Assembly (NCBI GenBank): GCA_964554805.1
Contig: CAZKPX010000006.1
Span: forward strand, 11,356 to 75,355
DNA: 64,000 nt
Direction: 5' to 3'
Origin: an uncultured Candidatus Saccharibacteria bacterium
Lineage (GTDB): Bacteria; Patescibacteriota; CAZHWT01
Part shown: piece after piece, positions 1 through 64,000 of the stretch
Layout of the letters: each line of letters begins with the position of its first letter
Numbering within the stretch: position 1 is the first letter of the stretch
Notes under the pieces: generated by a model
Told to the model about the DNA's origin: nothing
Database searches by the model: none
Seen by the model: the letters and a program-made list of their open reading frames with translations, nothing else
Program-made: the position numbers and the translations under genes

Positions 1-139
1 TGGTAATTAGCTGTCTAAACGCGACCACCAGAGGTTGATATTTCGGTAATACTTTTTGATCTATATATTGTTCAACGGTTAGCGAGTTAGGCGATGTCAT
101 CGTGCTTACCCAAAACTAATTAACTAAATCTTGCCCTTG

Positions 140-829
140 TTATTGATTGGAGCCAAGCATGTCATCTAATTGTGAGTCAAGACCAAGTGGTGCCAGGAGA
201 GTGCGCAGAGCTTGAATGGCTTGAGGATGCTCGGATAGCTGAGACAGTTCGGCGTATGAACAATTCAGCTGACCGTCGTCAGTAACGGATACTTCGATCA
301 ACAGCTGGCCGCCTTTTTGAAATGATCGTTTGCCATGTGCCACAGCTATGTCAGTTTGGTCGAGTTGGCTTAGTCGGTATGAAACTTCGATGGTCAGCTC
401 ACCGAGATAACCCCAAATAGCCTTAGCTTCGGTATGAGGGATGCTGACCCAATTAGAAAAATTGGATCTTTTAATACCTAATCGGGTTAGTCTTGGGTTA
501 AACAGGTCTTTTCGCAACCGCTCGGCTTGGTCAGGTCTGATTTTTGCCGGCTCAACTTCTTGGGACTGGAGAATTTTATCTAGCGCAGCCAACTCTTGTC
601 TAATGGCCTCGGCTAGCTCATCGGATTGATTGGCAATGGCGTCTTGAAGATTGTTGTTGAGCCATTCAGCTAATTCGTCTAGTTCTGATTCGTCGGTTGT
701 AGCTGTTATTCGAGCTTGGATTTCTTTGAAGCGCTCCCATTCTTCAGCCAAGGCAGCTGCTTCAGCAGCTTCAGGGCTTTGTGGTTGGCCTTGCTCTGGA
801 TTGTAACCGGATTGTTCGGGACTTGGCAT
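140..829 (-). CDS. hypothetical protein (acidic, coiled-coil-like N-terminus)
   Basis: Complete 229-aa ORF with ATG start. No recognisable catalytic motif. Confidence 0.45.
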   Translation of the reverse strand: MPSPEQSGYNPEQGQPQSPEAAEAAALAEEWERFKEIQARITATTDESELDELAEWLNNNLQDAIANQSDELAEAIRQELAALDKILQSQEVEPAKIRPDQAERLRKDLFNPRLTRLGIKRSNFSNWVSIPHTEAKAIWGYLGELTIEVSYRLSQLDQTDIAVAHGKRSFQKGGQLLIEVSVTDDGQLNCSYAELSQLSEHPQAIQALRTLLAPLGLDSQLDDMLGSNQ

Positions 830-899
830 ACTTTAAAGCATATCAGATATTTGGTGATATTAAAAATTTTCGGTACGGCTTGATCGAAATTGAATGGGG

Positions 900-1259
900 C
901 TAATCTTCTTCTGAGCGTTCGTCTAGGCGCATCTGGGCGATCTGGGCGACGAGATTGGCGGGTATAGGTTGATCTAGAGGGAAGCGGATGGTGCCTTTGC
1001 CGGATTGGTCATAATTAGCTGTTTCAGGAAGGGCTTGCGCCATGGCTGAAGTGAAAGGGTACATAGCCACATGCTTTTTGGCTCCTGAGAAGTAGATGAG
1101 GAACTTGTCGTCGACTTTGAAGGCTGGTATGGCATAGCTGATACCTTCGGTGGCTTGAGGCAAAGCTCGTTGAATGGCTTGGCGAACCTGCTGAAGCAAA
1201 TCCTGGGTTTCTGGCGGGAAGTTTTGGATATATTGATCGATGGTGGTTGGTTTGGACAT
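900..1259 (-). CDS. DUF1801 (YdhG-like) domain protein
   Basis: 119-aa ORF. Sequence pattern 'YAIPAFKVDDKFLIYFSGAKKHVAMYP' is typical of DUF1801/YdhG-type small proteins. Confidence 0.7.
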   Translation of the reverse strand: MSKPTTIDQYIQNFPPETQDLLQQVRQAIQRALPQATEGISYAIPAFKVDDKFLIYFSGAKKHVAMYPFTSAMAQALPETANYDQSGKGTIRFPLDQPIPANLVAQIAQMRLDERSEED

Positions 1260-1580
1260 ATAAGAAAGAATACTCCTAGATATGTTGTCTGGCTAGGATT
1301 TTGGAGACTTGGCTAGCCGTTCTAGTTGACCTTTGCGTTTGACGATGTTTTTGTAGTCCCATTGAATATTTGGCGATTTGACCAGCCAGCGCTGTAAGCC
1401 TTGGGAGTTTATTTCGGCTGCGGCATTGTGTGGGATTGAGGCGTCTTTGAATTTGCCGGTTCCTGAAGCTAAACGATCTGGTGATCTGGAAGGTCCGACC
1501 TTAACCCTAGCCGGGAAGGTCGGACCTTATTTAGCTTGGTGTGATTTTATGTATGACGTGAGTAATGCTAAGATAGGTAA

Positions 1581-2048
1581 ATGGATGATAAACAATTTCT
1601 GCAAGCGGCATTAACAAAAGCGAAGGAATCAGTGGCTCTCGGCGGTTTTCCGGCTGGGGCTGTTGTTGTCCGCGATGGCCGGATTGTTGGCGAAGGAATT
1701 TCTGTTGGCAATAAGATGCATGATCCGACTAGCCATGGTGAAATGGCTGCAATTCGGACTGCCTGCAAAAATCTGAAAACCTCTGACTTATCTGAATCGA
1801 CCCTGTATGCTTCGATGCAGCCATGTCTTATGTGTCTGGGTGCAGCTATGTGGAGTGCCATCCCAAGAATAGTTTTTGCTTGTCCTCAGAGTAAAGTGTC
1901 GACCGAATATTATGGTGGGCACTATAAGCCAGCTGTTATAAATGCGGAATTAATTCGCCCGATTGAATTAGCCCATTTTGCTCAACTAGAGGCTGATTCC
2001 TTAGCGATTGTTCGCCAATGGGAAGAGCTATTGTCAAGCAGCCAATAG
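1581..2048 (+). CDS. CMP/dCMP-type nucleoside deaminase (TadA/guanine-deaminase-like)
   Basis: Zinc-binding deaminase signature H(A/G)E ('HGEMAAI') and 'PCLMCLGA'. The 155-aa size fits the CDA fold. Confidence 0.8.
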   Translation: MDDKQFLQAALTKAKESVALGGFPAGAVVVRDGRIVGEGISVGNKMHDPTSHGEMAAIRTACKNLKTSDLSESTLYASMQPCLMCLGAAMWSAIPRIVFACPQSKVSTEYYGGHYKPAVINAELIRPIELAHFAQLEADSLAIVRQWEELLSSSQ

Positions 2049-2420
2049 CATGCCATGATTGATGTATTCGTTAGCGCATGGAAAATTGAGTGCTAACGTG
2101 GAAAGCCTTCCTTCATCTCAGATAATGAGTAATAGATATATTCAATATGGAAATTATGGAAAGTGACACAGCATGGTACAAAAACCATGCTGTGTCATCC
2201 TGATGAGTCAGCGAAGAAGGATCTTGGGCACAGAACCATGCTGTGTCATCCTGATCCGTCAGCTGGCAGGTCAGGATCTAGCGTGTTGATTCTATTGACA
2301 GCGTCTCCACAATGATAGCGTATTTTGGATACTTAAAACTATGACTAAAGAGCAGTTGAAAAGCAATCTTGACTGGAGGGGAAGCTGCGTTGTGGCTTCC
2401 CCTACTTTTATTTTATAGGG

Positions 2421-2798
2421 CTAGCCCGTTTGACGGTGTTTTTTCTGGATTTGTTTGTATAGTTCACCGCTACCATCCTCGCCAGCTTTTTTGATGGTGT
2501 CGGCTGGATATTTAAGGCGGGTTTTGGTGTTTTTGTCGATGATAATTTGGCTGCTGTCTAGTCCGAGCAGGACGGCCATTTCGATGGCGTAAATCATGAC
2601 ATCGGCCAACTCTTCTTTGATTTTGGCCATCTTGGCCTCATCCTGCTTAACTTCTTCCAGGCTTTGATTGGTCCACTGGAAGACTTCCAACAATTCAGCC
2701 CCTTCAATCATAATTGATTTGGCTAGATCGGCTGGCTTCAGGTTATCCCAGTTGCGTTCTTGTAAATATTCTAAAATGTACTGTTCAAGCTCTTTCAT
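2421..2798 (-). CDS. MazG-like nucleotide pyrophosphohydrolase
   Basis: 125 aa. Pattern 'EGAELLE...EELADVMIYAIEMAVLLGLD' matches the MazG EExxE/D helix motifs. Confidence 0.7.
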   Translation of the reverse strand: MKELEQYILEYLQERNWDNLKPADLAKSIMIEGAELLEVFQWTNQSLEEVKQDEAKMAKIKEELADVMIYAIEMAVLLGLDSSQIIIDKNTKTRLKYPADTIKKAGEDGSGELYKQIQKKHRQTG

Positions 2799-3015
2799 AG
2801 CCCTCCGGTGTAAGTACGGTTAATATAGGGTTTTATTTCTATCTTGGCAACAGTTGGCGCTGCCAACTTGGCGCACTTTTGCTTAACAGGTACTTTCCAT
2901 GTTAGCACTCTACCCCATTTTCAAGCCTATTATCTGAGATAAAGCTATTAGCACTCTATGGAAAGTTGACTAAAACCTATGAGCGGCATTGGTGCGCCCA
3001 GTTAGACTCGAATTG

Positions 3016-4275
3016 TTAATCAGTTAAGTTAATAACTTGGTCGCTCTTTTTGTGGAGCAAATACCAAGTGACTGCTCCGCAGATTAATATGGCCCAGGTT
3101 ATTAAGAAGTATTCTAGCTTGCCAATGGTATTGAGATAACCAATCAATGGCGCCAAGACAATGTATGGCAAAGATTTTATCATTGAGGCAATTGATAAGA
3201 CTGTCGCTCTCTGCTGTTCGGGTGCGTGGTAGTTTAATATTTCACTTAAGAACGGTTGCAAAACTTGCTCGCCGGCATAGAGTGTAAGGATGATCAGGTA
3301 TCCCCACCAGCCTATATTTGCCACAGCTAACAATAGGCTAGATGCGGCCGATAGACCGATGATTGTTAGAACAGTTTTTTCGCTTAGTTTGTCAGCATTT
3401 TTATGGATATATGCCAATAATCCGACAGAGATTAGGCTGCTACTGGCAATTGCTATTGATCCCCAAAACGGATCGAAGTCAAAGCGCTCTAAGAGTATTA
3501 GCTGTAATAGACCGTAGCTAGTGGTGTAGAAAAGCCCTTGGACAGTAATAATGAATGGTACGTAGAGCCGTAGTTGAGGGAGTCGAAATTGGCTGAAGCC
3601 GATTTGAATATCGTGGAGATAATTTTTTAGTTCAGGTAGTAATGCTTGCCGAGCCTTTTGTGCTCGTTTGTCCGTAATGGACCAAATTACTACTGCGGAT
3701 ATGATAAAGGCAAGTCCATTTAATACCCATGGTATGCGGGGGTTAATTGTATGTAACCAGCCGCCCAGGACAACGCTCAGCAATGTGCCGATTAAGGCAA
3801 ATTGGGAGCCGCGAATTAATAGTTTGCGCCATTCTTTGGAGTTTCTATCAAATCGCAATTCATCAAAGAATAAGGCCTCGTCAGCGCCCGATATGAGAGA
3901 TACCCCGATCATCATTATTGTTTGCCCAGCAAAGAATGGTACAAAACTACTGCCTACGGCTTGGATTAATAAGCCGCTGCCGGCCAGTATCTGACCTAGT
4001 CGCACTACTTTATCCCGACCAAATTTATCGGCCAAGGCGCCAGAGGGGATTTCGGCTAACAAACCTATGGCAAAGGCTAGTCCATCAAGGATACCAATCT
4101 GCTGGTCGGTTATAAAAAGTCGATAAAAGTATAGCCACACCGCATTGACGAACCATAGATTTGTCAGTGTTCGGTATAAAATAAATTTATGTGATAGCCA
4201 CTTTTGTTGCTGAGTCATAGTTGCAAGGATACTATACCGCAATAGTCTTCTGTATATAAAGTGGATTAATAACAA
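3016..4275 (-). CDS. MFS transporter
   Basis: 12-TM-like hydrophobic profile with the MFS loop motif 'GALADKFGRDKV'. The true start may be the internal Met at about 4219. Confidence 0.75.
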   Translation of the reverse strand: MLLIHFIYRRLLRYSILATMTQQQKWLSHKFILYRTLTNLWFVNAVWLYFYRLFITDQQIGILDGLAFAIGLLAEIPSGALADKFGRDKVVRLGQILAGSGLLIQAVGSSFVPFFAGQTIMMIGVSLISGADEALFFDELRFDRNSKEWRKLLIRGSQFALIGTLLSVVLGGWLHTINPRIPWVLNGLAFIISAVVIWSITDKRAQKARQALLPELKNYLHDIQIGFSQFRLPQLRLYVPFIITVQGLFYTTSYGLLQLILLERFDFDPFWGSIAIASSSLISVGLLAYIHKNADKLSEKTVLTIIGLSAASSLLLAVANIGWWGYLIILTLYAGEQVLQPFLSEILNYHAPEQQRATVLSIASMIKSLPYIVLAPLIGYLNTIGKLEYFLITWAILICGAVTWYLLHKKSDQVINLTD

Positions 4276-4375
4276 GCTGCTAAGAAATGTAGCTTACTTG
4301 TCTTCGGCTATCTTGTTGAGCTGAGCCAACAAACACACCTCCGAGGTTGGAGACATTTTAAGATTCTATATTGGT

Positions 4376-4447
4376 GGGCGATACAGGACTTGAACCTGTG
4401 ACCTCTACAATGTCAATGTAGCGCTCTACCAGCTGAGCTAACCGCCC
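4376..4447 (-). tRNA. tRNA-Val (anticodon GAC)
   Basis: The reverse complement folds as a canonical cloverleaf: acceptor GGGCGGT, D-arm GCTCAGCTGGTAGAGC, anticodon loop TTGACAT, T-loop GGTTCAAGTCC. Confidence 0.8.
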
Positions 4448-4704
4448 TTGAAGGGATTTATCTGGTTGTGATATTGCGTTGACCTTGATGGATAGGGTGA
4501 TCGCGGCTGGTAGAGCGCTTGTAGCGCAATAGTTGATTGCCGGTCTCTGGTGAGGCCTATGCAGCTGAGCTTAGCTATCCATAGAGGTTGACGGGAGGTA
4601 TTGTATCACAGAGTTGGGGCTATGAGTAGTCCTCGATGGCTGGTTGTTGATTTGTGTGGTAACGGTGCTATATTTGGTTTAATGGTGGGGGCTTAATCTT
4701 CTAT

Positions 4705-4744
4705 GTCATTGCGAGGAATGAAGTGACGCGGCAATCCAGGACAG
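4705..4744 (+). repeat. Repeat family A copy (GTCATTGCG...GGCAATCCAGGACAG), overlapping the GIY-YIG gene start
   Basis: The same about 40-bp unit recurs, inverted, at 5046-5089. Further copies lie at 9758-10056 (5 copies), 13499-13550, 13662-13710 and 18150-18183. Confidence 0.8.
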
Positions 4745-5025
4745 GGTATGTTTACATTTTATTCAATAAACGAAACGGAACGCTCTATACTGGGGTTACT
4801 TCGAGCTTGTCTCAACGCGTCTACCAGCATAAAAATAAGTTAGTTGCAGGTTTTAGCCAGAAGTATAGTACTGATAAGCTGGCCTATTTTGAAATCTATG
4901 ATGATATGAGCAGGGCAATAATTCGAGAGAAGCAGATTAAAGCAGGTTCGCGGGAGGATAAGTTGAGGCTGATTGAGGACAACAACCCTGACTGGATTGA
5001 TCTTTATGATTGGTTGGGGTGGTAG
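4723..5025 (+). CDS. GIY-YIG nuclease family protein (small, stand-alone)
   Basis: Motifs 'GYVYILFN...GTLYTGVTSSLSQRVYQHK' form the GIY-YIG core. The GTG start lies inside a family-A repeat. The gene is bracketed by inverted family-A copies. Confidence 0.8.
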   Translation: MTRQSRTGYVYILFNKRNGTLYTGVTSSLSQRVYQHKNKLVAGFSQKYSTDKLAYFEIYDDMSRAIIREKQIKAGSREDKLRLIEDNNPDWIDLYDWLGW

Positions 5026-5045
5026 GATTGTTGGTCATTAGTTAG

Positions 5046-5260
5046 CTGTCCTGGATTGCCGCTCCGCCAGCTGGCGGAGCGCAATGACGTTGCAGGGGGG
5101 GTGTCAGGTGTTGGGCTAAATCAAAACTCAAAAGGCAAAAGGCAAAAATTAAGGTCAAAAATAAAAAGTCGGCCACAGCTAGGCCAAACTTTTGACTTTT
5201 GCCTTTTACACTTGTTCTTGTCGCTTGTCGCTTGTCGCTTGTGTTTCGATATCCGTGTCT
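5046..5260. repeat. Composite repeat block: inverted family-A copy, family-B 'AAAGGCAAAAGG' palindrome, and (GTCGCTT)3 tandem
   Basis: Inverted family-A copy at 5046-5089. A long imperfect palindrome is centred on GGCCACAGCTAGGCC (5125-5215). Tandem tcgcttgtcgcttgtcgcttgt at 5218-5240. Confidence 0.75.
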
Positions 5261-5287
5261 CGATATCCACGACCGAAGGGAGTTGTC

Positions 5288-8200
5288 TTAGTTCCCCCAG
5301 CGAACGGCTCCGCCATTGTAGAGGACGTCGATTTGTTTTTGGGTTAGGGCGTAGTTGAAGATTTGGACGTCGTCGATTTGGCCATTCCAATAGCGACCGT
5401 TGTTATTGTTGGTTCGTGTCCCGATTTGGATGGAGGCGACATTATTCAATGTCGGGCCGGCCTGAATAGCAGATCCGTCCTTGAGGCCATTAAGATAAAT
5501 CGTAGCGGGTAGCCCTGCTCCATTTTGAACTGCGCAAGCATAGTACCATTGGTTAGTTAAAATAGTCGTTGCTCCACTCACAGATACCGCTGTGCCTTGA
5601 CTGGGAGTCATGGTCCAGCTCAGCCATCTGAGCACATTGCCCTCCACAGATAGACCCCACTCCCGCCCGCTAGAACCACTCGACCCAGCTCCTCCATAGC
5701 CATTCTGTTTGATAACGATGTTCTTCGATGCAGCGCCATTTAGCAAAACACTGTTATTGAACCAGGCACAAACGCTAAGCTGGTCACCGTAAAAGACATC
5801 TCCAATATCCACAAAGTCATCCACTCCATCAAAACTCATCGAAGCATTGCGCTTGCCCATCTTGCCTAGAGACCAGGCGGTGTTGGTGGAGTTGCAGGTG
5901 CCGGGGGTGGTTATTCCAGAGGCGCCAAGATTGAGGGTGCCGTGGAGGTGGTTGTCGGAGGCATCGTGGATGGTGGTGCCGGAGCATTCGTCCATGCGGT
6001 AGTGGGCGATGGGTTTGCCTTTGTTGTAGTCCCAGGCGACTTGGGCAGGGGTGCGGGGGTAGTTGTAGACTCTTATGTCATCTAGGCCACCATTAAAATA
6101 TGCGCTGCTCGCATATCCTATTAACATTTGCGCTGGGCCGGGCCATGGAGTGTAATTATAGGAGCTATCCGTAGCCTCATGTTGGCCGTTTACGTATAGC
6201 TTCACCTCCGAACCATTGCTGTAGGTAGCTACCACATGGGTCCATTTGCTTTCTGGGACATCGGAGCTTGATAACACATATGGCATCATAGCGCCAGCAT
6301 TGTTCTTCATGCGGAATGCTAGCTTTCCGTCATGAATCCTCATTTGATATGTTATCTGTTCCCAGCCAATAATATCTCCGTTGCCTCCAGGGTCGCGGTT
6401 TATCCATGCTTCTAAGGTGAAGTCAGCTGTAGGGGCAGGCGCTGAATTAACAGTAAATCTGTAGGTTGGTGGATGAATAGATACGGCAGTTCCATTCTTT
6501 CCAGGAATTCTCGGCACTGATCCTACTTGCGATGCTGTAAAGTTGTTACCACTAGTGTCTCTCGGATTGCCTGATTTTTCTTCAAACAGCCACTCCCCTA
6601 CTGGTTTGGCGCAGTAGTCGGTGGAGCCAGGGATGCAGTATTTGGAGTCTTGGGATTGGGAGGGCTGGGTGGCTGCGGCACCACTTCCGGAAGTGGTGGG
6701 TTCGGTTGAGGTGGCGCCTGCAATCATGGCTGAGGATTGGTTGTAGTCGATGGCGATTTGTTGAGGGGTGAGGGCTTGGTTGTAGATTTTGACTTCGTCG
6801 AGGGCTCCTATGTATGGATTAGAAGCTGCATATCCTGGATATAGAAGGCCTATGGTTGTGTTGTTTCCGTAAGTGCTTGATAAGGCGGATGGGTGAGTGT
6901 TTCTGGTGATAAGCTGTCCGTCGCGATAGAATGATATAAATATAGCCTGGGAGGTTTGCTCAAAAGTGTAGGTATAATAATGCCACTCGTTTAGGATGAG
7001 TGCTTCATTTGCAGAGTATGATGCGACCTGACTAGAATCATTGCTATAGGATACCATCATCCTATTGCTGTTACTAAGACCCGCATACCAATTCGAATGA
7101 TTTCCCATGGTAAAGAGTGTGGACGTACCGCCGACTGAAGCATCGGGTTTGGCCCAAAAAGACACTGATTTTTGAATGACTTTATAGGCTGGGACATCAC
7201 CTATCGATACATTAGCACCGTTGCCATTAAAATGTACCGCACTGCCACTAACTCCATTAACCCAAACCGTGTCTGTCATGGAGCCACTTAGTTGAGTAGC
7301 CCCAGAATCTCTAGTTATAGAGCCTTGATTTTCATCCAACTTCCAGTGGCCAACAGGGTTTAATTCATTGGGCATGCTGGATTGCATGTCGGCCAGGATT
7401 TGGCCTGGGGTGCGGGCGTAGTTGTAGATTTTGACTTCGTCTAGCTGGCCGTGTAAGTAGTAACTATTTACCGCATCATAGTGAATTCTGGATCCGAGCA
7501 CTAATGGCACAGGAGTATTGTTTTTGGTTATGCCTGGAGTGCTTGAGCCCCTCAAAACTCCATTTACATAAATTGATAAGACTGTCCCATCCCAGCTTCC
7601 GACGACATAATGCCATTGGTCGGCTGACAATGTCATGCCTGCTGATACCTGGTACGACGCAATACCACTAAAAATACTGAAACCCAGCTGACCACCTATT
7701 ATGCGTAAATTGTAATCCTTGTTGGCTCCGGCATCGTATTTGCCTATCAATACTTGATCGTCAGGGCTGCCTTGATCCAGTTTTACCCAGGTGGATACTG
7801 TGACAAGACTTGACTCGAGCATATGAGACGAAGCGGCCTCAATGTAATTGTCCTGACCATTCAACTTAGCTGATTTCCCTTTTTTGCCTTCAGCGTATTG
7901 GTGTCCTGTCCCATTCCAGGATCCTGAGTGGTTATTACCAGACTTGTCATAGGCAGTACCGCCAGAGCCTTCTTCGAAATCGTAATAGGCTACAGGCTTG
8001 GGGGCGGAGGTGTAGAGTTGGGAGATTTCTGGCTGGCTTAAATGCCTTGTATAGTAGCGGAGCTCATCTATTTCTCCATTAAATGCAGATGTATCAGCTT
8101 TCTTGCTACCAATCTTCATATGAGTTGGTGAGGTTGCTGGGCAAGTGGAGCCGTCGGGCAGAGCTATGGTTGAGGTAAGTTGTCCATTTAAATATCCTTT

Positions 8201-10108
8201 TAGGACGCGCTCTTTAAAGTTGTAGGTAAAGACTATATGATTCCATTGATTTATGATTGGTAGAACCGAAGGGCTTAGCGCAGGGTCGCTCGAACACAAA
8301 TGCCCCCACTGCCTAGTCCCAGCTTCCCTAGCTCCAAATCTACCTTCGTTACCTCCATTATTTGGTGAAAATATAGTGCCCCAAGCTGAAGTTCCATCAG
8401 GATATATCCAAGCGCTATAAGCTCTCTCTTGGTTTTCTGCTAGACTGACACTTGAATTAATGCGGACATGCTGATCGATCATTGAGTTGAAACTTCCAGC
8501 ACTGCCATATTTCCCTACATCTATACTTGCCCCATCAACTGCTTGGCCATTGTTATTATTTCCGCTACTATCTTTAACTTCCCCTATTGTGCCGTCCCAG
8601 CTGGGTTCATCCATTTTCCAGTGGCCGACTAAGCCGTTCGATAGGTTGCCTTGCTGGGCTTGCATGGATTGGATGCCTTGGATGTAGTCTTGTTGGATTT
8701 GTTGTTGGGTGCGGGGGTGGTTGTAGAGTTTGGCTTGGTCTAGGAAGCCTTGGTAGAAGGAGTTGAAGTTGGTGCCGGTGCAGTCGTTAAAGGAGCCTAG
8801 GCTGGAGCAGGTGTCGATGGTGGACAGGCCGGAGTAAGAGCCGGTGGCGACTTGTTGGCCGTTGGCGTAGGCATGGTAGGTGCCGTTGTCCCAGGTTAAG
8901 GCTAGGTGGTACCAGGTGCTGCGGGTGAGGTGAAAGTTGGTGTTGACGGCGGCGGCGGTGCCTAGGCGGATGCCCAGGTTGCCGGAGGAGCCTAGGCGGA
9001 GCAGGTAGATGCGGTGATCGTTGCGGTTGGCCATGACCATGTATTCGTCGCTGCCGCCGGTGGCTCGGGTGGGTTTGGCCCAGATGGAGATGGTGCCGGT
9101 TTGGGCGGAAATGTGGGTAGAATCGGCGCCGATGGCGTCGTCGGTGCCATCAAAGTAGAGGCATTTACCAGCCACACACATGTCCTCGGTTTGCCAGGTG
9201 GGGGTGTTGTGGAAGGTGCCGTGGTTGGCGGTGGTGGTGGAGTCATGGGCGGTGGTGCCGTGGCCTTCGTCCAATTTCCAGTAGGCAATGGGGCCGGTGG
9301 ATTGTTCTTGGGAGCCGATGTTGCCGGTGGTGGTGTCGGCTAGGTTGTTGAATGGTTGGGTGGCGCTGGCTTGGGGTGCTTGGGGATTGCCATAATACAT
9401 ATAAATAGTGGAAGCGCCGGCGGGGAGATTGGTGAAAAGGATTTGGATTTGGGTGGTGCCGGTGCCGCAGCCGGAGGCGAGATGATAAGGGATGAGTTGG
9501 CCAGAGAGGCTAACAAAACGGAGGTCAGAGCAGTCGTTGTTGAAGGTGGTGGTGCCGGCGGTGTCTAGGGTTAGTTCGAGGTAGACATTGGTTTGGGGAG
9601 TGACGGAGGTAATGTCGACCGGGGCGCGGTAGCGGTAGTCTTCGTTCCACCAATCATTGGAGGCTTGAGCTGCTTGAGGGGTAATGAAGCCGAGGATGGG
9701 GAGGGCTAGGCCGAGGATGAGCGAGGTAATGATGAGGAGGGCTGTTCCCCTCTTAAGGTCATTGCGAGGAGTGAAGCGACGTGGCAATCCACCCCTCTCG
9801 TCATTGCGAGGAGTGAAGCGACGTGGCAATCCAGGCAGGAATGATGACCTAGTAGGGGTAGTAGTCTGTCCTGGATTGCCACTCCGCCGGTTGGCAGATC
9901 GCAATGACGGGAGAGCGGGGGCTGTGGTTTTTTGTATGTCATTGCGAGGAGGCAAGGCCGACGTGGCAATCCAGGAGAGAGGGTGTTTGTGTTTAGGGTT
10001 GGTTGTTTGTCCTGGATTGCTGCTCTGCCTGCTGGCGGATCGCAATGACGGGGAGTTAAAGCCTGCAACCCAAAGCCTAAAACCTTGCCTCTTTGCCATC
10101 TTCATCAA
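5288..10108 (-). CDS. giant secreted/surface protein with at least 6 LamG (concanavalin A-like lectin) modules
   Basis: Recurring LamG C-terminal signatures: 'LDEVKIYNYARTPGQI', 'LDEVKIYNQALTPQQI', 'LDDIRVYNYPRTPAQV', 'IDDVQIFNYALTQKQI'. A signal/anchor-like segment 'TALLIITSLILGLALPILGFITPQAAQA' is present. The first about 110 codons are built from family-A repeats, so the true start is uncertain. A TTG near 9772 would give a classical signal peptide. Confidence 0.75.
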   Translation of the reverse strand: MMKMAKRQGFRLWVAGFNSPSLRSASRQSSNPGQTTNPKHKHPLSWIATSALPPRNDIQKTTAPALPSLRSANRRSGNPGQTTTPTRSSFLPGLPRRFTPRNDERGGLPRRFTPRNDLKRGTALLIITSLILGLALPILGFITPQAAQASNDWWNEDYRYRAPVDITSVTPQTNVYLELTLDTAGTTTFNNDCSDLRFVSLSGQLIPYHLASGCGTGTTQIQILFTNLPAGASTIYMYYGNPQAPQASATQPFNNLADTTTGNIGSQEQSTGPIAYWKLDEGHGTTAHDSTTTANHGTFHNTPTWQTEDMCVAGKCLYFDGTDDAIGADSTHISAQTGTISIWAKPTRATGGSDEYMVMANRNDHRIYLLRLGSSGNLGIRLGTAAAVNTNFHLTRSTWYHLALTWDNGTYHAYANGQQVATGSYSGLSTIDTCSSLGSFNDCTGTNFNSFYQGFLDQAKLYNHPRTQQQIQQDYIQGIQSMQAQQGNLSNGLVGHWKMDEPSWDGTIGEVKDSSGNNNNGQAVDGASIDVGKYGSAGSFNSMIDQHVRINSSVSLAENQERAYSAWIYPDGTSAWGTIFSPNNGGNEGRFGAREAGTRQWGHLCSSDPALSPSVLPIINQWNHIVFTYNFKERVLKGYLNGQLTSTIALPDGSTCPATSPTHMKIGSKKADTSAFNGEIDELRYYTRHLSQPEISQLYTSAPKPVAYYDFEEGSGGTAYDKSGNNHSGSWNGTGHQYAEGKKGKSAKLNGQDNYIEAASSHMLESSLVTVSTWVKLDQGSPDDQVLIGKYDAGANKDYNLRIIGGQLGFSIFSGIASYQVSAGMTLSADQWHYVVGSWDGTVLSIYVNGVLRGSSTPGITKNNTPVPLVLGSRIHYDAVNSYYLHGQLDEVKIYNYARTPGQILADMQSSMPNELNPVGHWKLDENQGSITRDSGATQLSGSMTDTVWVNGVSGSAVHFNGNGANVSIGDVPAYKVIQKSVSFWAKPDASVGGTSTLFTMGNHSNWYAGLSNSNRMMVSYSNDSSQVASYSANEALILNEWHYYTYTFEQTSQAIFISFYRDGQLITRNTHPSALSSTYGNNTTIGLLYPGYAASNPYIGALDEVKIYNQALTPQQIAIDYNQSSAMIAGATSTEPTTSGSGAAATQPSQSQDSKYCIPGSTDYCAKPVGEWLFEEKSGNPRDTSGNNFTASQVGSVPRIPGKNGTAVSIHPPTYRFTVNSAPAPTADFTLEAWINRDPGGNGDIIGWEQITYQMRIHDGKLAFRMKNNAGAMMPYVLSSSDVPESKWTHVVATYSNGSEVKLYVNGQHEATDSSYNYTPWPGPAQMLIGYASSAYFNGGLDDIRVYNYPRTPAQVAWDYNKGKPIAHYRMDECSGTTIHDASDNHLHGTLNLGASGITTPGTCNSTNTAWSLGKMGKRNASMSFDGVDDFVDIGDVFYGDQLSVCAWFNNSVLLNGAASKNIVIKQNGYGGAGSSGSSGREWGLSVEGNVLRWLSWTMTPSQGTAVSVSGATTILTNQWYYACAVQNGAGLPATIYLNGLKDGSAIQAGPTLNNVASIQIGTRTNNNNGRYWNGQIDDVQIFNYALTQKQIDVLYNGGAVRWGN
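9755..10060. repeat. cluster of 5 family-A repeat copies (mixed orientation) inside the 5' end of the giant LamG gene
   Basis: Copies at 9758-9793, 9800-9838, 9878-9925 (inverted), 9938-9985 and 10009-10056 (inverted). They encode the 'GLPRRFTPRND' peptide repeats in the ORF. Confidence 0.8.
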
Positions 10109-13100
10109 TCCACCCTCGCCACCACTATCCAGTTGGTTCCATTGCTGACTACAGTTAGGCTATGATACTGGCCGGCTAGAGATTCGCTGGCTTGACCGCT
10201 GATAGTTTGGGCAGAGGTGGTGGCGATATTGACGGTGTTGGAGGCGACGGCTTTGGCGATAGTGTATTGGCGTCCGGCTTTGTCGACTGCGCTAGGTAGG
10301 GTGATAGTTACGCTGCCGCCGGTGGTATCAACATTGACTACGCCGTGGCTGTTATTGAGAGTAGTGTTGGTGGATAGGCTGGTGTAGGGTTGAGTAGCAG
10401 AGCGGCCGCTAGTTTGGATGTCGGCGTAGGCGTCGGTGTTTTCGGAGACCTTGAGGGTGTTGGAGGTAGAGTCAAAGTAGGTGCGAGCAGTTCCGGCAGT
10501 CGATAGGCCAGGCGCAGTAGCACCGGTCCATGCAAGATAGTTGCCAATTGTTTTGTTTAGTATAGTTTGAGTTTGGCCATTGGTTGTTACAGTGTGTCGA
10601 CTAGAATTGCTGGTGAAATATAAATTTACTCCGTCGTATTCAATAGCACCTGGTTCGGGGGTAGCCAGGCTGGTTCCAGCGGTTAGCTTAAGGGGTGCAG
10701 TGCCTGCAGCGGCAGTACCGGCTCTAATGTGTAATCCGGCGGTGGGGGTGTAGATTCCGCCTAGGCCGAGTCTGGTGTTGTTGGCGGTGGAGATGATGCC
10801 GGAATCGAGCATAATGGCGCCATTGTTGTAGGTGGACAGGGTTAGGTCAGATGAGTTGTAGCTCTCCCCTGCCTGAATACGCAAGGGTCCGGCCGAGGTG
10901 ATGTTGCCTGAGGAGGAGTTGTCGAAACGTAGGTCGTGGGCGATGGACATATCTCCAGCAGCCATGAAAGCGACGGGGACGTTGGCGGTGATTTGGGATT
11001 GAGTGACTTTGAAGACGGATAGGCCGTCGGTCATCAGATTCATCAGGCTGCCGGCAGTACCGTTGGGGCCGATGTTGAGGCTGAAGAGATCACCGGTCAT
11101 GGTGGTAGCGGAGCCTGGGGTCCAGGATAGGCCAACTAGACCACCGGTGGTGAGGGCGGTGGAGGTGGAGGAGATGTTGAGGCCGCGGCCGGTAGTGAGA
11201 GAGTTGGCGGTGATCTGAGTTCCATTTTGGGTTGTCCCAGAAGATGCAATATCTAGTCGGGCACCAGGGGTGGTGGTTCCTAGGCCCAAGCGATTCAAAG
11301 AGTTATCCCAGAAGAAGTCATTATTGGAGGTTTGAGTGCTACCACCACTCCATACTACAACTCGCCCCACAAGGCCAGTTCCCGTGGCGTTGTTAGCGGG
11401 GACACAGCTATTCCAGGAAGCAGCTGCACCTGTAGTGGCAGTTAAGCATTGGCCTGTAGTGCCGGCTCCGAGTTGAGAGACGACGCCGGAGTCGTTGGTG
11501 TAGAGCAGGCCGCCGGTGGTGGTGTAGTTGGATAGAGTTGTAGCGCCGGTGGCCCGGAAGGTTCCAGCGACATCTAATTTGGCGCCCGGACTTGCATCTG
11601 CTGTTCCAATGCCAACATTTCCACTGGATGTCTCAAAAAGCACCCGAGTATTACCACTGCCATTTCTAAAGTAAAAATTACCGCCAGATTCCAGCCAGAA
11701 TTGAGAGCTCGAGGAAATAGTTAGGAATGCAGTCGAAGTGAGTTGAGACCCCCCATGGCCTGTTAATCGTAGCCCCTTGCCTGGGCCAGCAGTAAGCCAT
11801 GTGTAGGATACATCGTAGTTAATTGATAAAGCGTTTTCTGAGTTTTCTGCGTCATAAATTTGAAGAGCGCCACTTGGATTATCGGTACCTATTCCGACAT
11901 TTCCTTGGTCGCTGATAATCATGGATAGGGCTGGGCCTGCGCCGCCGGTCGTGACCTGCTTAGTGTAGAATCGCAAATCTCCCATCGAATTGCTGCCTGT
12001 TCGCTGATGAGTAATGGCTGCGCCTATGTTATTATCGGTGTTGGTTACTGAAAAACCGAGTCCGGCAGCCAATCCATTCTGAGCATAGGGGTGGCGCAGT
12101 ATTTGCAGATAATTGATGGATTGACTTAAGTCTGCACTTGCGTTGCGTGGAGCCACTACCTCAAGTTGAGCCTGCGGGGTAGTGTCGCCGATGCCAATGC
12201 GCCCCAATGCGGAGACTGTGAGCCGCTCTTGATTTCCAGTCTTGAGTCCAAAGTCATGATGACTAATGTTGCCAACCGAAGAAAAGAAGACGGAGCCGTC
12301 ATATTCCTGAAATATTCCTGTATCTACCCCATATGTGGTGTGGGTTAGGCGTATGCCGCTGAGGTCTGGTCCAGACAGGTGGAGCATCCGTCCCAAAATT
12401 GCTGAACCGCCAATCCTTGCTCCTGCTCCAGAAGGGGTCGTTGTTCCAATTCCTAAACTCTGGCTAACATTATCCCAAAACAACCCACTATTTGAAGACT
12501 GACTATCTGCTCCAGTAAAGAAGGCAATCTGCCCGTTAGCTCCAGTGCCGGTGATGGCATCGGTAGCAGCGCAAGCTCCCCAGTTGGGGGTAGTGCTGGT
12601 GGATTTGAGACATTGACCGGTGATACCTACTCCTAGTTGGGCTAGTTGTCCTGAGGCATTGGTGTAGAGGAGGCCGCCGTTGGTGGTGAATTGAGTTAAG
12701 GCTAATGGTCCGCCGATGGTTACTTTGCTAGCATAGCTAATGTTGCCGGTGGCTATAGTCCAGGGCGAGTATTTATTGGTGTTGCCCTGGGTCAAATTAT
12801 CAGTCGTAAAGCCAAGTAGATTAGTTAAAAAGCCGGCGTCGTTGGTGATGAGTGAGGTTTTGAGCCCTGATTGGGTAACTGAGCCAACGATAGTGCCGCT
12901 GGTGATGGCCAGGGTCAGGGTGGAAGTGCTTAGAGGTTTGAGATCTTGGAGCGAATTTGGAATAACGTTGCTATTTTGACTGGTGTCATTCTGGGCTGGG
13001 GGACTTGATGGTAAGTTGCTTAGGATCCAAGCCTTATCTCTGTCAGTTAGCAGTTTAGAGTTGGCAGGAATTTTCCCTTCGGCTATTAGATCCTCATAAG

Positions 13101-13344
13101 CTGAGAAGCGGTCGGAGACCATAGTGGAAACCATGGTGCCAACATTTAGATACTGTAGGCCGGATTTTCCCAGTAGCGAAGACATATCAACCGCACTGCT
13201 CTGGGCCAGTACTTGCTCAAAGTTGTCTTGGGTAACGGGTTGATGTTGCCCCTGTAGGCCTAGGATGACTTGCCTAGCAGGGTTGAAAAAGATGAAAGCT
13301 AGAACGACGCATGTGACTCCAGCAATCAGATAAATGGGTTTCAT
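10105..13344 (-). CDS. giant Thr/Gly/Ser-rich surface protein (fibre-like repeats), N-terminal TM anchor
   Basis: 1079 aa with N-terminal hydrophobic segment 'IYLIAGVTCVVLAFIFF'. Repeated 'TGQCL..T....W..C' and 'GLGTTTP' modules. The stop overlaps the downstream start as ATGA (translational coupling). Confidence 0.7.
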   Translation of the reverse strand: MKPIYLIAGVTCVVLAFIFFNPARQVILGLQGQHQPVTQDNFEQVLAQSSAVDMSSLLGKSGLQYLNVGTMVSTMVSDRFSAYEDLIAEGKIPANSKLLTDRDKAWILSNLPSSPPAQNDTSQNSNVIPNSLQDLKPLSTSTLTLAITSGTIVGSVTQSGLKTSLITNDAGFLTNLLGFTTDNLTQGNTNKYSPWTIATGNISYASKVTIGGPLALTQFTTNGGLLYTNASGQLAQLGVGITGQCLKSTSTTPNWGACAATDAITGTGANGQIAFFTGADSQSSNSGLFWDNVSQSLGIGTTTPSGAGARIGGSAILGRMLHLSGPDLSGIRLTHTTYGVDTGIFQEYDGSVFFSSVGNISHHDFGLKTGNQERLTVSALGRIGIGDTTPQAQLEVVAPRNASADLSQSINYLQILRHPYAQNGLAAGLGFSVTNTDNNIGAAITHQRTGSNSMGDLRFYTKQVTTGGAGPALSMIISDQGNVGIGTDNPSGALQIYDAENSENALSINYDVSYTWLTAGPGKGLRLTGHGGSQLTSTAFLTISSSSQFWLESGGNFYFRNGSGNTRVLFETSSGNVGIGTADASPGAKLDVAGTFRATGATTLSNYTTTGGLLYTNDSGVVSQLGAGTTGQCLTATTGAAASWNSCVPANNATGTGLVGRVVVWSGGSTQTSNNDFFWDNSLNRLGLGTTTPGARLDIASSGTTQNGTQITANSLTTGRGLNISSTSTALTTGGLVGLSWTPGSATTMTGDLFSLNIGPNGTAGSLMNLMTDGLSVFKVTQSQITANVPVAFMAAGDMSIAHDLRFDNSSSGNITSAGPLRIQAGESYNSSDLTLSTYNNGAIMLDSGIISTANNTRLGLGGIYTPTAGLHIRAGTAAAGTAPLKLTAGTSLATPEPGAIEYDGVNLYFTSNSSRHTVTTNGQTQTILNKTIGNYLAWTGATAPGLSTAGTARTYFDSTSNTLKVSENTDAYADIQTSGRSATQPYTSLSTNTTLNNSHGVVNVDTTGGSVTITLPSAVDKAGRQYTIAKAVASNTVNIATTSAQTISGQASESLAGQYHSLTVVSNGTNWIVVARVD

Positions 13345-13498
13345 AGCGAATAGGCCGGATGGTTGTAATTCGGCGTATATACATACTACGGGAACAGCAG
13401 GCAGGCGTCAATATTTATCTTTAATGAGGGGTCTAGTTGTAGTATGGTGTTTGTATTGAGGCAAGTTGTGTGACTGACAAATTAAGAGCTAATAAGTA

Positions 13499-13710
13499 TC
13501 TTCTCGTCATTGCGAGGATCCGCCAGCTGGCGGAGACGTGGCAATCTGGTTCGCTTGATGAGGGGTTGGAAAGGCAAAGGTCGAAAGGCAAAGGGCAAAA
13601 ATTAAAGTTAAAAATCAAAGTCCAAGGTTGCAAGTAGTGCCAAGTTAGCCAGTATTCGTCATTGCGAGGATCCGCCAGCTGGCGGAGACGTGGCAATCTA
13701 GGAGGATTAT
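13499..13710. repeat. Composite intergenic repeat: two direct family-A copies flanking a family-B (AAAGGCAAAGG) element
   Basis: 13499-13550 and 13662-13710 are near-identical 'tcgtcattgcgaggatccgccagctggcggagacgtggcaatct' copies. 13565-13615 carries the 'gaaaggcaaaggtcgaaaggcaaagggcaaaaatt' element. Confidence 0.8.
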
Positions 13711-13731
13711 GATTATTAATCTGGATCAGCG

Positions 13732-14325
13732 TTATTTCAAGACTTTATCGATTAAGCCGTATTCGACGGCTTCGGTGGCGCTCATGTAGTAGTCGCGGTC
13801 GGTGTCTTTGATGATTCGGTCGCGAGACTGAGTAGTGTTTTCTTCTAGGATGTCGGTTAGGATTTCTTTGAGACGGAGAATTTCTCGGGCGGTGATTTCG
13901 ATGTCACTAGCTTGACCTTCTGCTCCACCCAATGGTTGATGCATGTGGATGCGGCTGTGTGGGAGGGCTAGGCGCTTGCCTTTGGTGCCGCCTGACAACA
14001 GAATGGTGCCCATGGAAGCGCATTGGCCGACACAGATGGTCGACACGTCGCACTTGATGTGTTGCATAGTGTCGTAAATCGACATACCCGCAGTTACGAC
14101 TCCGCCCGGGGAGTTGATATACATGAAAATATCCTTTTTAGGATCCTGAGCTTCAAGATACAGCAGTTGGGCTACCACGATATGTGACATTTCGTCGGCG
14201 ATGCCGCCACCTAAGAAGATAATTCTATCTTCGAGGAGACGAGAGAAAATGTCATAGGCTCGCTCGCCTCTGACATCCTTTTTTATTACCATTGGGACTA
14301 AATCCATGCTTGGTTCCTTAATCAT
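13732..14325 (-). CDS. clpP: ATP-dependent Clp protease proteolytic subunit
   Basis: Canonical ClpP sequence: '[27 protein letters not shown]', active-site 'GQCASMG', and 'HQPLGG'. Confidence 0.95.
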
Positions 14326-14359
14326 GTAGTGCTCCTTTATCTAGCGGCGGCTGCTTAAC

Positions 14360-15463
14360 TTACTGGCCGCTCTTGTTGACTGCGTCCAAAATATGCTGGA
14401 GTACTTTTTGTCGCCACAGAGAGTAGGTCAAGTAGTATCGTTGCTGAGGATCAGCGAAACGAGCTTGGGTTTGAGCATCTACTTTAGCCAGTTCGGCTTC
14501 AACCTCTGATTCCTCAATCTGAATATCCTGCTTTTTTGCTACTTCGGCTAGGGCTACTTCTAGAATGGCTTGTTTTTCAGCTTGTGGTCGCCACTGGGCT
14601 TCCATTTCTGCCTGATCTTTGCCGGCTTGTTTGAGGTAATCTTCCATGGTGATACCAAGAGAAGATAGTTGTTGCTGATAGTTGGCGCGCATCCGAGACA
14701 GCTCATCTTCGACAAAAGCCTCAGGCAGCTCGACCTTGGTCATATCAATCAAGGCCTGCATGACTTCATCCTGCCACTTGTTTTCAGCTTCGTATTTCTC
14801 GGCTGATTCTAGATCGGCTTTGACCTGATTGCGCAGGTCCTCCAGGTTTTTGGCACCCAAGGTTTTGGCCCAGTCATCATCCATCTGCATGTCTGGCTTG
14901 GCCTTGCTTGACAATGGCTTGCCATCAGCACCGACTAGTACATCCTGATCTTGATGCGTATGGTCATGATCGTGATCATGCTCGTGAGTATGGCCAGGCT
15001 GTTGTGGGGCAGAAGTTGAGCGCTCAAAGATGGTCTTCATGGTGTCATTGAGCTTGTCTTCGGTCACTTCAGCTACATTTTTAGTGGCTTTGATCTTGCT
15101 GTAGTCCCCTACTTCAGCTTCCGGGCGGATTTGGACAATGGCGGTAACGGCAATTGGTTTGGAGTAATCGACGCTTTCAATATTAACCTCTGGTTGGGCA
15201 ACTGGTACGATATCGTGCTCTTTGAGGGCTGCTTGGTAAGCCAGATTCATGACCACATCGAGGGCTTGTTGCATGGCGGCACTTGGGTTGATGCGCTCTT
15301 CGATCATCTTGCGAGGAGCTCGCCCCGGACGAAAACCAGGCACCTTGACCTGATCGGCTAATTTGGAAAAAGCTACTTCTCGTTCTGCTTCTAGCTTGGC
15401 GGGATCAAGACTGAATGAAATCTCGACTTGGCTTTTGGGTAATTTTTTGATAGTTGAACTCAT
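14360..15463 (-). CDS. tig: trigger factor (short form lacking a recognisable FKBP PPIase domain; His/Asp-rich insert)
   Basis: N-terminal ribosome-binding signature 'VPGFRPGRAPRKMIE'. The gene sits directly upstream of clpP (tig-clpP synteny). The middle region 'HTHEHDHDHDHTHQDQD' replaces the PPIase domain. Confidence 0.85.
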   Translation of the reverse strand: MSSTIKKLPKSQVEISFSLDPAKLEAEREVAFSKLADQVKVPGFRPGRAPRKMIEERINPSAAMQQALDVVMNLAYQAALKEHDIVPVAQPEVNIESVDYSKPIAVTAIVQIRPEAEVGDYSKIKATKNVAEVTEDKLNDTMKTIFERSTSAPQQPGHTHEHDHDHDHTHQDQDVLVGADGKPLSSKAKPDMQMDDDWAKTLGAKNLEDLRNQVKADLESAEKYEAENKWQDEVMQALIDMTKVELPEAFVEDELSRMRANYQQQLSSLGITMEDYLKQAGKDQAEMEAQWRPQAEKQAILEVALAEVAKKQDIQIEESEVEAELAKVDAQTQARFADPQQRYYLTYSLWRQKVLQHILDAVNKSGQ

Positions 15464-15927
15464 AGACGATTCCTGATGTTTTCAAATGGACCACAATTAT
15501 TTCTGGCCGTAGTGCAAGGGATATTATAGCAAATGGAGACAAGAGACGAGCGAGGGAAGGATATAAGGCAAAAGGCAAAGGGCAAAAGGCAAAAATTTGC
15601 ATAAAAACTATACGGAGAGATGACGCAATAAGTGAGTGGCCTGAATGAACGATGCGGTTCGTTCATTCAGGCTTGTCTCTTGCCGTCATCATTGACGGGG
15701 GTCTCCTTCATGGTTGATCAGACTTTGGCAGCCTTGGTTCGACGCGAGGCCTTCTTTTTCGCGCCTTCCATTTGGCGAATACGGTTCTCAATTTGTTTGA
15801 GATAGCGACTCTTCCCTCTGGAGTGGAGCGCTTTAAGCTGCTGCAGACTTAGATGATGAATGCTGCAGTCGTTAGCCATGGTGTCTCCTCCTGGCTTGTA
15901 TGTCTGCTGCCTGATCCGCTTCAGGCA

Positions 15928-16002
15928 TGGTCACCCATACAGGACTCGAACCTGCGACCTCTTCTCTTTGGGAGAAGCGCTCTGCCGCTGAGCTAATGGG
16001 CT
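15928..16002 (-). tRNA. tRNA gene with atypical anticodon arm (loop CCCAAAG; identity unresolved, CAA or CCA reading)
   Basis: Reverse complement AGCCCATTAGCTCAGCGGCAGAGCG...GCAGGTTCGAGTCCTGTATGGGTGACCA. Perfect D-arm and T-arm, encoded CCA. A1:G72 mismatch and C at position 33. Confidence 0.5.
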
Positions 16003-16079
16003 GGTGCCGAAAGGAGGATTCGAACCTCCATGACCTTCGCTTTTGAGAAGGAGCCGCTTCCAAGCTGCACTCTTCCGGC
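16002..16079 (-). tRNA. tRNA gene with atypical 8-nt anticodon loop (TCAAAAGC; identity unresolved)
   Basis: Reverse complement GCCGGAAGAG...CCTTC-TCAAAAGC-GAAGG-TCAT-GGAGGTTCGAATCCTCC-TTTCGGC-A-CCA. Good acceptor and T-arm. It abuts the previous tRNA. Confidence 0.5.
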
Positions 16080-16152
16080 ATAAAACATAAAAACTAACAA
16101 AAAGCCCTCCCGGTTTTAAGGGGAGGGCTTTGAAGTGTGCGATGTTTTGAAG

Positions 16153-16248
16153 TTAACTTACTTGTTCATCGCCAAATGCAGCCTTCCCACGACCTACGAG
16201 GAGGACGAGGACGACTGTGAGAATGGTGATAATGGCTACAGTTAACAT
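16153..16248 (-). CDS. putative 31-aa hydrophobic peptide (MLTVAIITILTVVLVLLVGRGKAAFGDEQVS)
   Basis: Short ORF with a single TM helix. A bidirectional hairpin terminator lies downstream at 16103-16130. TATAAT lies immediately 5' of the ATG, so the transcript may be leaderless. Below the ORF-track size cutoff. Confidence 0.25.
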   Translation of the reverse strand: MLTVAIITILTVVLVLLVGRGKAAFGDEQVS

Positions 16249-16261
16249 GGGAGTATTATAG

Positions 16262-16405
16262 TAAGTCAAAGGTCAAAAGTCAAAAGGCAAAAATGCAAAT
16301 CTGCAGGCAAGCTGCGAATAAATCCGAGCAAAAGTCAAAAGTTCGGCCTAGTTGTTTTTAACTTATTATTTTTAGCCTTAATTTTTGCCTTTTGCCTTTT
16401 GCTTT
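16262..16405. repeat. family-B palindromic element (AGTCAAAGGTCAAAAGTCAAAAGGCAAAAAT ... inverted partner)
   Basis: Long imperfect inverted repeat made of AAAGGCAAAAG / CTTTTGCCTTT units. Related copies at 5125-5215, 13565-13615 and 15560-15600. Confidence 0.75.
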
Positions 16406-16532
16406 TTGACTTAACAACTAACCCAGCCCTTACTAGTTCCACGCATCAGGGTGGGTATGCTATAATCCTTCCGTCTAGTTTTGAGATTTGCTTTGATATG
16501 CAGGTTAAAACTACGCACTAACAAATTTATCG

Positions 16533-16616
16533 GCCGGGGTGGTGGAATGGTAGACACGCATGCCTTAGGAGCATGTGTCGCAAGACGTGGAGGTTCGAGT
16601 CCTCTTCCCGGCACCA
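16533..16616 (+). tRNA. tRNA-Leu (anticodon TAG), type II with long variable arm
   Basis: GCCGGGG acceptor, anticodon stem CATGC/GCATG with loop CTTAGGA, variable arm TGTCGCAAGACGT, T-loop GGTTCGAGTCC, encoded CCA. Confidence 0.85.
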
Positions 16617-16620
16617 GAAA

Positions 16621-16652
16621 AAAGAGGTCATCTTCGGATGGCCTCTTTTTTC
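16621..16652 (+). terminator. rho-independent terminator after tRNA-Leu
   Basis: Hairpin agaggtcatc-ttcg-gatggcctct followed by a T6 run. Confidence 0.7.
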
Positions 16653-17174
16653 TGGTTTGAGGATCGGAGACCCCCCAGCTTCGTCTCTAGCCAAAGGACT
16701 GCCAACCTCGGAGGTTGTCTGCGTAGCGAACCTCCGAGGTTGGGGTTTATGGATTAAGGCTTTTATAGTTCGTAACTGTCACAGCTTTGGTGGTGGGGGG
16801 GTATTGGATTTATTGTTGATGCCTTGTGGTGGGTAATGGGATGGGAAGATGTTGGCGCGGGGCGCAGTGGCCAGTAGCTGGCTGGCTGGCTGTTGGGCAT
16901 ACAATTATGGCTTCGGGGTTCTGTTTGTGGCGGGCACAGCCCTCAACGCCTGCCAGACTTAGTCCTTGGCAGCACTGCGACTGGCGATGTATGTTTCAAA
17001 TGCCTAGCTCCTTTAGCTAGCGGCCACTATTGTGATTGCTGTAGATCCGATTTTTGGGAATAGTAGTTGTATCCTTGGGTCCGATAAGGTTGTGATAGGT
17101 CAAATCACCAAGAGTGATGATACGGTCGAGATTGTTTTGGTGGATACCTAGAGGGAGGTCGATGCTGGGAGGGT

Positions 17175-17810
17175 TTAGAGTCGGTAGTTCTCTAAGTCTT
17201 CCATGAACTGGCTGACACCTCTGACCCAGGGGTGATCTGGTTGAGCTGCACTGGGTGGGGTGTAGCGCTTTTCTATTTTGAGCAAGGTATCGTGACCCTT
17301 ATCGAAGTAACCGCGACGCAAGCCTCGAGCTACCGTTTCAATGCCAGCATCCCACGAGGAGAAGGCTATGCCGCTCTGGGCACCGGTTGGGATACCCCAG
17401 CCCCAGGCGTTGAAGGAGTTCTTGGGAATTCTTTTGCCAAAGCTACTCTCTTTACCGGCGATGGCGACCAGTAGGCGCCAGTCTAAATTGTACTTATCGG
17501 CAATGCTGACAAAGGTGCCAGCGCTGCCAGCCATTGGTGAGCGATGGCTTTTGAGGAAGCCTTCAACCATGGCCACGCGAGAATCGCTACCAGCTACAAC
17601 TGAGTCACCAAGAACGGCGCCTCTCAGCGGAGCTGAAGCGTATAGGCCGGCATCAGCCGCAGATACTGTATCTATTTGATCGAGCTTTTCGGGGATAGCT
17701 CCTTCATTGGCGATTAAACCGCCAGCTGCCATTAAACAAATGGCGATTGAAGGGAACCATAGAACTAACAAAGTTTTTCTTAAATGAACACGTTTGAAGG
17801 GCAGTTCCAT
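17175..17810 (-). CDS. putative secreted peptidoglycan hydrolase (glucosaminidase/FlgJ-like domain)
   Basis: N-terminal TM/signal segment. 'LLVAIAGKESSFGKR...NAWGWGI' resembles the ESGWG...NLFG pattern of Glucosaminidase-family domains. This is a weak assignment. Confidence 0.4.
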   Translation of the reverse strand: MELPFKRVHLRKTLLVLWFPSIAICLMAAGGLIANEGAIPEKLDQIDTVSAADAGLYASAPLRGAVLGDSVVAGSDSRVAMVEGFLKSHRSPMAGSAGTFVSIADKYNLDWRLLVAIAGKESSFGKRIPKNSFNAWGWGIPTGAQSGIAFSSWDAGIETVARGLRRGYFDKGHDTLLKIEKRYTPPSAAQPDHPWVRGVSQFMEDLENYRL

Positions 17811-18327
17811 AGATGTGACTTACTGTTGGTGCGTAAGTTGAAATAATAGTAACTAATTGGATGCTTGGTTGTCAAACCGTCCGCCGTTGGCGGAACCAGG
17901 CGGTTTGGATGCGAGGGTTGCTTGCCGCCGCAAGCTATTTATGACTTTTCCTGCTTGGCTGGAGTGCGTATGCAATCTATTGGGCAAGATTGGATGCCAT
18001 CTTTGTTTGCTAAGCAAACAATGTTTCACTTTCCAACTGAGTTGGACTGGCATGCAAACCGTCCGCGGTTGGCGGAACCAGGCGGTTTGGATATTGGGGC
18101 TTTTCGTCTCGGAGCACTCGTGCTTGCACCGTTTCTCTCGACAAGCTAGTGCTGGATTGCCGCGTCGCTCCTCCTCGCAATGACGGGATGGCTAGACTGG
18201 TGTCTGTTGCTGGTGTACGTATTGCAGTATGGGAATGCTTGGCTGTATACTGGTGATACCTGGTATATGGTTGGGATGTTCTAGGGAGTTCGCCAAATTG
18301 ACCCAAAGGGGGTGAACGAACAGTCTT

Positions 18328-18663
18328 ATGGATTATCAAGATAAAACTTTGCAGTGTACTGACCCAGCTCATGAAGAGAATACTTCTGAGATGGATGAAC
18401 AATCCCAATCAAAAGAGTTTGTATTCAGTGCTGATGAACAAGCTTTCTATGCTGAAAAAGGTTTTAGTGAGCCACAGCGCTGCCCAGCTTGTCGAGCTGC
18501 TAAAAAAGCTCGCTTCAACAGCCGTGGTCGCGGTGGTGACCGACAAATGTTTAGCGCTACTTGCGCTCAGTGTGGTCGTGAGGATCAGGTTCCTTTTGAG
18601 CCCAAAGATGGCCGACCTGTCTATTGTACCGATTGTTTTCAACAGCAGCGGGCTACAGCCTAA
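18328..18663 (+). CDS. zinc-ribbon protein (CPxCR...CAQCG...CTDC)
   Basis: Three Cys pairs with 'RPVYCTDCF' C-terminus. Acidic N-terminus. A hairpin terminator follows. Confidence 0.6.
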   Translation: MDYQDKTLQCTDPAHEENTSEMDEQSQSKEFVFSADEQAFYAEKGFSEPQRCPACRAAKKARFNSRGRGGDRQMFSATCAQCGREDQVPFEPKDGRPVYCTDCFQQQRATA

Positions 18664-18676
18664 AGCACAATAAAAA

Positions 18677-18700
18677 CAGCTCCGAAAGGAGCTGTTTTTT
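18677..18700 (+). terminator. rho-independent terminator
   Basis: cagctcc-gaaa-ggagctg stem-loop plus TTTTTT. It terminates two convergent genes. Confidence 0.75.
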
Positions 18701-18726
18701 GTTGGGCAGGTTTTTGGCAGACTGGT

Positions 18727-21700
18727 CTACTCTACCCAGCTGAGAGTGGAGCTGCCCAGAGCTGGTTTTAGGATCTCCAGATATTTGGGCTGGAAGCGGA
18801 TGGTTTCTCCGGGGTTATTGTTGCCGGTACCAAGGTCTCTCTGAAGGCCGGTGGTTGCTCCGTTAAGGAAGTTTCCAGAGTTGCTAGTCGGCTGATTGCC
18901 AGCCAGACCTATCAGTGAGCCATTAATGATTAGAGGCTGGCCGCCAGCTTGAGTAACGAAGCTGCCACCGAAGATATAAGCGCCGTCCAGTCGAGTGACT
19001 GCTGAGCCGATGGTGATGTTGCCACTGACGATGAAGACTATGCCGGAGGAAGATGTGTCGTCGGTGATATTTTGATTAATAGCTAGATTGCCTTGGACAA
19101 AGTAGATTATTTGACTGTTAGGGCAGTTGGCATTGGTGATGGCGGTGGAGGCAACTGAGCGGGTCATAGTGTTGTTGGCGGCATCCGGAGGAATAATGAG
19201 GAAGGCTCTGCTTACTTGAGGGACGGGATTGGGGCTGCATGAGCTGAGGATATGGTTGCTTGTTGTGGCTGTGGCAGTGTCGATAGTGGTAATTGTGCCC
19301 AGATTACCGCGAACTGTTTGGAGGAGGCCTTGATAGGCTGGGCTGGTAATAGCTGGTTGATAGACAGGCACTTTCCATTGAGAGGTGGCTGCCAGCTTGT
19401 TGCTAGGGAGGTTTAGGCCCTGGGCATTGGCGGAATTGGCACTGACTAAGCCGGCCACGCTTTTGAAGAAGTATTGGTTGAATGGAATATTGAAGCTTAT
19501 TCCTCCGTTGGAGTGAACGTCGCCGGTGTTTCGGCTGGCGGCATTGCTGTCGATTTGAATCCATTTGGCGTAGCGGACTTCAAAGGTGGTGTAGGCAACT
19601 GGATTGTTGGCGCTACCGGCGGTTGATCGTGAGCCGACACAGATGGTGTAGATGCCTTGTGGAGTGCTGTCTGAAGCAGCTAGGAAAGCGACTAAGCTGG
19701 TTCGGCTGCTAGCTGGGAAAGTCATGGTGCCGACCAGAGGAGCTGCACTATTATCCAGATCGGCAGTTATGCCACTGGCCCCCCCTGAGCCACTCGTAAC
19801 GGCTGGGCTGTTGCCATTGTACGGTGCGCACAGAGCGGCTGAGTTGCTGCCGGGGTGAATGCCGACTACTGAGATGGTAATTGGATCGTTGCCCCAGGTA
19901 GCTTGCGATGGCAGGTAGTTCATATTGATGTCCTGAGTGGCTGAGTCACCGCCTGGTTCAGCGACGGTGCCGCTTGGAAGGGTGGTGTTGAATGATTGGC
20001 AGCTAGGGGTGGTAAATGGAGCGCCGGTTTGGAGATCGGGGCTGTAGCCATTGGTGGTGTTAGCCTGTAGAGTCCAGGTGTAATTGGTATTGCCGACTAA
20101 GCCGGCGGCGTTAGCGTTGGAGACGTTGCCAGCTAGGTCGAGAGTTTGAACTGGGTTGCCACCGGTAGAGATAATTAATCGATAACCCGTGATGTTGCCG
20201 CTACCGGCCGTCCAGGTGAAGCTAGCTGAGGTGCAGGTTGGCGTGGTGGCTGGGTTGAGTACGGGTTGGCGAATAACTGAGTAGTTGAAGCTACGCTGGT
20301 TGTCTGCAGGGTAGGTGCTTTCAGTGGTGCTGTTTTGGAAGTTGGCAAAGACTCGAGCGCTATAGTCAGCAGCATTGCCTTCCTGCCAGAAACTTGGCGC
20401 ACCTACAACGCTATTTGGCGAAGTTGAATTTTGATTGTTGGCCCAGTTAGCGCCACTCCATGAGCTGTAGGTGCGAGTTTGACTGGCATTAAATATGCCG
20501 TGGTTGAGAATGTAGAATGGAATATCGGACATTTCGTTGGCATTGACTTGGCTAGGACGGTTCTTATAGATAGCAGTTTTTGTGCCGGCCGGAAGAGTCG
20601 AAGGCCCGTTGTTCTGCATGGAGGCATAGAAATAGATATTCTCGTTGACGTTGAAGACAGACCGAGATGCCCCAGCATTGTTGGCTAGATTGAAGGCGGT
20701 GGCGACTAGGTTGGGTGGGTTGGCGATGGTAATGCTGCCTAGACTAATGTTGTCGGTGGCGATGACGGCGTTGAAGAGGTTGTAAAACCTAATACGCTGA
20801 TCGGGCGCAGGGACCGAGGAGTTAATGCTTTGGTTTCCGGTTGGTGCTCCTGATCGCACTCGAGCTGTGAATCGAAGACAATATTCAGCAGTGCTGTGAC
20901 TGTAGGGGACATTGGCATTAATCGTGTCGTTGCTGCCCGAAAGGGTTACGTTAGCTGTCCCAATTTGAGTATTTGTACTGCAATCGTACACACCAGCGAC
21001 GGCAGTGATGCTGTTATTGCCGAAGACGCCGGTATTGAGTTGGTCTGTGACTGTGAAGTGAGTCGGGGTGATAGTATTGCGGATAAAATTTAAGGCAGAG
21101 GTCATATCGGGCTCTTTTGTAGCAATGCGACCTGAGTTAATTGCAGCAGTGATTGTATAGTCTATAAAATCTATACCAGTAACATCATCTGTATTTGAAT
21201 TGGGATAGTCTAAAATATAACCGCAAGGAGATTGATACCTATTGGCTACTGGCGGGGTCATACCAAATGAACCATCAAGCTCATTGCCAAGTTGGTCGCC
21301 TCCGGGTATCAGCATTAATTGATTGAATCTCTGGTTTGCGATGTTTAATGAGCCAGGCACTCGTGACGTACTCCCTCCGGTAAATACGCACTGACCATCC
21401 CAAGCGGTTAACCCATAACGTCGGCTACCAAAGGCAGGATAGTTGTGAACACCGTCAGTTAGGGCAACGAGAAATCTGCCACTACTTGTGCCTGTACTAA
21501 ATAAGTTATTTCCATCTCTCAGACCTCTGTGCAAATCTGAGTATGCTCCTCCAACAGAGGCCTTTACGCCGTTTGTGGCATTTGTTCCTATGGCGTTTTT
21601 TAAATTTGTTATGTCAGTATTACCAGAAATGGTTGTAAGAGGAAAATGTGTTTCAGGGAAGTATCCAATGTCATCGTACAAATTTTCATTATAGCCGAAA

Positions 21701-22056
21701 GAAACAATACCAACTTTAACTAAGCCTGGGTAATTGATCAATGAATCTGCAAAACTGCGCATCGGTACTTTCATATTAGTGATTTCAGTTGCCATTGAAT
21801 ATGAGGCATCTACCACAAACACGACTTCAAATGGTGGGAGGTTAATGTTAGTCGGCTTAGGAATTCGTATTTCTAAATTGGCAGTTTGGCCGGGAGTGTA
21901 TGAGGTGGCACTGCTTGTGACAACTTTGTTAGCAGCAGCCTGGATAGCCTGAGGGCTTGAGCTAAGGATGATGGTGATGGCAATTAGTGATAGTGTGCTT
22001 AGACGGAAAGCCTTTTTAGAAATGTTCTTTATCTGACGACTGGAAAGTTTTGACAT
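18727..22056 (-). CDS. giant surface protein with N-terminal vWA (MIDAS) domain; paralog of 24965-27499
   Basis: Signal/TM N-terminus. vWA signature 'VVFVVDASYSMATEI...VGIVSFG'. The C-terminal about 250 aa resemble those of the 844-aa paralog ('TRLDGAYIFGGSF...GLQRDLGTGNNNPGETIRFQPKYL'). Confidence 0.8.
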   Translation of the reverse strand: MSKLSSRQIKNISKKAFRLSTLSLIAITIILSSSPQAIQAAANKVVTSSATSYTPGQTANLEIRIPKPTNINLPPFEVVFVVDASYSMATEITNMKVPMRSFADSLINYPGLVKVGIVSFGYNENLYDDIGYFPETHFPLTTISGNTDITNLKNAIGTNATNGVKASVGGAYSDLHRGLRDGNNLFSTGTSSGRFLVALTDGVHNYPAFGSRRYGLTAWDGQCVFTGGSTSRVPGSLNIANQRFNQLMLIPGGDQLGNELDGSFGMTPPVANRYQSPCGYILDYPNSNTDDVTGIDFIDYTITAAINSGRIATKEPDMTSALNFIRNTITPTHFTVTDQLNTGVFGNNSITAVAGVYDCSTNTQIGTANVTLSGSNDTINANVPYSHSTAEYCLRFTARVRSGAPTGNQSINSSVPAPDQRIRFYNLFNAVIATDNISLGSITIANPPNLVATAFNLANNAGASRSVFNVNENIYFYASMQNNGPSTLPAGTKTAIYKNRPSQVNANEMSDIPFYILNHGIFNASQTRTYSSWSGANWANNQNSTSPNSVVGAPSFWQEGNAADYSARVFANFQNSTTESTYPADNQRSFNYSVIRQPVLNPATTPTCTSASFTWTAGSGNITGYRLIISTGGNPVQTLDLAGNVSNANAAGLVGNTNYTWTLQANTTNGYSPDLQTGAPFTTPSCQSFNTTLPSGTVAEPGGDSATQDINMNYLPSQATWGNDPITISVVGIHPGSNSAALCAPYNGNSPAVTSGSGGASGITADLDNSAAPLVGTMTFPASSRTSLVAFLAASDSTPQGIYTICVGSRSTAGSANNPVAYTTFEVRYAKWIQIDSNAASRNTGDVHSNGGISFNIPFNQYFFKSVAGLVSANSANAQGLNLPSNKLAATSQWKVPVYQPAITSPAYQGLLQTVRGNLGTITTIDTATATTSNHILSSCSPNPVPQVSRAFLIIPPDAANNTMTRSVASTAITNANCPNSQIIYFVQGNLAINQNITDDTSSSGIVFIVSGNITIGSAVTRLDGAYIFGGSFVTQAGGQPLIINGSLIGLAGNQPTSNSGNFLNGATTGLQRDLGTGNNNPGETIRFQPKYLEILKPALGSSTLSWVE

Positions 22057-22060
22057 AGTG

Positions 22061-22687
22061 TTATTTGGCTTCTGTTAATTTGTACCCTGATTGCTTGAGC
22101 TGGTCTAGGCTTTCGTTGAGGGTATGGACATTGCGGATATTCTTAGCTTTTAAAATAGCGACTGCTTTGTCTAGGTCTTCTTCATTGGGGCTATAAACAA
22201 CCATGTCGACATCGGTATTTAAGTAGGCAATCTGTAGTCCGCTTAATGGAACGTTTGTTGCGCCTACAATATGTTGTTTATCAAAGTCCTCTGTGGGCCG
22301 GATATCCATAACTATAAATCCGTCTAGAGCCCAGGCGGCTTCGTCTTTGTCTTCTTGGATTTTAGCTACCTGATCTTTGAAGTCGCTTTTTAAATTTTCT
22401 GCAGTAGTCTGTTTAACTGAAGTTTGACTATCTCGATTTTGGTTAGGGAGTAGTTTGAAGTAAAAAAGAAGGCCGATGGCTATAAAAAAGGTTACGGATG
22501 CCAGAACAATAATATGTTTTCTGGAGTATGGTGGTAACAAGAATTTCATAAGAATAGTTCTAATACATATCATTGTGTCTTTTACATGCTTGCTTGTCAA
22601 CCCTGATTTAGTCGGGGTTGGGTGTGTTTTTTGTGTGCCACTGTAGGCTGCGACGATTCTTTCAGCATGACTGGAATGCATATGCAA
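22061..22687 (-). CDS. membrane-anchored rhodanese-like domain protein (catalytic Cys replaced)
   Basis: Single TM helix followed by rhodanese fold 'FIVMDIRPTEDFDKQHIVGATNVPLSGL...MVVYSPNEE'. Ser occupies the active-site Cys position. It sits 4 bp upstream of the vWA gene. Confidence 0.6.
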   Translation of the reverse strand: MHMHSSHAERIVAAYSGTQKTHPTPTKSGLTSKHVKDTMICIRTILMKFLLPPYSRKHIIVLASVTFFIAIGLLFYFKLLPNQNRDSQTSVKQTTAENLKSDFKDQVAKIQEDKDEAAWALDGFIVMDIRPTEDFDKQHIVGATNVPLSGLQIAYLNTDVDMVVYSPNEEDLDKAVAILKAKNIRNVHTLNESLDQLKQSGYKLTEAK

Positions 22688-22807
22688 CTAAACTTTGCTA
22701 AACTCTGGCCCCCCGGAGCAGGACCTTATTTGGCAATGTGATTTTCACTTGTCCTATAGATAAATATTTAACTCAGATATAGAATAAATATTGTAACCTA
22801 TAGCCTA

Positions 22808-22836
22808 TTGACAGATGCTTATATATATAGTATAAA
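22808..22836 (+). promoter_or_regulatory. sigma70-like promoter (TTGACA-17-TATAAA) in an AT-rich divergent intergenic region
   Basis: TTGACA at 22808-22813, 17-bp spacer, TATAAA at 22831-22836. It lies upstream of the 23187 gene. Confidence 0.45.
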
Positions 22837-23186
22837 TGAGCTATAAGACATCGCGACTATGAGGTCTATGCACGTTTCTTTTAATATGCTATAGTCCTCA
22901 TGACGCAAAGTCTTTTGTCGTACCTTGACAGGCGCATATAGTGTAAATCTTAAACTTAGTCCCCTACTCTTTTCTTTGATAAGCAGCAGAACTAGGCCTA
23001 GCTACCAGTGGTAGTTGGTCTGGCTCTGCTGTGGAATCAAGGACTGTAGGGAATCCAGTCTTGAATCGCAGGAGGTCGAAGAGCGACCTTGGGATCAATT
23101 GCCAACTCAATGGTATTGATCACTCCCAGCGGAAACTCAGGCTGGGAGTTCCAGTCAATATTCCATTCAAGGAAAGGAGACTGGCA

Positions 23187-24680
23187 ATGTCCCAGTCTAA
23201 GAAGTTCGTCATCGTTCGTTCGCTTGTCGTGTTTGTGATGCTGATGGTCTCGCTCGCCGGGACTCAATCGGCACTCGCTGGTCCGTCGTCTTCGATTGAT
23301 CCGTGGGTCATGATGGCCCAGGATCAGGAGGAAGGCTCGACAGAAGCGCCCGCCGAGACCGTCGCGGTCGCGGATGAGCCGACGGCACCAGAAGTGGTGC
23401 AGCCACAGAATGTTGTCGTCAATGAGCCTGCTGTTCCGGAAACGGTGCAGCAGGAACCGATCGTCGAGCAGCCCCCTGCGCCGCAAGCGGTGCAGCAGGA
23501 GCCGATCATTGTCGACGAAACGACTGAAGTCGAAACCGAGGAGACCGTCATGGTCTCCGAAGAATCGACCGAGGTTGTCACTGAGGAGGCGACGGAAGTC
23601 GTCACCGAAGATCCGACGGAAACGCCGGTGACGGAAGAACCTGGTGGCGCGTGCGATTTCAGCGCTTGCGTTGAGATTGTCAGCACTGACTGCGAAGCAG
23701 GCACGCTGACGTTCTCTGTCGAAGTCCGTGTCGGTGGAGCCGCGAACGTCGAAGCTTACGCTTACGATGCTCGCGGATATGATGAAAGCGCAATCGTGTC
23801 TTTCACAATGAGCACTGGGTCTGACACGGCAACCCTTCCTAATGGTCCTTTCGAAGGATCCACAACCTTTGCAGTTGATGCTGGCTTCAGCCATGCGGAA
23901 ACTACTGTGGTGTGCGGGGGGACTTCAACCGAAGAACCTACGGAAGAACCGACGGAAACGCCGGTTTCAGAGGAGCTCGTCATCGATGCTTCTCTGCAGG
24001 GGTGCACCGGGATCAACGTCGCGCTTTCCGGCGCGGTTGAAGGCCAGGTCTACACGGTCAAGGTCTTCGTCTCCGAGGTTCTCATTGCCAAGTTCGACTA
24101 CAGTTCTCCTCAGCTGGTTGAGCATATTCTGCTCACCGGTGATACGGTGACTGTCAAGGTCGAAGGCGCCGAAAAGTGGACGGAGCCTGTTGAAGACTGT
24201 GATGCTCCAACCGAGACCCCGGATCCGACAGAGGAGCCGACGGAAGAGCCAACCGAGGAGCCGGTAACCCCGGAGCCCACGGAGGAACCAACCGAGGAGC
24301 CGACTGAAGAACCGACCGAAACGCCGGGCCCGACGGAGGAACCGACGGAAACGCCGGATCCAACCGAGGCTCCAACCGAGGAACCGGTTGAAGAACCGAC
24401 CACCACTCCTGGTGGCGGGTCGACAGACGGTCCGACCCAGCCTGGCTCCGGCCAGACTGGCGGCGGTATCACCGACACCGGGAGCGGAACGGCCTCCAAG
24501 TCGACGACTTCGTCGCCGACGACGGAAACGGTCGACCCAGTCACTGGCTTGCCGGTGTCTGGGTCTGGACCGTTCCTCGTCACTTCGAGTGGCCTGGCGA
24601 TCTTGGCCGGGATCATGGCGATGGTTTTTTGGTGGCATGCGGATTTCTTCCGTTCTGCCTGCAACTATCGCCGGAGGTAA
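23187..24680 (+). CDS. secreted Pro/Thr/Glu-repeat surface protein with C-terminal sorting-signal-like tail (LPVSG + hydrophobic + RRR)
   Basis: RBS AGGAGA precedes the ATG. Signal peptide 'VFVMLMVSLAGTQSALA'. (PTEE)n low-complexity linker. Ends with 'GLPVSGSGPFLVTSSGLAILAGIMAMVFWW...RRR'. Markedly GC-rich relative to its neighbours. Confidence 0.7.
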   Translation: MSQSKKFVIVRSLVVFVMLMVSLAGTQSALAGPSSSIDPWVMMAQDQEEGSTEAPAETVAVADEPTAPEVVQPQNVVVNEPAVPETVQQEPIVEQPPAPQAVQQEPIIVDETTEVETEETVMVSEESTEVVTEEATEVVTEDPTETPVTEEPGGACDFSACVEIVSTDCEAGTLTFSVEVRVGGAANVEAYAYDARGYDESAIVSFTMSTGSDTATLPNGPFEGSTTFAVDAGFSHAETTVVCGGTSTEEPTEEPTETPVSEELVIDASLQGCTGINVALSGAVEGQVYTVKVFVSEVLIAKFDYSSPQLVEHILLTGDTVTVKVEGAEKWTEPVEDCDAPTETPDPTEEPTEEPTEEPVTPEPTEEPTEEPTEEPTETPGPTEEPTETPDPTEAPTEEPVEEPTTTPGGGSTDGPTQPGSGQTGGGITDTGSGTASKSTTSSPTTETVDPVTGLPVSGSGPFLVTSSGLAILAGIMAMVFWWHADFFRSACNYRRR

Positions 24681-24964
24681 GGTGAAAGGTTTACACTAGT
24701 GCTACCGTCACAAAACGGTATGACAATAGTGTGAGAAGACACCTGGGGGTGGTTAGCAGCAATGCCGACCACCCCTTTCTCATTTTAAAAATATAAGGGG
24801 TGAGATTTGAAATTTTAGAATCTGTTTGGGCGAGGATGACAAGCCGTGTTTATTTTTAACACCTAGATCCTATACTTCAGCTTTGCTTGCGTGCTTCGGG
24901 CTTTGCCCTCCGTAGCGCCTGCGGCTCCAGGATGACAAGTCGTGTTTATTTTTAACACGACTTG

Positions 24965-27499
24965 TCAATTTTCTTGCCAGGATAGGCTGCTGCCGCCGAG
25001 GAGGCTGTTGACTAAGTGCAGGTACTTGGGTTGATAGATGATGGATTCGGCGGGATTGTTGTTGCCTGTGCCGAGGTCTCGTTGGAAGCCTGAGGCTGAG
25101 CCGGTGTGGAATCGACCAGTTGCGTTGGATGGATTTTTGCCGCCTAGGCCAATCAGTGATCCCTTGGTGGTGATGGCTTGGTCGCCTACTCCATTGCTGA
25201 ATGACCCGGCAAATATATACATACCATCAAGTCGGGTGACATTGGGCTGGACGATGATGTCGCCTTGAACGATGAAGGTTATAGATGAAGCATTGGTATC
25301 GTCAATGATATTTTGGCTGACAGTTAGATTGCCGTCGACGAAGTAAATGGTGCTGGCGCTGGGGCAGTTGGCATTGGTAAGACTGGTGAGCGAACCTCTG
25401 GTTAGATGGCCGGCGATGCGGAAAGCTTTGGTCTGACCAGCTGCACATTGAGCCATGGTGTGAGGCTGACCACTGCCGGCAGGAGTAGCGGGTCGGACTT
25501 CAGGTGCACCGGCATTGTTGGTGGCTGTTTCTAATAATTTGGCGTATATAGGCGAGTTGATGGTTTGATTGTAGGCGCCTATTCTCCACTCTACTAAGCT
25601 AGAAAGTCTTCCTGAAGTGATGCTAAGAGCACTAGCTGTTGAGGATGATGAGCTGACTAAACCAGCCAATCCTGAGCTAAAGAAATATTGTGTTGGTGGA
25701 ATACTGAAGGTAATGCCGCCATTGGAGTGAATATCGCCACTATGTCGACTAGCCGAGGTGGCGCCAACTTGCAGCCAAGAAGCATAACGGACTTCAAAGG
25801 TGCGAGCGACTATCGGGTTATTGGCTGTGCCAACTGCTGAGCGGGAAGCAATACATAGTGTGTATGTGCCTTGAGTGGCGGCTGAGGTTGTTAGTTCTAG
25901 ACTAACTTGGTTACGTGACGAGGCTGGGAATGTATAACTGCCACCCGTGGCACCGTCATGTGGTATATGTAAGTTTATGTCGCTGCCCGAGCTGACAGCT
26001 GGACTGGCATTGGTGTAGGCTGAACAATTATTTGTACCTGACAAAATAGCGACTACTGATGTTGTGAGCTGGCCATTGCCCCATGTTGCTAAGTCGGGTA
26101 GGTACGTAAGGTTGATATTCTGGATAGCGGCTGCGCTGCCTGGTTGAACAATGGTGCCTTGAGGAGCTTCGGTGTTGAAATTTGGGTTGGGGGTTGGGTC
26201 AGTGATAACAATCGAACCCGGAGCGATGGTATCAGTTCTGATGATGGTGCCGTTGTTATTGCGGTGATTGATACTGTTGTTGATTGTGTTAATAGTGGTG
26301 CTGCCGGTGGTTGGGCTATCTTTGACAGTGGCGGTAAAGCGAACGCAGAAGTTGGTTTCGCTGCCGAGATTGGTGATGTTGCCCGAAATAGTTAGGCCAA
26401 CGGCAGTTAGAGCAATGGTGCCAATTGGCGTGTTGGTACCACAGCGGTAGACTGCAATATTATCTATGCCCTTGGCAATATCGAAGACGTTGCTGTTGAG
26501 AACATCGTTTAGCTGGATGGTTTGGACTTGCTTGAGTAGTGTCGCTTCATCAATGATGCTGTTGAGATCTGGGCTGATGCTTGAAACTAAGGCAGAATTT
26601 GGATAAACACGGCGAGGCCAGTCTGCCATATCATCAAGAAGGTCGCAGGCAAGTGTGGCCCAGCCTCGTCCACCTTCGCCTGGCCTACAGACTGATTCTA
26701 TAAGCGGAATGTTGTGGTTGAAGCCCCAGCTAACATAGGCGTTTCGGCCGACTTGAGCTGTAGTGCCTCCGCAAGGCCCAGTGGTGCTAGTATTGAGGGT
26801 GCGAGTATAATCGGTGCCAATTTTTAGAGGCAGAATGCGGAACGTTGATGATTTCAGAGTAATTGCAGGTCCCAGGGTGGCTGAAGGTGCGGTGGCAGTG
26901 CCATTGACTATGACCGGACAATTGCCGGATGATCGCAAGCCAGTGCCGGGATTGACTGGATTGGGAGGGGTGTTGGCGTAACCATCTGTTAGCAGGAACA
27001 TATACTTTTTGGCTGTACTGTTAGTAAACAAGGCATTGCCGTCCTGCATACCTTTGACGATATCTGAATAAGCACAACCAGGACAGCCAATATACATATT
27101 ATCAATGGCTGCTTTAAAAGAACTAGCACTGGCTGCAGTAATAACGGACGGACCAAATGAGCCGTATCCTTGACCGAAGCTGCGCAAGCCTATACTCACC
27201 ATGCCGTAGTACGGAGCTAGGTCATCGGCAAATTTTTTAAGAGCGGTTCGGGCAGTATTGACTTCGCTGCCGATCGATCCTGACAAATCCATGACCACCA
27301 CAACTTCGATTGGATCAACTGAGCTGGGAGGAGTGGTGGGCTTGGTGACTTGAATTTCAATTGGCACTTCATCGCCCGGGGCGTATGGTCCGCTGTTGGT
27401 GGTATTTTTTGGAGCAATGTCAGCCTGAGCAGGTAGCGGTACCCACAGACTAACGACTACCAAGAGGCTTAAGAAGATGGATAAAAATTTACTGCTCAT
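24965..27499 (-). CDS. giant surface protein with N-terminal vWA (MIDAS) domain; paralog of 18727-22056
   Basis: Signal peptide. 'VVVVMDLSGSIGSEVNTARTALKKFADDL' DxSxS motif. C-terminal region is homologous to the 1109-aa paralog. Confidence 0.8.
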   Translation of the reverse strand: MSSKFLSIFLSLLVVVSLWVPLPAQADIAPKNTTNSGPYAPGDEVPIEIQVTKPTTPPSSVDPIEVVVVMDLSGSIGSEVNTARTALKKFADDLAPYYGMVSIGLRSFGQGYGSFGPSVITAASASSFKAAIDNMYIGCPGCAYSDIVKGMQDGNALFTNSTAKKYMFLLTDGYANTPPNPVNPGTGLRSSGNCPVIVNGTATAPSATLGPAITLKSSTFRILPLKIGTDYTRTLNTSTTGPCGGTTAQVGRNAYVSWGFNHNIPLIESVCRPGEGGRGWATLACDLLDDMADWPRRVYPNSALVSSISPDLNSIIDEATLLKQVQTIQLNDVLNSNVFDIAKGIDNIAVYRCGTNTPIGTIALTAVGLTISGNITNLGSETNFCVRFTATVKDSPTTGSTTINTINNSINHRNNNGTIIRTDTIAPGSIVITDPTPNPNFNTEAPQGTIVQPGSAAAIQNINLTYLPDLATWGNGQLTTSVVAILSGTNNCSAYTNASPAVSSGSDINLHIPHDGATGGSYTFPASSRNQVSLELTTSAATQGTYTLCIASRSAVGTANNPIVARTFEVRYASWLQVGATSASRHSGDIHSNGGITFSIPPTQYFFSSGLAGLVSSSSSTASALSITSGRLSSLVEWRIGAYNQTINSPIYAKLLETATNNAGAPEVRPATPAGSGQPHTMAQCAAGQTKAFRIAGHLTRGSLTSLTNANCPSASTIYFVDGNLTVSQNIIDDTNASSITFIVQGDIIVQPNVTRLDGMYIFAGSFSNGVGDQAITTKGSLIGLGGKNPSNATGRFHTGSASGFQRDLGTGNNNPAESIIYQPKYLHLVNSLLGGSSLSWQEN

Positions 27500-27977
27500 A
27501 GATTACAAAACCTCGTTCGGAAAGGGCTGTGAGTGGATCATTGAGAGTATAAATCTTAGTAATGCTCTTTGATTTGAGGATGGACTTGGCTTGATCGAGT
27601 TGCTCAATTGAATCGGAATAGACTACTACGGTGGCTCCTGAACTGATTGCCGTGCGGTCCAACCATGCAAGCGGCACGGATATGGCGCCTTCTATATGAG
27701 ATTTGGTAAAGTCCTCAGTGGAGCGAATATCGTACATGACAAATTGGTTATCGCCCCAGGCAGCTGATTGATTGCCTAACTGGGCTAAAGTGAAAGGAGC
27801 AGTAATGTCCTGGTTATTGCGGAGATCTTGGGCTTGAATGGTGGTGGCTGTGGTTGTATTGGCTTGACGATCTGCCTGCATTTTCCAGGCAAACAATACG
27901 CTAATGGCTATAAAAAAGGTTAAGCTGGCTAGGACAATGATATGTCGTTTGCCGTATGGGGGCAGAAAAAAAATCAT
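27489..27977 (-). CDS. membrane-anchored rhodanese-like domain protein (no catalytic Cys); paralog of 22061-22687
   Basis: TM helix plus 'FVMYDIRSTEDFTKSHIEGAISVPL...VVVYSDSIEQ'. It overlaps the downstream vWA gene by 11 bp. Confidence 0.6.
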   Translation of the reverse strand: MIFFLPPYGKRHIIVLASLTFFIAISVLFAWKMQADRQANTTTATTIQAQDLRNNQDITAPFTLAQLGNQSAAWGDNQFVMYDIRSTEDFTKSHIEGAISVPLAWLDRTAISSGATVVVYSDSIEQLDQAKSILKSKSITKIYTLNDPLTALSERGFVIYEQ

Positions 27978-28096
27978 ACAATGGTTGGTCGATTTGATCG
28001 ATGTATAGATTTATTGTAGCTTGCCTGTATTAGGTTGGCAAGCCGGTGATGGTTGCTTGTAGGAATTGAGCGGGATGTTTGGGTATAATTGGGGTA

Positions 28097-29527
28097 ATGC
28101 CCAGTTTATTTGATGGCCCTTTATCGATTGTAGATGTAGAGACTACCGGAACTTCCTATAAGAATGGTGGGGTAATTGAAGTGGGGATCGTGCGGGTCGA
28201 AGATGGGCAGGTGGTAGCAACATACGATCAATTAATTAATCCTGGCAGTCAGTTGCCGGCATTTATTACTAACTTAACAGGCATTCATGCTGATGATTTG
28301 GTCGATGCTCCAGCCTATGCTGATGTGGCTGATGAGGTGTTTGACATCTTGGATGGCAGTGTGTTTGTGGCGCACAATGCTCGGTTTGATTATGCCTTTA
28401 TTAAAGAGGAATTTCGTCGATGCGATTATCGATTTAACCCTCAATTGTTATGTACGGTTCGCTTGTCCCGTCAGCTCTTCCCTACTATTTCAAGTCACAA
28501 GCTCAGCTCGTTAATAAGTCATTTTGGTATTCAAACACTTGATAGACACCGAGCCTATGCCGATGCGGTGGCAACTTGGCAACTATTGCAGATAATGGCC
28601 GATCAGAGGTCTGAGGCCGTTTTTGATATGGCGGTTACACAGCAACTCAAGACGCCCAGTTTGCCAACTCAACTGCCGTTGCAGGCGATGAGCGAGCTGC
28701 CTGAGGGTCCTGGTGTTTATCTATTTACCAATAGTCAGGGCGCCACCTTGTATGTTGGCAAAAGTATCAATATTAAACAGCGGGTGTTGTCGCATTTCAA
28801 TGATGATCACCGCCTGGTTAAGGAAATGAAGATTGCCCAGGAGATTGCCGATATCCAAACAATTCCTACGGCTGGCGAGCTAGGTGCTTTGCTGTTGGAG
28901 TCTAAGCTGATCAAAGATATGTTGCCGATACATAATCGGATGCTGCGCCGTCAATCAGAAATGGTGGTGGCCATAAAGGGTCAGGATAAAAAGACCGGCT
29001 ATCCGACAGTCGAAACCCATCGAGGGGTGACGGCTGATGAAGTGCAGCGGATTGGCTTTGAGGCAGTGCTGGCCGTGTATAAATCAGAACGTCAAGCCAA
29101 AGAATCGTTGTTGGCTATGGCCAAAGATAATAATTTATGTCAAAAGTGGCTTGGATTACAAAAAACTACTGGGGCTTGTTTTGCTCATCAATTGAAGCAT
29201 TGCCCCGGGGCCTGTGTGGGCAAGGAGTCCGTTTTGGATTATAGTCGTCGATTAGATGCAGCATTTGCGGCCAGTCGATTGGCTAATTGGCCATATTCAG
29301 GGCCGGTTATGGTGACAGAAGTTCGTGATATGGAGTGGAGCGTCAGCTATATTATTGATCAATGGGCGGTTGTCGGCACCATAGAGCAGAGAGATCAGGA
29401 TATTCAGCATCGGTCATATGCAGGGCGATTTGATTTGGATGAGTACAAGATTTTGAAACGATACTTGAGTAATCCACGACAGACAGTACAGCCCTTTCAG
29501 TGGTCTCTGCCGCTGAAAGAATATTGA
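28097..29527 (+). CDS. DnaQ-like 3'-5' exonuclease fused to GIY-YIG (UvrC/Cho-like) nuclease domain
   Basis: Exo I 'VDVETTGT', Exo II 'FVAHNARFDYAFI', Exo III 'YADAVATWQL'. Then GIY-YIG 'GPGVYLFTNSQGATLYVGKSINIKQRVLSHF' and a Cys cluster 'CPGACVGKE'. An alternative TTG start exists at 28079. Confidence 0.85.
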   Translation: MPSLFDGPLSIVDVETTGTSYKNGGVIEVGIVRVEDGQVVATYDQLINPGSQLPAFITNLTGIHADDLVDAPAYADVADEVFDILDGSVFVAHNARFDYAFIKEEFRRCDYRFNPQLLCTVRLSRQLFPTISSHKLSSLISHFGIQTLDRHRAYADAVATWQLLQIMADQRSEAVFDMAVTQQLKTPSLPTQLPLQAMSELPEGPGVYLFTNSQGATLYVGKSINIKQRVLSHFNDDHRLVKEMKIAQEIADIQTIPTAGELGALLLESKLIKDMLPIHNRMLRRQSEMVVAIKGQDKKTGYPTVETHRGVTADEVQRIGFEAVLAVYKSERQAKESLLAMAKDNNLCQKWLGLQKTTGACFAHQLKHCPGACVGKESVLDYSRRLDAAFAASRLANWPYSGPVMVTEVRDMEWSVSYIIDQWAVVGTIEQRDQDIQHRSYAGRFDLDEYKILKRYLSNPRQTVQPFQWSLPLKEY

Positions 29528-29634
29528 ATATAGGATATGGAATATAGAGTGCGAAGGTGATGGAGGCTTGATTTTTGAGTTTTCTATATTCGATATCCCA
29601 TATCCTATATCCAACCTGTGATATCATATATGAT

Positions 29635-30528
29635 ATGAATATACCAGATGTGAAGCGAAATGTAGCTCTGGCTCCTTATACCACCTATGGTATAGGCGGT
29701 CCGGCTGATTATTATGTTGAAGCTATATCACAAGATCAGTTAGCAAAAATCGTTATTGATGCTCGTCAGTCAGCCCTGCCCTATTTTATTTTGGGAAGGG
29801 GAGCCAATATTTTGGTTGCCGATCAGGGTTTTCGAGGATTGGTGATTCGAAACATGGCTCAGCATGTCGCGATGCAAGATGGGTTATTGATTGTAGAATC
29901 CGGCGCGGTTATTTCTGATCTGATCGCTTTGACTGCCGAGCAGGGTTGGTCGGGTTTGGAACATTTTGCGGGCATACCATCGACGGTGGGCGGAGCGATG
30001 TGGCAGAATCTTCATTTTTTATCCCCTGATCGAAGTAGAACTGTGTTTATATCCGAAATTGTCGAATCGGCCAAGGTGTTGATGCCAGATAGTTCTATTC
30101 AACAAGTAGGTGCTGAATTTTTTGAATTTGGCTATGATGATTCTTTGCTCCATCATCAAGAAGTGGTGGTATTAGAGGTAGGTTTGAGGTTAAATCCAGG
30201 CTTGAAGTCGGAAGTTCTTCAACAGATAGATAAAAATTTGCTGTGGAGACGACACCGTCAACCGCAAGTCGAGGACTGTCCGTCTTGCGGTTCAGTTTTT
30301 AAGCAAATTGAAGGTGTTGGGGCTGGTCGATTGATTGATGAGGCTGGTTTAAAAGGTAAACGAAGCGGTGGGGCTCAGATTTCTGAATTGCATGCCAATT
30401 TTATTATAAATACAGGCGGTGCAACTGCTCGTGATGTTCTTGATTTGGCAGCGCTGGCACAGGGCGAAGTACAACGTAAGCTTGGTTATGATTTGGAGAT
30501 GGAAATAAATCTAGTGGGTGAGTTTTAA
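29635..30528 (+). CDS. murB: UDP-N-acetylenolpyruvoylglucosamine reductase
   Basis: 'LAPYTTYGIGGPADYYVEA', 'LGRGANILVAD', and a C-terminal 'GGAQISELHANFIIN'-type segment typical of MurB. The upstream in-frame extension to 29575 is unlikely to be coding. Confidence 0.85.
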   Translation: MNIPDVKRNVALAPYTTYGIGGPADYYVEAISQDQLAKIVIDARQSALPYFILGRGANILVADQGFRGLVIRNMAQHVAMQDGLLIVESGAVISDLIALTAEQGWSGLEHFAGIPSTVGGAMWQNLHFLSPDRSRTVFISEIVESAKVLMPDSSIQQVGAEFFEFGYDDSLLHHQEVVVLEVGLRLNPGLKSEVLQQIDKNLLWRRHRQPQVEDCPSCGSVFKQIEGVGAGRLIDEAGLKGKRSGGAQISELHANFIINTGGATARDVLDLAALAQGEVQRKLGYDLEMEINLVGEF

Positions 30529-30590
30529 TGTGAAGGCTTTTGCTGCCTCCAGAAGCCCGATAAAGGGATCTTCTGGAGGCAGTATTGCTA

Positions 30591-31055
30591 CTAGAAATCC
30601 GGCTTGCCACCACCACTCAATTCACCGCCCGATCCACCTGCTCCTTCACTGGAATCAATAGTAGGGGTGCTTACATTTGCTGGCTCCACGCCTATCTCGA
30701 CGGCAGAGCTGCCGGTGCGGGGATTGTACCAGCCGGAGCACCCCTCCCGCTCCCCTACTCCGCTGAAGAAATAGAGCCCTGTATCTTGGTCGAAGGACAG
30801 GGATGTAACAGTAAAAGGTGTAAGCTGATCAGTCCGAGTTTTGACGTTAAGGTAAATAGGCGACTCTCTGCTTGCCGGAGCGAGGTACGCTTCTCCTAGG
30901 CTGCGTTTAAGCGCACCTAAGGTAATGCGGAACATTTGCGGCACTCTCCTCTTAATCGCTGGTCGATCTGGCATGGTCTTTCTCCTGAATAACCGGTTAA
31001 GCGATCTATCGATGGTGACTTGGGTAGTATATGATAAAGGTCTCCCCTCTTTCAA
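30591..31055 (-). CDS. hypothetical protein (Gly/Ser-rich C-terminus)
   Basis: 154-aa ORF fills the murB-mnmA gap on the opposite strand. No motif recognised. Confidence 0.3.
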   Translation of the reverse strand: MKEGRPLSYTTQVTIDRSLNRLFRRKTMPDRPAIKRRVPQMFRITLGALKRSLGEAYLAPASRESPIYLNVKTRTDQLTPFTVTSLSFDQDTGLYFFSGVGEREGCSGWYNPRTGSSAVEIGVEPANVSTPTIDSSEGAGGSGGELSGGGKPDF

Positions 31056-31130
31056 TGCTATAAGGTGTATTTTTGAAAAGACCGGCCGCGCTTTGACCTT
31101 GAGGGTTAAATGGTGTATTATCCTATAGCT

Positions 31131-32186
31131 ATGAAGATTTATGTTGGTATGAGCGGTGGCGTCGATAGTTCATTGACGGCAGCACTGCTTAAAGAACAAG
31201 GCCACCAGGTGACTGGTGTATATATGAAGAACTGGGCCGAAGAATGGTCTATTTTTGATTGTCCTTGGGCTGATGACCTGGAAGATGCTAGCAAGGTGGC
31301 TGAGCAGCTAGGTATTCCATTTAAGGTCTTTGATTTGCGTCAGCAATATCACGATACGGTGGTCAGTTATATGCTGGCCGAGTATCAAGCTGGTCGGACT
31401 CCCAACCCTGATGTGATGTGTAATCAGGAAATGAAATTTGGGGTGTTTATGGATTTGGCTTTTGAGGATGGAGCTGAAGCGATTGCTACCGGGCATTATG
31501 CTCGAGTCAAAGAGGGTAAGTTGTATGCCGGTTTAGATACAAACAAAGATCAGAGTTATTTTTTATACCGTGTTCGCCCTGAGATTTTGACTAAGGTCTT
31601 TATGCCGATTGGTGAATATAAAAAGCCAGTGGTTCGGCAAATGGCAGCAGAGCGTGGTTTGATTACTGCTCATAAAAAGGACTCTCAAGGCATCTGCTTT
31701 ATCGGCAAAGTTGATATGAAGGACTTCTTGCGTCAGTACATTCAGGCGGAGCCGGGTGAAGTGATTGATGAGCATGGCAAGGTGGTCGGCTATCATCAGG
31801 GGGCAGTTTTTTATACCATTGGTCAGCGATCAGGCATGGGCGTGGGTGGAGGCAAGCCGTATTATGTGACCGGTAAGGATATGGCTAAGAATCAGGTTTT
31901 TGTAACGACTGATAAGGAAGACAAAGATTTATGGGCTGTAACGATCACCATCGATCAACTGCATTGGTTGACCGAAAAGCCTGCGGCGGGCCAAAAATAT
32001 CAGGTTCGGCCACGATACCGATCGCCGTTGATGTCGGCTGAAATTGCAATTGAAGACGAGCGGGCTCAGATAAAGCTTGATAAACCAGCCCGAGCTATCG
32101 CCGAAGGACAATCGGTGGTTGTTTATGATGGAGATTTGGTGGTGGGCGGGGGAATTATCGTCGGCAGCACTTCGCCTGACAAGTAG
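31131..32186 (+). CDS. mnmA: tRNA-specific 2-thiouridylase
   Basis: PP-loop 'VGMSGGVDSS', 'CNQEMKFG', catalytic Cys region 'SQGICFIG'. Length matches MnmA. Confidence 0.9.
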   Translation: MKIYVGMSGGVDSSLTAALLKEQGHQVTGVYMKNWAEEWSIFDCPWADDLEDASKVAEQLGIPFKVFDLRQQYHDTVVSYMLAEYQAGRTPNPDVMCNQEMKFGVFMDLAFEDGAEAIATGHYARVKEGKLYAGLDTNKDQSYFLYRVRPEILTKVFMPIGEYKKPVVRQMAAERGLITAHKKDSQGICFIGKVDMKDFLRQYIQAEPGEVIDEHGKVVGYHQGAVFYTIGQRSGMGVGGGKPYYVTGKDMAKNQVFVTTDKEDKDLWAVTITIDQLHWLTEKPAAGQKYQVRPRYRSPLMSAEIAIEDERAQIKLDKPARAIAEGQSVVVYDGDLVVGGGIIVGSTSPDK

Positions 32187-32247
32187 GGTTGCCATGTAGC
32201 CTGGCAACTATGCAAAATGCCCGGGTCGACGACTCGGGCATTTTGTC
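32187..32247. terminator. bidirectional terminator hairpins between mnmA and rnc
   Basis: ttgcca-tgtagcc-tggcaa and gcccgggtcg...cgactcgggc-attttg stem-loops. Confidence 0.6.
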
Positions 32248-32280
32248 TCTCTATGGACAGAAGTCTTAGCGACGACTTCT

Positions 32281-33027
32281 CTATCTGCCAGGTAAGAACG
32301 AATTGAGGTAGTTCTTGGCAGCCCAGTATATCGATTGGGGGCGATCATCTCCATGGCCGGAGCTGAGGGTTCGTTGCCGATGCCTGAGTTGACAGCGATA
32401 TCGTGACCCCTCTCTGGTTGTCTGAAAGCTGGGCAGGCTGCCATGTCGCTGCTTGACTTTGTAATTGGCCAGCAAAGCAGGCTGATCCAGCTCGGTTGGA
32501 GAGAGCTTGATAAGTGATAGCGGTATAACCCAACTTTCCACCACTCTTTGAACCGCAGGCATGCCTTGATCTCTGTATAGTGCACCCAGAACGGCTTCGT
32601 AGGCGTCGCCATTGAGCCGAGCAGTCCAGTCCTCCTTGCGGTATCTCTGGAAATTTGGTAGGTCTATCCTCAGCCATTGGGTGATGTTGAGCAGTTGACC
32701 TTGCTGGCTGAGACTCTCGTTGCTCTTGAACCATTTCAGCAGCCTCTCGACCACTTCGTTTTTGCCAAAGTTGGCTTCGAGGATGTCGCAGATGGCTAGC
32801 TGAATAACAGCATCACCAACCCACTCCAGACCCTTGTTGAATGGCTCTGGTGGATTTCTCCAATCCATAAACGACGAATCGTGTGTCAGTGCTTGCGCGA
32901 GGAGTTCGATGTTGCGAAACCTGACCCCCAGCTTTTTTTCAAGTTGATCGAGCGGCCGTTGCCCCTTGGCAAAGTCCCAGGTTGAATCCTTGATTGGCTC
33001 TATGTGAGGCAATGTATAGTGCGACAT
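32281..33027 (-). CDS. rnc: ribonuclease III
   Basis: RNase III signature region 'HDSSF...LEWVGDAVIQLAICDIL' and a C-terminal dsRBD-like segment. Confidence 0.8.
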   Translation of the reverse strand: MSHYTLPHIEPIKDSTWDFAKGQRPLDQLEKKLGVRFRNIELLAQALTHDSSFMDWRNPPEPFNKGLEWVGDAVIQLAICDILEANFGKNEVVERLLKWFKSNESLSQQGQLLNITQWLRIDLPNFQRYRKEDWTARLNGDAYEAVLGALYRDQGMPAVQRVVESWVIPLSLIKLSPTELDQPALLANYKVKQRHGSLPSFQTTREGSRYRCQLRHRQRTLSSGHGDDRPQSIYWAAKNYLNSFLPGR

Positions 33028-33106
33028 GTGCTCACTCCTGTGGTTGTCGACAGTACAATGGCCGGATTATATCACGGTTGTGAGCCTCTGTCTGCGCGCT
33101 ATGTCT

Positions 33107-34357
33107 TTAGTGATGGTGGGAGTGGTCTTCTTTGGCGGTGAATTTGTTGAAGATGGGTTTTTGCCAAATAGGCCAGTCGATAGTTTTGGCAGCTAGATAG
33201 GTGGTGACGGGGACGGAGATGACGATACCGATGCTGACGACTAGGGTGCGGATTATTTCTTCGGCTACTATTTCGTAGTTAATAATTTCCATGAAGGGGC
33301 GTTCGGTTTGAGTGAAGAGGAGCAATAGTGGCATGGCTGCGCTGGTGTAAACCAAGATAAGCGTGTTTACCAACGAAGCGATATGGTCCCGGCCAACCGA
33401 CATGGCTCGGTCAAAGAGTTCTCTGGCGGGGATGGTTGGCTGAGCTTGTTTTAGCTGTTGAATAAAGCCTGCCTGAGTGATGGTGACATCATCGAGTACG
33501 CCGATTAAGCCAAGGACGATACCGGCTAGGATGAGTCCCTGAATATTTATTTCGCCGGGATTATTGGCGGCCAAGAAGCCGGCTTCGTCTGAAGCATAGC
33601 CTGTTAAGCGAGTTAGGTTAATGAAGTATTGAGCCAAAATGACAGCAATAGCCAATGAAGTTAGGGTGCCAATGGCGGCTGTGACAGTTTTTCTATTGAA
33701 GCCATGAGCTATAAAATAGGTAAGCGGTATCATGATAACTGACGCTAGCAGGGCTATTAAAACCGGATTGTGGCCTGCCAAAATCAGCGGCAGGATGACG
33801 GCGAAAATGATAACAAAGGTCAGGCCCAGACTGAGGAGTGAGGCAAGGCCTTTTCTTAAATTGATCAGAAGGATGAGTCCAATGAATATGGCAGCCAGCC
33901 AAAATAAGGGCGCTCGTCTGACATAATCTGAAATCTGATAGCTAGCCTGTCCTTGCGGAGTGGTGCTGGCTAGGATTTGAACTGTATCTCCTACTTTGTA
34001 TTGTTGGATATTAACCGAAGCGACTGAGCCGTGATCGATGGTGATGGTTTGACCTTTATTTTGGCCAGAGGTAATCAAAACTTCTAGAGTTTGAAATAGT
34101 TGCTGATGGCCCATTATCTCGGTTTGTTCTTCTGAAACAACCTTGGTAATGGTGCCTTCAAGGGTTAGGGTTTGACTTTGAGTCTGAGACACCGTGCCTG
34201 GTTGCTCTTGAACGAGCGGCAGGTCAATGGCGCTGGGGTTGACTTGGTCTGTGGTTTGAGCTTGGACTGAATTGAGACCAATCAGACCGTGCAGGGCGGT
34301 TAATCCAATAAAACTGGTTGCTATAAAAAGAAAGGTTAGGCGGGTGAATTTAGTCAT
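33107..34357 (-). CDS. YibE/F-family membrane protein
   Basis: Signal peptide. Thr/Gln-rich extracellular segment. Multi-TM core with 'GLIGVLDDVTITQA' and 'VGRDHIASLVNTLILVYTSAA' blocks characteristic of YibE/F. Confidence 0.6.
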   Translation of the reverse strand: MTKFTRLTFLFIATSFIGLTALHGLIGLNSVQAQTTDQVNPSAIDLPLVQEQPGTVSQTQSQTLTLEGTITKVVSEEQTEIMGHQQLFQTLEVLITSGQNKGQTITIDHGSVASVNIQQYKVGDTVQILASTTPQGQASYQISDYVRRAPLFWLAAIFIGLILLINLRKGLASLLSLGLTFVIIFAVILPLILAGHNPVLIALLASVIMIPLTYFIAHGFNRKTVTAAIGTLTSLAIAVILAQYFINLTRLTGYASDEAGFLAANNPGEINIQGLILAGIVLGLIGVLDDVTITQAGFIQQLKQAQPTIPARELFDRAMSVGRDHIASLVNTLILVYTSAAMPLLLLFTQTERPFMEIINYEIVAEEIIRTLVVSIGIVISVPVTTYLAAKTIDWPIWQKPIFNKFTAKEDHSHHH

Positions 34358-34952
34358 GGCTCGTTATGGGTTGGACGGTGTGTAGCCGAAGAATATTGTG
34401 AAAAATGGCTGAGCCGCTGGTGTAGTTTGGGAAGACTTCGGGATGAAACTGCAAGCCATAGAGAGGCTTTGATTTATGTTTTATGACCTCGTGGCCGTTG
34501 CTGGAAATGGCTAAGCTTTGTAGTTGAGGTCCGAGTTGATCAATGACCCAGAAGTGACTCTGGTGAACTTTGAAATTTCTTTGAGCTCTAAAAATGGGCG
34601 AGCTGCGCGTTATGGAAATGTGCTGCTGCCCCCTACTTCGATTGGCTAGTCGTCTCATCCGGCTACCATAAGCAGCGGCAATTATCTGTGCTCCCAAGCA
34701 AACGCCAATAACGGGTTTGTTTGTCTGTTGAACCAACCTAAACTGGTTGTCGTAAAATTTGGGATCGTATGATACTGATCGGCCAGTGCTACCGCCCGAT
34801 AGGATAATCAAGTCTGACATATTGGCTAGTTGCTGTAATTGATCAAACTCAGTCCGGCCATCAATTAGGGTGATGGCATGGTTGTGAAGACCGGCTAATT
34901 TGGCTAGCCTTTTGATATGGATGGTTCGATTGTTGACCAGGAGAATATTCAT
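34350..34952 (-). CDS. class I glutamine amidotransferase domain protein (GATase1)
   Basis: Nucleophile elbow 'VIGVCLGAQ' and 'LYGLQFHPEV' triad region. 200 aa. Confidence 0.75.
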   Translation of the reverse strand: MNILLVNNRTIHIKRLAKLAGLHNHAITLIDGRTEFDQLQQLANMSDLIILSGGSTGRSVSYDPKFYDNQFRLVQQTNKPVIGVCLGAQIIAAAYGSRMRRLANRSRGQQHISITRSSPIFRAQRNFKVHQSHFWVIDQLGPQLQSLAISSNGHEVIKHKSKPLYGLQFHPEVFPNYTSGSAIFHNILRLHTVQPITSHD

Positions 34953-35062
34953 TAGCTCAGCACATTATAGCAAAGCTGGGGAAGTTCAATAAAACCCAAT
35001 ATTGATGAATGTCACTATCAGGACTATCAAGTGCTATTAAGCCACTATTAAGGGCTATTAAG

Positions 35063-35221
35063 GTCCGACCTTGGCACGGCGCAATAAGGTCGGACCTTAA
35101 TTCTTGGCAATTCTTGGTAATCGATTTTGATAGCCTTAAATTTCGAGTCTTTTTGAGGTATATATCAACCTGGTATCGTTAAGGTCGGACCTTGGTACGG
35201 GGAGCTAAGGTCCGACCTTAA
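35063..35221. repeat. two pairs of perfect palindromes TTAAGGTCGGACCTTAA (family E)
   Basis: 35063-35105 and 35175-35221 each contain two AAGGTC(C/G)GACCTT palindromes about 20 bp apart. A third pair lies at 1487-1530. Confidence 0.8.
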
Positions 35222-35278
35222 TTTATTATCTTGTTTACTGGATCTGTTTCGACGTGGCAATAAGATGGTATCAGGAGT

Positions 35279-35626
35279 ATGCTTTATTCAAGTAATAACA
35301 AGAAAGGCCTTTCCATGGCATTGCCTCCACAGACAATCTCTCCGAACTATAGTTTTCGATTTGATGGCACAGATTTAGAAATTTATCAACTAAAAAATGA
35401 GGACTCTCCCGAAGTGGTATCGCTTGAAACCGGTAATTCGTTTACGTGGAACGATGGTGATGACTACGAATTATCATTAAGGAAAGTAATTGTGGATCAG
35501 GATTTAAAAGAGCGCTATGCAGAGAATGCTGGTATGGCAGGTCCATCTTCAAGCGGAGGTTTGTTTGAGCTCAAAACCACCAATAACCAAGGCGAGCTTG
35601 TGACAGAGATTGAATTAAATGCTTAG
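35279..35626 (+). CDS. hypothetical protein
   Basis: 115-aa ORF downstream of the palindrome pairs. No motif recognised. Confidence 0.35.
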   Translation: MLYSSNNKKGLSMALPPQTISPNYSFRFDGTDLEIYQLKNEDSPEVVSLETGNSFTWNDGDDYELSLRKVIVDQDLKERYAENAGMAGPSSSGGLFELKTTNNQGELVTEIELNA

Positions 35627-35667
35627 TCTAGCAATTAAGAAACTATATTGATCTTTTTAGTTTCTAT

Positions 35668-36269
35668 CTATATTGGCTTACTGCCTTGGGAAGTATGTAG
35701 TCTGAGAATATTGTTGAAAATGGCTGATCCACCGGTATGGTTTGGGAAGACTTCAGGATGAAATTGTAAGCCATAGTGAGGCTTTGATTTGTGTCGGATG
35801 ACTTCGTGCCCGTTGCTGGAAATGGCTAAGCTTTGTAGTTGAGGTCCGAGTTGATCAATGACCCAGAAGTGACTTTGATGGACTTTGAGATTTTTCTGAG
35901 CTCTGAAGATGGGTGAACTTTGTTGGACCGAGATATGTTGTTGCCCTCTGCTTCTTTTGGCCAATCGGCTCATTTTGACTGCCATAAGCTTTGGCGATTA
36001 TTTGGGCGCCTAAATAGACACCAATAACCGGCTTGTTGGTTTGCCTGACAAGACCAATTTGGTTTTGATAAAAGCCGGCATCGTAGGCGACCGATCGACC
36101 ATTGCTGCCTCCGGACAAAATGATTAAGTCAGCTTGGCTGGCCAAAGCCTGAAGGTCGGCAAAGGCAATCGTTCTGCTGACGGCGGTGATGGCATGATCG
36201 TGTTGACCAGCCAATTTGGCTAGGCGTTTGATGTGAATAGTGTGATTGTTGAGCGAGGAGAATGTTCAT
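35668..36269 (-). pseudogene. degenerate tandem paralog of the GATase1 gene (2 frameshifts; Cys to Tyr at nucleophile)
   Basis: Two overlapping ORF fragments (35855-36214 and 35668-35985) align to the N- and C-halves of 34350-34952. 'VIGVYLGAQ' replaces the catalytic Cys. The start 'MNILL' is retained, followed by a 1-nt insertion. Confidence 0.65.
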
Positions 36270-36393
36270 TAACTCAATTCATTATAGCAAAGCGTTGTTC
36301 AAATCGATGGATAGGCATCTCATGGTACGATTTATGCCAATTATAAATCACATTTCTGCAATATACTTGGTTGATTAATGGTATTATAGAAGC

Positions 36394-38754
36394 ATGAATT
36401 CTCAATTTAGCCGGGATGTGGATCGGCAGGCGCAGGCTGTTGAAATTACTCCGGAAATACAACAGAAAATGGATAATCTGCCGATTGTTGATATGCTGGC
36501 AGATGTCACTGAATCGGTCAAACGAAACCAGGCCACGGTTATTATTGGGGCGACTGGTAGTGGCAAAACAACCATGACCGGCTTGCATCTATTGCGCCAA
36601 GGGCTAGCTGTTAATGGCCGTATTGGGGTAACTCAACCTCGTCGATTAGCGGTTATCTCGTTGGCGGAGTTTGTGTCGGGATTGTATGGTTGTCAGCCGG
36701 GGCAAGAGGTTGGGTATCAGGTTCGGTTTGATGATACGACCATGGAAGGCACCAAACTGAAGTTTATGACTGATGGTATCTTGCTGCAGGAGGCCAGTGT
36801 TGACCCGCTGTTTAGCCGGTACGATGTGCTGATTTTTGATGAGGCTCATGAGCAAGGGTTGAATACAGATATTGGCCTAGGTCTGGTCAAACGAGCACTG
36901 AAAGATCGACCCGATCTGCGAGTAGTGGTGATGTCGGCTACTATCGATACGGGCCGCTTCGCGGAGTATTTTGATAATGCGCCGATTATTACTATTCCCG
37001 GTCGCAGCTATCCTATTGATACCGAATATCTGACAGAAGATGAGGCCGTGTCGGCCATGAAAACTTTTAGCGAAGAAGGAGATATGGCTTCGGTGACTTC
37101 TCTGGCGGCCTACAAGGCGCGGCAGGTTCACTTGTCTGGTCGTGAGGGGCATATTTTGATATTTATGCCTGGTAAAAAGGAAATTGCCCAGACTATTGAA
37201 AACCTCGAGTCATTTAATATCTCCGAAGATCAATTCCTGCCTCTGGCGGCTCACAGCGAAATGGATTCATGGGAGCAGCAGCGTATTTTTGAACCAACCA
37301 CGGCTCGCAAAGTGATTGTGGCGACGAATATTGCCGAAACATCAATTACGGTGGACGGTTTAAGCGTGGTTATTGATAGCGGTTTGATTAAGGAAATGAC
37401 TTTTGATCACAAGCATGGTATTGGAGCGCTTAAAACGATTGAGCATTCCAAAGCTGGGTTGAAGCAGCGACAAGGACGAGCTGGGCGCACTCAACCGGGC
37501 TTGTATTTGCCTTTGTTTACCGAAGAGGAATATCATAATGGCCGCCCTGAATTTTTGGAGCCAGGTGTTAGTGGTCGGCCTGACTACTCTACTCCGGAGA
37601 TTCAGCGCGAAGACTTATCCAGCGCGGTACTAAGAATGACTGAGCTGGGTATCCCAGATGTGGAGAATTTTGAATTTATGAATCAGCCGGCTAAGGGTGC
37701 TATTCATAATGCGTTGGTGTCGCTAAAGGTGCTGGGTGCGGTTGACGATCAAAAACAGGTAACGGAGTTGGGTCGACAGATGGCCCGTTTGCCGGTTGAG
37801 CCACGGATTGGTCGATTGATTCTGGCTGCTCAGAAATATGGATGTGTTAAAGAGATCTTGATTATCGCCGCTTGTCTGTCAACCGGTCCGGTATTCACTC
37901 GTCCTATTGGTGAAGAGTCGGCGGCTGATGCGGCTAAAGAGCAGTTGCAGGATAAGCGTGGCGACCTGTTTACCTTGTTAAAGATTATTCCTTTGTATGA
38001 GCGTCAATCGACAGAAGATCGCTTGCAATGGGCTATGCAGAATTATCTTAATCAGCATATTTTGGAAGAAATAATCAAGATTCGCGATCAGCTGACTGAT
38101 TTGGTTAATTGGTTGGATATTCGAATTACTTCGGTGGCTGAGCAGACAATTAATCTGGGGCGCAAAGAGGCGCGCAAGGAAGAATATCAATTACTGGGAC
38201 GGGCTATGACGGCCGGACTGATTCAAAATATTGCTGCCCGAAGTGGCAAGTATGAATATACCCGCCTGAATGGCCATACCATGAAGCTGCACCCATCGAG
38301 TGTGTGGTTTAAGTATATGCCGGATATTATTGTGTGTACTGAGATCTTGGAAATAAATGGCCGCAGACTGGCCATTGATGTGCAGGCGGTTGAATATGAT
38401 TGGGTGCAGGAGATTGCGCCACACATGATCCGGGTTCGCAAAGAGCCGTTGCAGAGTAATTTTAAGGGTGGAGTGTCGGGTACGTACACTGTGACTTATT
38501 TGAATGGTGTGGAAGTGTCGCGTAGTTTCAGTCGGGGTAAGAAAGGTGAGTTGGTTAGTTTGGAGCAATTGGACTCTGAATTGCGGGGGAATGCTGGACA
38601 AAGTCATGGCAGCAGTCACGATAATAATCGCAAGGGCCGCCGCAGTCAAAAAGGCAAGGGTAAACATAAAGACCGTAAGCGAGATCGCAATGCGCCAGTT
38701 TCTGCTAGCGGAGCTGGGCAGAAATTTTTTAAAGGTGGTCGAGGTAAACGTTAG
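36394..38754 (+). CDS. DEAH-box ATP-dependent RNA helicase (HrpA/HrpB family)
   Basis: Walker A 'GATGSGKTT', 'DEAHEQ', 'TNIAETSITVDG', 'QRQGRAGR'. C-terminal HA2-like region and a Lys/Arg/Gly-rich tail. Confidence 0.85.
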   Translation: MNSQFSRDVDRQAQAVEITPEIQQKMDNLPIVDMLADVTESVKRNQATVIIGATGSGKTTMTGLHLLRQGLAVNGRIGVTQPRRLAVISLAEFVSGLYGCQPGQEVGYQVRFDDTTMEGTKLKFMTDGILLQEASVDPLFSRYDVLIFDEAHEQGLNTDIGLGLVKRALKDRPDLRVVVMSATIDTGRFAEYFDNAPIITIPGRSYPIDTEYLTEDEAVSAMKTFSEEGDMASVTSLAAYKARQVHLSGREGHILIFMPGKKEIAQTIENLESFNISEDQFLPLAAHSEMDSWEQQRIFEPTTARKVIVATNIAETSITVDGLSVVIDSGLIKEMTFDHKHGIGALKTIEHSKAGLKQRQGRAGRTQPGLYLPLFTEEEYHNGRPEFLEPGVSGRPDYSTPEIQREDLSSAVLRMTELGIPDVENFEFMNQPAKGAIHNALVSLKVLGAVDDQKQVTELGRQMARLPVEPRIGRLILAAQKYGCVKEILIIAACLSTGPVFTRPIGEESAADAAKEQLQDKRGDLFTLLKIIPLYERQSTEDRLQWAMQNYLNQHILEEIIKIRDQLTDLVNWLDIRITSVAEQTINLGRKEARKEEYQLLGRAMTAGLIQNIAARSGKYEYTRLNGHTMKLHPSSVWFKYMPDIIVCTEILEINGRRLAIDVQAVEYDWVQEIAPHMIRVRKEPLQSNFKGGVSGTYTVTYLNGVEVSRSFSRGKKGELVSLEQLDSELRGNAGQSHGSSHDNNRKGRRSQKGKGKHKDRKRDRNAPVSASGAGQKFFKGGRGKR

Positions 38755-38835
38755 AATAAGTGCTTAAACGCAAATCGCCCCGCACATCATGTGATGTCCG
38801 GGGCGGATGAATGAGCTGTGGTACGACAGTGTCGT

Positions 38836-39309
38836 TTAGCCCGGTGCAGTGTGGGCGAAGTTCGGTCCCAGGATTGCCCTGAGGAAGCCGCAGGTTCCGC
38901 CGAGCGTGTTGTATGAGTAAAGTATATTCCCAATATTAACTATGGGGTTATACTTCACCTCTCGCTGATTATCGAGGGCATCCATCCAAGTGACCAGGAT
39001 GGGCTCTCCTTCTGTGATCTTGAAGGCGATCATGTGGTAAGTATACCACGCTATCGGCTTTTTTTGTAAGCCAAGCCATCGCCAGTCTTTGGCCCATTCG
39101 GTCTCTTTTGTCCAGGATTCGTGAGGGCTATAGAAGCCGACCTGACCCCTTTCCAGTTGCTTGTTCGGGCCTGTCGCCATTAGATAGCCGCCCGCCAGCA
39201 TCCTTGCCTTGACCGTTTCGAAATCGATTTCGAAGTCCAGCGGCCGATTGGCGAGGGCCTCAATCTCTCGCTGGCGGTCCTTTTCGGTGAGCATCAAGGT
39301 GCGTGACAT
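38836..39309 (-). CDS. hypothetical protein
   Basis: 157-aa Trp-rich ORF. No motif recognised. Confidence 0.45.
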   Translation of the reverse strand: MSRTLMLTEKDRQREIEALANRPLDFEIDFETVKARMLAGGYLMATGPNKQLERGQVGFYSPHESWTKETEWAKDWRWLGLQKKPIAWYTYHMIAFKITEGEPILVTWMDALDNQREVKYNPIVNIGNILYSYNTLGGTCGFLRAILGPNFAHTAPG

Positions 39310-40049
39310 TGCCGTGTCTCCTGCTGTCTATGACAGCTGTTAAACAATGACGATATATGAATTATACCGCGCTATAGGCTTTATGTCAATAACGTTTGTT
39401 ATGATTTGATATTTATTGGAGTGAATAGTTCAAAAAGGGAGTTGAGGGGATGACGCCATGCCCGGGCATGGCGTCATCTTAGTTCTTATCTTGAGAGCCG
39501 GCTAGACTGTCGTTGGCTAGGCGAAACTCCCAGCTTGGAATCTCAATGATTGCTCCCCTGAAATAAAACCTTGCGTTGCGCTTTGACTGAGGTTGCTTTG
39601 CCTGTCGCAAGAAACAAAAGTAGGCTGCTTCCGCCCGGTCCGGATTTGACTGGTTGACTGCCTCGTCTAGATCCGGCTGGCCGAATGGCCTAAATGACTC
39701 AAGGTTGGGCATTACCCCTACTGGTGGTTTGTGTTGGCCGAGGATGATAATGATCGGTAATAGCCCAAAGCGAGCGCTGAATTCTCCTACCAGCCAGAGC
39801 AGCTGCCGAGCTCATAGTCCTTCGCTTTGTAGCCCTGACTGTCGACGATAAAGCTGACTTAATTTCCTTTCCAACACCCATCTGTCCCATGCGTTGAGTT
39901 GGGGATATGTTGGATAGCATAACCTGTGAAGTCTGTCCACTTTTTTATCCAAGTTCTACCAGCATGCGACTGGAGGTAAAACAACAATCCCCGCCTAGGA
40001 TTGACAGGGATTGTACTCTCTTGAGCTTGGGAGTTCAAGTTAGGTGTTA

Positions 40050-41228
40050 TTAGCGGGTGAAGGTCGAGGTAGGAGTTGGGGTTCGGCTTGGGGTGGGGGT
40101 GACTTTGCTGGTTGAGCTTGGAGTTGGCGATGTGGGCGCAGTGATGGTCGGAGTAGCTCCGCAGACAATTAAACTTTGCCCGGTATTGGAATAGTAGCTA
40201 AAATAAGCAGGACTGCCGGAGCCTTTTTGACAGGCGACGGTATTGGCGGATAAGGTTGTGTAGGCGACGACTTCTGATTTGTCGCTGGCTGCTTTGATGG
40301 TGACGTCAGTAACGCTCTGTAGTGAGGCTAGATATTTTCCAGATGCCAACTTGGATAGGTTATCGCAATTTGTATAGCTGCCAGTGGCTTGTTCGGTGTA
40401 ACAGTCTTCCAAAGCGCGGGCTACTTGTGCTATCTGGTTTTTTTGACCGGAGTCATTGACTTCATTTAGGCGAGATTGAGGATTGATCATGATTAGACTG
40501 AGGGTTGCTGCCAGGCCGATAAGGCTGGGGACTACTATAATTACCAGATATATCTTAGCCCACTTGCTCCATTTGCTCATATTTTGTTGATACGACTCAA
40601 AACTATCCCAGTAGTGAGATTGCCAGGCGATGCGGCGGGCACTTTTTATATAGAAAACGAGCACGACTAGGTTGAGAATTGGAATACTTGATCCTATAAG
40701 AGAGATCGCGCTATGACGAAGAGAGTTTTGGGCAATCAGGAATATTGAGCCCCATACGCCAGCCCAACTAGCACCGTTGATAAATATCTTTTGCTCTTCG
40801 TTGAGGCTATCGATGACTTCTTGGGGAGGACTAAAGCTGTTGCCTGATCCGTTGGAGGCCGATGATTGATTGACGACTTGTGGGGCGGCTTGGGTTGGGG
40901 GTGGATTGAGACTAACTTCGTTGGCGGGCGGAGTAATATCAGAAAGAGCTGATCCGGCGGCGACCGTAGCGGCTTGGCCTGGTTGGGTGCTATTTTTCCG
41001 CTGCTCTTCGAGGTGAGCCATCAGCTCTTCGCTGGCTGGCAGATAATTTGGTTTATTATTTACTGAAGGATCAGCGGGCGCCGGAGTAGGTTCAGTGTTG
41101 GCGTGAGCTGCCTCTATCTCAGCCGGAGAAGCAATCACCTGATCGTTTGCTGCAGGCTGATTATCTGCCTGATTATCCGGCTCGGACGGGGTATTTGGGG
41201 TGTTGTCTGGGGCTGGTGTATCTGCCAT
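40050..41228 (-). CDS. membrane protein with Pro/Thr-rich termini and Cys-containing extracellular C-domain
   Basis: Acidic Pro-rich N-terminus, 3 or more TM segments, C-terminal domain with paired cysteines, and a PT-rich tail. Confidence 0.5.
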   Translation of the reverse strand: MADTPAPDNTPNTPSEPDNQADNQPAANDQVIASPAEIEAAHANTEPTPAPADPSVNNKPNYLPASEELMAHLEEQRKNSTQPGQAATVAAGSALSDITPPANEVSLNPPPTQAAPQVVNQSSASNGSGNSFSPPQEVIDSLNEEQKIFINGASWAGVWGSIFLIAQNSLRHSAISLIGSSIPILNLVVLVFYIKSARRIAWQSHYWDSFESYQQNMSKWSKWAKIYLVIIVVPSLIGLAATLSLIMINPQSRLNEVNDSGQKNQIAQVARALEDCYTEQATGSYTNCDNLSKLASGKYLASLQSVTDVTIKAASDKSEVVAYTTLSANTVACQKGSGSPAYFSYYSNTGQSLIVCGATPTITAPTSPTPSSTSKVTPTPSRTPTPTSTFTR

Positions 41229-41335
41229 AGAAATCTCCGTTATGTGAAAATTGTATAGGTTATATACTCACTCTACACGATTATGCTTGGTTGATGCAAG
41301 AATGCTTGACTGATTTGTAGTATACTTTCTAAGTG

Positions 41336-41391
41336 AACAGTGAACAGTGAACAGTGAACAGTGAACAGTGAACAGTGAACAGTGAACAGTG
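41336..41391 (+). repeat. (GTGAACA)8 heptanucleotide microsatellite
   Basis: Perfect 7-bp tandem repeat of 8 units. It ends in GTGAGTAG at the 5' edge of the next ORF. Confidence 0.9.
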
Positions 41392-41403
41392 AGTAGAAGC
41401 TTT

Positions 41404-41886
41404 ATGTCTGAATTTGGAATCGTTACAGCTTTTGATAGTAGTGTGATCGCCTTTATGAAAAAGGTTTATCTGCCAGCAGCTCGTCTGGCTTTGTTTGTAG
41501 TTTTTGGTTGGTTTGGAGTTTTGAAAATCTTTGGTTTATCCCCTGCTACGCCGTTGGTGCGGGCACTGTTTGATCAAACGCTGCCATTTCTACCATTTAA
41601 TGAGTTTATGATGGCATTTGGTATTTTTGAGTTGGCGATTGGCATAGCTTTTTTGATAAAAGGTTTTGAACGACTGGCCATTGCCTTGCTTCTCCCGCAT
41701 ATGGTGATGACCGCTATGCCATTAGTGTTGCTGCCGGGTATGGTTTGGACGAGCTGGTTTGTGCCGACTTTGGAAGGGCAATATATTATTAAGAATTTGG
41801 TTCTAGTGGCTGCAGCTATTGGTATAGCAGCACAGTTAGTGCCCTTGCGTAAGAAAAAGGCTAAAAATAGTAAAGAAGAAAAATAA
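41404..41886 (+). CDS. small multi-TM membrane protein (DoxX/DUF417-like)
   Basis: Four hydrophobic helices. An alternative GTG start at 41389 lies inside the heptamer repeat. Confidence 0.5.
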   Translation: MSEFGIVTAFDSSVIAFMKKVYLPAARLALFVVFGWFGVLKIFGLSPATPLVRALFDQTLPFLPFNEFMMAFGIFELAIGIAFLIKGFERLAIALLLPHMVMTAMPLVLLPGMVWTSWFVPTLEGQYIIKNLVLVAAAIGIAAQLVPLRKKKAKNSKEEK

Positions 41887-41998
41887 AAGCTAAAATTCTT
41901 TACAATTTGCTTGACATGAGACCTATAGCTGAATATAATATTGCCTGTCTAATTCTGGTGGCCAAGGTGGCTGCAAAAGAATTTGGCTAGATAGATAG

Positions 41999-42574
41999 GT
42001 GGGTGTCATGCGCAGGGTGGTGTCAGCTTTGATTTTGATGTTTGGATTGATGGGGCTGGTGGTCTCGTCTACTGCTGCACAGGTGCAGCCGGTGCGCTTC
42101 ATGCAGGCTGAAATATTCACCTGCAAGCCGGACAATCGGACCACTGAGCTGGTGGCTGATACCATTCGCATTACGCAATGCGAGGCCTACGAGTTGGCCT
42201 CAGAGGATGCCTTCGGCCGAGCGCTGCAGCATCGGTGCTTCGGTGAGGAAGAGGTGATTCGTATGGCCAGCATGGACGGCGAAATTCATGTCCAGCTGAC
42301 CGAGATTTACTCCGAAGGCGCTGGTGCCTGGGAACTTACTCGTCTCGACGTCACATCGCAGGATGTGCGCGGCTACGATGAGCAAGGCCGCGCGTACCCG
42401 ATTGAGCTCAACGCTTCATTCGAGCCAGGGATCAAGGGGCCGGGCTTCGGTCATTCCCATATATCAGTGGCCGACGCAGACGTCACGTACGAAAAGTTCG
42501 AAGGATTTGCTCAGACCGAGACGGGCTGGAAGCCAAATGCGTCTGCGCCGTGGGGATGTATCTACCCAAGATAA
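41999..42574 (+). CDS. secreted hypothetical protein (GC-rich)
   Basis: Signal peptide 'ALILMFGLMGLVVSSTAAQV'. GC content is visibly higher than the surrounding DNA. Confidence 0.5.
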   Translation: MGVMRRVVSALILMFGLMGLVVSSTAAQVQPVRFMQAEIFTCKPDNRTTELVADTIRITQCEAYELASEDAFGRALQHRCFGEEEVIRMASMDGEIHVQLTEIYSEGAGAWELTRLDVTSQDVRGYDEQGRAYPIELNASFEPGIKGPGFGHSHISVADADVTYEKFEGFAQTETGWKPNASAPWGCIYPR

Positions 42575-42736
42575 TCTCGCAACAGACATCCTAGGTTTTG
42601 CTGCTATCCCGGCGCTTCGGCGCCGGGTGGCTTTCCCTTGTAACGCGTTTAAGGAATTTGCTTTGGTGTGGTAATATATTCAAGTCTATCCCGATTTGAT
42701 CGGGGGTCGAGTTTGCTTGTTAGTTCAATGTAATAT

Positions 42737-42811
42737 GGGCCGGTAGCTCAATGGTAGAGCAGTTCCCTCTTAAGGAATTGGTTGGGGGTTCGAATCCCTC
42801 CCGGCTCACCA
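42737..42811 (+). tRNA. tRNA-Lys (anticodon CTT)
   Basis: GGGCCGG acceptor, D-arm GCTCAATGGTAGAGC, anticodon stem GTTCC/GGAAT with loop CTCTTAA, T-loop GGTTCGAATCC, encoded CCA. Confidence 0.85.
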
Positions 42812-42849
42812 AAAATCCCCCATGACTGAATGGTTGTAGGGGATTTTTG
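42812..42849 (+). terminator. rho-independent terminator after tRNA-Lys
   Basis: aatcccc...ggggatt stem followed by TTTT. Confidence 0.7.
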
Positions 42850-42938
42850 ATTCGTTATGGTTGATTCTCACTACGCGCACCATTTTCGTTAATGTATCAT
42901 ACACTCCCAGTAAGGTGTGTTTTTGCTATAATTAGATT

Positions 42939-43346
42939 ATGCAAAAAACAACTACTTTCTTAATGTTTGTCGGTGATCAGTGCGGTAAAGCCGAAGAGGC
43001 AATTAATTATTATGTGTCGCTTTTTCCTGACTCAGAAATAAAGTATGTTGACAAATGGAAACAAGATGAGCCAGGCGGTGAAGAAGGTTTGATAAAACAG
43101 GCTTCATTCTCTATTGCTGGTCAAGAGTATATGGCTAGCGAAAATAGAATGGACCACAAGTTTTCATTTACTCCAGCAATTTCAATTTATGTTAATTGTG
43201 ACAGTGAAGACGAGTTGCACAAGCTATTTGAAAAACTATCTGAGGGCGGTCAAGTCATGATGCCTGTGGATGGCTACGGATTTAGTAAAAAATTCGGCTG
43301 GGCTGCAGACAAATACGGAGTATCCTGGCAACTTAATCTCGCATAA
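42939..43346 (+). CDS. VOC-family protein (PhnB-like / 3-demethylubiquinone-9 3-methyltransferase-domain fold)
   Basis: 135 aa. 'TTFLMFVGDQCGKAEEAINYYVSLFPDSEI...FTPAISIYVNCDSEDELHKLFEKLSEGGQV...KFGWAADKYGVSWQLN' matches the PhnB-like glyoxalase-fold family pattern. Confidence 0.8.
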   Translation: MQKTTTFLMFVGDQCGKAEEAINYYVSLFPDSEIKYVDKWKQDEPGGEEGLIKQASFSIAGQEYMASENRMDHKFSFTPAISIYVNCDSEDELHKLFEKLSEGGQVMMPVDGYGFSKKFGWAADKYGVSWQLNLA

Positions 43347-43536
43347 TACTAATAAATTATTAGAATAATCTTGTTCAAAGGCGGTAGGTGACTTTTGGCA
43401 TTTCAAACGTGCTGTCAATAATTGCTTCTATAAGCTTAAGAGCATTCTATGACTCCTCGGTGCAAGGCTCGCAGATAGGAAATACTATTACTCGAAGAGT
43501 AAAATAGTATTCTCTATCGTCACAAAGTTATCTCTA

Positions 43537-43590
43537 CTGGCTCACCAAAAGTGGCATCATGAAAGTGATGTCTTTTTTGTTATAGTGATA
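43537..43590 (+). repeat. family-C repeat copy (tRNA 3'-end-like 'GGCTCACCAAAA' + hairpin + T-run)
   Basis: ctggctcaccaaaagtggcatcatgaaagtgatgtcttttttgtt. Upstream 43440-43536 carries the associated 'gcagataggaaatactatt...agtattctctatcgtcac' palindrome. Confidence 0.7.
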
Positions 43591-43743
43591 GACAAAGTTT
43601 TTGGATAGGTGTTCGATATTTTGATACCCTAATGCACTAATCGAACTCCATATTTTGTGTTTACTCCAAAACAGCGCCATTGTGGCGCTGTTTTGGTTTG
43701 AGTGACCATAGAAATCAAGTCGGTAGCTAAGCGCTAATCATGA

Positions 43744-43956
43744 CTACTTCTTTGGTCCACCGAAGCCATGGCGACCTGGGCCACCAAATCCGCTGCGGAG
43801 ATATTCCAGGGGAATGTCATTGTCTTCAGCCCATTGTGCAAGTTCATCGCGTTGTTGCTCCATAGCTTCACGACGCTCTTCACTCGATACGTCTTGCATT
43901 GAGTCGCGATTTGTCGCACTCTGGTCTTTCAATTCTTGCTGCTTGGCTACAATCAA
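43744..43956 (-). CDS. small hypothetical protein (Gly-rich C-terminus)
   Basis: 70-aa ORF. No motif recognised. Confidence 0.3.
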   Translation of the reverse strand: MIVAKQQELKDQSATNRDSMQDVSSEERREAMEQQRDELAQWAEDNDIPLEYLRSGFGGPGRHGFGGPKK

Positions 43957-44114
43957 GTCTTTTTGCTCAAACGTAAGTTCGCCATCATCAACAGCATCTT
44001 GTAGTTTATCTTCTTTGCGTACCTTTTAAAACAGTAGGCCTGCAGTCACTAATTGTGTCATATTGGCTCGCTAGACTCCTGTCTGTTCTGCTGTGTTTTT
44101 TGGGATATTCATAG

Positions 44115-45659
44115 GTGAATAGGGAGCGTGTGCATGCTTCAGGCAAGCTTATTGCTTTCTCTTATCAACCGAGTTACAGTATTGATATGAATATTTCTGA
44201 ATCTACTGCTAATACCACTGCTAATCAAGATGAGATAGTTAATAGCCCTACTCAGGATGCCAGTTTGGTGCCACCGGTTAAACAAAGGTCGTCTAAAAAG
44301 AAATACTGGATAGTCGGCAGTAGTCTGTTGCTGACCTGTTTGTTATTGGTTGGGGCTTGCTACTGGTTTATGGTGAGAAATAATCAGGATGAGCAGATTG
44401 CAGAGCAGACGGGATCTAGTCTCATGCCCACTCCACAAGTACCGGCTATAAGATTTGATCAATTACTAGCCACTCCAACAGCTTCTGTTACCCCTACTCC
44501 TACCATTTCGTCTCCTTCTATTGATCCGTCAGCATTATTTAAGGGATTATCAAGGGCTACCTTGCCGACGGCCAGCTTGCAAAATATTAATAGTGCTGAG
44601 GCGCGCAAAATATCATTACAAAATTATCGACTGCGTAGGGCTTCGATTGTCTTAGCCTCTGACCCAGCCGAGTTGCCTGTGTATGGATGGAATAATCCTA
44701 TTGCTAACGCAATGAGTAGTTCACTTGCCAGTGATCGCGAGCAAGATCGGAAAGTTATTTTAAGCATGGCCGCTCACTATGGCTTAACACTCCAAGATCG
44801 AAAATCTGAGGTTTTACAGCCATCGACAACCTATGCCGCTACCTTTAGCAAGAATGGCAAAGAGTACGAATTTCCTGATGTGCGAATAGGTACTCCTAAT
44901 TTTCGGGCAGCATTGCAGAAGTCGGGATCCTTTACGATGACCAAGGATCAGGCTGCTATAAAGGCCAAAGAGTATGTGTCCGTATCTGGGTTAGCGTACC
45001 CTAATATTGACTGGGATAACGCTGTGGTAGGTAGTCTGTTCAGTCAGTCGGGTAATGGTTCGTACATGGAGGTTGTTGTGCCGGTTCATTTGGGTAGTTA
45101 TAAAGTGTTATCAACTAATATAGCTGATGATATTAGAGTACTTTTTAATAATCAGGGGGTGTGGCAGGTGCAGTCGATGAATGGAACGGTATTTAATACC
45201 TATCCAACGTATGATACCTATCCATTAATTACTTTTAATCAGGCTAGAGATGAGGTAGCTCATATGGGCGGCTATCTGAATTGTGTGGATTTGGAGTCGT
45301 CTTCTCTGGGAGATGCCAGTTCTGATTATTACAATCATCACTGTAATCATGTAGCGACTACCAACAATAACAACACCGCATTTGGAAATTATGGCGGAGT
45401 GTTTCAAGATGTATCTTTAGCCAGAGTGGAGCTGGTCTATGCTAAGCTGCCTAATCCAGACTATTCTTTTGATAAGCCAACTTCCTCGGCTTACTACTTT
45501 TTGCCGGTATATCGCTTTACAGGTAGCGCTATTGCTAACTATGATTTGACTAAGACTACCCCTAACTCGGCGGGGCAGCCAACTAATGAATGGTCCAGAA
45601 TGCGTGATGGCAAACGACACCTATTCAGCATGATGGTGCCGGCAGTCAAGTTTGATTGA
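44115..45659 (+). CDS. membrane-anchored secreted hypothetical protein
   Basis: N-terminal TM 'YWIVGSSLLLTCLLLVGACYWFMV' followed by a 450-aa extracytoplasmic region. Confidence 0.5.
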   Translation: MNRERVHASGKLIAFSYQPSYSIDMNISESTANTTANQDEIVNSPTQDASLVPPVKQRSSKKKYWIVGSSLLLTCLLLVGACYWFMVRNNQDEQIAEQTGSSLMPTPQVPAIRFDQLLATPTASVTPTPTISSPSIDPSALFKGLSRATLPTASLQNINSAEARKISLQNYRLRRASIVLASDPAELPVYGWNNPIANAMSSSLASDREQDRKVILSMAAHYGLTLQDRKSEVLQPSTTYAATFSKNGKEYEFPDVRIGTPNFRAALQKSGSFTMTKDQAAIKAKEYVSVSGLAYPNIDWDNAVVGSLFSQSGNGSYMEVVVPVHLGSYKVLSTNIADDIRVLFNNQGVWQVQSMNGTVFNTYPTYDTYPLITFNQARDEVAHMGGYLNCVDLESSSLGDASSDYYNHHCNHVATTNNNNTAFGNYGGVFQDVSLARVELVYAKLPNPDYSFDKPTSSAYYFLPVYRFTGSAIANYDLTKTTPNSAGQPTNEWSRMRDGKRHLFSMMVPAVKFD

Positions 45660-45754
45660 AGCCTGACTTTTTCGTAATTTTTGGAGACCATCTACTCAGG
45701 AACACAAAAGATAAAACATGGCTTTTGTAAGATCATTTATCCAATAAAGCAAGT

Positions 45755-46260
45755 GTTCGAACTGTGCATCATCCGGCTCACCAAAACACCCCGATTGTCT
45801 TAGCGACGGTCGGGGTGTTTTTGTTAGTCTTGATGATTCTAACCGCGCACAGCGCCAGGTTCGTAGATAGGAAATACTGTTGCTTGAATAAAGCTGAGTA
45901 GTATTCCCTATCGTCACGCAGTTATCCCTCCCGGCTCACCAAGAATCCCTCATCATCTTAGCGATGGTGGGGGATTCTTTGTGATCTGGTCGGTATTTTG
46001 AATACTGCGTAGCATAGGGGGCGAAGCTAGGAAAGCACTATTTGAACAACGATTCAAATAGTGTGAACTAGCGTTACGAATCCGCCAGCTGGCGGAGGAG
46101 TTACCCTCCCCTACCCCGATTGTCTTAGCGATGGTGGGGGAGTTTTTGTTGTGTCGGTTGGATTCTAGCTGCGCGAAGCGCCTAGTTTGTAGATAATAAA
46201 TATTATTCTTAAAAAGCGTAATAATATCCCTTGTCGTCACGGAGTTATCCATCCTTGCAA
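45755..46260 (+). repeat. three consecutive family-C composite repeat copies
   Basis: 45755-45830, 45935-46000 and 46100-46160 each contain '(c)cggctcacca(a)aa...ttagcga(c/t)ggt(c/g)gggg...ttt(t)gtt'. The spacers contain a 'tagata(g/a)(g/t)aaatact...agtatt' palindrome and 'cgtcacg(c/g)agttatcc'. Confidence 0.8.
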
Positions 46261-46281
46261 TAAGAAATTGAATGTTATAAT

Positions 46282-46848
46282 TTGACGATGAAAACAGAAG
46301 AAAAACGATTTCAAAACATTTTAGAATCTTTTCCAAAGCTTGAGCCTATTATGGTAAAACTTGATGAAGCTCATATTCCATACGCAATTAGTGGAAGCGC
46401 TGCGCTTTATGTTCAGGGGCATGACCGAATGCCTAATGATGTGGATTTTATGTTACCAGATGAGGCGTTTTATAAAGCAAATAAGTTGTTTGACATAGAG
46501 CCGCAGTATATAGAGCGACCTTACAACAGTATGAATAAATCCACTCCCGTCGATGATGGTTCAGTAGAATTTCTTAATCGGTATACGGCTAGAGCTGATG
46601 GTCGTTCTTATTATTCCCCTCCATTAAAAACGATTCCTGTTGTATTTAACGGTAGAACGGCAGAGTTTATTCTTGCTGAAGAGATTGCCGCGTACAAGCT
46701 CATCAGTCGCCGCAATCACCATGGCGATATGGAGGATTTTAATAAATTATTTCAACATCCAAACTTTAATATGAGCTCTTTTTGGAAAATTGTGGATTCG
46801 ATTAATGCACGCAAGATAGTTGCTGACTTATTACTGGATAAGCATTAA
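46282..46848 (+). CDS. nucleotidyltransferase-fold protein (minimal Pol-beta-like NTase)
   Basis: 'ISGSAALYVQGHDRMPNDVDFML' fits the hG[GS]-x(9-13)-DhD NTase motif. 188 aa. Confidence 0.55.
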   Translation: MTMKTEEKRFQNILESFPKLEPIMVKLDEAHIPYAISGSAALYVQGHDRMPNDVDFMLPDEAFYKANKLFDIEPQYIERPYNSMNKSTPVDDGSVEFLNRYTARADGRSYYSPPLKTIPVVFNGRTAEFILAEEIAAYKLISRRNHHGDMEDFNKLFQHPNFNMSSFWKIVDSINARKIVADLLLDKH

Positions 46849-46939
46849 TAGCAGATGATGACTTTCTGCTCAAGTGGCTTTTATGCAGCCGTTTAATCTT
46901 CAAGTTCGAAGACTAGCTTGCTTCGCATATCTTCCAACC

Positions 46940-47020
46940 ACTCCAGCAGGTGTTCGAACTGTGAGTCATCGGGCTCACCAAAACACCCTGATTGTCTTAG
47001 CGACGGTCGGGGTGTTTTTG
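46940..47020 (+). repeat. family-C repeat copy with full tRNA-3'-like module
   Basis: ccactccagcaggtgttcgaactgtgagtcatcgggctcaccaaaacaccctgattgtcttagcgacggtcggggtgtttttgtt. Confidence 0.8.
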
Positions 47021-47121
47021 TTATGTTGGTCTGATTCTCTCGTGGGAAGCGGTGAACCATAGATTTTTGGATTCAAAAAAGGCCCGGACAGCGCGGTATG
47101 CGCTGCTCGGGCGAGGTTGAC

Positions 47122-47664
47122 TTAGGGATTATGGGAACACATAGGTTCCGGCATCCCGGTGTAAGGTTCAATAGTGAAGGCCGAGTCTCCCACCATGTTG
47201 GCCATCAAGCCATCAGCGGAGTAACTAACCCACATAAGTCCGTCTCCAGCGATAGACAGGAACGTGGTGACGACGTTGTCGGGCGGCATGCTGTTTACCG
47301 TTTGAGTGGTGCTCTCGACCACGTGAAAAACTTGGCCGTCGTCACTTACACCATAGACGGCAATCGTTTGAGTAGTAATACTAAACGTGCCGGGCTGGTC
47401 TGGCGAACCGGTTTGGGTAGTGACCACATAACCGGTCAGCTGCAGGTGCAAGGGGATGTCCATGCATGGTACATTGTAAGACCGTTCGGCCTCCACCATG
47501 GTCAAGCAAGTGATCTGCGTATTTTGGGCCTTGTCAAAGATTTGGCTACAGTCTACCTCCTGCAACGCTGCCGGAGGTATTGCTGCCGGATCTTCCTTGG
47601 CATTGGCTACTGAGACCGTTGAAGCCAAGGTCATCAAGAAAATAAACAAGAGTCGCCTAAGCAT
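47122..47664 (-). CDS. secreted hypothetical protein
   Basis: Signal peptide 'MLRRLLFIFLMTLASTVSVANA'. 180 aa. Confidence 0.5.
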   Translation of the reverse strand: MLRRLLFIFLMTLASTVSVANAKEDPAAIPPAALQEVDCSQIFDKAQNTQITCLTMVEAERSYNVPCMDIPLHLQLTGYVVTTQTGSPDQPGTFSITTQTIAVYGVSDDGQVFHVVESTTQTVNSMPPDNVVTTFLSIAGDGLMWVSYSADGLMANMVGDSAFTIEPYTGMPEPMCSHNP

Positions 47665-48065
47665 GACTATCTCCTACCGAAGTTCTAGCCGCGTCAGAAA
47701 CAAGCGCATTATATCATACTATGGGATTTATTTAAAGACATAGTAATGAGGGATTGAATTATGTTCATCAATGGTGGCAATGTATGTAAATGCTTAGACT
47801 TTGTTTGACTAAAAATAAAGTATTTATTTAGCAGTCAGGGAACATCCTGCTCACTTTCCACTATTAGCGCTCTACTCTGCCTGAGACCATTGTATCTCTA
47901 ATGGGTGGCAAGCAGTCTATGGAAATTCCCAAACAGCAGCATCTTTTGCAACAATTCTTTAGGTTGTTTGGGATGCTATGCGTAAACGGAGTCAAAAGCT
48001 TTGACTTACTATTAAGCCTCACGAGACTGGTAGAATATATTGCTTAAATAATATAGCCATTCCAC

Positions 48066-48250
48066 TAGGTGTTCGAACTGTGAGTTATGCGGCTCACCAA
48101 AATACCCCGATTGTCTTAGCGACGGTTGGGGTGTTTTGTTGGGCCGGTCAGAAGATCAAATATGTGCGGAGCACTAGGTTTGAAGATAAGAAATATTATT
48201 GCTTTAAAAAGCAAAATAATACTTCTTATCGTCATGAGGTGCAGCCGAAT
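48066..48250 (+). repeat. family-C composite repeat copy
   Basis: ggtgttcgaactgtgagttatgcggctcaccaaaataccccgattgtcttagcgacggttggggtgttttgtt plus a downstream palindrome. Confidence 0.8.
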
Positions 48251-48409
48251 TCCATTCTCCTGGCCCGATTGTCTAGTTGGGAGAATACTATTTAAATAAA
48301 CGACTCAAATAATCAAAGAATTGTTTTAGGTTTGATATCTGATTTTATTGGTCTAATCGATCTAGTATGCTTACTTGTAGCATGGTCCGATGAAGTATAT
48401 AGTTGAGAT

Positions 48410-49816
48410 ATGAGTACTCCTGAACCCTCTCTAGAGCAACAGCCTATTGATCAAGCTGAATTACCCGCTGATATTATTGAGACGCCAGTTGTAATTACTG
48501 CAAAACGAAGTAGGAAATGGCTTATTGTTATAGTCATTATGGTGCTTTGTGTGTTCGGTGCCGCTGCGGCTGTGCTGGTATATAAGCCTTTTAATATAGC
48601 TAGTATTACGCAAAAAAATAGTTCAACACCAATACCCACCCCCACCCCGCCAAACGATAAACTCCTCAAACCTCTAGATATCGCCTCTGTCCAACCTAAG
48701 CTTGTTATAGATACTAGAGACCAAAAAGTCTACACCATTGACCTAAACGGTCAGAACCGTCAACCAGCCAACTTCATTAATTTTGATAATGGCTACGGCA
48801 GCAATATGTATATTGTCGGTGGCAGTCGTCAATGTCTCTATTACTTCAAAGACAATAATGTTCACCGCAGCCTCATTGATGGTACGAGCGATAACCAAGT
48901 CACCTCTTTCCCAGAACAGTTATTTACCGGTCAGACCACCAAGCCAGACAATCTTACCCTAGGCAATGCCACTAAAACACCAACCCGAGTTCTCGGAACA
49001 ACCGGAACAACTGCCGCTCGCATTGGTCTGCTAATGGTTAACCATGATTGTAGCCAAGCAGTCATTAGTTTCAATAACAAAGTAGGGGACACCTCACTAC
49101 CTGCCTCAGCCCTCTATCTGATTGCCCCAGAAAAATTTGACCAACCGCAACTCTTAGATGACCAAGATCGCTATCAGGCCATTGCCTATGACACGTCCAA
49201 CATAGCTCACTTCATAACCAAGGACAATTCAGGATCCAGTTATATAAAATTTGATGGACAGACTTCTCTCTATAAACTAGACGGAACTAAGATAGTCCAA
49301 GAGAATACGCTATCAAACAATACCACTACCGCTACCTTTGGTAAATACATCAAAGAAATGACTGCTTCTAAGCTATTCATCACCATGCAATACAATGACC
49401 TCCAGACTCCTCAAGCCACAACCCAGCCCGCACTCTATGATGCCAAAGCCAATAATATAACCACCATCAGCACCCCTCGGAAGACCAACTCCATTAATAG
49501 TGCCTCCCTGCAGCCAGGAGGAAAGTACGTTGCCTACAGTCTCACTAGTAGCACTACAGATGGCTACAGTTATAATCAACTGTATCTCTATAATGTAGCA
49601 ACAGCCAAACAGGAAAAGGTGAACATAGGCGGCGAACAGCTTCGCCTAAATTACAATGGTCCTCTTTGGGTTAGCGACCAGGAGTTTATTATTCATACCG
49701 GTCAGCCGCGAGGTAATGTCTTTGACGGCGATATTAAGACATGCTCAACCGTGTACCTAAGTTGCCGCACCATCTATAGCAAAGCCGACTTTAACTTCTA
49801 CGGCCACAATCCATAG
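48410..49816 (+). CDS. membrane-anchored secreted hypothetical protein (possible beta-propeller C-domain)
   Basis: N-terminal TM 'WLIVIVIMVLCVFGAAAAVLVY'. Pro/Thr linker. About 400-aa extracytoplasmic domain. Confidence 0.5.
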   Translation: MSTPEPSLEQQPIDQAELPADIIETPVVITAKRSRKWLIVIVIMVLCVFGAAAAVLVYKPFNIASITQKNSSTPIPTPTPPNDKLLKPLDIASVQPKLVIDTRDQKVYTIDLNGQNRQPANFINFDNGYGSNMYIVGGSRQCLYYFKDNNVHRSLIDGTSDNQVTSFPEQLFTGQTTKPDNLTLGNATKTPTRVLGTTGTTAARIGLLMVNHDCSQAVISFNNKVGDTSLPASALYLIAPEKFDQPQLLDDQDRYQAIAYDTSNIAHFITKDNSGSSYIKFDGQTSLYKLDGTKIVQENTLSNNTTTATFGKYIKEMTASKLFITMQYNDLQTPQATTQPALYDAKANNITTISTPRKTNSINSASLQPGGKYVAYSLTSSTTDGYSYNQLYLYNVATAKQEKVNIGGEQLRLNYNGPLWVSDQEFIIHTGQPRGNVFDGDIKTCSTVYLSCRTIYSKADFNFYGHNP

Positions 49817-50189
49817 TTGGTCAGTTTACATTAGGGGTTGTTATGGATCATGCTCTACGTGCTGGGTGAAAGATAGGTGCAGAGTTACGAAGCGAAGCTC
49901 CCCTCCCGACCACTTTTCGTGACTGAACCCTACTCTATATTTCACCCGTTGGTGCTATACTCTGTGTGGTCCGATTTTTGGCTGCATTGCTGTTTATGCC
50001 TACTATAATGCTCTTTTTTGCTGTCGTTCTACTTTCAATGGCACGATCCTTTTGATTAAACTACGAAATCCTAATACCGATGCTTTGATATGTTAGTGCA
50101 AAAGATATGAGCGAGAAGGAAAGAATTAAACTGTCTGAAGAAACAAAACTGTAATTTTCAAGATTGCATTTCATGCACTATATCCTTCA

Positions 50190-50545
50190 GTCACTCCAAG
50201 TGGTGTTCGAACCAAATTTCACTAGGCTCACCAAGAATCCCTCATCATCTTAGCGATGGTGGGGGATTCTTTGTAGGCTGGTCGGTATTTGAATTCTGCA
50301 AAGCATGGGGGCGCAGCTAGGAGAATACTATTGTGCCAACGAGCACAATAGTATGAACTAGCGTTACGAATCCGCCAGCTGGCGGAGGAGTTACCCTCCC
50401 CTACTTTGATTGTCTTAGCGACGGTTGGGGTGTTTTATTGTGTCGGCCGGATTCTCGCAGCGCGGAGCGCTAGGTTCGTAGATAGGAAGAAACTATTGCT
50501 ATAACGATTTTAATAATTGGTACTACCGTCATGGAGCGAAGCGTA
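50190..50545 (+). repeat. two family-C composite repeat copies
   Basis: 50190-50280 and 50395-50450, with an intervening 'gaatccgccagctggcggagg' palindrome shared with family A. Confidence 0.8.
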
Positions 50546-50660
50546 ATTACCCTCTCGGCCTACCGCTATGCATATGCTTGTTTGTTGCTTTTTAAGGATT
50601 AAGCGAGTATATAAAAGATAGCTCAACCTGAGCGTTGCCCAGTCAGAAGGAGAAAGACTA

Positions 50661-50882
50661 ATGGGCATTGGTAATGGCGATGGTCGTGAGACCTTCGATA
50701 GCACCGTTTTCGAGTCGAAGGAGACGGACGATCCTCGAGGCGATCGTACCGATCACTACTTCAACTCGGGCAGTGGCCAAGGAGCAGAGCATGGTCATGT
50801 TGTAGAAATCCGCCACGATGATGGCTCGGTTTCTTACCCATACGTGCGTGATGCTGATGGCAATGTTTACGCCGACGACTGA
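50661..50882 (+). CDS. small acidic hypothetical protein
   Basis: 73 aa. Good RBS (AGGAGAAAG) 8 nt upstream of the ATG. Confidence 0.4.
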   Translation: MGIGNGDGRETFDSTVFESKETDDPRGDRTDHYFNSGSGQGAEHGHVVEIRHDDGSVSYPYVRDADGNVYADD

Positions 50883-50965
50883 ATATCAATCTCGCAAGTC
50901 CTGGGCACGACTTTAAAAACTGCCTACCCTTCCCCGAGGACTGCTTAGAACATTGAGGTGCAAGT

Positions 50966-51265
50966 ATGAAATATGAAGACTATCAAAACGAAGTGAGCGA
51001 AAAAGCCTTTGGCGATGAGCTAGATAAGGATGAATTGTTGTCTTCCCTAAAAACTTATATTTCTAATTACGAACAGTCTGGAGATATTGAGTATCGCAAG
51101 GGAATGGCATATCGGTTTGCTGGGATTATGGCGTCGGATTTGTTCCGAGACTCCTTGTCACAGGATGCCCAGATTGCAGAAGCTCTTGAGTTGTGTGGGC
51201 GCCTAGAGATTGATTCCCAGCCAGAATCTGCTGACTGGGAACAATTGAAATCAGTTGTGAGTTAA
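50966..51265 (+). CDS. small acidic hypothetical protein
   Basis: 99 aa. RBS GAGGTG upstream. Confidence 0.4.
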   Translation: MKYEDYQNEVSEKAFGDELDKDELLSSLKTYISNYEQSGDIEYRKGMAYRFAGIMASDLFRDSLSQDAQIAEALELCGRLEIDSQPESADWEQLKSVVS

Positions 51266-51454
51266 CTGTGCTGAATTTTTCTGTCACATAGCTCGGTCAT
51301 TACTCTGACCGAGCTATTTTGCTTTCAAAGTCACATAATAGATGTAAGTTGCTCCGACTCACTAAATGCCCCGATTTTCTCAGCAATAATGAGGATTCGT
51401 TGTGAGCCGGCTCGGACTATCCACGGATAGTACCGACTAAATCGGGGTTAATGC

Positions 51455-51570
51455 TCTCCCCTCCCCTTGACCGTTTCATCTCAGATAGTATGATTAGCAG
51501 TCTATGGAAAATGAGCACCATTGACCTGGCAAGCAGAGGTGTTCTGAGATGCACGCCCGGAAGGGGTGAA
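51455..51570 (+). ncRNA. family-D structured repeat element, candidate small RNA with its own -35/-10 (copy 1 of about 5)
   Basis: TTGACC-16-TATGAT precedes 'tagcagtctatggaaaatgagcaccattgacctggcaagcagaggtgttctgagatgcacgcccggaaggggtg' (GGAA-capped hairpin). Related copies at 54455-54580, 56600-56720, 62210-62330 and a degenerate copy at 57180-57300. Coding potential is poor. Confidence 0.4.
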
Positions 51571-51656
51571 AAGGGGATACTACGAGGGGAGGTGAGAGGC
51601 ATTGCAAATGATGTGGACCCGGTGGCTGAAACAGCCACCGGGTCCATGATCCCTCC

Positions 51657-52745
51657 TTATACATCCCGTTGAATTCCGAAGTCCAATATCCCCAACAGTA
51701 CGTTTCTCATAGCGCTCTCTGGGAATACGTCGATCAACATGGACTTTGCCTCTGCCACAAGCCTTTGCGCTGTAACTTGAGCGTAGCGCAGTGACCCGCT
51801 TTTCTCCAGGATGGTGATTGCTTCAGCGTGGTGCATCGGATCTTTGGTTTTTAAGGCCAGGATCTCTAATAGACGTTGGCTGCCAGGCGAACTAGCCCCT
51901 ACAGCATGAATGACTGGCAGGGTCTTTTTGCCCTCGGCTATATCCGCGCCGTAATCATCCGCGCCAGAGCGTAGGCAAAGCATGTCATCGTGCAACTGAA
52001 AGGCGGTAGCACTCAGGTGGCCTGCCTGGACTAGTACCTCTAACTCCCTAGAGTCTATTCCGCCAGCCAGCGCACCCACCACAATGGCAAACTCAAATGC
52101 AGCACACTTAAGCTTACACATACGCAAGTACTCTTCGGTTGAAGGGATGTAGCTCTCTTGAGACCACGCTAAGTCCAGTGTTTGACCGAGGCGGGCCTCT
52201 GCGGAGAGGCGCTTGTAGTGGGCAAGAAGCTCGATGGCTAGTATGCCATCAACTCCATCCGTCTCTAGGATGAACCGAGGGGACTGATAGAGTAACTGAG
52301 CAGCCTCACTCGCCACCGCTATGCCATGCTCAAGATGAGCTGGCAGTTTGCCATCGCGCTGCTCAGCCTGATCATCCATGTCATCCTCAATCAGGGATCC
52401 TCGGTGAGGTAGCTCTGCCAAAAGAGACAGTTGGTCGATCAGAGGAAACTGTCCGGCGGCTAGATCGTGGACTAGATAGACTAGGACTGCTCAAACCCTT
52501 TTGCCTCCACCTGCAATCGCTGATACACGGATTGCTTCAAGAACCTGATCATCTACCGAAATTCGGTAATGCCCATCACGCAAACTTTCCCAAAAGGTCT
52601 GGAGATTTCTCTGAGACCTTTGGTACTTCTCTATGTAATAGGGCGTCCAATCAAAGGCAATGTGACCTACTTTTGCTATTGCTTGAGACTGGCGTGCAAC
52701 GACGACTGTGCTCATCTGTCCGTCTCCCTGCGATTGTCGATTCAT
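51657..52745 (-). pseudogene. polyprenyl (isoprenyl) diphosphate synthase, disrupted by a frameshift
   Basis: The C-terminal fragment (51657-52421) carries both Asp-rich motifs ('LIEDDMDD', 'FQLHDDMLCL'). The N-terminal fragment (52491-52745) ends with the conserved 'AGGGKRV' in a different frame. Confidence 0.6.
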
Positions 52746-53022
52746 CTCCTGGGTGCATTATGCCATATAGGTCAACCTTGCTGCGAGATTTTGTAGTCTG
52801 CGAAAACATATAAGTTGTCATATGGACAAATTACGTACAATCCAACTTGCGTCGTAAGTCCTCTAGTTACTCCAAAAGCAGTATGGGAATTTAAGTATCT
52901 ATTCATAATGAATATTTATACGGTATTAACGGCAAACTGTATAAATGGTATACAATTGACTATACTTAGTGTATAATATATCATATTATTTATACAGTAC
53001 TTAATCAAAGGACTAATATTCA

Positions 53023-54132
53023 ATGAGTATAGATAGAGACCAACCATACAACGAATTACCATTATTGCCTCCAAAAGATATACCCTACAATGATTCTAAA
53101 ATCTTGGAAGCTTCATTATTGGCATCTGATGCGATAGGGGCGCTACGAGCTGGTATGAGATCTGATCAACATAATGTAATAAGGGCAGTGAGCATGATGA
53201 GTCCTCTTTTTGTCCCAGAAGCAGTAACAAGCTCAGGAATAGAAAATATTGCAACAACAAATGAGTTGGTATTGCAAGCACGCTCAGAGCAGCGTAACGA
53301 TGTAAATCCAAATGAAAAAGAGGTTCTAAATTACGTAGACGCCTTAATTCATGGTATGGAAAAGATACATGAAAGAAAAATCCTTACAACAAATGATATT
53401 ATTGATATTCAATCAATTCTTGAACCTACCAAGAGAGGTTTAAGAAAGGTGCCAGGGACATCGCTTCAGAATCCTGTTACAAAAGAGGTTTACTACACTC
53501 CACCTACTGGTGAAAGATTAATAAGGGATTTATTACAAAACCTTGAAGTTTATTTTAATGAAGAGGCACCGATTCAGGAGATATATGCAAGAATGGCAAT
53601 TTTGCATTATCAATTTGAGGCCATTCATCCGTTTAATGATGGAAATGGAAGAACTGGACGAATGTTAATGCCATTGTACTTGATGCAGCAAGGCCGCTTA
53701 AGTCTTCCGGTTCTATTCATAAGTAAGTATATATTAGAAAATAGAGATGAGTATTATCAAAAGCTGAGGGCGGTAACGTATGAAAATGCATGGGCGGAGT
53801 GGATTCTATATATCATCACAGCCACAACAACTCAAGCGAAGTACACTTCTGATATTCTAGATCGGATAAGACATACGATTGAAGTTACAAGCAAAAGATT
53901 AAAGCAAGAGCTACCAAGCATATATAGTGCTGAACTAGTAAACTTTATTTTTGCAGAACCATATTTTGATGTTGCAAGATTTCAGCATAGCCTTGGCATA
54001 AGTTATGCTACAGCTAGAAAATATCTCGCACTTTTGGAGGAGTCTAAGTTATTGGTGAAGAAAAAGCAGGAGGGTAGAAATCGTAATTTGTACGCAAATC
54101 CGCAATACATACAAATCTTAAAACAAACATAG
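53023..54132 (+). CDS. Fic/Doc-family protein (class II, with inhibitory SxxxEN motif and C-terminal winged-helix)
   Basis: Fic motif 'HPFNDGNGRTGR'. N-terminal 'TSSGIENI' inhibitory-helix motif. C-terminal HTH-like segment. Confidence 0.85.
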   Translation: MSIDRDQPYNELPLLPPKDIPYNDSKILEASLLASDAIGALRAGMRSDQHNVIRAVSMMSPLFVPEAVTSSGIENIATTNELVLQARSEQRNDVNPNEKEVLNYVDALIHGMEKIHERKILTTNDIIDIQSILEPTKRGLRKVPGTSLQNPVTKEVYYTPPTGERLIRDLLQNLEVYFNEEAPIQEIYARMAILHYQFEAIHPFNDGNGRTGRMLMPLYLMQQGRLSLPVLFISKYILENRDEYYQKLRAVTYENAWAEWILYIITATTTQAKYTSDILDRIRHTIEVTSKRLKQELPSIYSAELVNFIFAEPYFDVARFQHSLGISYATARKYLALLEESKLLVKKKQEGRNRNLYANPQYIQILKQT

Positions 54133-54279
54133 TTTTGCGAATAAATAATTATGGTTCATATACAAGCTGGTAGTTAAGATATTGTAGATAAAGCACTCCC
54201 CTCCTCCATCACCTTAAGCAACTTATTCCAGTCATTCAGGCTCTGGAGTCATTGATTCCATTGCGCCGAAAGTCGGCTC

Positions 54280-54345
54280 ACCAAGAATCCCTCATCATCT
54301 TAGCGATGGTGGGGGATTCTTTGTAGGCTGGTCGGTATTTGAATT
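54280..54345 (+). repeat. family-C repeat copy
   Basis: cggctcaccaagaatccctcatcatcttagcgatggtgggggattctttgt, nearly identical to the 50228 copy. Confidence 0.8.
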
Positions 54346-54664
54346 CTGCAAAGCATGGGGGCGTAGCTAGGAGAATACTATTGTGCCAACGAGTACAATA
54401 GTATGAACTAGCGTTACGAAGCGAAGTTAAGTTACCCTCCCGGCTCACTTCTCATCTCAGCGCTCTCCCCTACATTAAGTCCATTTATCTCTGATAGCAG
54501 AGTTGACAGTCTATGGAAAATTAGCCACAGCGATCTGGCAAACAGAGTCGTTCTGAGATGCACGCCCGGAAGGGGGTGTTAGCGGGGTGTTAATCTGTAT
54601 CCTGCTTGTTGGTTGTTTTGCGTCAGCTTGACTAAGATTGCCGAAGTATGGCACACTGTAGGCA

Positions 54665-55276
54665 ATGAAACGCTTGCCTGTTCTATTTTTGAGTAGGTTC
54701 GGGTTGGTGGGATTGGTTGGGCTGTTGGTAGCAGTCCCCCCTGCTCTGGCGGCCTCTATCTCTTTACAAGGTCAGGCAGTATTCTCCAATACCGGAGGCT
54801 CTCTTCACTTTAGTGATTTCAATAGCAATGTGACTTTGGATACCGACACCGGTCATCTATCCGGCTATTCCTGGTCAGATGATAGCGGCTGGGTAGCGTT
54901 TGGTACGCAAGATAATGAGCAGGGTCCAGTTATAGTTAACCTAACCACGGGAGCCATTACCGGTTCGGCTAAAGTATTGGCTACCGACACCTATATTACC
55001 TTCACCGGCAACAGTAGCAACCTAAGCCTTGACACCCAAACAGGTCAGTTTACTGGCTACTTGTTTGACCCGGATATGGGTTGGGTTGAGTTTGGATCTT
55101 CCCCGCAAACAAGTGTAGTATTGGCGGCCGCTCTGCCGCTCGCCCCTACTCCAGCGCCTACTTCTGCCCTGCCCTTGCCTGAGACCGGAGCAGCTTTGGG
55201 GTTGGCGGCGGTAGTGGGCTGGATGCTTTTGGGAGGCGGTCTGATGAGCCGTGTATTACGGAAGAGGAATCTTTAG
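54665..55276 (+). CDS. LPXTG cell-wall-anchored surface protein (sortase substrate)
   Basis: Signal peptide. C-terminal 'LPETG' followed by hydrophobic 'AALGLAAVVGWMLLGGGLM' and 'RKRNL'. Confidence 0.7.
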   Translation: MKRLPVLFLSRFGLVGLVGLLVAVPPALAASISLQGQAVFSNTGGSLHFSDFNSNVTLDTDTGHLSGYSWSDDSGWVAFGTQDNEQGPVIVNLTTGAITGSAKVLATDTYITFTGNSSNLSLDTQTGQFTGYLFDPDMGWVEFGSSPQTSVVLAAALPLAPTPAPTSALPLPETGAALGLAAVVGWMLLGGGLMSRVLRKRNL

Positions 55277-55277
55277 T

Positions 55278-56234
55278 ATGACTATTTCCCTTGAATTGAA
55301 TAAAAAGTCTGGAGTGATAGTTGGGGTGAGCGTGATAGGGCTGATTGCTTTGGGCATGGCGGTGCAGACATTTGTGTCTCCTATTTTGACAGCTCAGGCA
55401 GATCAAGTAGGCGGCTCTCCCGATTCCGGCGTCGCCTCCCGCCTCACCCAAGCCTACAATTCAGTGGTTGACCAAGGCCACGGCGCTAGTGCAGTTCCGG
55501 AATGGACGCATGACTGGAGTACACAGTGGAACAGAATTATGCGTGCTGCCAGCTGGACGCCAGGCGGAAGTGCTGATCCCAATCAGGTACTTGCTGGTAA
55601 AACGTTTACGGCTGGCAGTCGCGGTTTGCAAACTGGCACCTATGACCCGATTGATACCATGTACGGTGGACTATCGTTACAAAACACTCATAATGACACC
55701 ATAGGCAACGCCACCTGGACAGAAACTAGCTCTGGTGGCACGCCAGCCAGTGTAATCCTGCGGACGGTGACTATTGCCCTGTCATCAAACAGTGTCATGC
55801 AAGACCAGCGCACCGGGTTGTATTGGACAGACCGCAGTGATACGGCTGTATCAAACAACAGCTTTGCCAATACTGCCGGGCAGACTGACCGGGTTAATCC
55901 GGATACTAATCACTGCAACTTTAACAGCCCAGGAGATGCTAATGAGTGGTGTAATACCGCCGACACTGGTGTATCGGCCAATGAGCTTTGCCTGAACTTA
56001 GAGCTTGATGATGGGACAGGCCTTAAAACTGACTGGAGGCTGCCTACCCAAAAAGAGTTGATGATTGCTTTTGTTAATGGGGCAGCTGCTAATCTAGCTA
56101 GCACCGGTGTCCACTACTGGTCTTCTACCCAGGGTTCGGCGACGGTTGCCTGGGGCGTGCTCTTGTTTAATGGCACCGCGGGCTACGGTACTAAAACGGA
56201 GGCCACGGTCCTTGCTCGGTGTGTCCGGGGATAA
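55278..56234 (+). CDS. DUF1566 (Lcl C-terminal-like) domain protein, N-terminal TM anchor
   Basis: 'WRLPTQKELMIAF...YWSSTQGSATVAWGVLLFNG...ARCVRG' matches the DUF1566 consensus pattern. Confidence 0.6.
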   Translation: MTISLELNKKSGVIVGVSVIGLIALGMAVQTFVSPILTAQADQVGGSPDSGVASRLTQAYNSVVDQGHGASAVPEWTHDWSTQWNRIMRAASWTPGGSADPNQVLAGKTFTAGSRGLQTGTYDPIDTMYGGLSLQNTHNDTIGNATWTETSSGGTPASVILRTVTIALSSNSVMQDQRTGLYWTDRSDTAVSNNSFANTAGQTDRVNPDTNHCNFNSPGDANEWCNTADTGVSANELCLNLELDDGTGLKTDWRLPTQKELMIAFVNGAAANLASTGVHYWSSTQGSATVAWGVLLFNGTAGYGTKTEATVLARCVRG

Positions 56235-56649
56235 AGGATGATAATCCGACCCAGTAGGGGCGGATTTCTCTCTCACCCCTTCCGGGTGTGCATCCCGGAA
56301 CGCCTTCGGGCAAGCGTGTGTTTTTGGTGGGCCGGGAGGGGAATTCCACTTTGTTCCATAAAGCTAGTTCATACGATTGAGCTCTTTGGCTCAATCGTAT
56401 TCTCCCAGCTTCCAAACCTGGCGCTTCGCGCGGATTCGATGGCGACCAGACGCAACAAAAAGTCTCCAGCACAAAAGTCCTGAGGGTTCTTTATTGTGTT
56501 TGGTTGGATTCTCACCTCCACTAGCTGGCAGAGAAGTTACCCTCCCTTGCTCCGGTCAGGACAACGATACCCTCTCCCGGCTCTTACTTTCCATGCTGGC
56601 GCTCCCCTATACTTTTGACCGGTTCATCTTAGATAAGATTGTTAGCAGT

Positions 56650-57090
56650 CTATGGAAAATGAGCACCATTAACCTGGCAAGCAGAGGTGTTCTGAGATGC
56701 ACGCCCGGAAGGGGTGAAAATTGTTTCAACTATATCAACTGGTATGTATTCAGATTCTAAAATCGATCGACAAATTTCTGATGTCTGCTGTACTCTAACC
56801 TTATTGCTGCGAATAAGCACCACCCCACCAGAGTATTGATCGCGATTGGCTAGATAAAAATCCCGTACATCTAATCCTAATTGGGCTGCTTGCTCTTCTC
56901 CTTCGCGGGTTAGGGGTTGGTTTCTATCATTCTCTAGGTGAGGCTCATTTTCTGCGTGCCTGATGGCAATAATATGCTGCAGGGTGGGAGCAGGCCCTTT
57001 ATTATTGTAGAGTCTTTGATAGCTTGGTTGGTGCGCTTCTTCATTTTGGATTAGGTTATTTTCATGCGGACCAGGGTATTCATTGGACAT
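56650..57090 (-). CDS. histidine phosphatase (SixA/PGAM-like); C-terminus encoded by a family-D repeat
   Basis: 'IIAIRHAENE' RHG-type motif. The last about 27 codons run into repeat D3, suggesting insertional truncation. Confidence 0.5.
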   Translation of the reverse strand: MSNEYPGPHENNLIQNEEAHQPSYQRLYNNKGPAPTLQHIIAIRHAENEPHLENDRNQPLTREGEEQAAQLGLDVRDFYLANRDQYSGGVVLIRSNKVRVQQTSEICRSILESEYIPVDIVETIFTPSGRASQNTSACQVNGAHFP

Positions 57091-57554
57091 TATGTATGTA
57101 ACTCCTTAACGCATCCCATAGGCTTATTATCGCTTATTCTGGCAGATAGATGCAATCCGCCTTCTGTGCGAGCACCTTTCCCTATTTTAGTCCGGTTATC
57201 TCCAATAATAAGATTAGTGGTCTATGGAAATTCGAGACCTTAAATGGGCAAGCTAGGTAGTTTGAGTCGCTCACTTGTAAGGGGTGAAATAACTAAGAGA
57301 TATCAGGATCTTGTGTGGGAATTGATTGACGCTTGTCGGACTTGAGATGTTTTATGGATGCTTGATGGTATGTAAGCATTTTAATGACTCTTATGCTTTG
57401 GGTGGTGCTGTTTATTGCACAACAAGCCGAAAGCGAGTATGGGGAAAATAGAAGTAGAAAAGGTTAAATGCATAATAAAAAAACTGGGTAGGTCAGATTT
57501 TGATTAGGTTTTTATCTAGAGAACTTTTTGATTTAGGATTGAACATCTTTCACT

Positions 57555-57640
57555 TAGTCATTCCAGCTGGTGTTCGAACTGTGAGTTATTCAGCTCACCA
57601 TAAAAACCTCAAGTCTTCCGACTTGGGGTTTTTATGTTAT
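57555..57640 (+). repeat. family-C repeat copy (divergent)
   Basis: cattccagctggtgttcgaactgtgagttattcagctcaccataaaaacctcaagtcttccgacttggggtttttatgtt. Confidence 0.75.
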
Positions 57641-57893
57641 TCGGAGGGTAGAACTGCCAGGTTCGGGGCCATAGGAAGTCATTATTGCAAATCGATTGCA
57701 ATAAGAAATGCACCAGGCGATAGTACGAAGTGTCAACTCTCTACTCAATAAATATGTATTAAAATATATATTTGTTACATTTAACCCTGATAAATTTTAT
57801 ATACATAGGTAGTTGTGGTTAAGCGTCAGAGGCAACCATTTGGTAAGTGTGAAAGGTGTCTTGAGACATATTTATTTCTGAATAACTTGACTC

Positions 57894-60320
57894 ATGCTTG
57901 CCCGTAAGCCTAAAATAATGCTGATGCTTATTCGGAAGTCGCTTCTTAAAAAGCTAACTTTAATTGCACTATCTACTATTGTTTTGGCTAGCATAGCTCC
58001 TTTATCTACCACCCAGGCTGATTCGGATCCATCATTTCAATGGTCGGAGTCTTCCATGCCGCCCATCGGTCGATTGGCAGCGCAATGGAGAGGGCTCTCG
58101 GTTAGCAGTGATGGGCAGGTGATTATCGCTGGTGCGGCTTATGGCAGAGTCTATGTCTCTCGTGATCGAGGTGATACCTGGAATGAGGTTCGGCCTGCTG
58201 GAGACACAACCAAAGAATGGCAAGGTATTGCTACTAGCGGTGATGGGCAGACGATGATGGTAGGCGTAGCTCACGGCAGTGGTTTGGGTAGACTTTATCT
58301 TTCTAAGGATGCAGGCGCTAGTTGGATAGACCAGCCGTTGGCGGGAGATATAGACAGAAAGTGGCGGACAGCTTCTATAAGTTATGATGGGCAAACTATT
58401 TTTGCCGCTGATAGTGGCGGTAGGGCTTATTTATCTAGGAACGGCGGCGATGACTGGGTTGAGGTTCAGCCCAATGGAGATGCGAATAGAAGCTGGTACT
58501 CTTCGGGAATGAGTCGAGATGGGCAAATCATTGTAGCTGGGGTAGCTAGCGGCCGAGCATTTTATTCGAACGATAATGGAGTTTCGTGGATTGAGGTGCA
58601 GCCTCACGGAAATTCTAATCAAACATGGTATGCCGCCTCAGTGAGCGGCAATGGCCAATCGGTTTTGTTCGGTGGCAATACTGCGAGGTTGCACATTTCA
58701 ACGGATGATGCTCAAACGTGGGCACCAATCCCCTTTGATGTGGATACGGGTATGGCCTCCCTAGCTGTAGATATCGCTGATAACGGCACGATTCTAGCTG
58801 GTAGAGATGGGGGCATACCTTATATTTCTTATAACTTTGGACAATCATGGGCAATTGCTCCCGACCTTCCGTCGAGCTCTTGGCGAGCAGTTGGCATAAG
58901 CGATGACGGGCAAACGCTTGTAACTGGTGGTACAGCAGGATACCTTTATATATCCAAAGATGCTGGCATTAGCTGGCAATCGACTGGTCCTTTGGTACAT
59001 GATTCTGGCTTTATCTCAACTGCTGTTAATCATGATGGCCATGTCAAGATTGCTGGAACAGGTGGGCGCCTTTATCGCTCACTAAACAGAAGCAATAATT
59101 GGGCAGAGGTTAGGCCAGCTGGTGACAGCAATCAAACATGGTATACCGCCTCTATTATGACTGATGGTCAAACCATATTAGCTGGAAGTAACACGCGACT
59201 GTATCGCTCAATCGACGGCGGGGATAGTTGGTCTGAGATGCAACCAGCGGGTGATGTTAATAGAGTCTGGTTCACAACTTCTTTAAGTAGTGATGGAGAG
59301 ACTATATTAGCTGGTGTCAATAGTGCCAGTAATGGTCGCCTGTATCGTTCTGTTGATGGTGGAGTCACTTGGGGCGAAGTTAGGCCAGGAGGAGATACTA
59401 ACTATACCTGGCGGACCACTGCCATGAGTAGTGATGGACAGGTCATGCTGGCTTCAGTGACTGGTGGCCACCTTTACCGCTCTGTTGATAGTGGAGACAC
59501 TTGGTCTGAAATACAGCCAGAAAGCGATGCTGCTCAAACATGGAGGACCACCTCTATAAGTAGTGATGGGCAAGTAATGCTGGCTGGTCACACTGCTCGT
59601 TTATACAGATCTGTCAATGGTGGTAATGCATGGAGTGAGGTTCAACCTGCAGGTGATGCGGATGGTAATTGGCGAACATCTATGTCCTCCAGTGGTCAGA
59701 TTATGGTGGCAGCCTCTTATGGTGGTCGGATATACCGTTCAGTTGATGGAGGCGACACATGGAGTCAGGTGCAACCAGGCGGAGATATCAATTCTAACTG
59801 GCATCCTATTTCGGTGAGTGGTGATGGCCATACAGTCTTGGCTGGGGTAGATGGTGGTGGATTGTATCTAGGCGTCACAAGCCCTGCATCTCCTGTACTA
59901 ATGATTGTATCTGGCGCTCAATTTATTGCTGATTCAATGATTGCGCTGACTGGCACTGCTCCTGCTAATGCTACTGTTGAAGTTGAAGTCCATTCGACTC
60001 CTCAGTCTGGCACGGTTGTAGCCAATGGTAGCGGCCAATGGTCATGGATTCCTCCGCTAAAACTTGAACCAGGCTCTCATTCCTATAGGGCTAGGGTGAT
60101 TGATGGTGATGTTATTGGCGCTTGGAGTGTGTGGACGGAATTTCAAGTTTTAGCTGCTATAACCAACAATCCCTCTAATTCATCCAGTCAACAAATACCT
60201 AATACGGGATCTGATTCTTTGGTAATTCGCTATAGTGGCCTTGTATTACTGGGACTTGGTGTAGCTAGGTTTTATGTGATTTTAAGGCGCAAGCGGCTAG
60301 ATGCGCCTGAATTATATTAA
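57894..60320 (+). CDS. BNR/Asp-box beta-propeller surface protein with IPNTG sortase sorting signal
   Basis: At least 14 repeats of 'G(R)LY(R)SxDxGxTW(S)E(V)QP' (Sx[DN]xGxTW). Signal peptide. C-terminal 'IPNTG' + hydrophobic + 'RRKRL'. Confidence 0.75.
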   Translation: MLARKPKIMLMLIRKSLLKKLTLIALSTIVLASIAPLSTTQADSDPSFQWSESSMPPIGRLAAQWRGLSVSSDGQVIIAGAAYGRVYVSRDRGDTWNEVRPAGDTTKEWQGIATSGDGQTMMVGVAHGSGLGRLYLSKDAGASWIDQPLAGDIDRKWRTASISYDGQTIFAADSGGRAYLSRNGGDDWVEVQPNGDANRSWYSSGMSRDGQIIVAGVASGRAFYSNDNGVSWIEVQPHGNSNQTWYAASVSGNGQSVLFGGNTARLHISTDDAQTWAPIPFDVDTGMASLAVDIADNGTILAGRDGGIPYISYNFGQSWAIAPDLPSSSWRAVGISDDGQTLVTGGTAGYLYISKDAGISWQSTGPLVHDSGFISTAVNHDGHVKIAGTGGRLYRSLNRSNNWAEVRPAGDSNQTWYTASIMTDGQTILAGSNTRLYRSIDGGDSWSEMQPAGDVNRVWFTTSLSSDGETILAGVNSASNGRLYRSVDGGVTWGEVRPGGDTNYTWRTTAMSSDGQVMLASVTGGHLYRSVDSGDTWSEIQPESDAAQTWRTTSISSDGQVMLAGHTARLYRSVNGGNAWSEVQPAGDADGNWRTSMSSSGQIMVAASYGGRIYRSVDGGDTWSQVQPGGDINSNWHPISVSGDGHTVLAGVDGGGLYLGVTSPASPVLMIVSGAQFIADSMIALTGTAPANATVEVEVHSTPQSGTVVANGSGQWSWIPPLKLEPGSHSYRARVIDGDVIGAWSVWTEFQVLAAITNNPSNSSSQQIPNTGSDSLVIRYSGLVLLGLGVARFYVILRRKRLDAPELY

Positions 60321-60574
60321 AGGTTAAGCCTACCTGCTGACTATGGAGTATCAGACTTACCACTAAGCATTGAAGATACCGCACAAAGCGCAGTCAATAG
60401 AGCAAAGGAGGTACCCTAGTGACCAGCTGCTCTGGTCTGATGCGTTAAGCCGAGCAACGCAAAGCCATCACTGAATCTGGATCTATGGCTTGATCGGCTT
60501 TAAATATCTTTGAGGGACGATTTTCCAGACTATACTAAGTGTGAGGCTGTAGTTTTTTGTCGTAAATCTTCCAG

Positions 60575-60660
60575 CCACTCCAAAAGGTGTTCAAACTGTG
60601 AGTCATCCGGCTCACCAAAAGGGACATCGCGAAAGTGATGTCTTTTTTGTTGTTATAATA
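60575..60660 (+). repeat. family-C repeat copy
   Basis: ccagccactccaaaaggtgttcaaactgtgagtcatccggctcaccaaaagggacatcgcgaaagtgatgtcttttttgtt. Confidence 0.8.
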
Positions 60661-60762
60661 ATGAAAACTATGTCTGACCGAGTTCGATAATTTGACACTA
60701 AGAGGGATAATATCGAACTCTGCCAGCTATTCTACAGCTCATCTGTAATTTTTTGTAATAAA

Positions 60763-60816
60763 TACTGTACATTATGAGTACAGTATTATTGACATTTCTT
60801 TATAAATATGTAAAAT
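60763..60816 (+). promoter_or_regulatory. operator-like inverted repeat (TACTGTAC-N7-GTACAGTA) abutting a TTGACA-16-TAAAAT promoter
   Basis: IR at 60763-60785. -35 at 60789-60794. -10 at 60811-60816. The ATG lies at 60823, so the mRNA would be (near-)leaderless. Confidence 0.55.
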
Positions 60817-60822
60817 GAACTT

Positions 60823-61521
60823 ATGGCTAATATTACCTATGTAATAGAAAAATTAATAAAGCTTCGAGAGCAAAACAGCTATACTCAAGAAGAGATTGCG
60901 CAAACTCTCGGATTGAGCAGGCAGAGTTATATCCTCGTCGAAAAAGGTCAGCGAGATCTAAATACTCAAGAACTAGAGCTTCTTGCCGCCAAATACGGTA
61001 TTGATATCGCTGATCTCTTTGATGAAATTCCTAACCTAGAAAAGTTTAAGCAAATGTATTTTGTATGCTTGGAGTTCGCTGCTAATAGTCATGGGAATGT
61101 TACCAAAACTATGCTAGCGAAGCTCCTCTATCTTGCAGACTTTGCAAATTTTTATGAAGCACTGGAGCCTATGAGTGGGGTTAAATATCGTCGCATGGAA
61201 TATGGGCCAGTAGCAGATATTTTTTTCTCAATGACCGACGACTTGCTTGAATCGGGTAAGATTAAAGTGCAAGTGCTCGACCGAGGGGCACAAATGATAT
61301 CTCTTAACACCAGAGAGGCGAAGACTAATCTGCTTTCCAACGAAGAACTTGATCGCATAAAGACTATTTGTGAAGCATGGAAAGACAAGCCAACTCAAGA
61401 TATCATTAACTTCACTCACGAACAACTGCCCTGGAAAATGTGTCGTAATGGTGAGTATATTCCATACTCTCTTATCATACAGGAAGATCCAGAGCATGTT
61501 TACCAACCGCTTACCAGATAA
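60823..61521 (+). CDS. HTH-XRE + Panacea (DUF4065/SocA-like) domain protein; PanA-type antitoxin candidate
   Basis: N-terminal 'YTQEEIAQTLGLSRQSYILVEKGQRDLNTQELELLAAKYGIDIADLF' Cro/C1 HTH. C-terminal 'LAKLLYLADFANFY...EYGPVADIFF...EQLPW' Panacea pattern. Confidence 0.75.
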   Translation: MANITYVIEKLIKLREQNSYTQEEIAQTLGLSRQSYILVEKGQRDLNTQELELLAAKYGIDIADLFDEIPNLEKFKQMYFVCLEFAANSHGNVTKTMLAKLLYLADFANFYEALEPMSGVKYRRMEYGPVADIFFSMTDDLLESGKIKVQVLDRGAQMISLNTREAKTNLLSNEELDRIKTICEAWKDKPTQDIINFTHEQLPWKMCRNGEYIPYSLIIQEDPEHVYQPLTR

Positions 61522-61921
61522 TATCGATTACAGAGTAGTGTTTAGTGATTTTGCTCAAAGATACTTCATTAAACAATTTTCTAAGAATTATCCTGGTAAG
61601 CAGTGGACAATAACGCAAGATTCTATCTTTGAGCAGCTGAAGCGTGTTCATGCGATACAGAGCACTCAGCAGGTGGATGAACTAAAGAATTGTGCTGATT
61701 GCCTGCTCTTTAAATACGATTTTGCTGTTGCCAAGACTAATGTATCGGCAAAAGCCTCTGGGAACCGCTGTGTAATCTTCTTGGATAAGTTGACTCAACA
61801 ACAAACAATTCTGGTCCTGTATCATAAGTCGCATTTACCCAAGAATAAACACGAGAATCAGTATATTGATGCTGTCCTTAAGGACGAATTCCCTCAATTT
61901 TATGCTCGACTTCATGTTTAA
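61496..61921 (+). CDS. small toxin candidate (RelE/ParE-like features, unclassified) overlapping the Panacea gene end
   Basis: ATG at 61496 overlaps the upstream stop by 26 nt. 141 aa, basic. 'YRVVFSDFAQRYF...RCVIFLDKLTQQQTILVLYHKSH' is vaguely RelE/ParE-like. The six-frame ORF (61370-) would start earlier, but the internal Met fits the operon geometry. Confidence 0.45.
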   Translation: MFTNRLPDNIDYRVVFSDFAQRYFIKQFSKNYPGKQWTITQDSIFEQLKRVHAIQSTQQVDELKNCADCLLFKYDFAVAKTNVSAKASGNRCVIFLDKLTQQQTILVLYHKSHLPKNKHENQYIDAVLKDEFPQFYARLHV

Positions 61922-61994
61922 TGAGTGGGTATTGGTGGTGGATCAAGATCATCTTTGTTGATCTGTAGGCTCTCATATAAAATCTAGTCTCTGT

Positions 61995-62100
61995 CTTAAA
62001 CTCTCTAGCCACTCCAATAAAAGTTCGATATGAGCATCACTCAGGTCACCAAAACTCCCTCATCATCTTAGCAATAGTGGAGGAGGTTTTGATGTGTTGG
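61995..62100 (+). repeat. family-C repeat copy (degenerate) fused to family-D element at 62210-62330
   Basis: ccactccaataaaagttcgatatgagcatcactcaggtcaccaaaactccctcatcatcttagcaatagtggaggaggttttgatgtgttgg. Confidence 0.7.
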
Positions 62101-62459
62101 TCAGTATTTGAATCCTGTGAAGCAAGGGGGCGTAGCTAGGAAAGCCCTATTTAAACAACGATTCAAATAGTATTCCTTATCGCCACGAATCCGCCAGCTG
62201 ACGGAGAAGGCACCCTCCCCTCTCCTTGACCATTTCATCTTAGATAAGATTGTTAGCAGTCTATGGAAAATGAGCACCATTGATCTGGCAAGCAGAGGTG
62301 TTCTGAGATGCACACCCGGAAGGGGTGAGAAGATACAAGTGCGGGATAAACTTGGGTAGGAATGGTGGGTGGAGTGGTTGAGAGCGTGAGTGGAGGGCTT
62401 GGACAGGAGTGCTCTGGATGTGTAAACTGTATACTAACAGACAAGCACGCGCGCTTCTT

Positions 62460-64000
62460 ATGCTTTCTTTTAGATCTTTTTCACATGAGGCTCCTGGGCG
62501 AGTACGTCAGTATTTGTTTCAGAAAAAATACCGGTTTAACCGGCTAGAGCTTAACGGTTTGGTTGTCACTGCACTGTCTATTGGTGTGGTTATTGGCAGC
62601 TACGCCATTTTATCTAATCTTATCCCCCGACTTTTTGCTTTAAATGATACCGCTAAGGTGTGGCAGTTCGTGTCTGCGACAGCAGGTGATTACACAGCCT
62701 CATTGGTTGCCGTTAACAATGACGGGGCTAAGCCAACTGGTGGTGTGGTCGGAGCGAATCATATTTCTAATCCTAGCTTCACTTCTGATGTTTCGTCTTG
62801 GACTCCTGGGGCTGTGCCTCCTGAGGGTTGGGTTGAAGTGCCAGGTGACCCGAATTATGGTACTGATAACTTCCTAGTTATGCAGTATGAAGCTAAGTAC
62901 GACTGTACCGGGGATGGGATCGGTGACACTGCTGCTGCTTGTTCTGCTGCTGCAGATAGTGATCTTGGTCTGGACTGGCGGGACACTGATCAGGATCGCA
63001 ATAAGGTAGTCTCTACTCCTGAAGGCGCGCCAATTGTTCACATGACTTGGACTCAGGCTTCAACTGCTATTTGTCCGGTCGACACTCATTTAATTACCAA
63101 TGATGAATGGATGACCATTGCTCGCAACGCTGAAGCACAATCTCAAAATTGGGCTGATGGGGTGGTGGGCAGTCTGGTTTCTAATGGTGGCGGTATGTAC
63201 CGAGGCAACAGTGGTGAGAGCAGTTCGGTTGGCTATAACGGGGCTGATCCTGAGCATGGCACGGGTCGCGATACACGGGCGCGGTTGACGTTGTCTAATG
63301 GCACTCAGATTTGGGACTTGGCTGGAAATGTCTATGAATGGGTCAATTTTGATGCTAATGGCAATGGTATTTACAATGAGCCAGCGGATCAGATATCTGA
63401 GCAGGATCAGCCAGAGGCGACTGATGGGGCTGTAACTAGGACAGGCTATCAGTGGTCAGGCTTCACTTCGGCTGACCCGGCTAGTGATGGCGCTGGGGGA
63501 TTTTGGTATTTGGCTAATAACGGTAGTGGTGATTGGGGATATGACGACTTCCGACCAGCAAATAACACCTATTCTGCCTTGAACGGTGTGGGGCGTATGT
63601 ATCACAACTCAAACTCTGCTAATGCCACCAAAAACCGTGTTGTTCGCCGTGGTGGGTACTGGACGACTAGCTCCAGTGCAGGTGCTTTCACAGCCCATCT
63701 GCTTTATACAGCCGCGATCCAGACCAATACTGCAGGCCTGCGTTGTGCCAGTGATCCCGTAGGAATCTCCCAATCTTATTCTCCGTCCGTTGGCCGTCAG
63801 GCAACTCCAGCGAATACAGTCAACGCTGGGGCGTTGACTGACGCAAAAATTTTTCAAACGGTTAATGTTGGTTCGACCAACAGCTATACCTTGTCTGCCT
63901 ATGTGTATAACAATACGGTAGGCAATGAAGGTGGAGTCGTGAATGGTACGGTAGCGGGGCTTCGAGCTCATGGTAGTCAGGTGGCAACTACTTTCACTCC
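62460..64000 (+). CDS. membrane-anchored surface protein with FGE-sulfatase (formylglycine-generating-enzyme-like) domain; 3' partial
   Basis: Not in the ORF track because it runs off the window. Frame 3 is open from 62382 to the end of the window. N-terminal TM 'LVVTALSIGVVIGSYAIL'. FGE-family blocks 'MTWTQASTAICPVDTHLITNDEWMTIARNAE', 'GNVYEWVNFD', 'RVVRRGGYWTTSS', 'GLRCASDP'. An alternative ATG lies at 62418. Confidence 0.6.
   Translation, partial: MLSFRSFSHEAPGRVRQYLFQKKYRFNRLELNGLVVTALSIGVVIGSYAILSNLIPRLFALNDTAKVWQFVSATAGDYTASLVAVNNDGAKPTGGVVGANHISNPSFTSDVSSWTPGAVPPEGWVEVPGDPNYGTDNFLVMQYEAKYDCTGDGIGDTAAACSAAADSDLGLDWRDTDQDRNKVVSTPEGAPIVHMTWTQASTAICPVDTHLITNDEWMTIARNAEAQSQNWADGVVGSLVSNGGGMYRGNSGESSSVGYNGADPEHGTGRDTRARLTLSNGTQIWDLAGNVYEWVNFDANGNGIYNEPADQISEQDQPEATDGAVTRTGYQWSGFTSADPASDGAGGFWYLANNGSGDWGYDDFRPANNTYSALNGVGRMYHNSNSANATKNRVVRRGGYWTTSSSAGAFTAHLLYTAAIQTNTAGLRCASDPVGISQSYSPSVGRQATPANTVNAGALTDAKIFQTVNVGSTNSYTLSAYVYNNTVGNEGGVVNGTVAGLRAHGSQVATTFT

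Follow-up and report, generated by a model that had tools for sequence, protein, structure and literature searches.

Successive integrations of tycheposons in Prochlorococcus leave partial tRNA copies inside islands (bioRxiv 10.1101/2020.12.28.424599). The island described here lies in a 64,000-nt stretch of DNA (the window) from a Saccharibacterium (CPR), an organism with a tiny genome, and resembles those arrays in its intact tRNA at the edge, in the direct partial 3' copies of that tRNA between cargo blocks, in its degenerate remnants, in a layout whereby newer insertions push older ones distally, and in its streamlined host genome. It differs from them in lacking, over 21 kb, an integrase and any other hallmark gene of mobility, in the small size and close spacing of its units (0.16-4 kb with 0-3 genes, and ~14 junctions in 20 kb), and in a shared identity of only ~7-16 nt with a few reusable arm types, including the repeat studied here, family D.

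Integron attC arrays likewise consist of small, mostly co-oriented cassettes without a recombinase of their own, between which a structured site of ~100 nt recurs, and the cargo of the present island (toxin-antitoxin pair, Fic, unknowns) is typical of such cassettes. On the other hand, IntI, attI and Pc are absent from the window, no inverted R''/R' core pair (RYYYAAC/GTTRRRY) flanks the junctions, the core is instead a direct repeat, GGCTCAC, that mimics a tRNA 3' end, and the right arms are mostly transcription terminators. The first and second of these differences, the missing integrase in the window and the missing inverted attC core pair, speak against an integron. The pdif modules of Acinetobacter plasmids, which are bounded by XerC/XerD sites, carry 1-3 genes, often a toxin-antitoxin pair, between short recombination sites (28 bp, 11-6-11 structure, alternating orientation) and rely on a recombinase whose gene lies outside the module. 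The small cassettes of this island also have short bounding sites and would depend on a recombinase located elsewhere; their sites, unlike those of pdif modules, are direct, tRNA-like and chromosomal.

Among dispersed repeats, MITEs, promoter-bearing repeats of the Correia/ERIC type and BIMEs share with D a short, non-coding, multi-copy and intergenic nature and hairpin potential. As in BIMEs, which are mosaic REP elements, D occurs with two other modules, A and B, as a few motifs in varying combinations, and as in Correia/ERIC-type repeats one copy creates a promoter. D is distinguished from all of these by the lack of a target-site duplication or convincing terminal inverted repeats, by its single orientation, by its clustering beside a tRNA-like core and by the absence of a RAYT or transposase from the window.

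Copies and extent of family D

Family D is a real repeated element of ~120 bases and is non-coding. A 69-nt block recurs at 51500-51568 (0 mismatches), 56648-56716 (1) and 62259-62327 (2), with 0 expected from shuffles. A repeat search recovered a 118-nt family at 51456, 54465 (74%), 56604 (88%) and 62215 (92%), together with a degenerate copy near 57198-57289, and an nhmmer profile placed the main copies at 51452-51575, 54461-54584, 56600-56723, 62211-62334 and 57172-57295. All five copies of the earlier note, including a degenerate one near 57180-57300, were therefore present on the + strand, with the 69-nt block exact or nearly so in three of them. The ~110-nt unit it described is a real repeat; its left end, however, is ~20 nt further 5', the long form beginning at ...GGCTCAC followed by TTTCCATGnTnGCGCTCT...

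The first copy (c1, 51452-51575) lies between convergent genes. The second (c2) spans 54442-54584 in its long form, starting from a core GGCTCAC at 54442-54448 in a B-core-D junction, and is 73% identical to c1. The third (c3, long form 56579-56723) starts from a degenerate core, GGCTCTT, and the fourth (c4, 57172-57295) is itself degenerate, with ~64% identity to c1 and two 1-nt deletions. In the fifth (c5, 62211-62334), module B is fused straight to D, the core having been deleted at a CTCCCC microhomology. Weaker + strand matches of the profile at 47868-47996 and 2906-2990 belong to two old copies, one at 47848-47996 after a core-like heptamer, TGCTCAC, with only the 5' half recognisably conserved, and the other, a 5' half outside the island, at 2886-2990, which contains an inverted repeat of 9 nt, ACTTTCCAT...ATGGAAAGT, and two occurrences of the direct repeat TTAGCACTCTA. 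The latter and a degenerate fragment similar to the 5' half of D (TCATCTCAGATA ... ATGGAAAGT, ~2095-2170, + strand) bracket a MazG-like gene (2421-2798, - strand). An inverted fragment of the 3' end (GTTCCGGGATGCACACCCGGAAGGGGTGAGAG) was found by the profile on the minus strand at 56265-56325, preceded by an inverted B and a core GGCCCAC (56333-56327). Full copies are all on the + strand, as are the tRNA and 12/15 island genes, and six copies lie within 15 kb. The other genome, metagenome, phage and plasmid collections searched gave no match to D.

D itself is a mosaic, its 5' and 3' halves having different histories; c1, c3 and c5 are 94-98% identical in the 3' half and only 77-82% in the 5' half. 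A 7-9-nt inverted repeat (ACTTTCCAT/ATGGAAAGT) bounds the 5' half, and CTCCCCT/AGGGGTG complementarity is seen at the ends of the earlier, shorter unit, these being short complementarities only. The 10-mer TCTATGGAAA stays unchanged down to copies of 50-58% overall identity, and a second invariant motif, ATCT, is located ~24 nt upstream of it. Both motifs are most simply read as putative protein-binding sites, either recombinase arm or accessory-factor sites.

Junctions built on the tRNA-Lys 3' end

An intact tRNA-Lys(CTT) gene (42737-42811, + strand; ARAGORN, Rfam) is followed by a terminator hairpin, t0, which extends to ~42856. Its 3' acceptor strand contains, at 42803-42809, the heptamer GGCTCAC, which is the recurring core of the junctions. 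Exact GGCTCAC was counted 10 times on the + strand of 42.7-62.4 kb vs 1.2 expected (P ~6e-7), near-copies occurring besides, and once in the other 44 kb of the window. Copies of the tRNA-Lys 3' end are found at 43539, 45775, 45933, 46972, 48091, 50225, 54275, 54442 and 60609; further copies, at 47848, 56579, 62043 and 56333 (- strand), are degenerate. The island as a whole (42803-62334, + strand) comprises ~14 GGCTCAC-built junctions separating cassettes of 0.16-4 kb.

Each junction is laid out as a left arm, GGCTCAC and a right arm, and the arms occur in many combinations, the left one being the tRNA itself, the module T (a pseudo-T-arm) or the hairpin-bearing module B, and the right one being D or any of the four terminator hairpins t0-t3. 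Module A, which is a tRNA-Lys 3'-end copy with a terminator hairpin, is represented at 54235-54335 (+ strand; core 54275, hairpin t2), and further copies are at 45732-45827, 45926-45993, 46927-47033, 48042-48151, 50176-50285, 57554-57632, 60561-60620 and 61993-62104. Module B, represented at 54329-54445 (+ strand), contains two hairpins, AATACTATTGTGC..GCACAATAGTAT and one resembling a T-arm, and terminates in ...GTTACCCTCCC, adjoining the core; it is found again at 45987-46114, 50279-50403, 62098-62223 and 56331-56412 (- strand), and in part at 43461-43527, 45859-45921, 50474-50559 and 56518-56548. The point at which homology switches from one junction to another is exactly the heptamer. At 45933, 50225 and 54275 identity is 100% among the right arms and 20-27% among the left arms, and the same pattern is seen for 43539 vs 60609 (right arms 82%, left arms 25%), the reverse being true of 46972 vs 60609 (left arms 87%, right arms 32%). 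In c2, c3, c4, c5 and the 47848 copy, D comes straight after the core or after a core remnant preceded by B; four of the five main copies directly follow module B and a tRNA-like core. No core is recognisable upstream of c1, and the two copies of the 5' half located 40 kb from the island have no clear tRNA-like core. The earlier note missed that D belongs, as one module among others, to a larger mosaic junction around tRNA-Lys 3'-end copies.

The cargo of the island includes a glyoxalase-like gene, several unknowns, a Kelch-like gene, polyprenyl synthase, Fic, an LPxTG protein with Lcl_C, a His_Phos fragment, a BNR/sortilin protein and an HTH-SocA toxin-antitoxin pair, the last of which is found as a cassette in at least three unrelated contexts among other Saccharibacteria. 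GC skew is ~0 in 48-56 kb vs 0.1-0.24 elsewhere, consistent with foreign DNA. Accessory or foreign cargo (surface proteins and gene fragments among it), atypical composition and an intact tRNA at the edge with direct partial copies of its 3' end inside, all marks of a tRNA-seeded island, are present, and an integrase in or beside the island is absent within the window. A scan of 42.8-64 kb covered 108 stop-to-stop frames of 55 aa or more, which matched 26 Pfam families, and among the 25 of these that were listed there was no integrase, recombinase or transposase. Scans of the tested window ORFs one by one with Pfam and PHROGs revealed no recombinase, and no transposase (TnpA, TnpB or DDE) was found within the window.

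Origin of family D

D most likely forms, in our view with moderate confidence, the arm on the cassette side of a junction for site-specific recombination, within a cassette island seeded by a tRNA. Small cassettes would have been inserted repeatedly, in the 20 kb downstream of tRNA-Lys(CTT), at a crossover core corresponding to GGCTCAC of the tRNA 3' acceptor strand, and would have decayed later. Since D would be one alternative right arm at such junctions, it would be copied passively with each insertion or duplication of the cassette or junction bearing it, and afterwards shuffled through recombination and small deletions. The reassortment of arms would be the work of a site-specific recombinase acting in trans, with D as the arm of that recombinase. 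The junction-arm reading is favoured by the copying of the tRNA-Lys 3' end with a terminator in module A, the excess of GGCTCAC in the island, the switch of homology exactly at the heptamer, the position of D directly after the core or B-preceded core remnant, the orientation that full copies share with the tRNA and most island genes, the drop of GC skew in 48-56 kb, the several contexts of the HTH-SocA cassette, and the documented partial tRNA copies in Prochlorococcus tycheposon islands. Against it stand the absence of integrase, recombinase and transposase domains (42.8-64 kb and other tested window ORFs), the lack of a core upstream of c1, the two 5'-half copies 40 kb off the island, the different histories of the two halves of D, and the fact that D was found in no second genome, hence no empty site, circle or alternative array to compare.

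A serious rival, although we consider it rather unlikely, is a mobile, non-autonomous nature of D, which would then be MITE-like or a palindrome-associated derivative of a single-strand transposon of the IS200/IS605 type. Such an element would always insert the same way round, immediately 3' of a short target (T(C/T)AC, for example) that happens to end the tRNA-like core, and the left end of D does lie directly after TTAC in c3, TCAC in c2 and the 47848 copy, and GTAC in the 2886 copy. A short, non-coding, multi-copy repeat with all full copies on one strand, an inverted repeat in its 5' half and copies also outside the island would fit this explanation, as would the break of short-read assemblies of the same organism inside D and the truncated genes that abut some copies. 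As previously claimed, c3 supplies the C-terminus of a histidine phosphatase gene, being the last ~24 codons of a truncated His_Phos_1 fragment (ORF 56650-57090, - strand) which c3 and c4 bracket, and the polyprenyl synthase ORF ends 82 nt from c1. However, target-site duplications are absent from the flanks of all seven copies inspected, the subterminal hairpins of the left and right ends are not alike, no left-end hairpin matching that of the right, the window encodes no TnpA, TnpB or DDE transposase, joining the flanks of D does not restore an unbroken site of B, core and terminator, all but one of the five main copies share a left neighbour, and no other genome collection searched contains a copy. 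With a non-coding repeat linked to genome plasticity the earlier note pointed in the right broad direction; the classical MITE reading fails several tests, the single strand and the B-plus-core neighbour among them.

Somewhat less probable again is that D has no activity and is a fragment of intergenic DNA, multiplied through unequal or microhomology-mediated recombination within a decaying island, with gene conversion keeping some copies alike. Conversion tracts would predict the differing identities of the two halves in c1, c3 and c5, and passive duplication is also consistent with the clustering of copies within 11 kb, with the larger colinear A-B-D blocks (54235-54584 and 61993-62334), with an A-B stretch of 146 nt shared at 99% identity by 50225 and 54275, and with the CTCCCC-microhomology deletions visible at c5 and at 50390. 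On the other hand, homology switches at one and the same 7-nt core in at least 10 junctions, whose arms are combined in many ways, which is hard to obtain via homology-driven events, and the 10-mer TCTATGGAAA remains invariant where overall identity has fallen to 50-58%.

The small-RNA idea, in which D would be a gene for a small RNA or else a promoter with a leader, transcribed from a promoter of its own, fits some properties of the copies and not others. The sigma-70-like site TTGACC-16-TATGAT on which it was built is indeed present and good (51467-51494), placed for transcription to start at the conserved block, but is confined to c1; in c2, c3, c4 and c5 the -10 element is lost or displaced (TAAGAT at 13-nt spacing, or GCAGAG), and promoter-like sites in the region are no commoner than in shuffles (26 vs 29). 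The 3' hairpin has a GNRA-type loop and is GGAA-capped (CACGCCC-GGAA-GGGGTG) in c1, c2, c3, c5 and the inverted fragment, c4 departing from the earlier description with CUCACUU-GUAA-GGGGUGA, the stem changes of which are G-U compatible on the + strand only. No terminator was found for D on either strand, and its 3' end has no hairpin with a U-tract; c3 was flagged in this check solely through its flank. Folds of single copies are weak (z-scores of +0.1 to -1.7), and the RNAalifold consensus reaches only -2.46 kcal/mol with an unfavourable covariation term of +0.39. The substitutions once regarded as compensatory are one-sided changes, and covariation under a 3-helix model equals that of shuffled controls (0.181 vs 0.184, 250/500 shuffles being at least as high) in a low-powered test on seven copies, three of them nearly identical. 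Rfam 15 gave no match to D at gathering scores and no relevant match at E<=10 in 50-63 kb, 42.6-50.2 kb and 1.9-3.1 kb. Every copy is on the + strand and c2 and c5 precede + strand genes; however, c1, c3 and the 2886 copy sit between convergent genes, and ORF 54665 has a promoter-like site of its own downstream of c2. The small-RNA reading is not supported and very improbable, genomic context explaining more. Overall, the interpretation given in the earlier note is partly supported.

Genes with Lcl_C/DUF1566 and FGE-sulfatase domains follow copies of D, and a diversity-generating retroelement was considered and rejected, no RT having been found in the frames scanned in 42.8-64 kb. Neither the Lcl_C 3' end nor the FGE-sulfatase ORF is repeated within the window, and the differences between D copies are not adenine-specific. 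The FGE-sulfatase-domain ORF after c5 runs from 62382 onwards and continues past the window end.

Family D and the junctions of the island

The repeat family claimed by the earlier note is real: its quoted 69-nt string occurs at 51500-51568 exactly, at 56648-56716 with one mismatch and at 62259-62327 with two, where none of the three sites is expected by chance. A repeat search returned this family, here called family D, as a 118-nt element with four members, at 51456, 54465 (74%), 56604 (88%) and 62215 (92%), and also detected, near 57200, a copy that has degenerated and, at 56271-56305, a fragment in reverse complement. With a profile HMM made from five copies and then run over the window, the main plus-strand copies were placed at 51452-51575 (c1), 54461-54584 (c2), 56600-56723 (c3), 57172-57295 (c4) and 62211-62334 (c5), together with weaker plus-strand copies at 47868-47996 and 2906-2990 and a minus-strand fragment at 56265-56325; a degenerate copy of the 5' half lies at about 2095-2170. 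Pairwise identity is 88-89% among c1, c3 and c5, and against these three it is 71-73% for c2, 63-65% for c4 and 53-59% for two old copies, the old copies retaining the 5' half only. Within c1, c3 and c5 the 3' half is 94-98% identical and the 5' half 77-82%, and family D is itself a mosaic. TCTATGGAAA is invariant across the copies, with ATCT about 24 nt upstream of it, and both are most simply read as putative protein-binding sites.

Alignment of the wider surroundings revealed an order A-B-D, with family D last, that recurs at 54235-54584 and 61993-62334. Module A is the 3' end of the tRNA-Lys(CTT) gene (42737-42811) copied with the terminator hairpin that follows it, and module B is a hairpin-rich stretch of about 125 nt that ends in a T-arm-like hairpin and in CCCTCCC followed by GGCTCAC, the tRNA 3' end. 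This heptamer, the core, is found exactly on the plus strand 10 times between 42.7 and 62.4 kb (1.2 expected, P about 6e-7) and once in the other 44 kb of the window. Drawn from the 50 nt on each side of every core, the left contexts are the real tRNA, a pseudo-T-arm (T, ending in CCACTCCAnnnnGGTGTTCGAACTGTGAGTCATCC) or module B, and on the right stands either CAAAA with one of four different terminator hairpins (t0-t3) behind it or TTTCCATGnTnGCGCTCTCCCC..., the long form of family D. Written as left arm/right arm, the junctions are tRNA/t0 at 42803, B/t3 at 43539, T/t1 at 45775, 46972 and 48091, B/t2 at 45933, T/t2 at 50225 and 62043, B/D at 54442 and 56579, and T/t3 at 60609, with the left arm unassigned at 47848 (?/D) and 54275 (?/t2); at 56333, on the minus strand, B/x is joined to a family D 3' end, and at 62211 B is fused to D with the core deleted. 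The total is about 14 once degenerate cores are included.

Ungapped comparison of the arms locates the point at which homology changes. The right arms at 45933, 50225 and 54275 are 100% identical and their left arms 20-27%; between 43539 and 60609 the right arm is 82% identical and the left arm 25%, while between 46972 and 60609 it is the left arm that is conserved (87%) and not the right (32%). The homology switch point is the core heptamer. Since the same 7-nt switch point is used in many arm combinations, site-specific recombination is indicated rather than homology-driven duplication, and family D is on this reading one kind of right arm, the first cassette sequence past the crossover. The tRNA-Lys gene is followed by about 14 direct copies of its acceptor-stem core at which arms of a small set reassort, and family D is one of the right arms of the island (42.7 to about 62.3 kb). 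Units of about 160 nt that are 'empty', consisting of a terminator hairpin and then module B, lie between two cores at 45775-45933, 54275-54442 and 62043-62211, and the true site may be a double-core one of the form T/core/t-B/core/D. The intergenic DNA upstream of clpP resembles module B weakly at 13486-13697 (E 0.015-0.27), probably by chance or through very old fragments.

A proposed cassette island and its possible mechanism

The island has an atypical GC skew and accessory cargo, and we see about an even chance that family D is a cassette-side arm in a tRNA-seeded, site-specifically recombined island. Cassettes with a site mimicking the tRNA 3' end would have been inserted one by one at GGCTCAC by a site-specific recombinase, and older cassettes would have been displaced by newer ones, such displacement being documented in Prochlorococcus islands for elements flanked by partial tRNAs (bioRxiv 10.1101/2020.12.28.424599). 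Family D would have multiplied as part of the cassettes and then decayed, presumably through deletions at CTCCCC microhomologies (c5, 50390), inversion (56265-56412) and truncation (c1).

The locus operates as a tRNA-seeded island does, except that no integrase was found in the part of it within the window. A Pfam search with all 108 stop-to-stop frames that reach 55 aa or more in the stretch 42.8-64 kb matched 26 families, and the 25 that were listed include no integrase, resolvase, transposase or reverse transcriptase; per-ORF scans with Pfam, NCBIfam and PHROGs, which took in the island's main ORFs and further parts of the window, returned no such enzyme either. Should the junctions be recombination sites, their enzyme is either supplied in trans or lost. 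In cassette size, co-orientation and absence of a resident recombinase, the island also resembles integron arrays and modules bounded by Xer sites, but it lacks what defines an integron, and an attC reading was rejected with no R'/R'' cores at the junctions and no IntI in the window. A more specific version, which we put forward tentatively and consider rather unlikely, is an integron-like cassette platform of a CPR bacterium. Its cassettes, with 0-3 genes and no integrase, would bear a composite site that imitates the tRNA-Lys 3' end, built of T or B on the left, GGCTCAC as core and a terminator or family D on the right; their insertion, excision and shuffling would fall to a recombinase encoded elsewhere, and family D would be the alternative cassette-side arm, with a putative binding site (TCTATGGAAA / ATCTnAGAT) for the recombinase or an accessory factor and, occasionally, an outward promoter (c1).

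In Saccharibacteria and other CPR bacteria, genomes measure about 1 Mb and hold few known mobile elements, and to our knowledge it is poorly understood how accessory genes, among them those for Fic, toxin-antitoxin pairs and surface proteins, are gained and lost. The literature searches turned up no such array described in Saccharibacteria or Patescibacteria. If the cassette reading is true, this array, in which about 14 tRNA-like junctions share 20 kb, their arms reassort and no integrase resides, would form a compact gene-capture locus; in the literature searched, no locus of this kind has been described for the phylum. The significance of the array would rise considerably if the cassettes were actively shuffled. 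The most useful result is that family D can be reread as belonging to the junction grammar of a compact cassette island.

Other readings of family D

A live rival, although we judge it fairly unlikely, is that family D is a mobile element, for example an orientation-specific type derived from IS200/IS605. A 7-9-nt inverted repeat, ACTTTCCAT...ATGGAAAGT, encloses the 5' half of about 75 nt, which holds TTAGCRCTCTA twice as well as an ATCTnAGAT palindrome; the left end always follows TTAC, TCAC or GTAC; copies of the 5' half bracket a MazG-like gene 40 kb from the island; and c3 and c4 enclose a truncated His_Phos fragment (56650-57090, minus strand) on both sides. These features fit a mobile element. 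Against the MITE claim made earlier, the flanks of every family D copy lack target-site duplications, every full copy lies on one strand, the complementarity of the ends is short (CTCCCCT/AGGGGTG), and module B with the core or a core remnant is the left neighbour of four of the five main copies. As to the IS200/IS605 type, the window holds no transposase and the hairpins at the two ends do not match. Passive duplication with conversion could also explain family D, but it is distinctly improbable given the repeated use of the same heptamer as switch point.

The proposal that family D is an sRNA gene or promoter element is very improbable, as the Rfam, folding, covariation and terminator tests all gave it no support. 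No family of Rfam 15 was matched by family D at gathering thresholds in the window, and at E<=10 nothing relevant appeared in the three stretches holding family D copies. The TTGACC-16-TATGAT site was confirmed in c1 but is absent from the other copies, the best -10-like hexamer in c3, c4 and c5 being TAAGAT at 13-nt spacing and c2 having none; the region holds no more promoter-like sites than its shuffles do (26 vs 29 ± 4.4), and a promoter in c1, c3 or the copy at 2886, all between convergent genes, would have no gene to drive. No hairpin with a U-tract was found at the family D end on either strand, single-copy folds gave z-scores of +0.1 to -1.7, and the RNAalifold consensus of seven copies reached -2.46 kcal/mol with an unfavourable covariation term. 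A three-helix model (CATCTCA/TGAGATG, GAGCACC/GGTGTTC and the GGAA hairpin) paired 76.6% of cells, with a covariation of 0.181 against 0.184 in shuffles (250 of 500 at least as high), a test of low power because three of the copies are nearly identical. The substitutions taken as compensatory (ttgacc/tgatc/taacc) face invariant pairing partners. Nothing positive backs an RNA gene in family D, at this low test power, and it should not be labelled as an sRNA gene in annotation.

One plus-strand and one minus-strand frame are open through c1, c2, c3 and c5, but a protein-coding family D is unlikely because the sites at which c1 and c2 differ are distributed across all codon positions, the ORFs extend into unrelated flanks, and a search of 5.8 billion proteins with both frames matched solely a 76-aa ORF of this contig itself. 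A template/variable repeat pair of a DGR (no RT and no TR/VR pair found in the window) and a hammerhead or other small ribozyme, prompted by CUGAGAUG...GAAA (core unlike CUGANGA, Rfam blank at E<=10), were rejected.

Host, occurrence elsewhere and neighbouring features

A cyanobacterial repeat, suggested by the repeat-rich look of the region, was ruled out by MnmA (31110-32186), whose closest named homologues are from MAGs of Candidatus Saccharimonadales / Saccharibacteria, the nearest non-identical relatives being only 86%, 81% and 71% identical. The only records with exact window proteins are an 88-kb NCBI contig and short Logan contigs (SRR16798009, SRR16797978, SRR16798008) with the same gene order. 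The latter end inside family D and inside a neighbouring repeat, so that assemblers too treat both as repeats; family D and modules A and B break short-read assemblies of the source organism.

The 24-nt core of family D has no match in 185,579 GTDB species-representative genomes or in JGI metagenomes, its 19-nt core has none in IMG/VR, and blastn searches of plasmids and phages matched neither family D nor the A-B-D composite. The pattern of module B joined to GGCTCAC is absent from viral contigs and has one metagenome match, in unrelated high-GC DNA, attributed to chance. In 44 tRNA-Lys loci of other CPR and unrelated genomes, obtained by searching with the anticodon arm of the island's tRNA, modules A, B and D are all missing and extra tRNA 3'-end copies number at most two. 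Family D thus appears to be a new, lineage-private repeat module, and all the modules seem private to this lineage as far as accessible data go, which is evidence against a conserved functional RNA and in keeping with fast-evolving DNA of a recombination or selfish kind. A few loci (L034, L036 and L044, other CPR or unclassified MAGs) have one or two extra tRNA-Lys 3'-end copies within 1 kb downstream, and tRNA-Lys may be a recurrent integration site in their lineages.

An HTH-SocA(Panacea) antitoxin with its partner gene lies at 60823-61921. Homologues of the antitoxin and of its 141-aa partner, 65-75% identical, are spread widely among Saccharibacteria, and their contexts there hold no A, B or D modules; the pair occurs in at least three unrelated neighbourhoods (L055, L057 and L059), directly adjoining a tRNA-Trp gene in L057, which suggests a mobile two-gene module. 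The last ~24 codons of the His_Phos fragment read into c3, bearing out the earlier observation that a family D copy supplies the C-terminus of a histidine phosphatase. Fic lies at 53023-54132. The two copies preceding plus-strand genes are c2, followed at 54665-56234 by an LPxTG-like surface protein (54665-55276) and then an Lcl_C/DUF1566 protein (55251-56234), and c5, followed at 62382-64000 by an FGE-sulfatase-domain ORF that extends beyond the window end; their products are secreted, with C-type-lectin-like domains of the type usual in DGR targets.

An outer inverted repeat, AATGCTCTCCCCTCCCC / GGGGAGGTGAGAGGCATT, at 51452-51468 and 51586-51603, is unique to c1 and widens its hairpin potential past the shared unit. 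Between c1 and the stop codon of the polyprenyl synthase (51657-52421, minus strand), a perfect 14-bp hairpin, GGACCCGGTGGCTG aaa CAGCCACCGGGTCC, at 51611-51647 looks like a bidirectional terminator. In the long intergenic region by the MazG-like gene, two tandem copies of about 45 nt, ACCATGCTGTGTCATCCTGAT(G/C)(A/C)GTCAGC, occupy 2163-2290, with nothing relevant in Rfam at E<=10; a perfect hairpin, ACAGCATGGT..ACCATGCTGT, precedes them and one copy contains CTGATGAGTC. The 129-141-nt periodic repeats at 58000-59900 are BNR/Asp-box (SxDxGxTW-like) protein repeats of the BNR/sortilin ORF (57894-60320) and not DNA elements. Almost throughout the window GC skew is strongly positive, at 0.09-0.24, although many large genes are on the minus strand; it falls to 0.06 in 44-48 kb and to about 0 only in 48-56 kb.

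Follow-up and report, generated by a model that had tools for sequence, protein, structure and literature searches.

A predicted autorepressed PanAT toxin-antitoxin module with a divergent RelE/HigB2-like toxin candidate in Saccharibacteria

Two overlapping genes in the 64-kb stretch of DNA analyzed here (the window) raise the question of whether a Panacea-domain protein and the small basic protein encoded directly after it form a toxin-antitoxin (TA) pair, and what kind of toxin such a pair would carry. We refer to the two genes as panA and panT; their coordinates and those of the associated sequence elements are collected in Table 1. The reading that we prefer, at a probability of about 0.72, is a type II PanAT module that would repress its own transcription and would carry a RelE/HigB2-like, ribosome-dependent mRNase as its toxin.

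Table 1. Features of the panA-panT locus and its flanks, in window coordinates.
Feature	Position	Strand	Description
Upstream copy of the dispersed repeat	60549-60672	+	Local alignment to 61984-62119, about 70% alike
Intrinsic terminator upstream of the module	60616-60649	+	15-bp stem, then T-run
Putative operator dyad	60761-60787	.	Perfect AATACTGTAC-N7-GTACAGTATT, 1 nt before the -35 box
Promoter, sigma-70-type	60789-60816	+	TTGACA 60789-60794, 16 nt, TAAAAT 60811-60816
panA	60823-61521	+	232 aa, antitoxin candidate, HTH_3 + Panacea
panT SD-like AGGAAG	61481-61486	+	Within panA codons Q-E-D, 9 nt before ATG 61496
panT	61496-61921	+	141 aa, ATG start, basic toxin candidate
Downstream copy or copies of the mosaic repeat	61984-62332	+	Identified by blastn

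In the ORF scan of the window the two genes share 26 nt, and the predicted products are an acidic PanA (pI 5.0) and a basic PanT (pI 9.1), in agreement with the overlap and the basic 141-aa downstream protein described by the initial annotation. The longest version of the panT ORF starts at GTG 61370. The 45 PanT homologues that were aligned all begin with MF(T/S), and since M1 and F2 are invariant among them, we take ATG 61496 as the true start. An AGGAAG element inside panA precedes this codon, and the sequence cAGGAAGA or a near variant of it is found upstream of the panT start in 21 of 26 related loci; this internal SD, together with the 26-nt overlap, suggests that translation of panT is probably coupled to that of panA. 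The GC content of the module is 39.6%, compared with 47.4% for the window.

PanA was assigned to the Panacea domain by its Pfam match to SocA_Panacea (PF13274), which covers residues 98-205 of the protein and profile positions 1-113 of 113, with an E-value of 7.4e-16 and a score of 59.5 bits (gathering score 25.7). A second Pfam domain, HTH_3, was identified at residues 12-65 (E 1.6e-10). These two matches bear out the HTH-XRE and Panacea fusion that had been proposed for this gene, and the first of them answers the PF13274 profile search that had been suggested as a check. The protein is built from an XRE-type HTH at the N-terminus (residues ~2-66), the Panacea/DUF4065 domain (~72-205) and, at its C-terminal end, a tail (198-232) that is conserved in sequence. 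Its AlphaFold model has a pLDDT of 76, the HTH and Panacea domains being confident and the tail falling below 50-60; a fold search with this model recovered HTH proteins alone and detected no solved Panacea structure. We collected 547 homologues of PanA, one of which carries the NCBI name 'type II toxin-antitoxin system antitoxin SocA domain-containing protein'. The NCBIfam model SocA_antitoxin matches PanA only weakly (E 3.3e-4, 20 bits, cut-off 190).

The complexes that PanA proteins form with their toxins (PMC8832971; PMC10440598) suggest that in this family the Panacea domain, here together with the conserved C-terminal tail, would bind and neutralize the toxin. According to Ernits et al. 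2023, Panacea can carry out neutralization itself; where this task falls to other domains, it can be a platform or a sensor (PMC10440598). The tail of PanA is conserved and yet modelled with low confidence, which makes it a candidate fold-on-binding neutralizing element; in part, its conservation is explained by dual coding, as this segment also contains the SD and the start codon of panT.

The panA-panT pair recurs in all 28 related loci, most of them from Saccharibacteria. A PanA homologue (37-72% identity) lies immediately upstream of a PanT homologue and overlaps it in each of the 24 genome loci with enough sequence. Four distant PanT representatives are likewise encoded beside an HTH and Panacea gene (4/4; profile E 1e-13 to 1e-23), three of them in the same overlapping order (two with an 11-nt overlap) and one divergently. 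The identities of PanA and PanT to the window proteins co-vary (r = 0.90, n = 23), and clustering of all flanking ORFs revealed no conserved third neighbour gene among the loci. By the FlaGs definition of Kurata et al. 2022, namely a distance of at most 100 nt between genes, conservation across species and no longer operon, panA-panT is a conserved two-gene locus. Its surroundings vary: one related locus has a restriction-modification gene of the MmeI type and an Mrr nuclease beside it, and others contain IS elements, a relaxase, or carbohydrate and housekeeping genes. A recurring pair with variable neighbours and co-varying identities is what genome comparison typically shows for a TA pair that is autonomous and mobile. 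In line with this, the module is probably a chromosomal, autonomous and horizontally moving two-gene unit, mainly of Saccharibacteria and other CPR bacteria.

Could the pair instead serve mainly as an anti-phage abortive-infection system, with the Panacea domain sensing a phage cue and releasing or activating a RelE-like effector? A sensory role of Panacea was proposed for multidomain PanA proteins by Ernits et al. (PMC10440598), the HTH of PanA matches the control-protein and capH models of PADLOC, and the locus beside the restriction-modification and Mrr genes points in the same direction. However, the other loci are situated in unrelated housekeeping or mobile-element contexts, PanT itself has no PADLOC match, and no significant relatives of PanT were found in the phage and plasmid collections (searched by tblastn) or on viral contigs (by scan). 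An anti-phage function as the main role thus appears unlikely, and it would be compatible with the PanAT explanation.

Turning from the pair to its toxin candidate, the 141-aa PanT has no family match in Pfam, NCBIfam, PADLOC or PHROGs, so the toxin-profile searches suggested by the initial annotation left it without an assignment. The RelE/ParE superfamily models (Pfam ParE_toxin, RelE, HigB-like, YoeB, YafQ and Gp49, or those of NCBIfam) match neither the window PanT nor 45 close and 10 distant homologues, and nothing was found in PDB either with the single sequence or with the family profile. The family nevertheless is sizeable. We identified 95 close homologues with 53-67% identity, and all those with a named source belong to Candidatus Saccharimonadales/Saccharibacteria; when clustered at 50%, the family recovered by an exhaustive profile search counts 202 representatives. 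No protein named as coming from Bacteroidetes or archaea was among the matches of the profile search. The Panacea network gains a candidate toxin family, mostly from uncultured Saccharibacteria and Parcubacteria, for which Pfam, NCBIfam and PADLOC hold no model. In 89 diverse members, residues K30, K73, F76, S84, S88, R91, L106, Y109, K111, E120 and T121 vary little or not at all. The near-invariant E120-T121 pair has no assigned role.

A confident AlphaFold model of PanT (pLDDT 89.4, pTM 0.84) places the protein in a known fold. It begins with a strand (residues 13-16) and two helices (18-31 and 36-49), and the remainder consists of strands 60-65, 69-76, 90-97 and 102-110 followed by helices 120-131 and 133-139; this is the RelE/ParE arrangement of an N-terminal strand, two helices and an antiparallel beta-sheet. 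Foldseek independently lists aRelE, HigB2, PfiT, RelE2, YafQ, HigB and YoeB within the first 33 matches of the model. The family extras are a 12-residue beta2-beta3 insertion (residues 77-89) and a two-helix C-terminal extension.

The link in sequence to RelE/HigB2 is weak. The PanT family profile aligned by hhalign to Vibrio cholerae HigB2 (of the sequences compared, the one confirmed against PDB, identical to 5JA9) with 78% probability and an E-value of 1.8e-5 over 61 columns in the core of the sheet; the probabilities for Escherichia coli RelE, aRelE and YoeB were 0.3-2% and not significant. The HigB2 alignment pairs the near-invariant R91, Y109 and K111 of PanT with R64, Y82 and K84 of HigB2. 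In HigB2, alanine at R51, R64, Y82 or K84 cuts activity 170- to 3000-fold (Hadzi et al. 2017, PMC5416850), the decrease for the R64, Y82 and K84 mutants being 350- to 3000-fold (PMC5416850). The fourth catalytic residue, R51, aligns to Ala77 of PanT; the near-invariant K73, four residues upstream of A77 on the same strand, is the only residue that could stand in for R51.

We therefore regard a divergent RelE/HigB2-type ribosome-dependent mRNase as the best-supported assignment for PanT, the activity being deduced from fold and residues. With its putative Arg-Tyr-Lys active-site set, PanT would most likely enter the ribosomal A site and cleave translated mRNA, and loss or inactivation of PanA would then allow PanT to arrest growth. 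The family can be assigned to the RelE/HigB2 fold, and its predicted active site of Arg, Tyr and Lys is open to testing. The faint RelE/ParE-like features noticed earlier in the 141-aa protein agree with both the HigB2 profile alignment and the structure prediction of this protein alone, which had been recommended. The description of PanT as outside the textbook families is fair with regard to sequence, because the family is unannotated in Pfam; the label of an unclassified toxin goes too far, given the predicted HigB2-like fold and the aligned R-Y-K residues.

An alternative is that the family, with its beta2-beta3 insertion, two-helix C-terminal extension and near-invariant Glu120-Thr121, has branched off from the RelE fold mainly within CPR bacteria and has changed its target or chemistry, in which case PanT may, for example, cleave rRNA or tRNA or act off the ribosome, and the Panacea domain may be a trigger sensor of the episymbiotic Saccharibacteria, responding to cues that may include phage or host contact. 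This reading is improbable; if it were true, leaderless translation of the antitoxin against SD-driven translation of the toxin would set the antitoxin-to-toxin ratio. It is also rather doubtful that PanT is ParE-like, that is, a gyrase poison rather than an mRNase: such a toxin would leave both the fold and the PanAT architecture unchanged, but three of the four catalytic residues of HigB2 are retained in the alignment, and PanT is therefore nearest to the HigB2/RelE mRNase branch.

Comparison with known systems places this RelE/HigB2-like PanAT module in a described class. Kurata et al. 2022 defined PanA and PanT, found HTH domains in 343 PanA proteins, and reported MqsR-like, ParE and other RelE-fold toxins as partners of PanA (PMC8832971). 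Their Dataset S1 lists HTH-PanA proteins with toxins of cluster T14 in 'Candidatus Saccharimonas aalborgensis' and TM7 HOT_356, with an 11-nt overlap (PMC8832971), and the T14 representative matches HigB-2 with an HHpred probability of 99.7% (PMC8832971). As judged from this survey listing, T14 and the present family, which may be a part of that cluster or distinct from it, share an antitoxin with N-terminal HTH and Panacea, the antitoxin-then-toxin order, a short overlap, a RelE-fold toxin and occurrence in Saccharibacteria, and distant members of the present PanT family also overlap their antitoxin genes by 11 nt. The present family differs from the T14 representative in its hhalign probability of only 78%, in having no Pfam match and in its greater length (about 140 aa). 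In one locus (L006), a second HTH-PanA gene comes after a member of the present family and overlaps by 11 nt with the gene for a T14-like, RelE-like protein of 114 aa; the 114-aa protein is only distantly related to the PanT family (hhalign E 0.002, probability 14%). This tandem suggests that two related but distinct PanA-associated RelE-like lineages exist in Saccharimonadales.

The V. cholerae HigB2 toxin (PDB 5JA8, 5MJE, 8A0X) is a ribosome-dependent mRNase with 10-15% identity to PanT. In contrast to HigB2, PanT does not match R51 and adds the beta2-beta3 insertion and a second C-terminal helix; moreover, the antitoxin HigA2, with its disordered N-terminus and C-terminal HTH, is unrelated to PanA, and the gene order of higBA2 is reversed. 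Pyrococcus horikoshii aRelE (PDB 1WMI) and E. coli RelE, which reach only 1-2% against the PanT profile in hhalign, are neutralized by RelB and not by a Panacea protein. The type VI TA system SocAB of Caulobacter resembles the module in that SocA carries Panacea/DUF4065. SocA, however, acts as a ClpXP adaptor for SocB, and SocB blocks the replication clamp, whereas here the partner has the RelE fold, PanA has an HTH, and the cut-off of the NCBIfam equivalog is far from reached.

Both the architecture and the toxin fold of the module are thus already known, and the general picture of PanAT systems is unchanged by it. PanT is not a new kind of toxin: the suggestion that it may represent a new PanT-type toxin is not supported, given the match of its predicted fold to RelE/HigB2 and the pairs of HTH-PanA and HigB-2-like proteins already listed (PMC8832971).

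The expression signals of the module are arranged differently for its two genes. The panA promoter matches the consensus at 11 of 12 positions, and only 6 nt separate its -10 box, TAAAAT, from ATG 60823, with no purine-rich SD. We compared 16 promoter regions, from the window and 15 related Saccharibacteria loci, anchored on the -35 box; the layout TTGAC(A/T), ~17 nt, TAnnnT, 6-7 nt, ATG was found in about 14 of them. This recurrence gives comparative support to a leaderless panA mRNA, as the initial annotation had proposed, with transcription expected from the promoter sequence to start at or beside the A of ATG 60823. The module would accordingly have its own sigma-70-type promoter, from which panA is transcribed as a leaderless message. 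Compared across loci, it illustrates clearly how an antitoxin gene without a leader is combined with an SD-led toxin gene. In loci binned to Coriobacteriia, Actinomycetes and Oscillospiraceae, GGAGG precedes the panA ATG. The GGAGG leader that the module gains in these Actinomycetota- and Bacillota (Firmicutes)-binned loci has a bearing on horizontal exchange of the module by CPR epibionts with their hosts, or else on mis-binning.

Upstream of the promoter, an intrinsic terminator lies within one copy of a dispersed intergenic repeat; the RNA fold of 60600-60665 has an energy of -25.9 kcal/mol (z -4.96), equalled by none of 200 shuffles. This terminator probably keeps transcription of the upstream gene, which encodes a BNR-repeat surface protein, from running on into panAT. 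A hairpin at 62036-62105 was considered as a terminator after panT and rejected, being no better than shuffled sequences (z 0.06).

Immediately before the -35 box lies a perfect dyad with arms of 10 bp each (60761-60770 and 60778-60787). The initial annotation had described it as an 8-bp inverted repeat overlapping the -35 box. The repeat itself is real and longer than stated, and its presence close to the promoter agrees with the proposed potential for autoregulation; the overlap is not confirmed, since the perfect arms abut the hexamer with a gap of 1 nt and reach into the box only through a 17-nt extension of 82%. Dyads of equal quality number 0-2 in each of 20 shuffled 64-kb windows. At the corresponding position the related loci contain the pattern cgcAACAy-N3-ATGT...GTATTA-TTGACA, which is conserved among them but differs from the window. 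The best dyad axis falls ~15 bp upstream of the start of the -35 box in most related loci, as it also does in the window; taken singly, most of the related-locus dyads are no better than shuffles.

The differences in this region are paralleled in the PanA recognition helix, for which the window has the variant SRQSYILVEKGQ compared with SRQRWILVEKGE elsewhere; close relatives have SRQRW/YI(L/M)VEKG(E/D). One other locus (L013) shares the S...Q variant of the helix and carries TAC-N7-GTAC at the operator position, so that a variant helix accompanies a variant operator in two loci, L013 and the window. Together, these sequence comparisons lend modest support to binding of PanA to its own promoter at the dyad. 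The XRE-type HTH of PanA, probably as a dimer, would most likely bind the dyad with its 10-bp arms and repress the operon; because the dyad abuts the -35 box and does not cover it, repression by PanA is plausible but not required. That the dyad is the site of another regulator, such as a LexA-like repressor, is very unlikely: its arms, TACTGTA/TACAGTA, are the same as those of the SOS-box consensus of E. coli (CTGT...ACAG), and SOS regulation is established for several TA operons of other bacteria, but its spacing is CTGT-N11-ACAG and not N8, it occurs nowhere else in the 64-kb window, the orthologous loci differ in sequence there in step with a change in the PanA recognition helix, and PanA brings its own HTH.

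Finally, we analyzed the flanks of the module, which had been interpreted as a repeat-delimited cargo slot. The upstream copy, 60549-60672, has blastn matches at 43539-43581, 45753-45786, 46923-46983, 48055-48102 and 57556-57603, and the downstream segment, 61984-62332, is 76-92% identical to 45936-46112, 50219-50402, 51456-51573, 54278-54575 and 56602-56720. Both belong to a family of mosaic repeats found in the intergenic space behind nearly all genes between about 43.5 and 62.3 kb, a region of ~20 kb downstream of tRNA-Lys (42737-42811). No recombinase or integrase domain is encoded by the ORFs at 40-43 kb next to this tRNA gene, no target-site duplication was found, and the repeats have no match in Rfam. 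An integron reading of the repeats was rejected, there being neither an integrase domain by tRNA-Lys nor an Rfam family. The repeats are real, are not specific to the module and show no insertion mechanism, and the cargo-slot interpretation is therefore weakened: the flanks are copies of the repeat that follows nearly every gene, and no recombinase was found in the ORFs next to tRNA-Lys. Judged by eye, other copies of the repeat form hairpins and terminator-like stems. Short-read contigs that carry an identical module break at these repeats.

The panAT module, an HTH-Panacea antitoxin candidate followed by a RelE/HigB2-like toxin candidate, lies in a repeat-rich region that extends over 20 kb on the downstream side of tRNA-Lys(ctt). 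Within this region a mosaic family of intergenic repeats places copies 3' of almost every gene, and the copies are 70-92% identical to one another. They carry a conserved hairpin, ATACTATTGTGC-caacga-GCACAATAGTAT (at 50325 and 54375), a further conserved hairpin, CCGCCAGCTGGCGG, as well as terminator-like stems. None of the Rfam families matched these repeats, and no integrase was found near them when the ORFs next to tRNA-Lys were scanned for domains.

Two other genes of the region stand out. The Fic/DOC-family gene, possibly a further toxin or AMPylase gene, shares the region with panAT. The BNR protein has, by eye, a signal-like segment at its N-terminus, while its C-terminus shows an 'IPNTGS' motif with a hydrophobic tail behind it, so that it looks like a sortase-anchored surface protein; a strong terminator stands 3' of its gene.

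Features of the window and of related loci L033 and L038
Feature	Locus	Coordinates	Strand
tRNA-Lys(ctt)	window	42737-42811	
PF06983 (3-demethylubiquinone-9 3-methyltransferase / glyoxalase-like) gene	window	42939-43346	
PF06983 gene	L033	673-1095	
PF06983 gene	L038	3654-4556	
Intergenic repeat family, extent	window	43500-62332	
Repeat copies (examples)	window	45753-46158, 46923-47031, 48055-48102, 50189-50402, 51456-51573, 54278-54575, 56271-56720, 57556-57603, 60549-60672, 61984-62332	
Fic/DOC-family protein, 369 aa (Fic_N, Fic, SoFic-like_C)	window	53023-54132	+
BNR/Asp-box (Sortilin-Vps10-like) beta-propeller repeat protein, 808 aa	window	57894-60320	+
Terminator	window	60616-60649	
Dyad arms TACTGTA / TACAGTA	window	60763-60785	

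Among the related loci, L006 (1772-2888; Saccharimonadales MAG JBBRTA010000010.1) contains a second HTH-Panacea gene (260 aa), overlapped by 11 nt by a 114-aa RelE-like gene, directly 3' of a panAT pair of the window's family. Judged by sequence, these are two PanAT modules in tandem with distantly related putative toxins. Four further loci (L017, L018, L019, L024), from termite-gut MAGs labelled Actinomycetes, Coriobacteriia and Oscillospiraceae, possess a panAT pair like that of the window at about 50% identity. Their panA is preceded by a GGAGG Shine-Dalgarno leader, in contrast to the leaderless layout of the Saccharibacteria loci. Such loci may stem from transfer into hosts outside the CPR, perhaps the epibionts' own hosts, or from mis-binning.

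The arms of the dyad, the putative PanA operator, match those of the E. coli LexA-box consensus exactly, but its centre spans 9 nt (CTGT-N11-ACAG) instead of the 6 nt of that consensus. No further copy of the dyad occurs within the 64-kb window, and the likeness is probably coincidental. The recurrence of the PF06983 gene around panAT, close by in the related loci L033 and L038 and at a distance of 18 kb in the window, is likewise likely due to chance.
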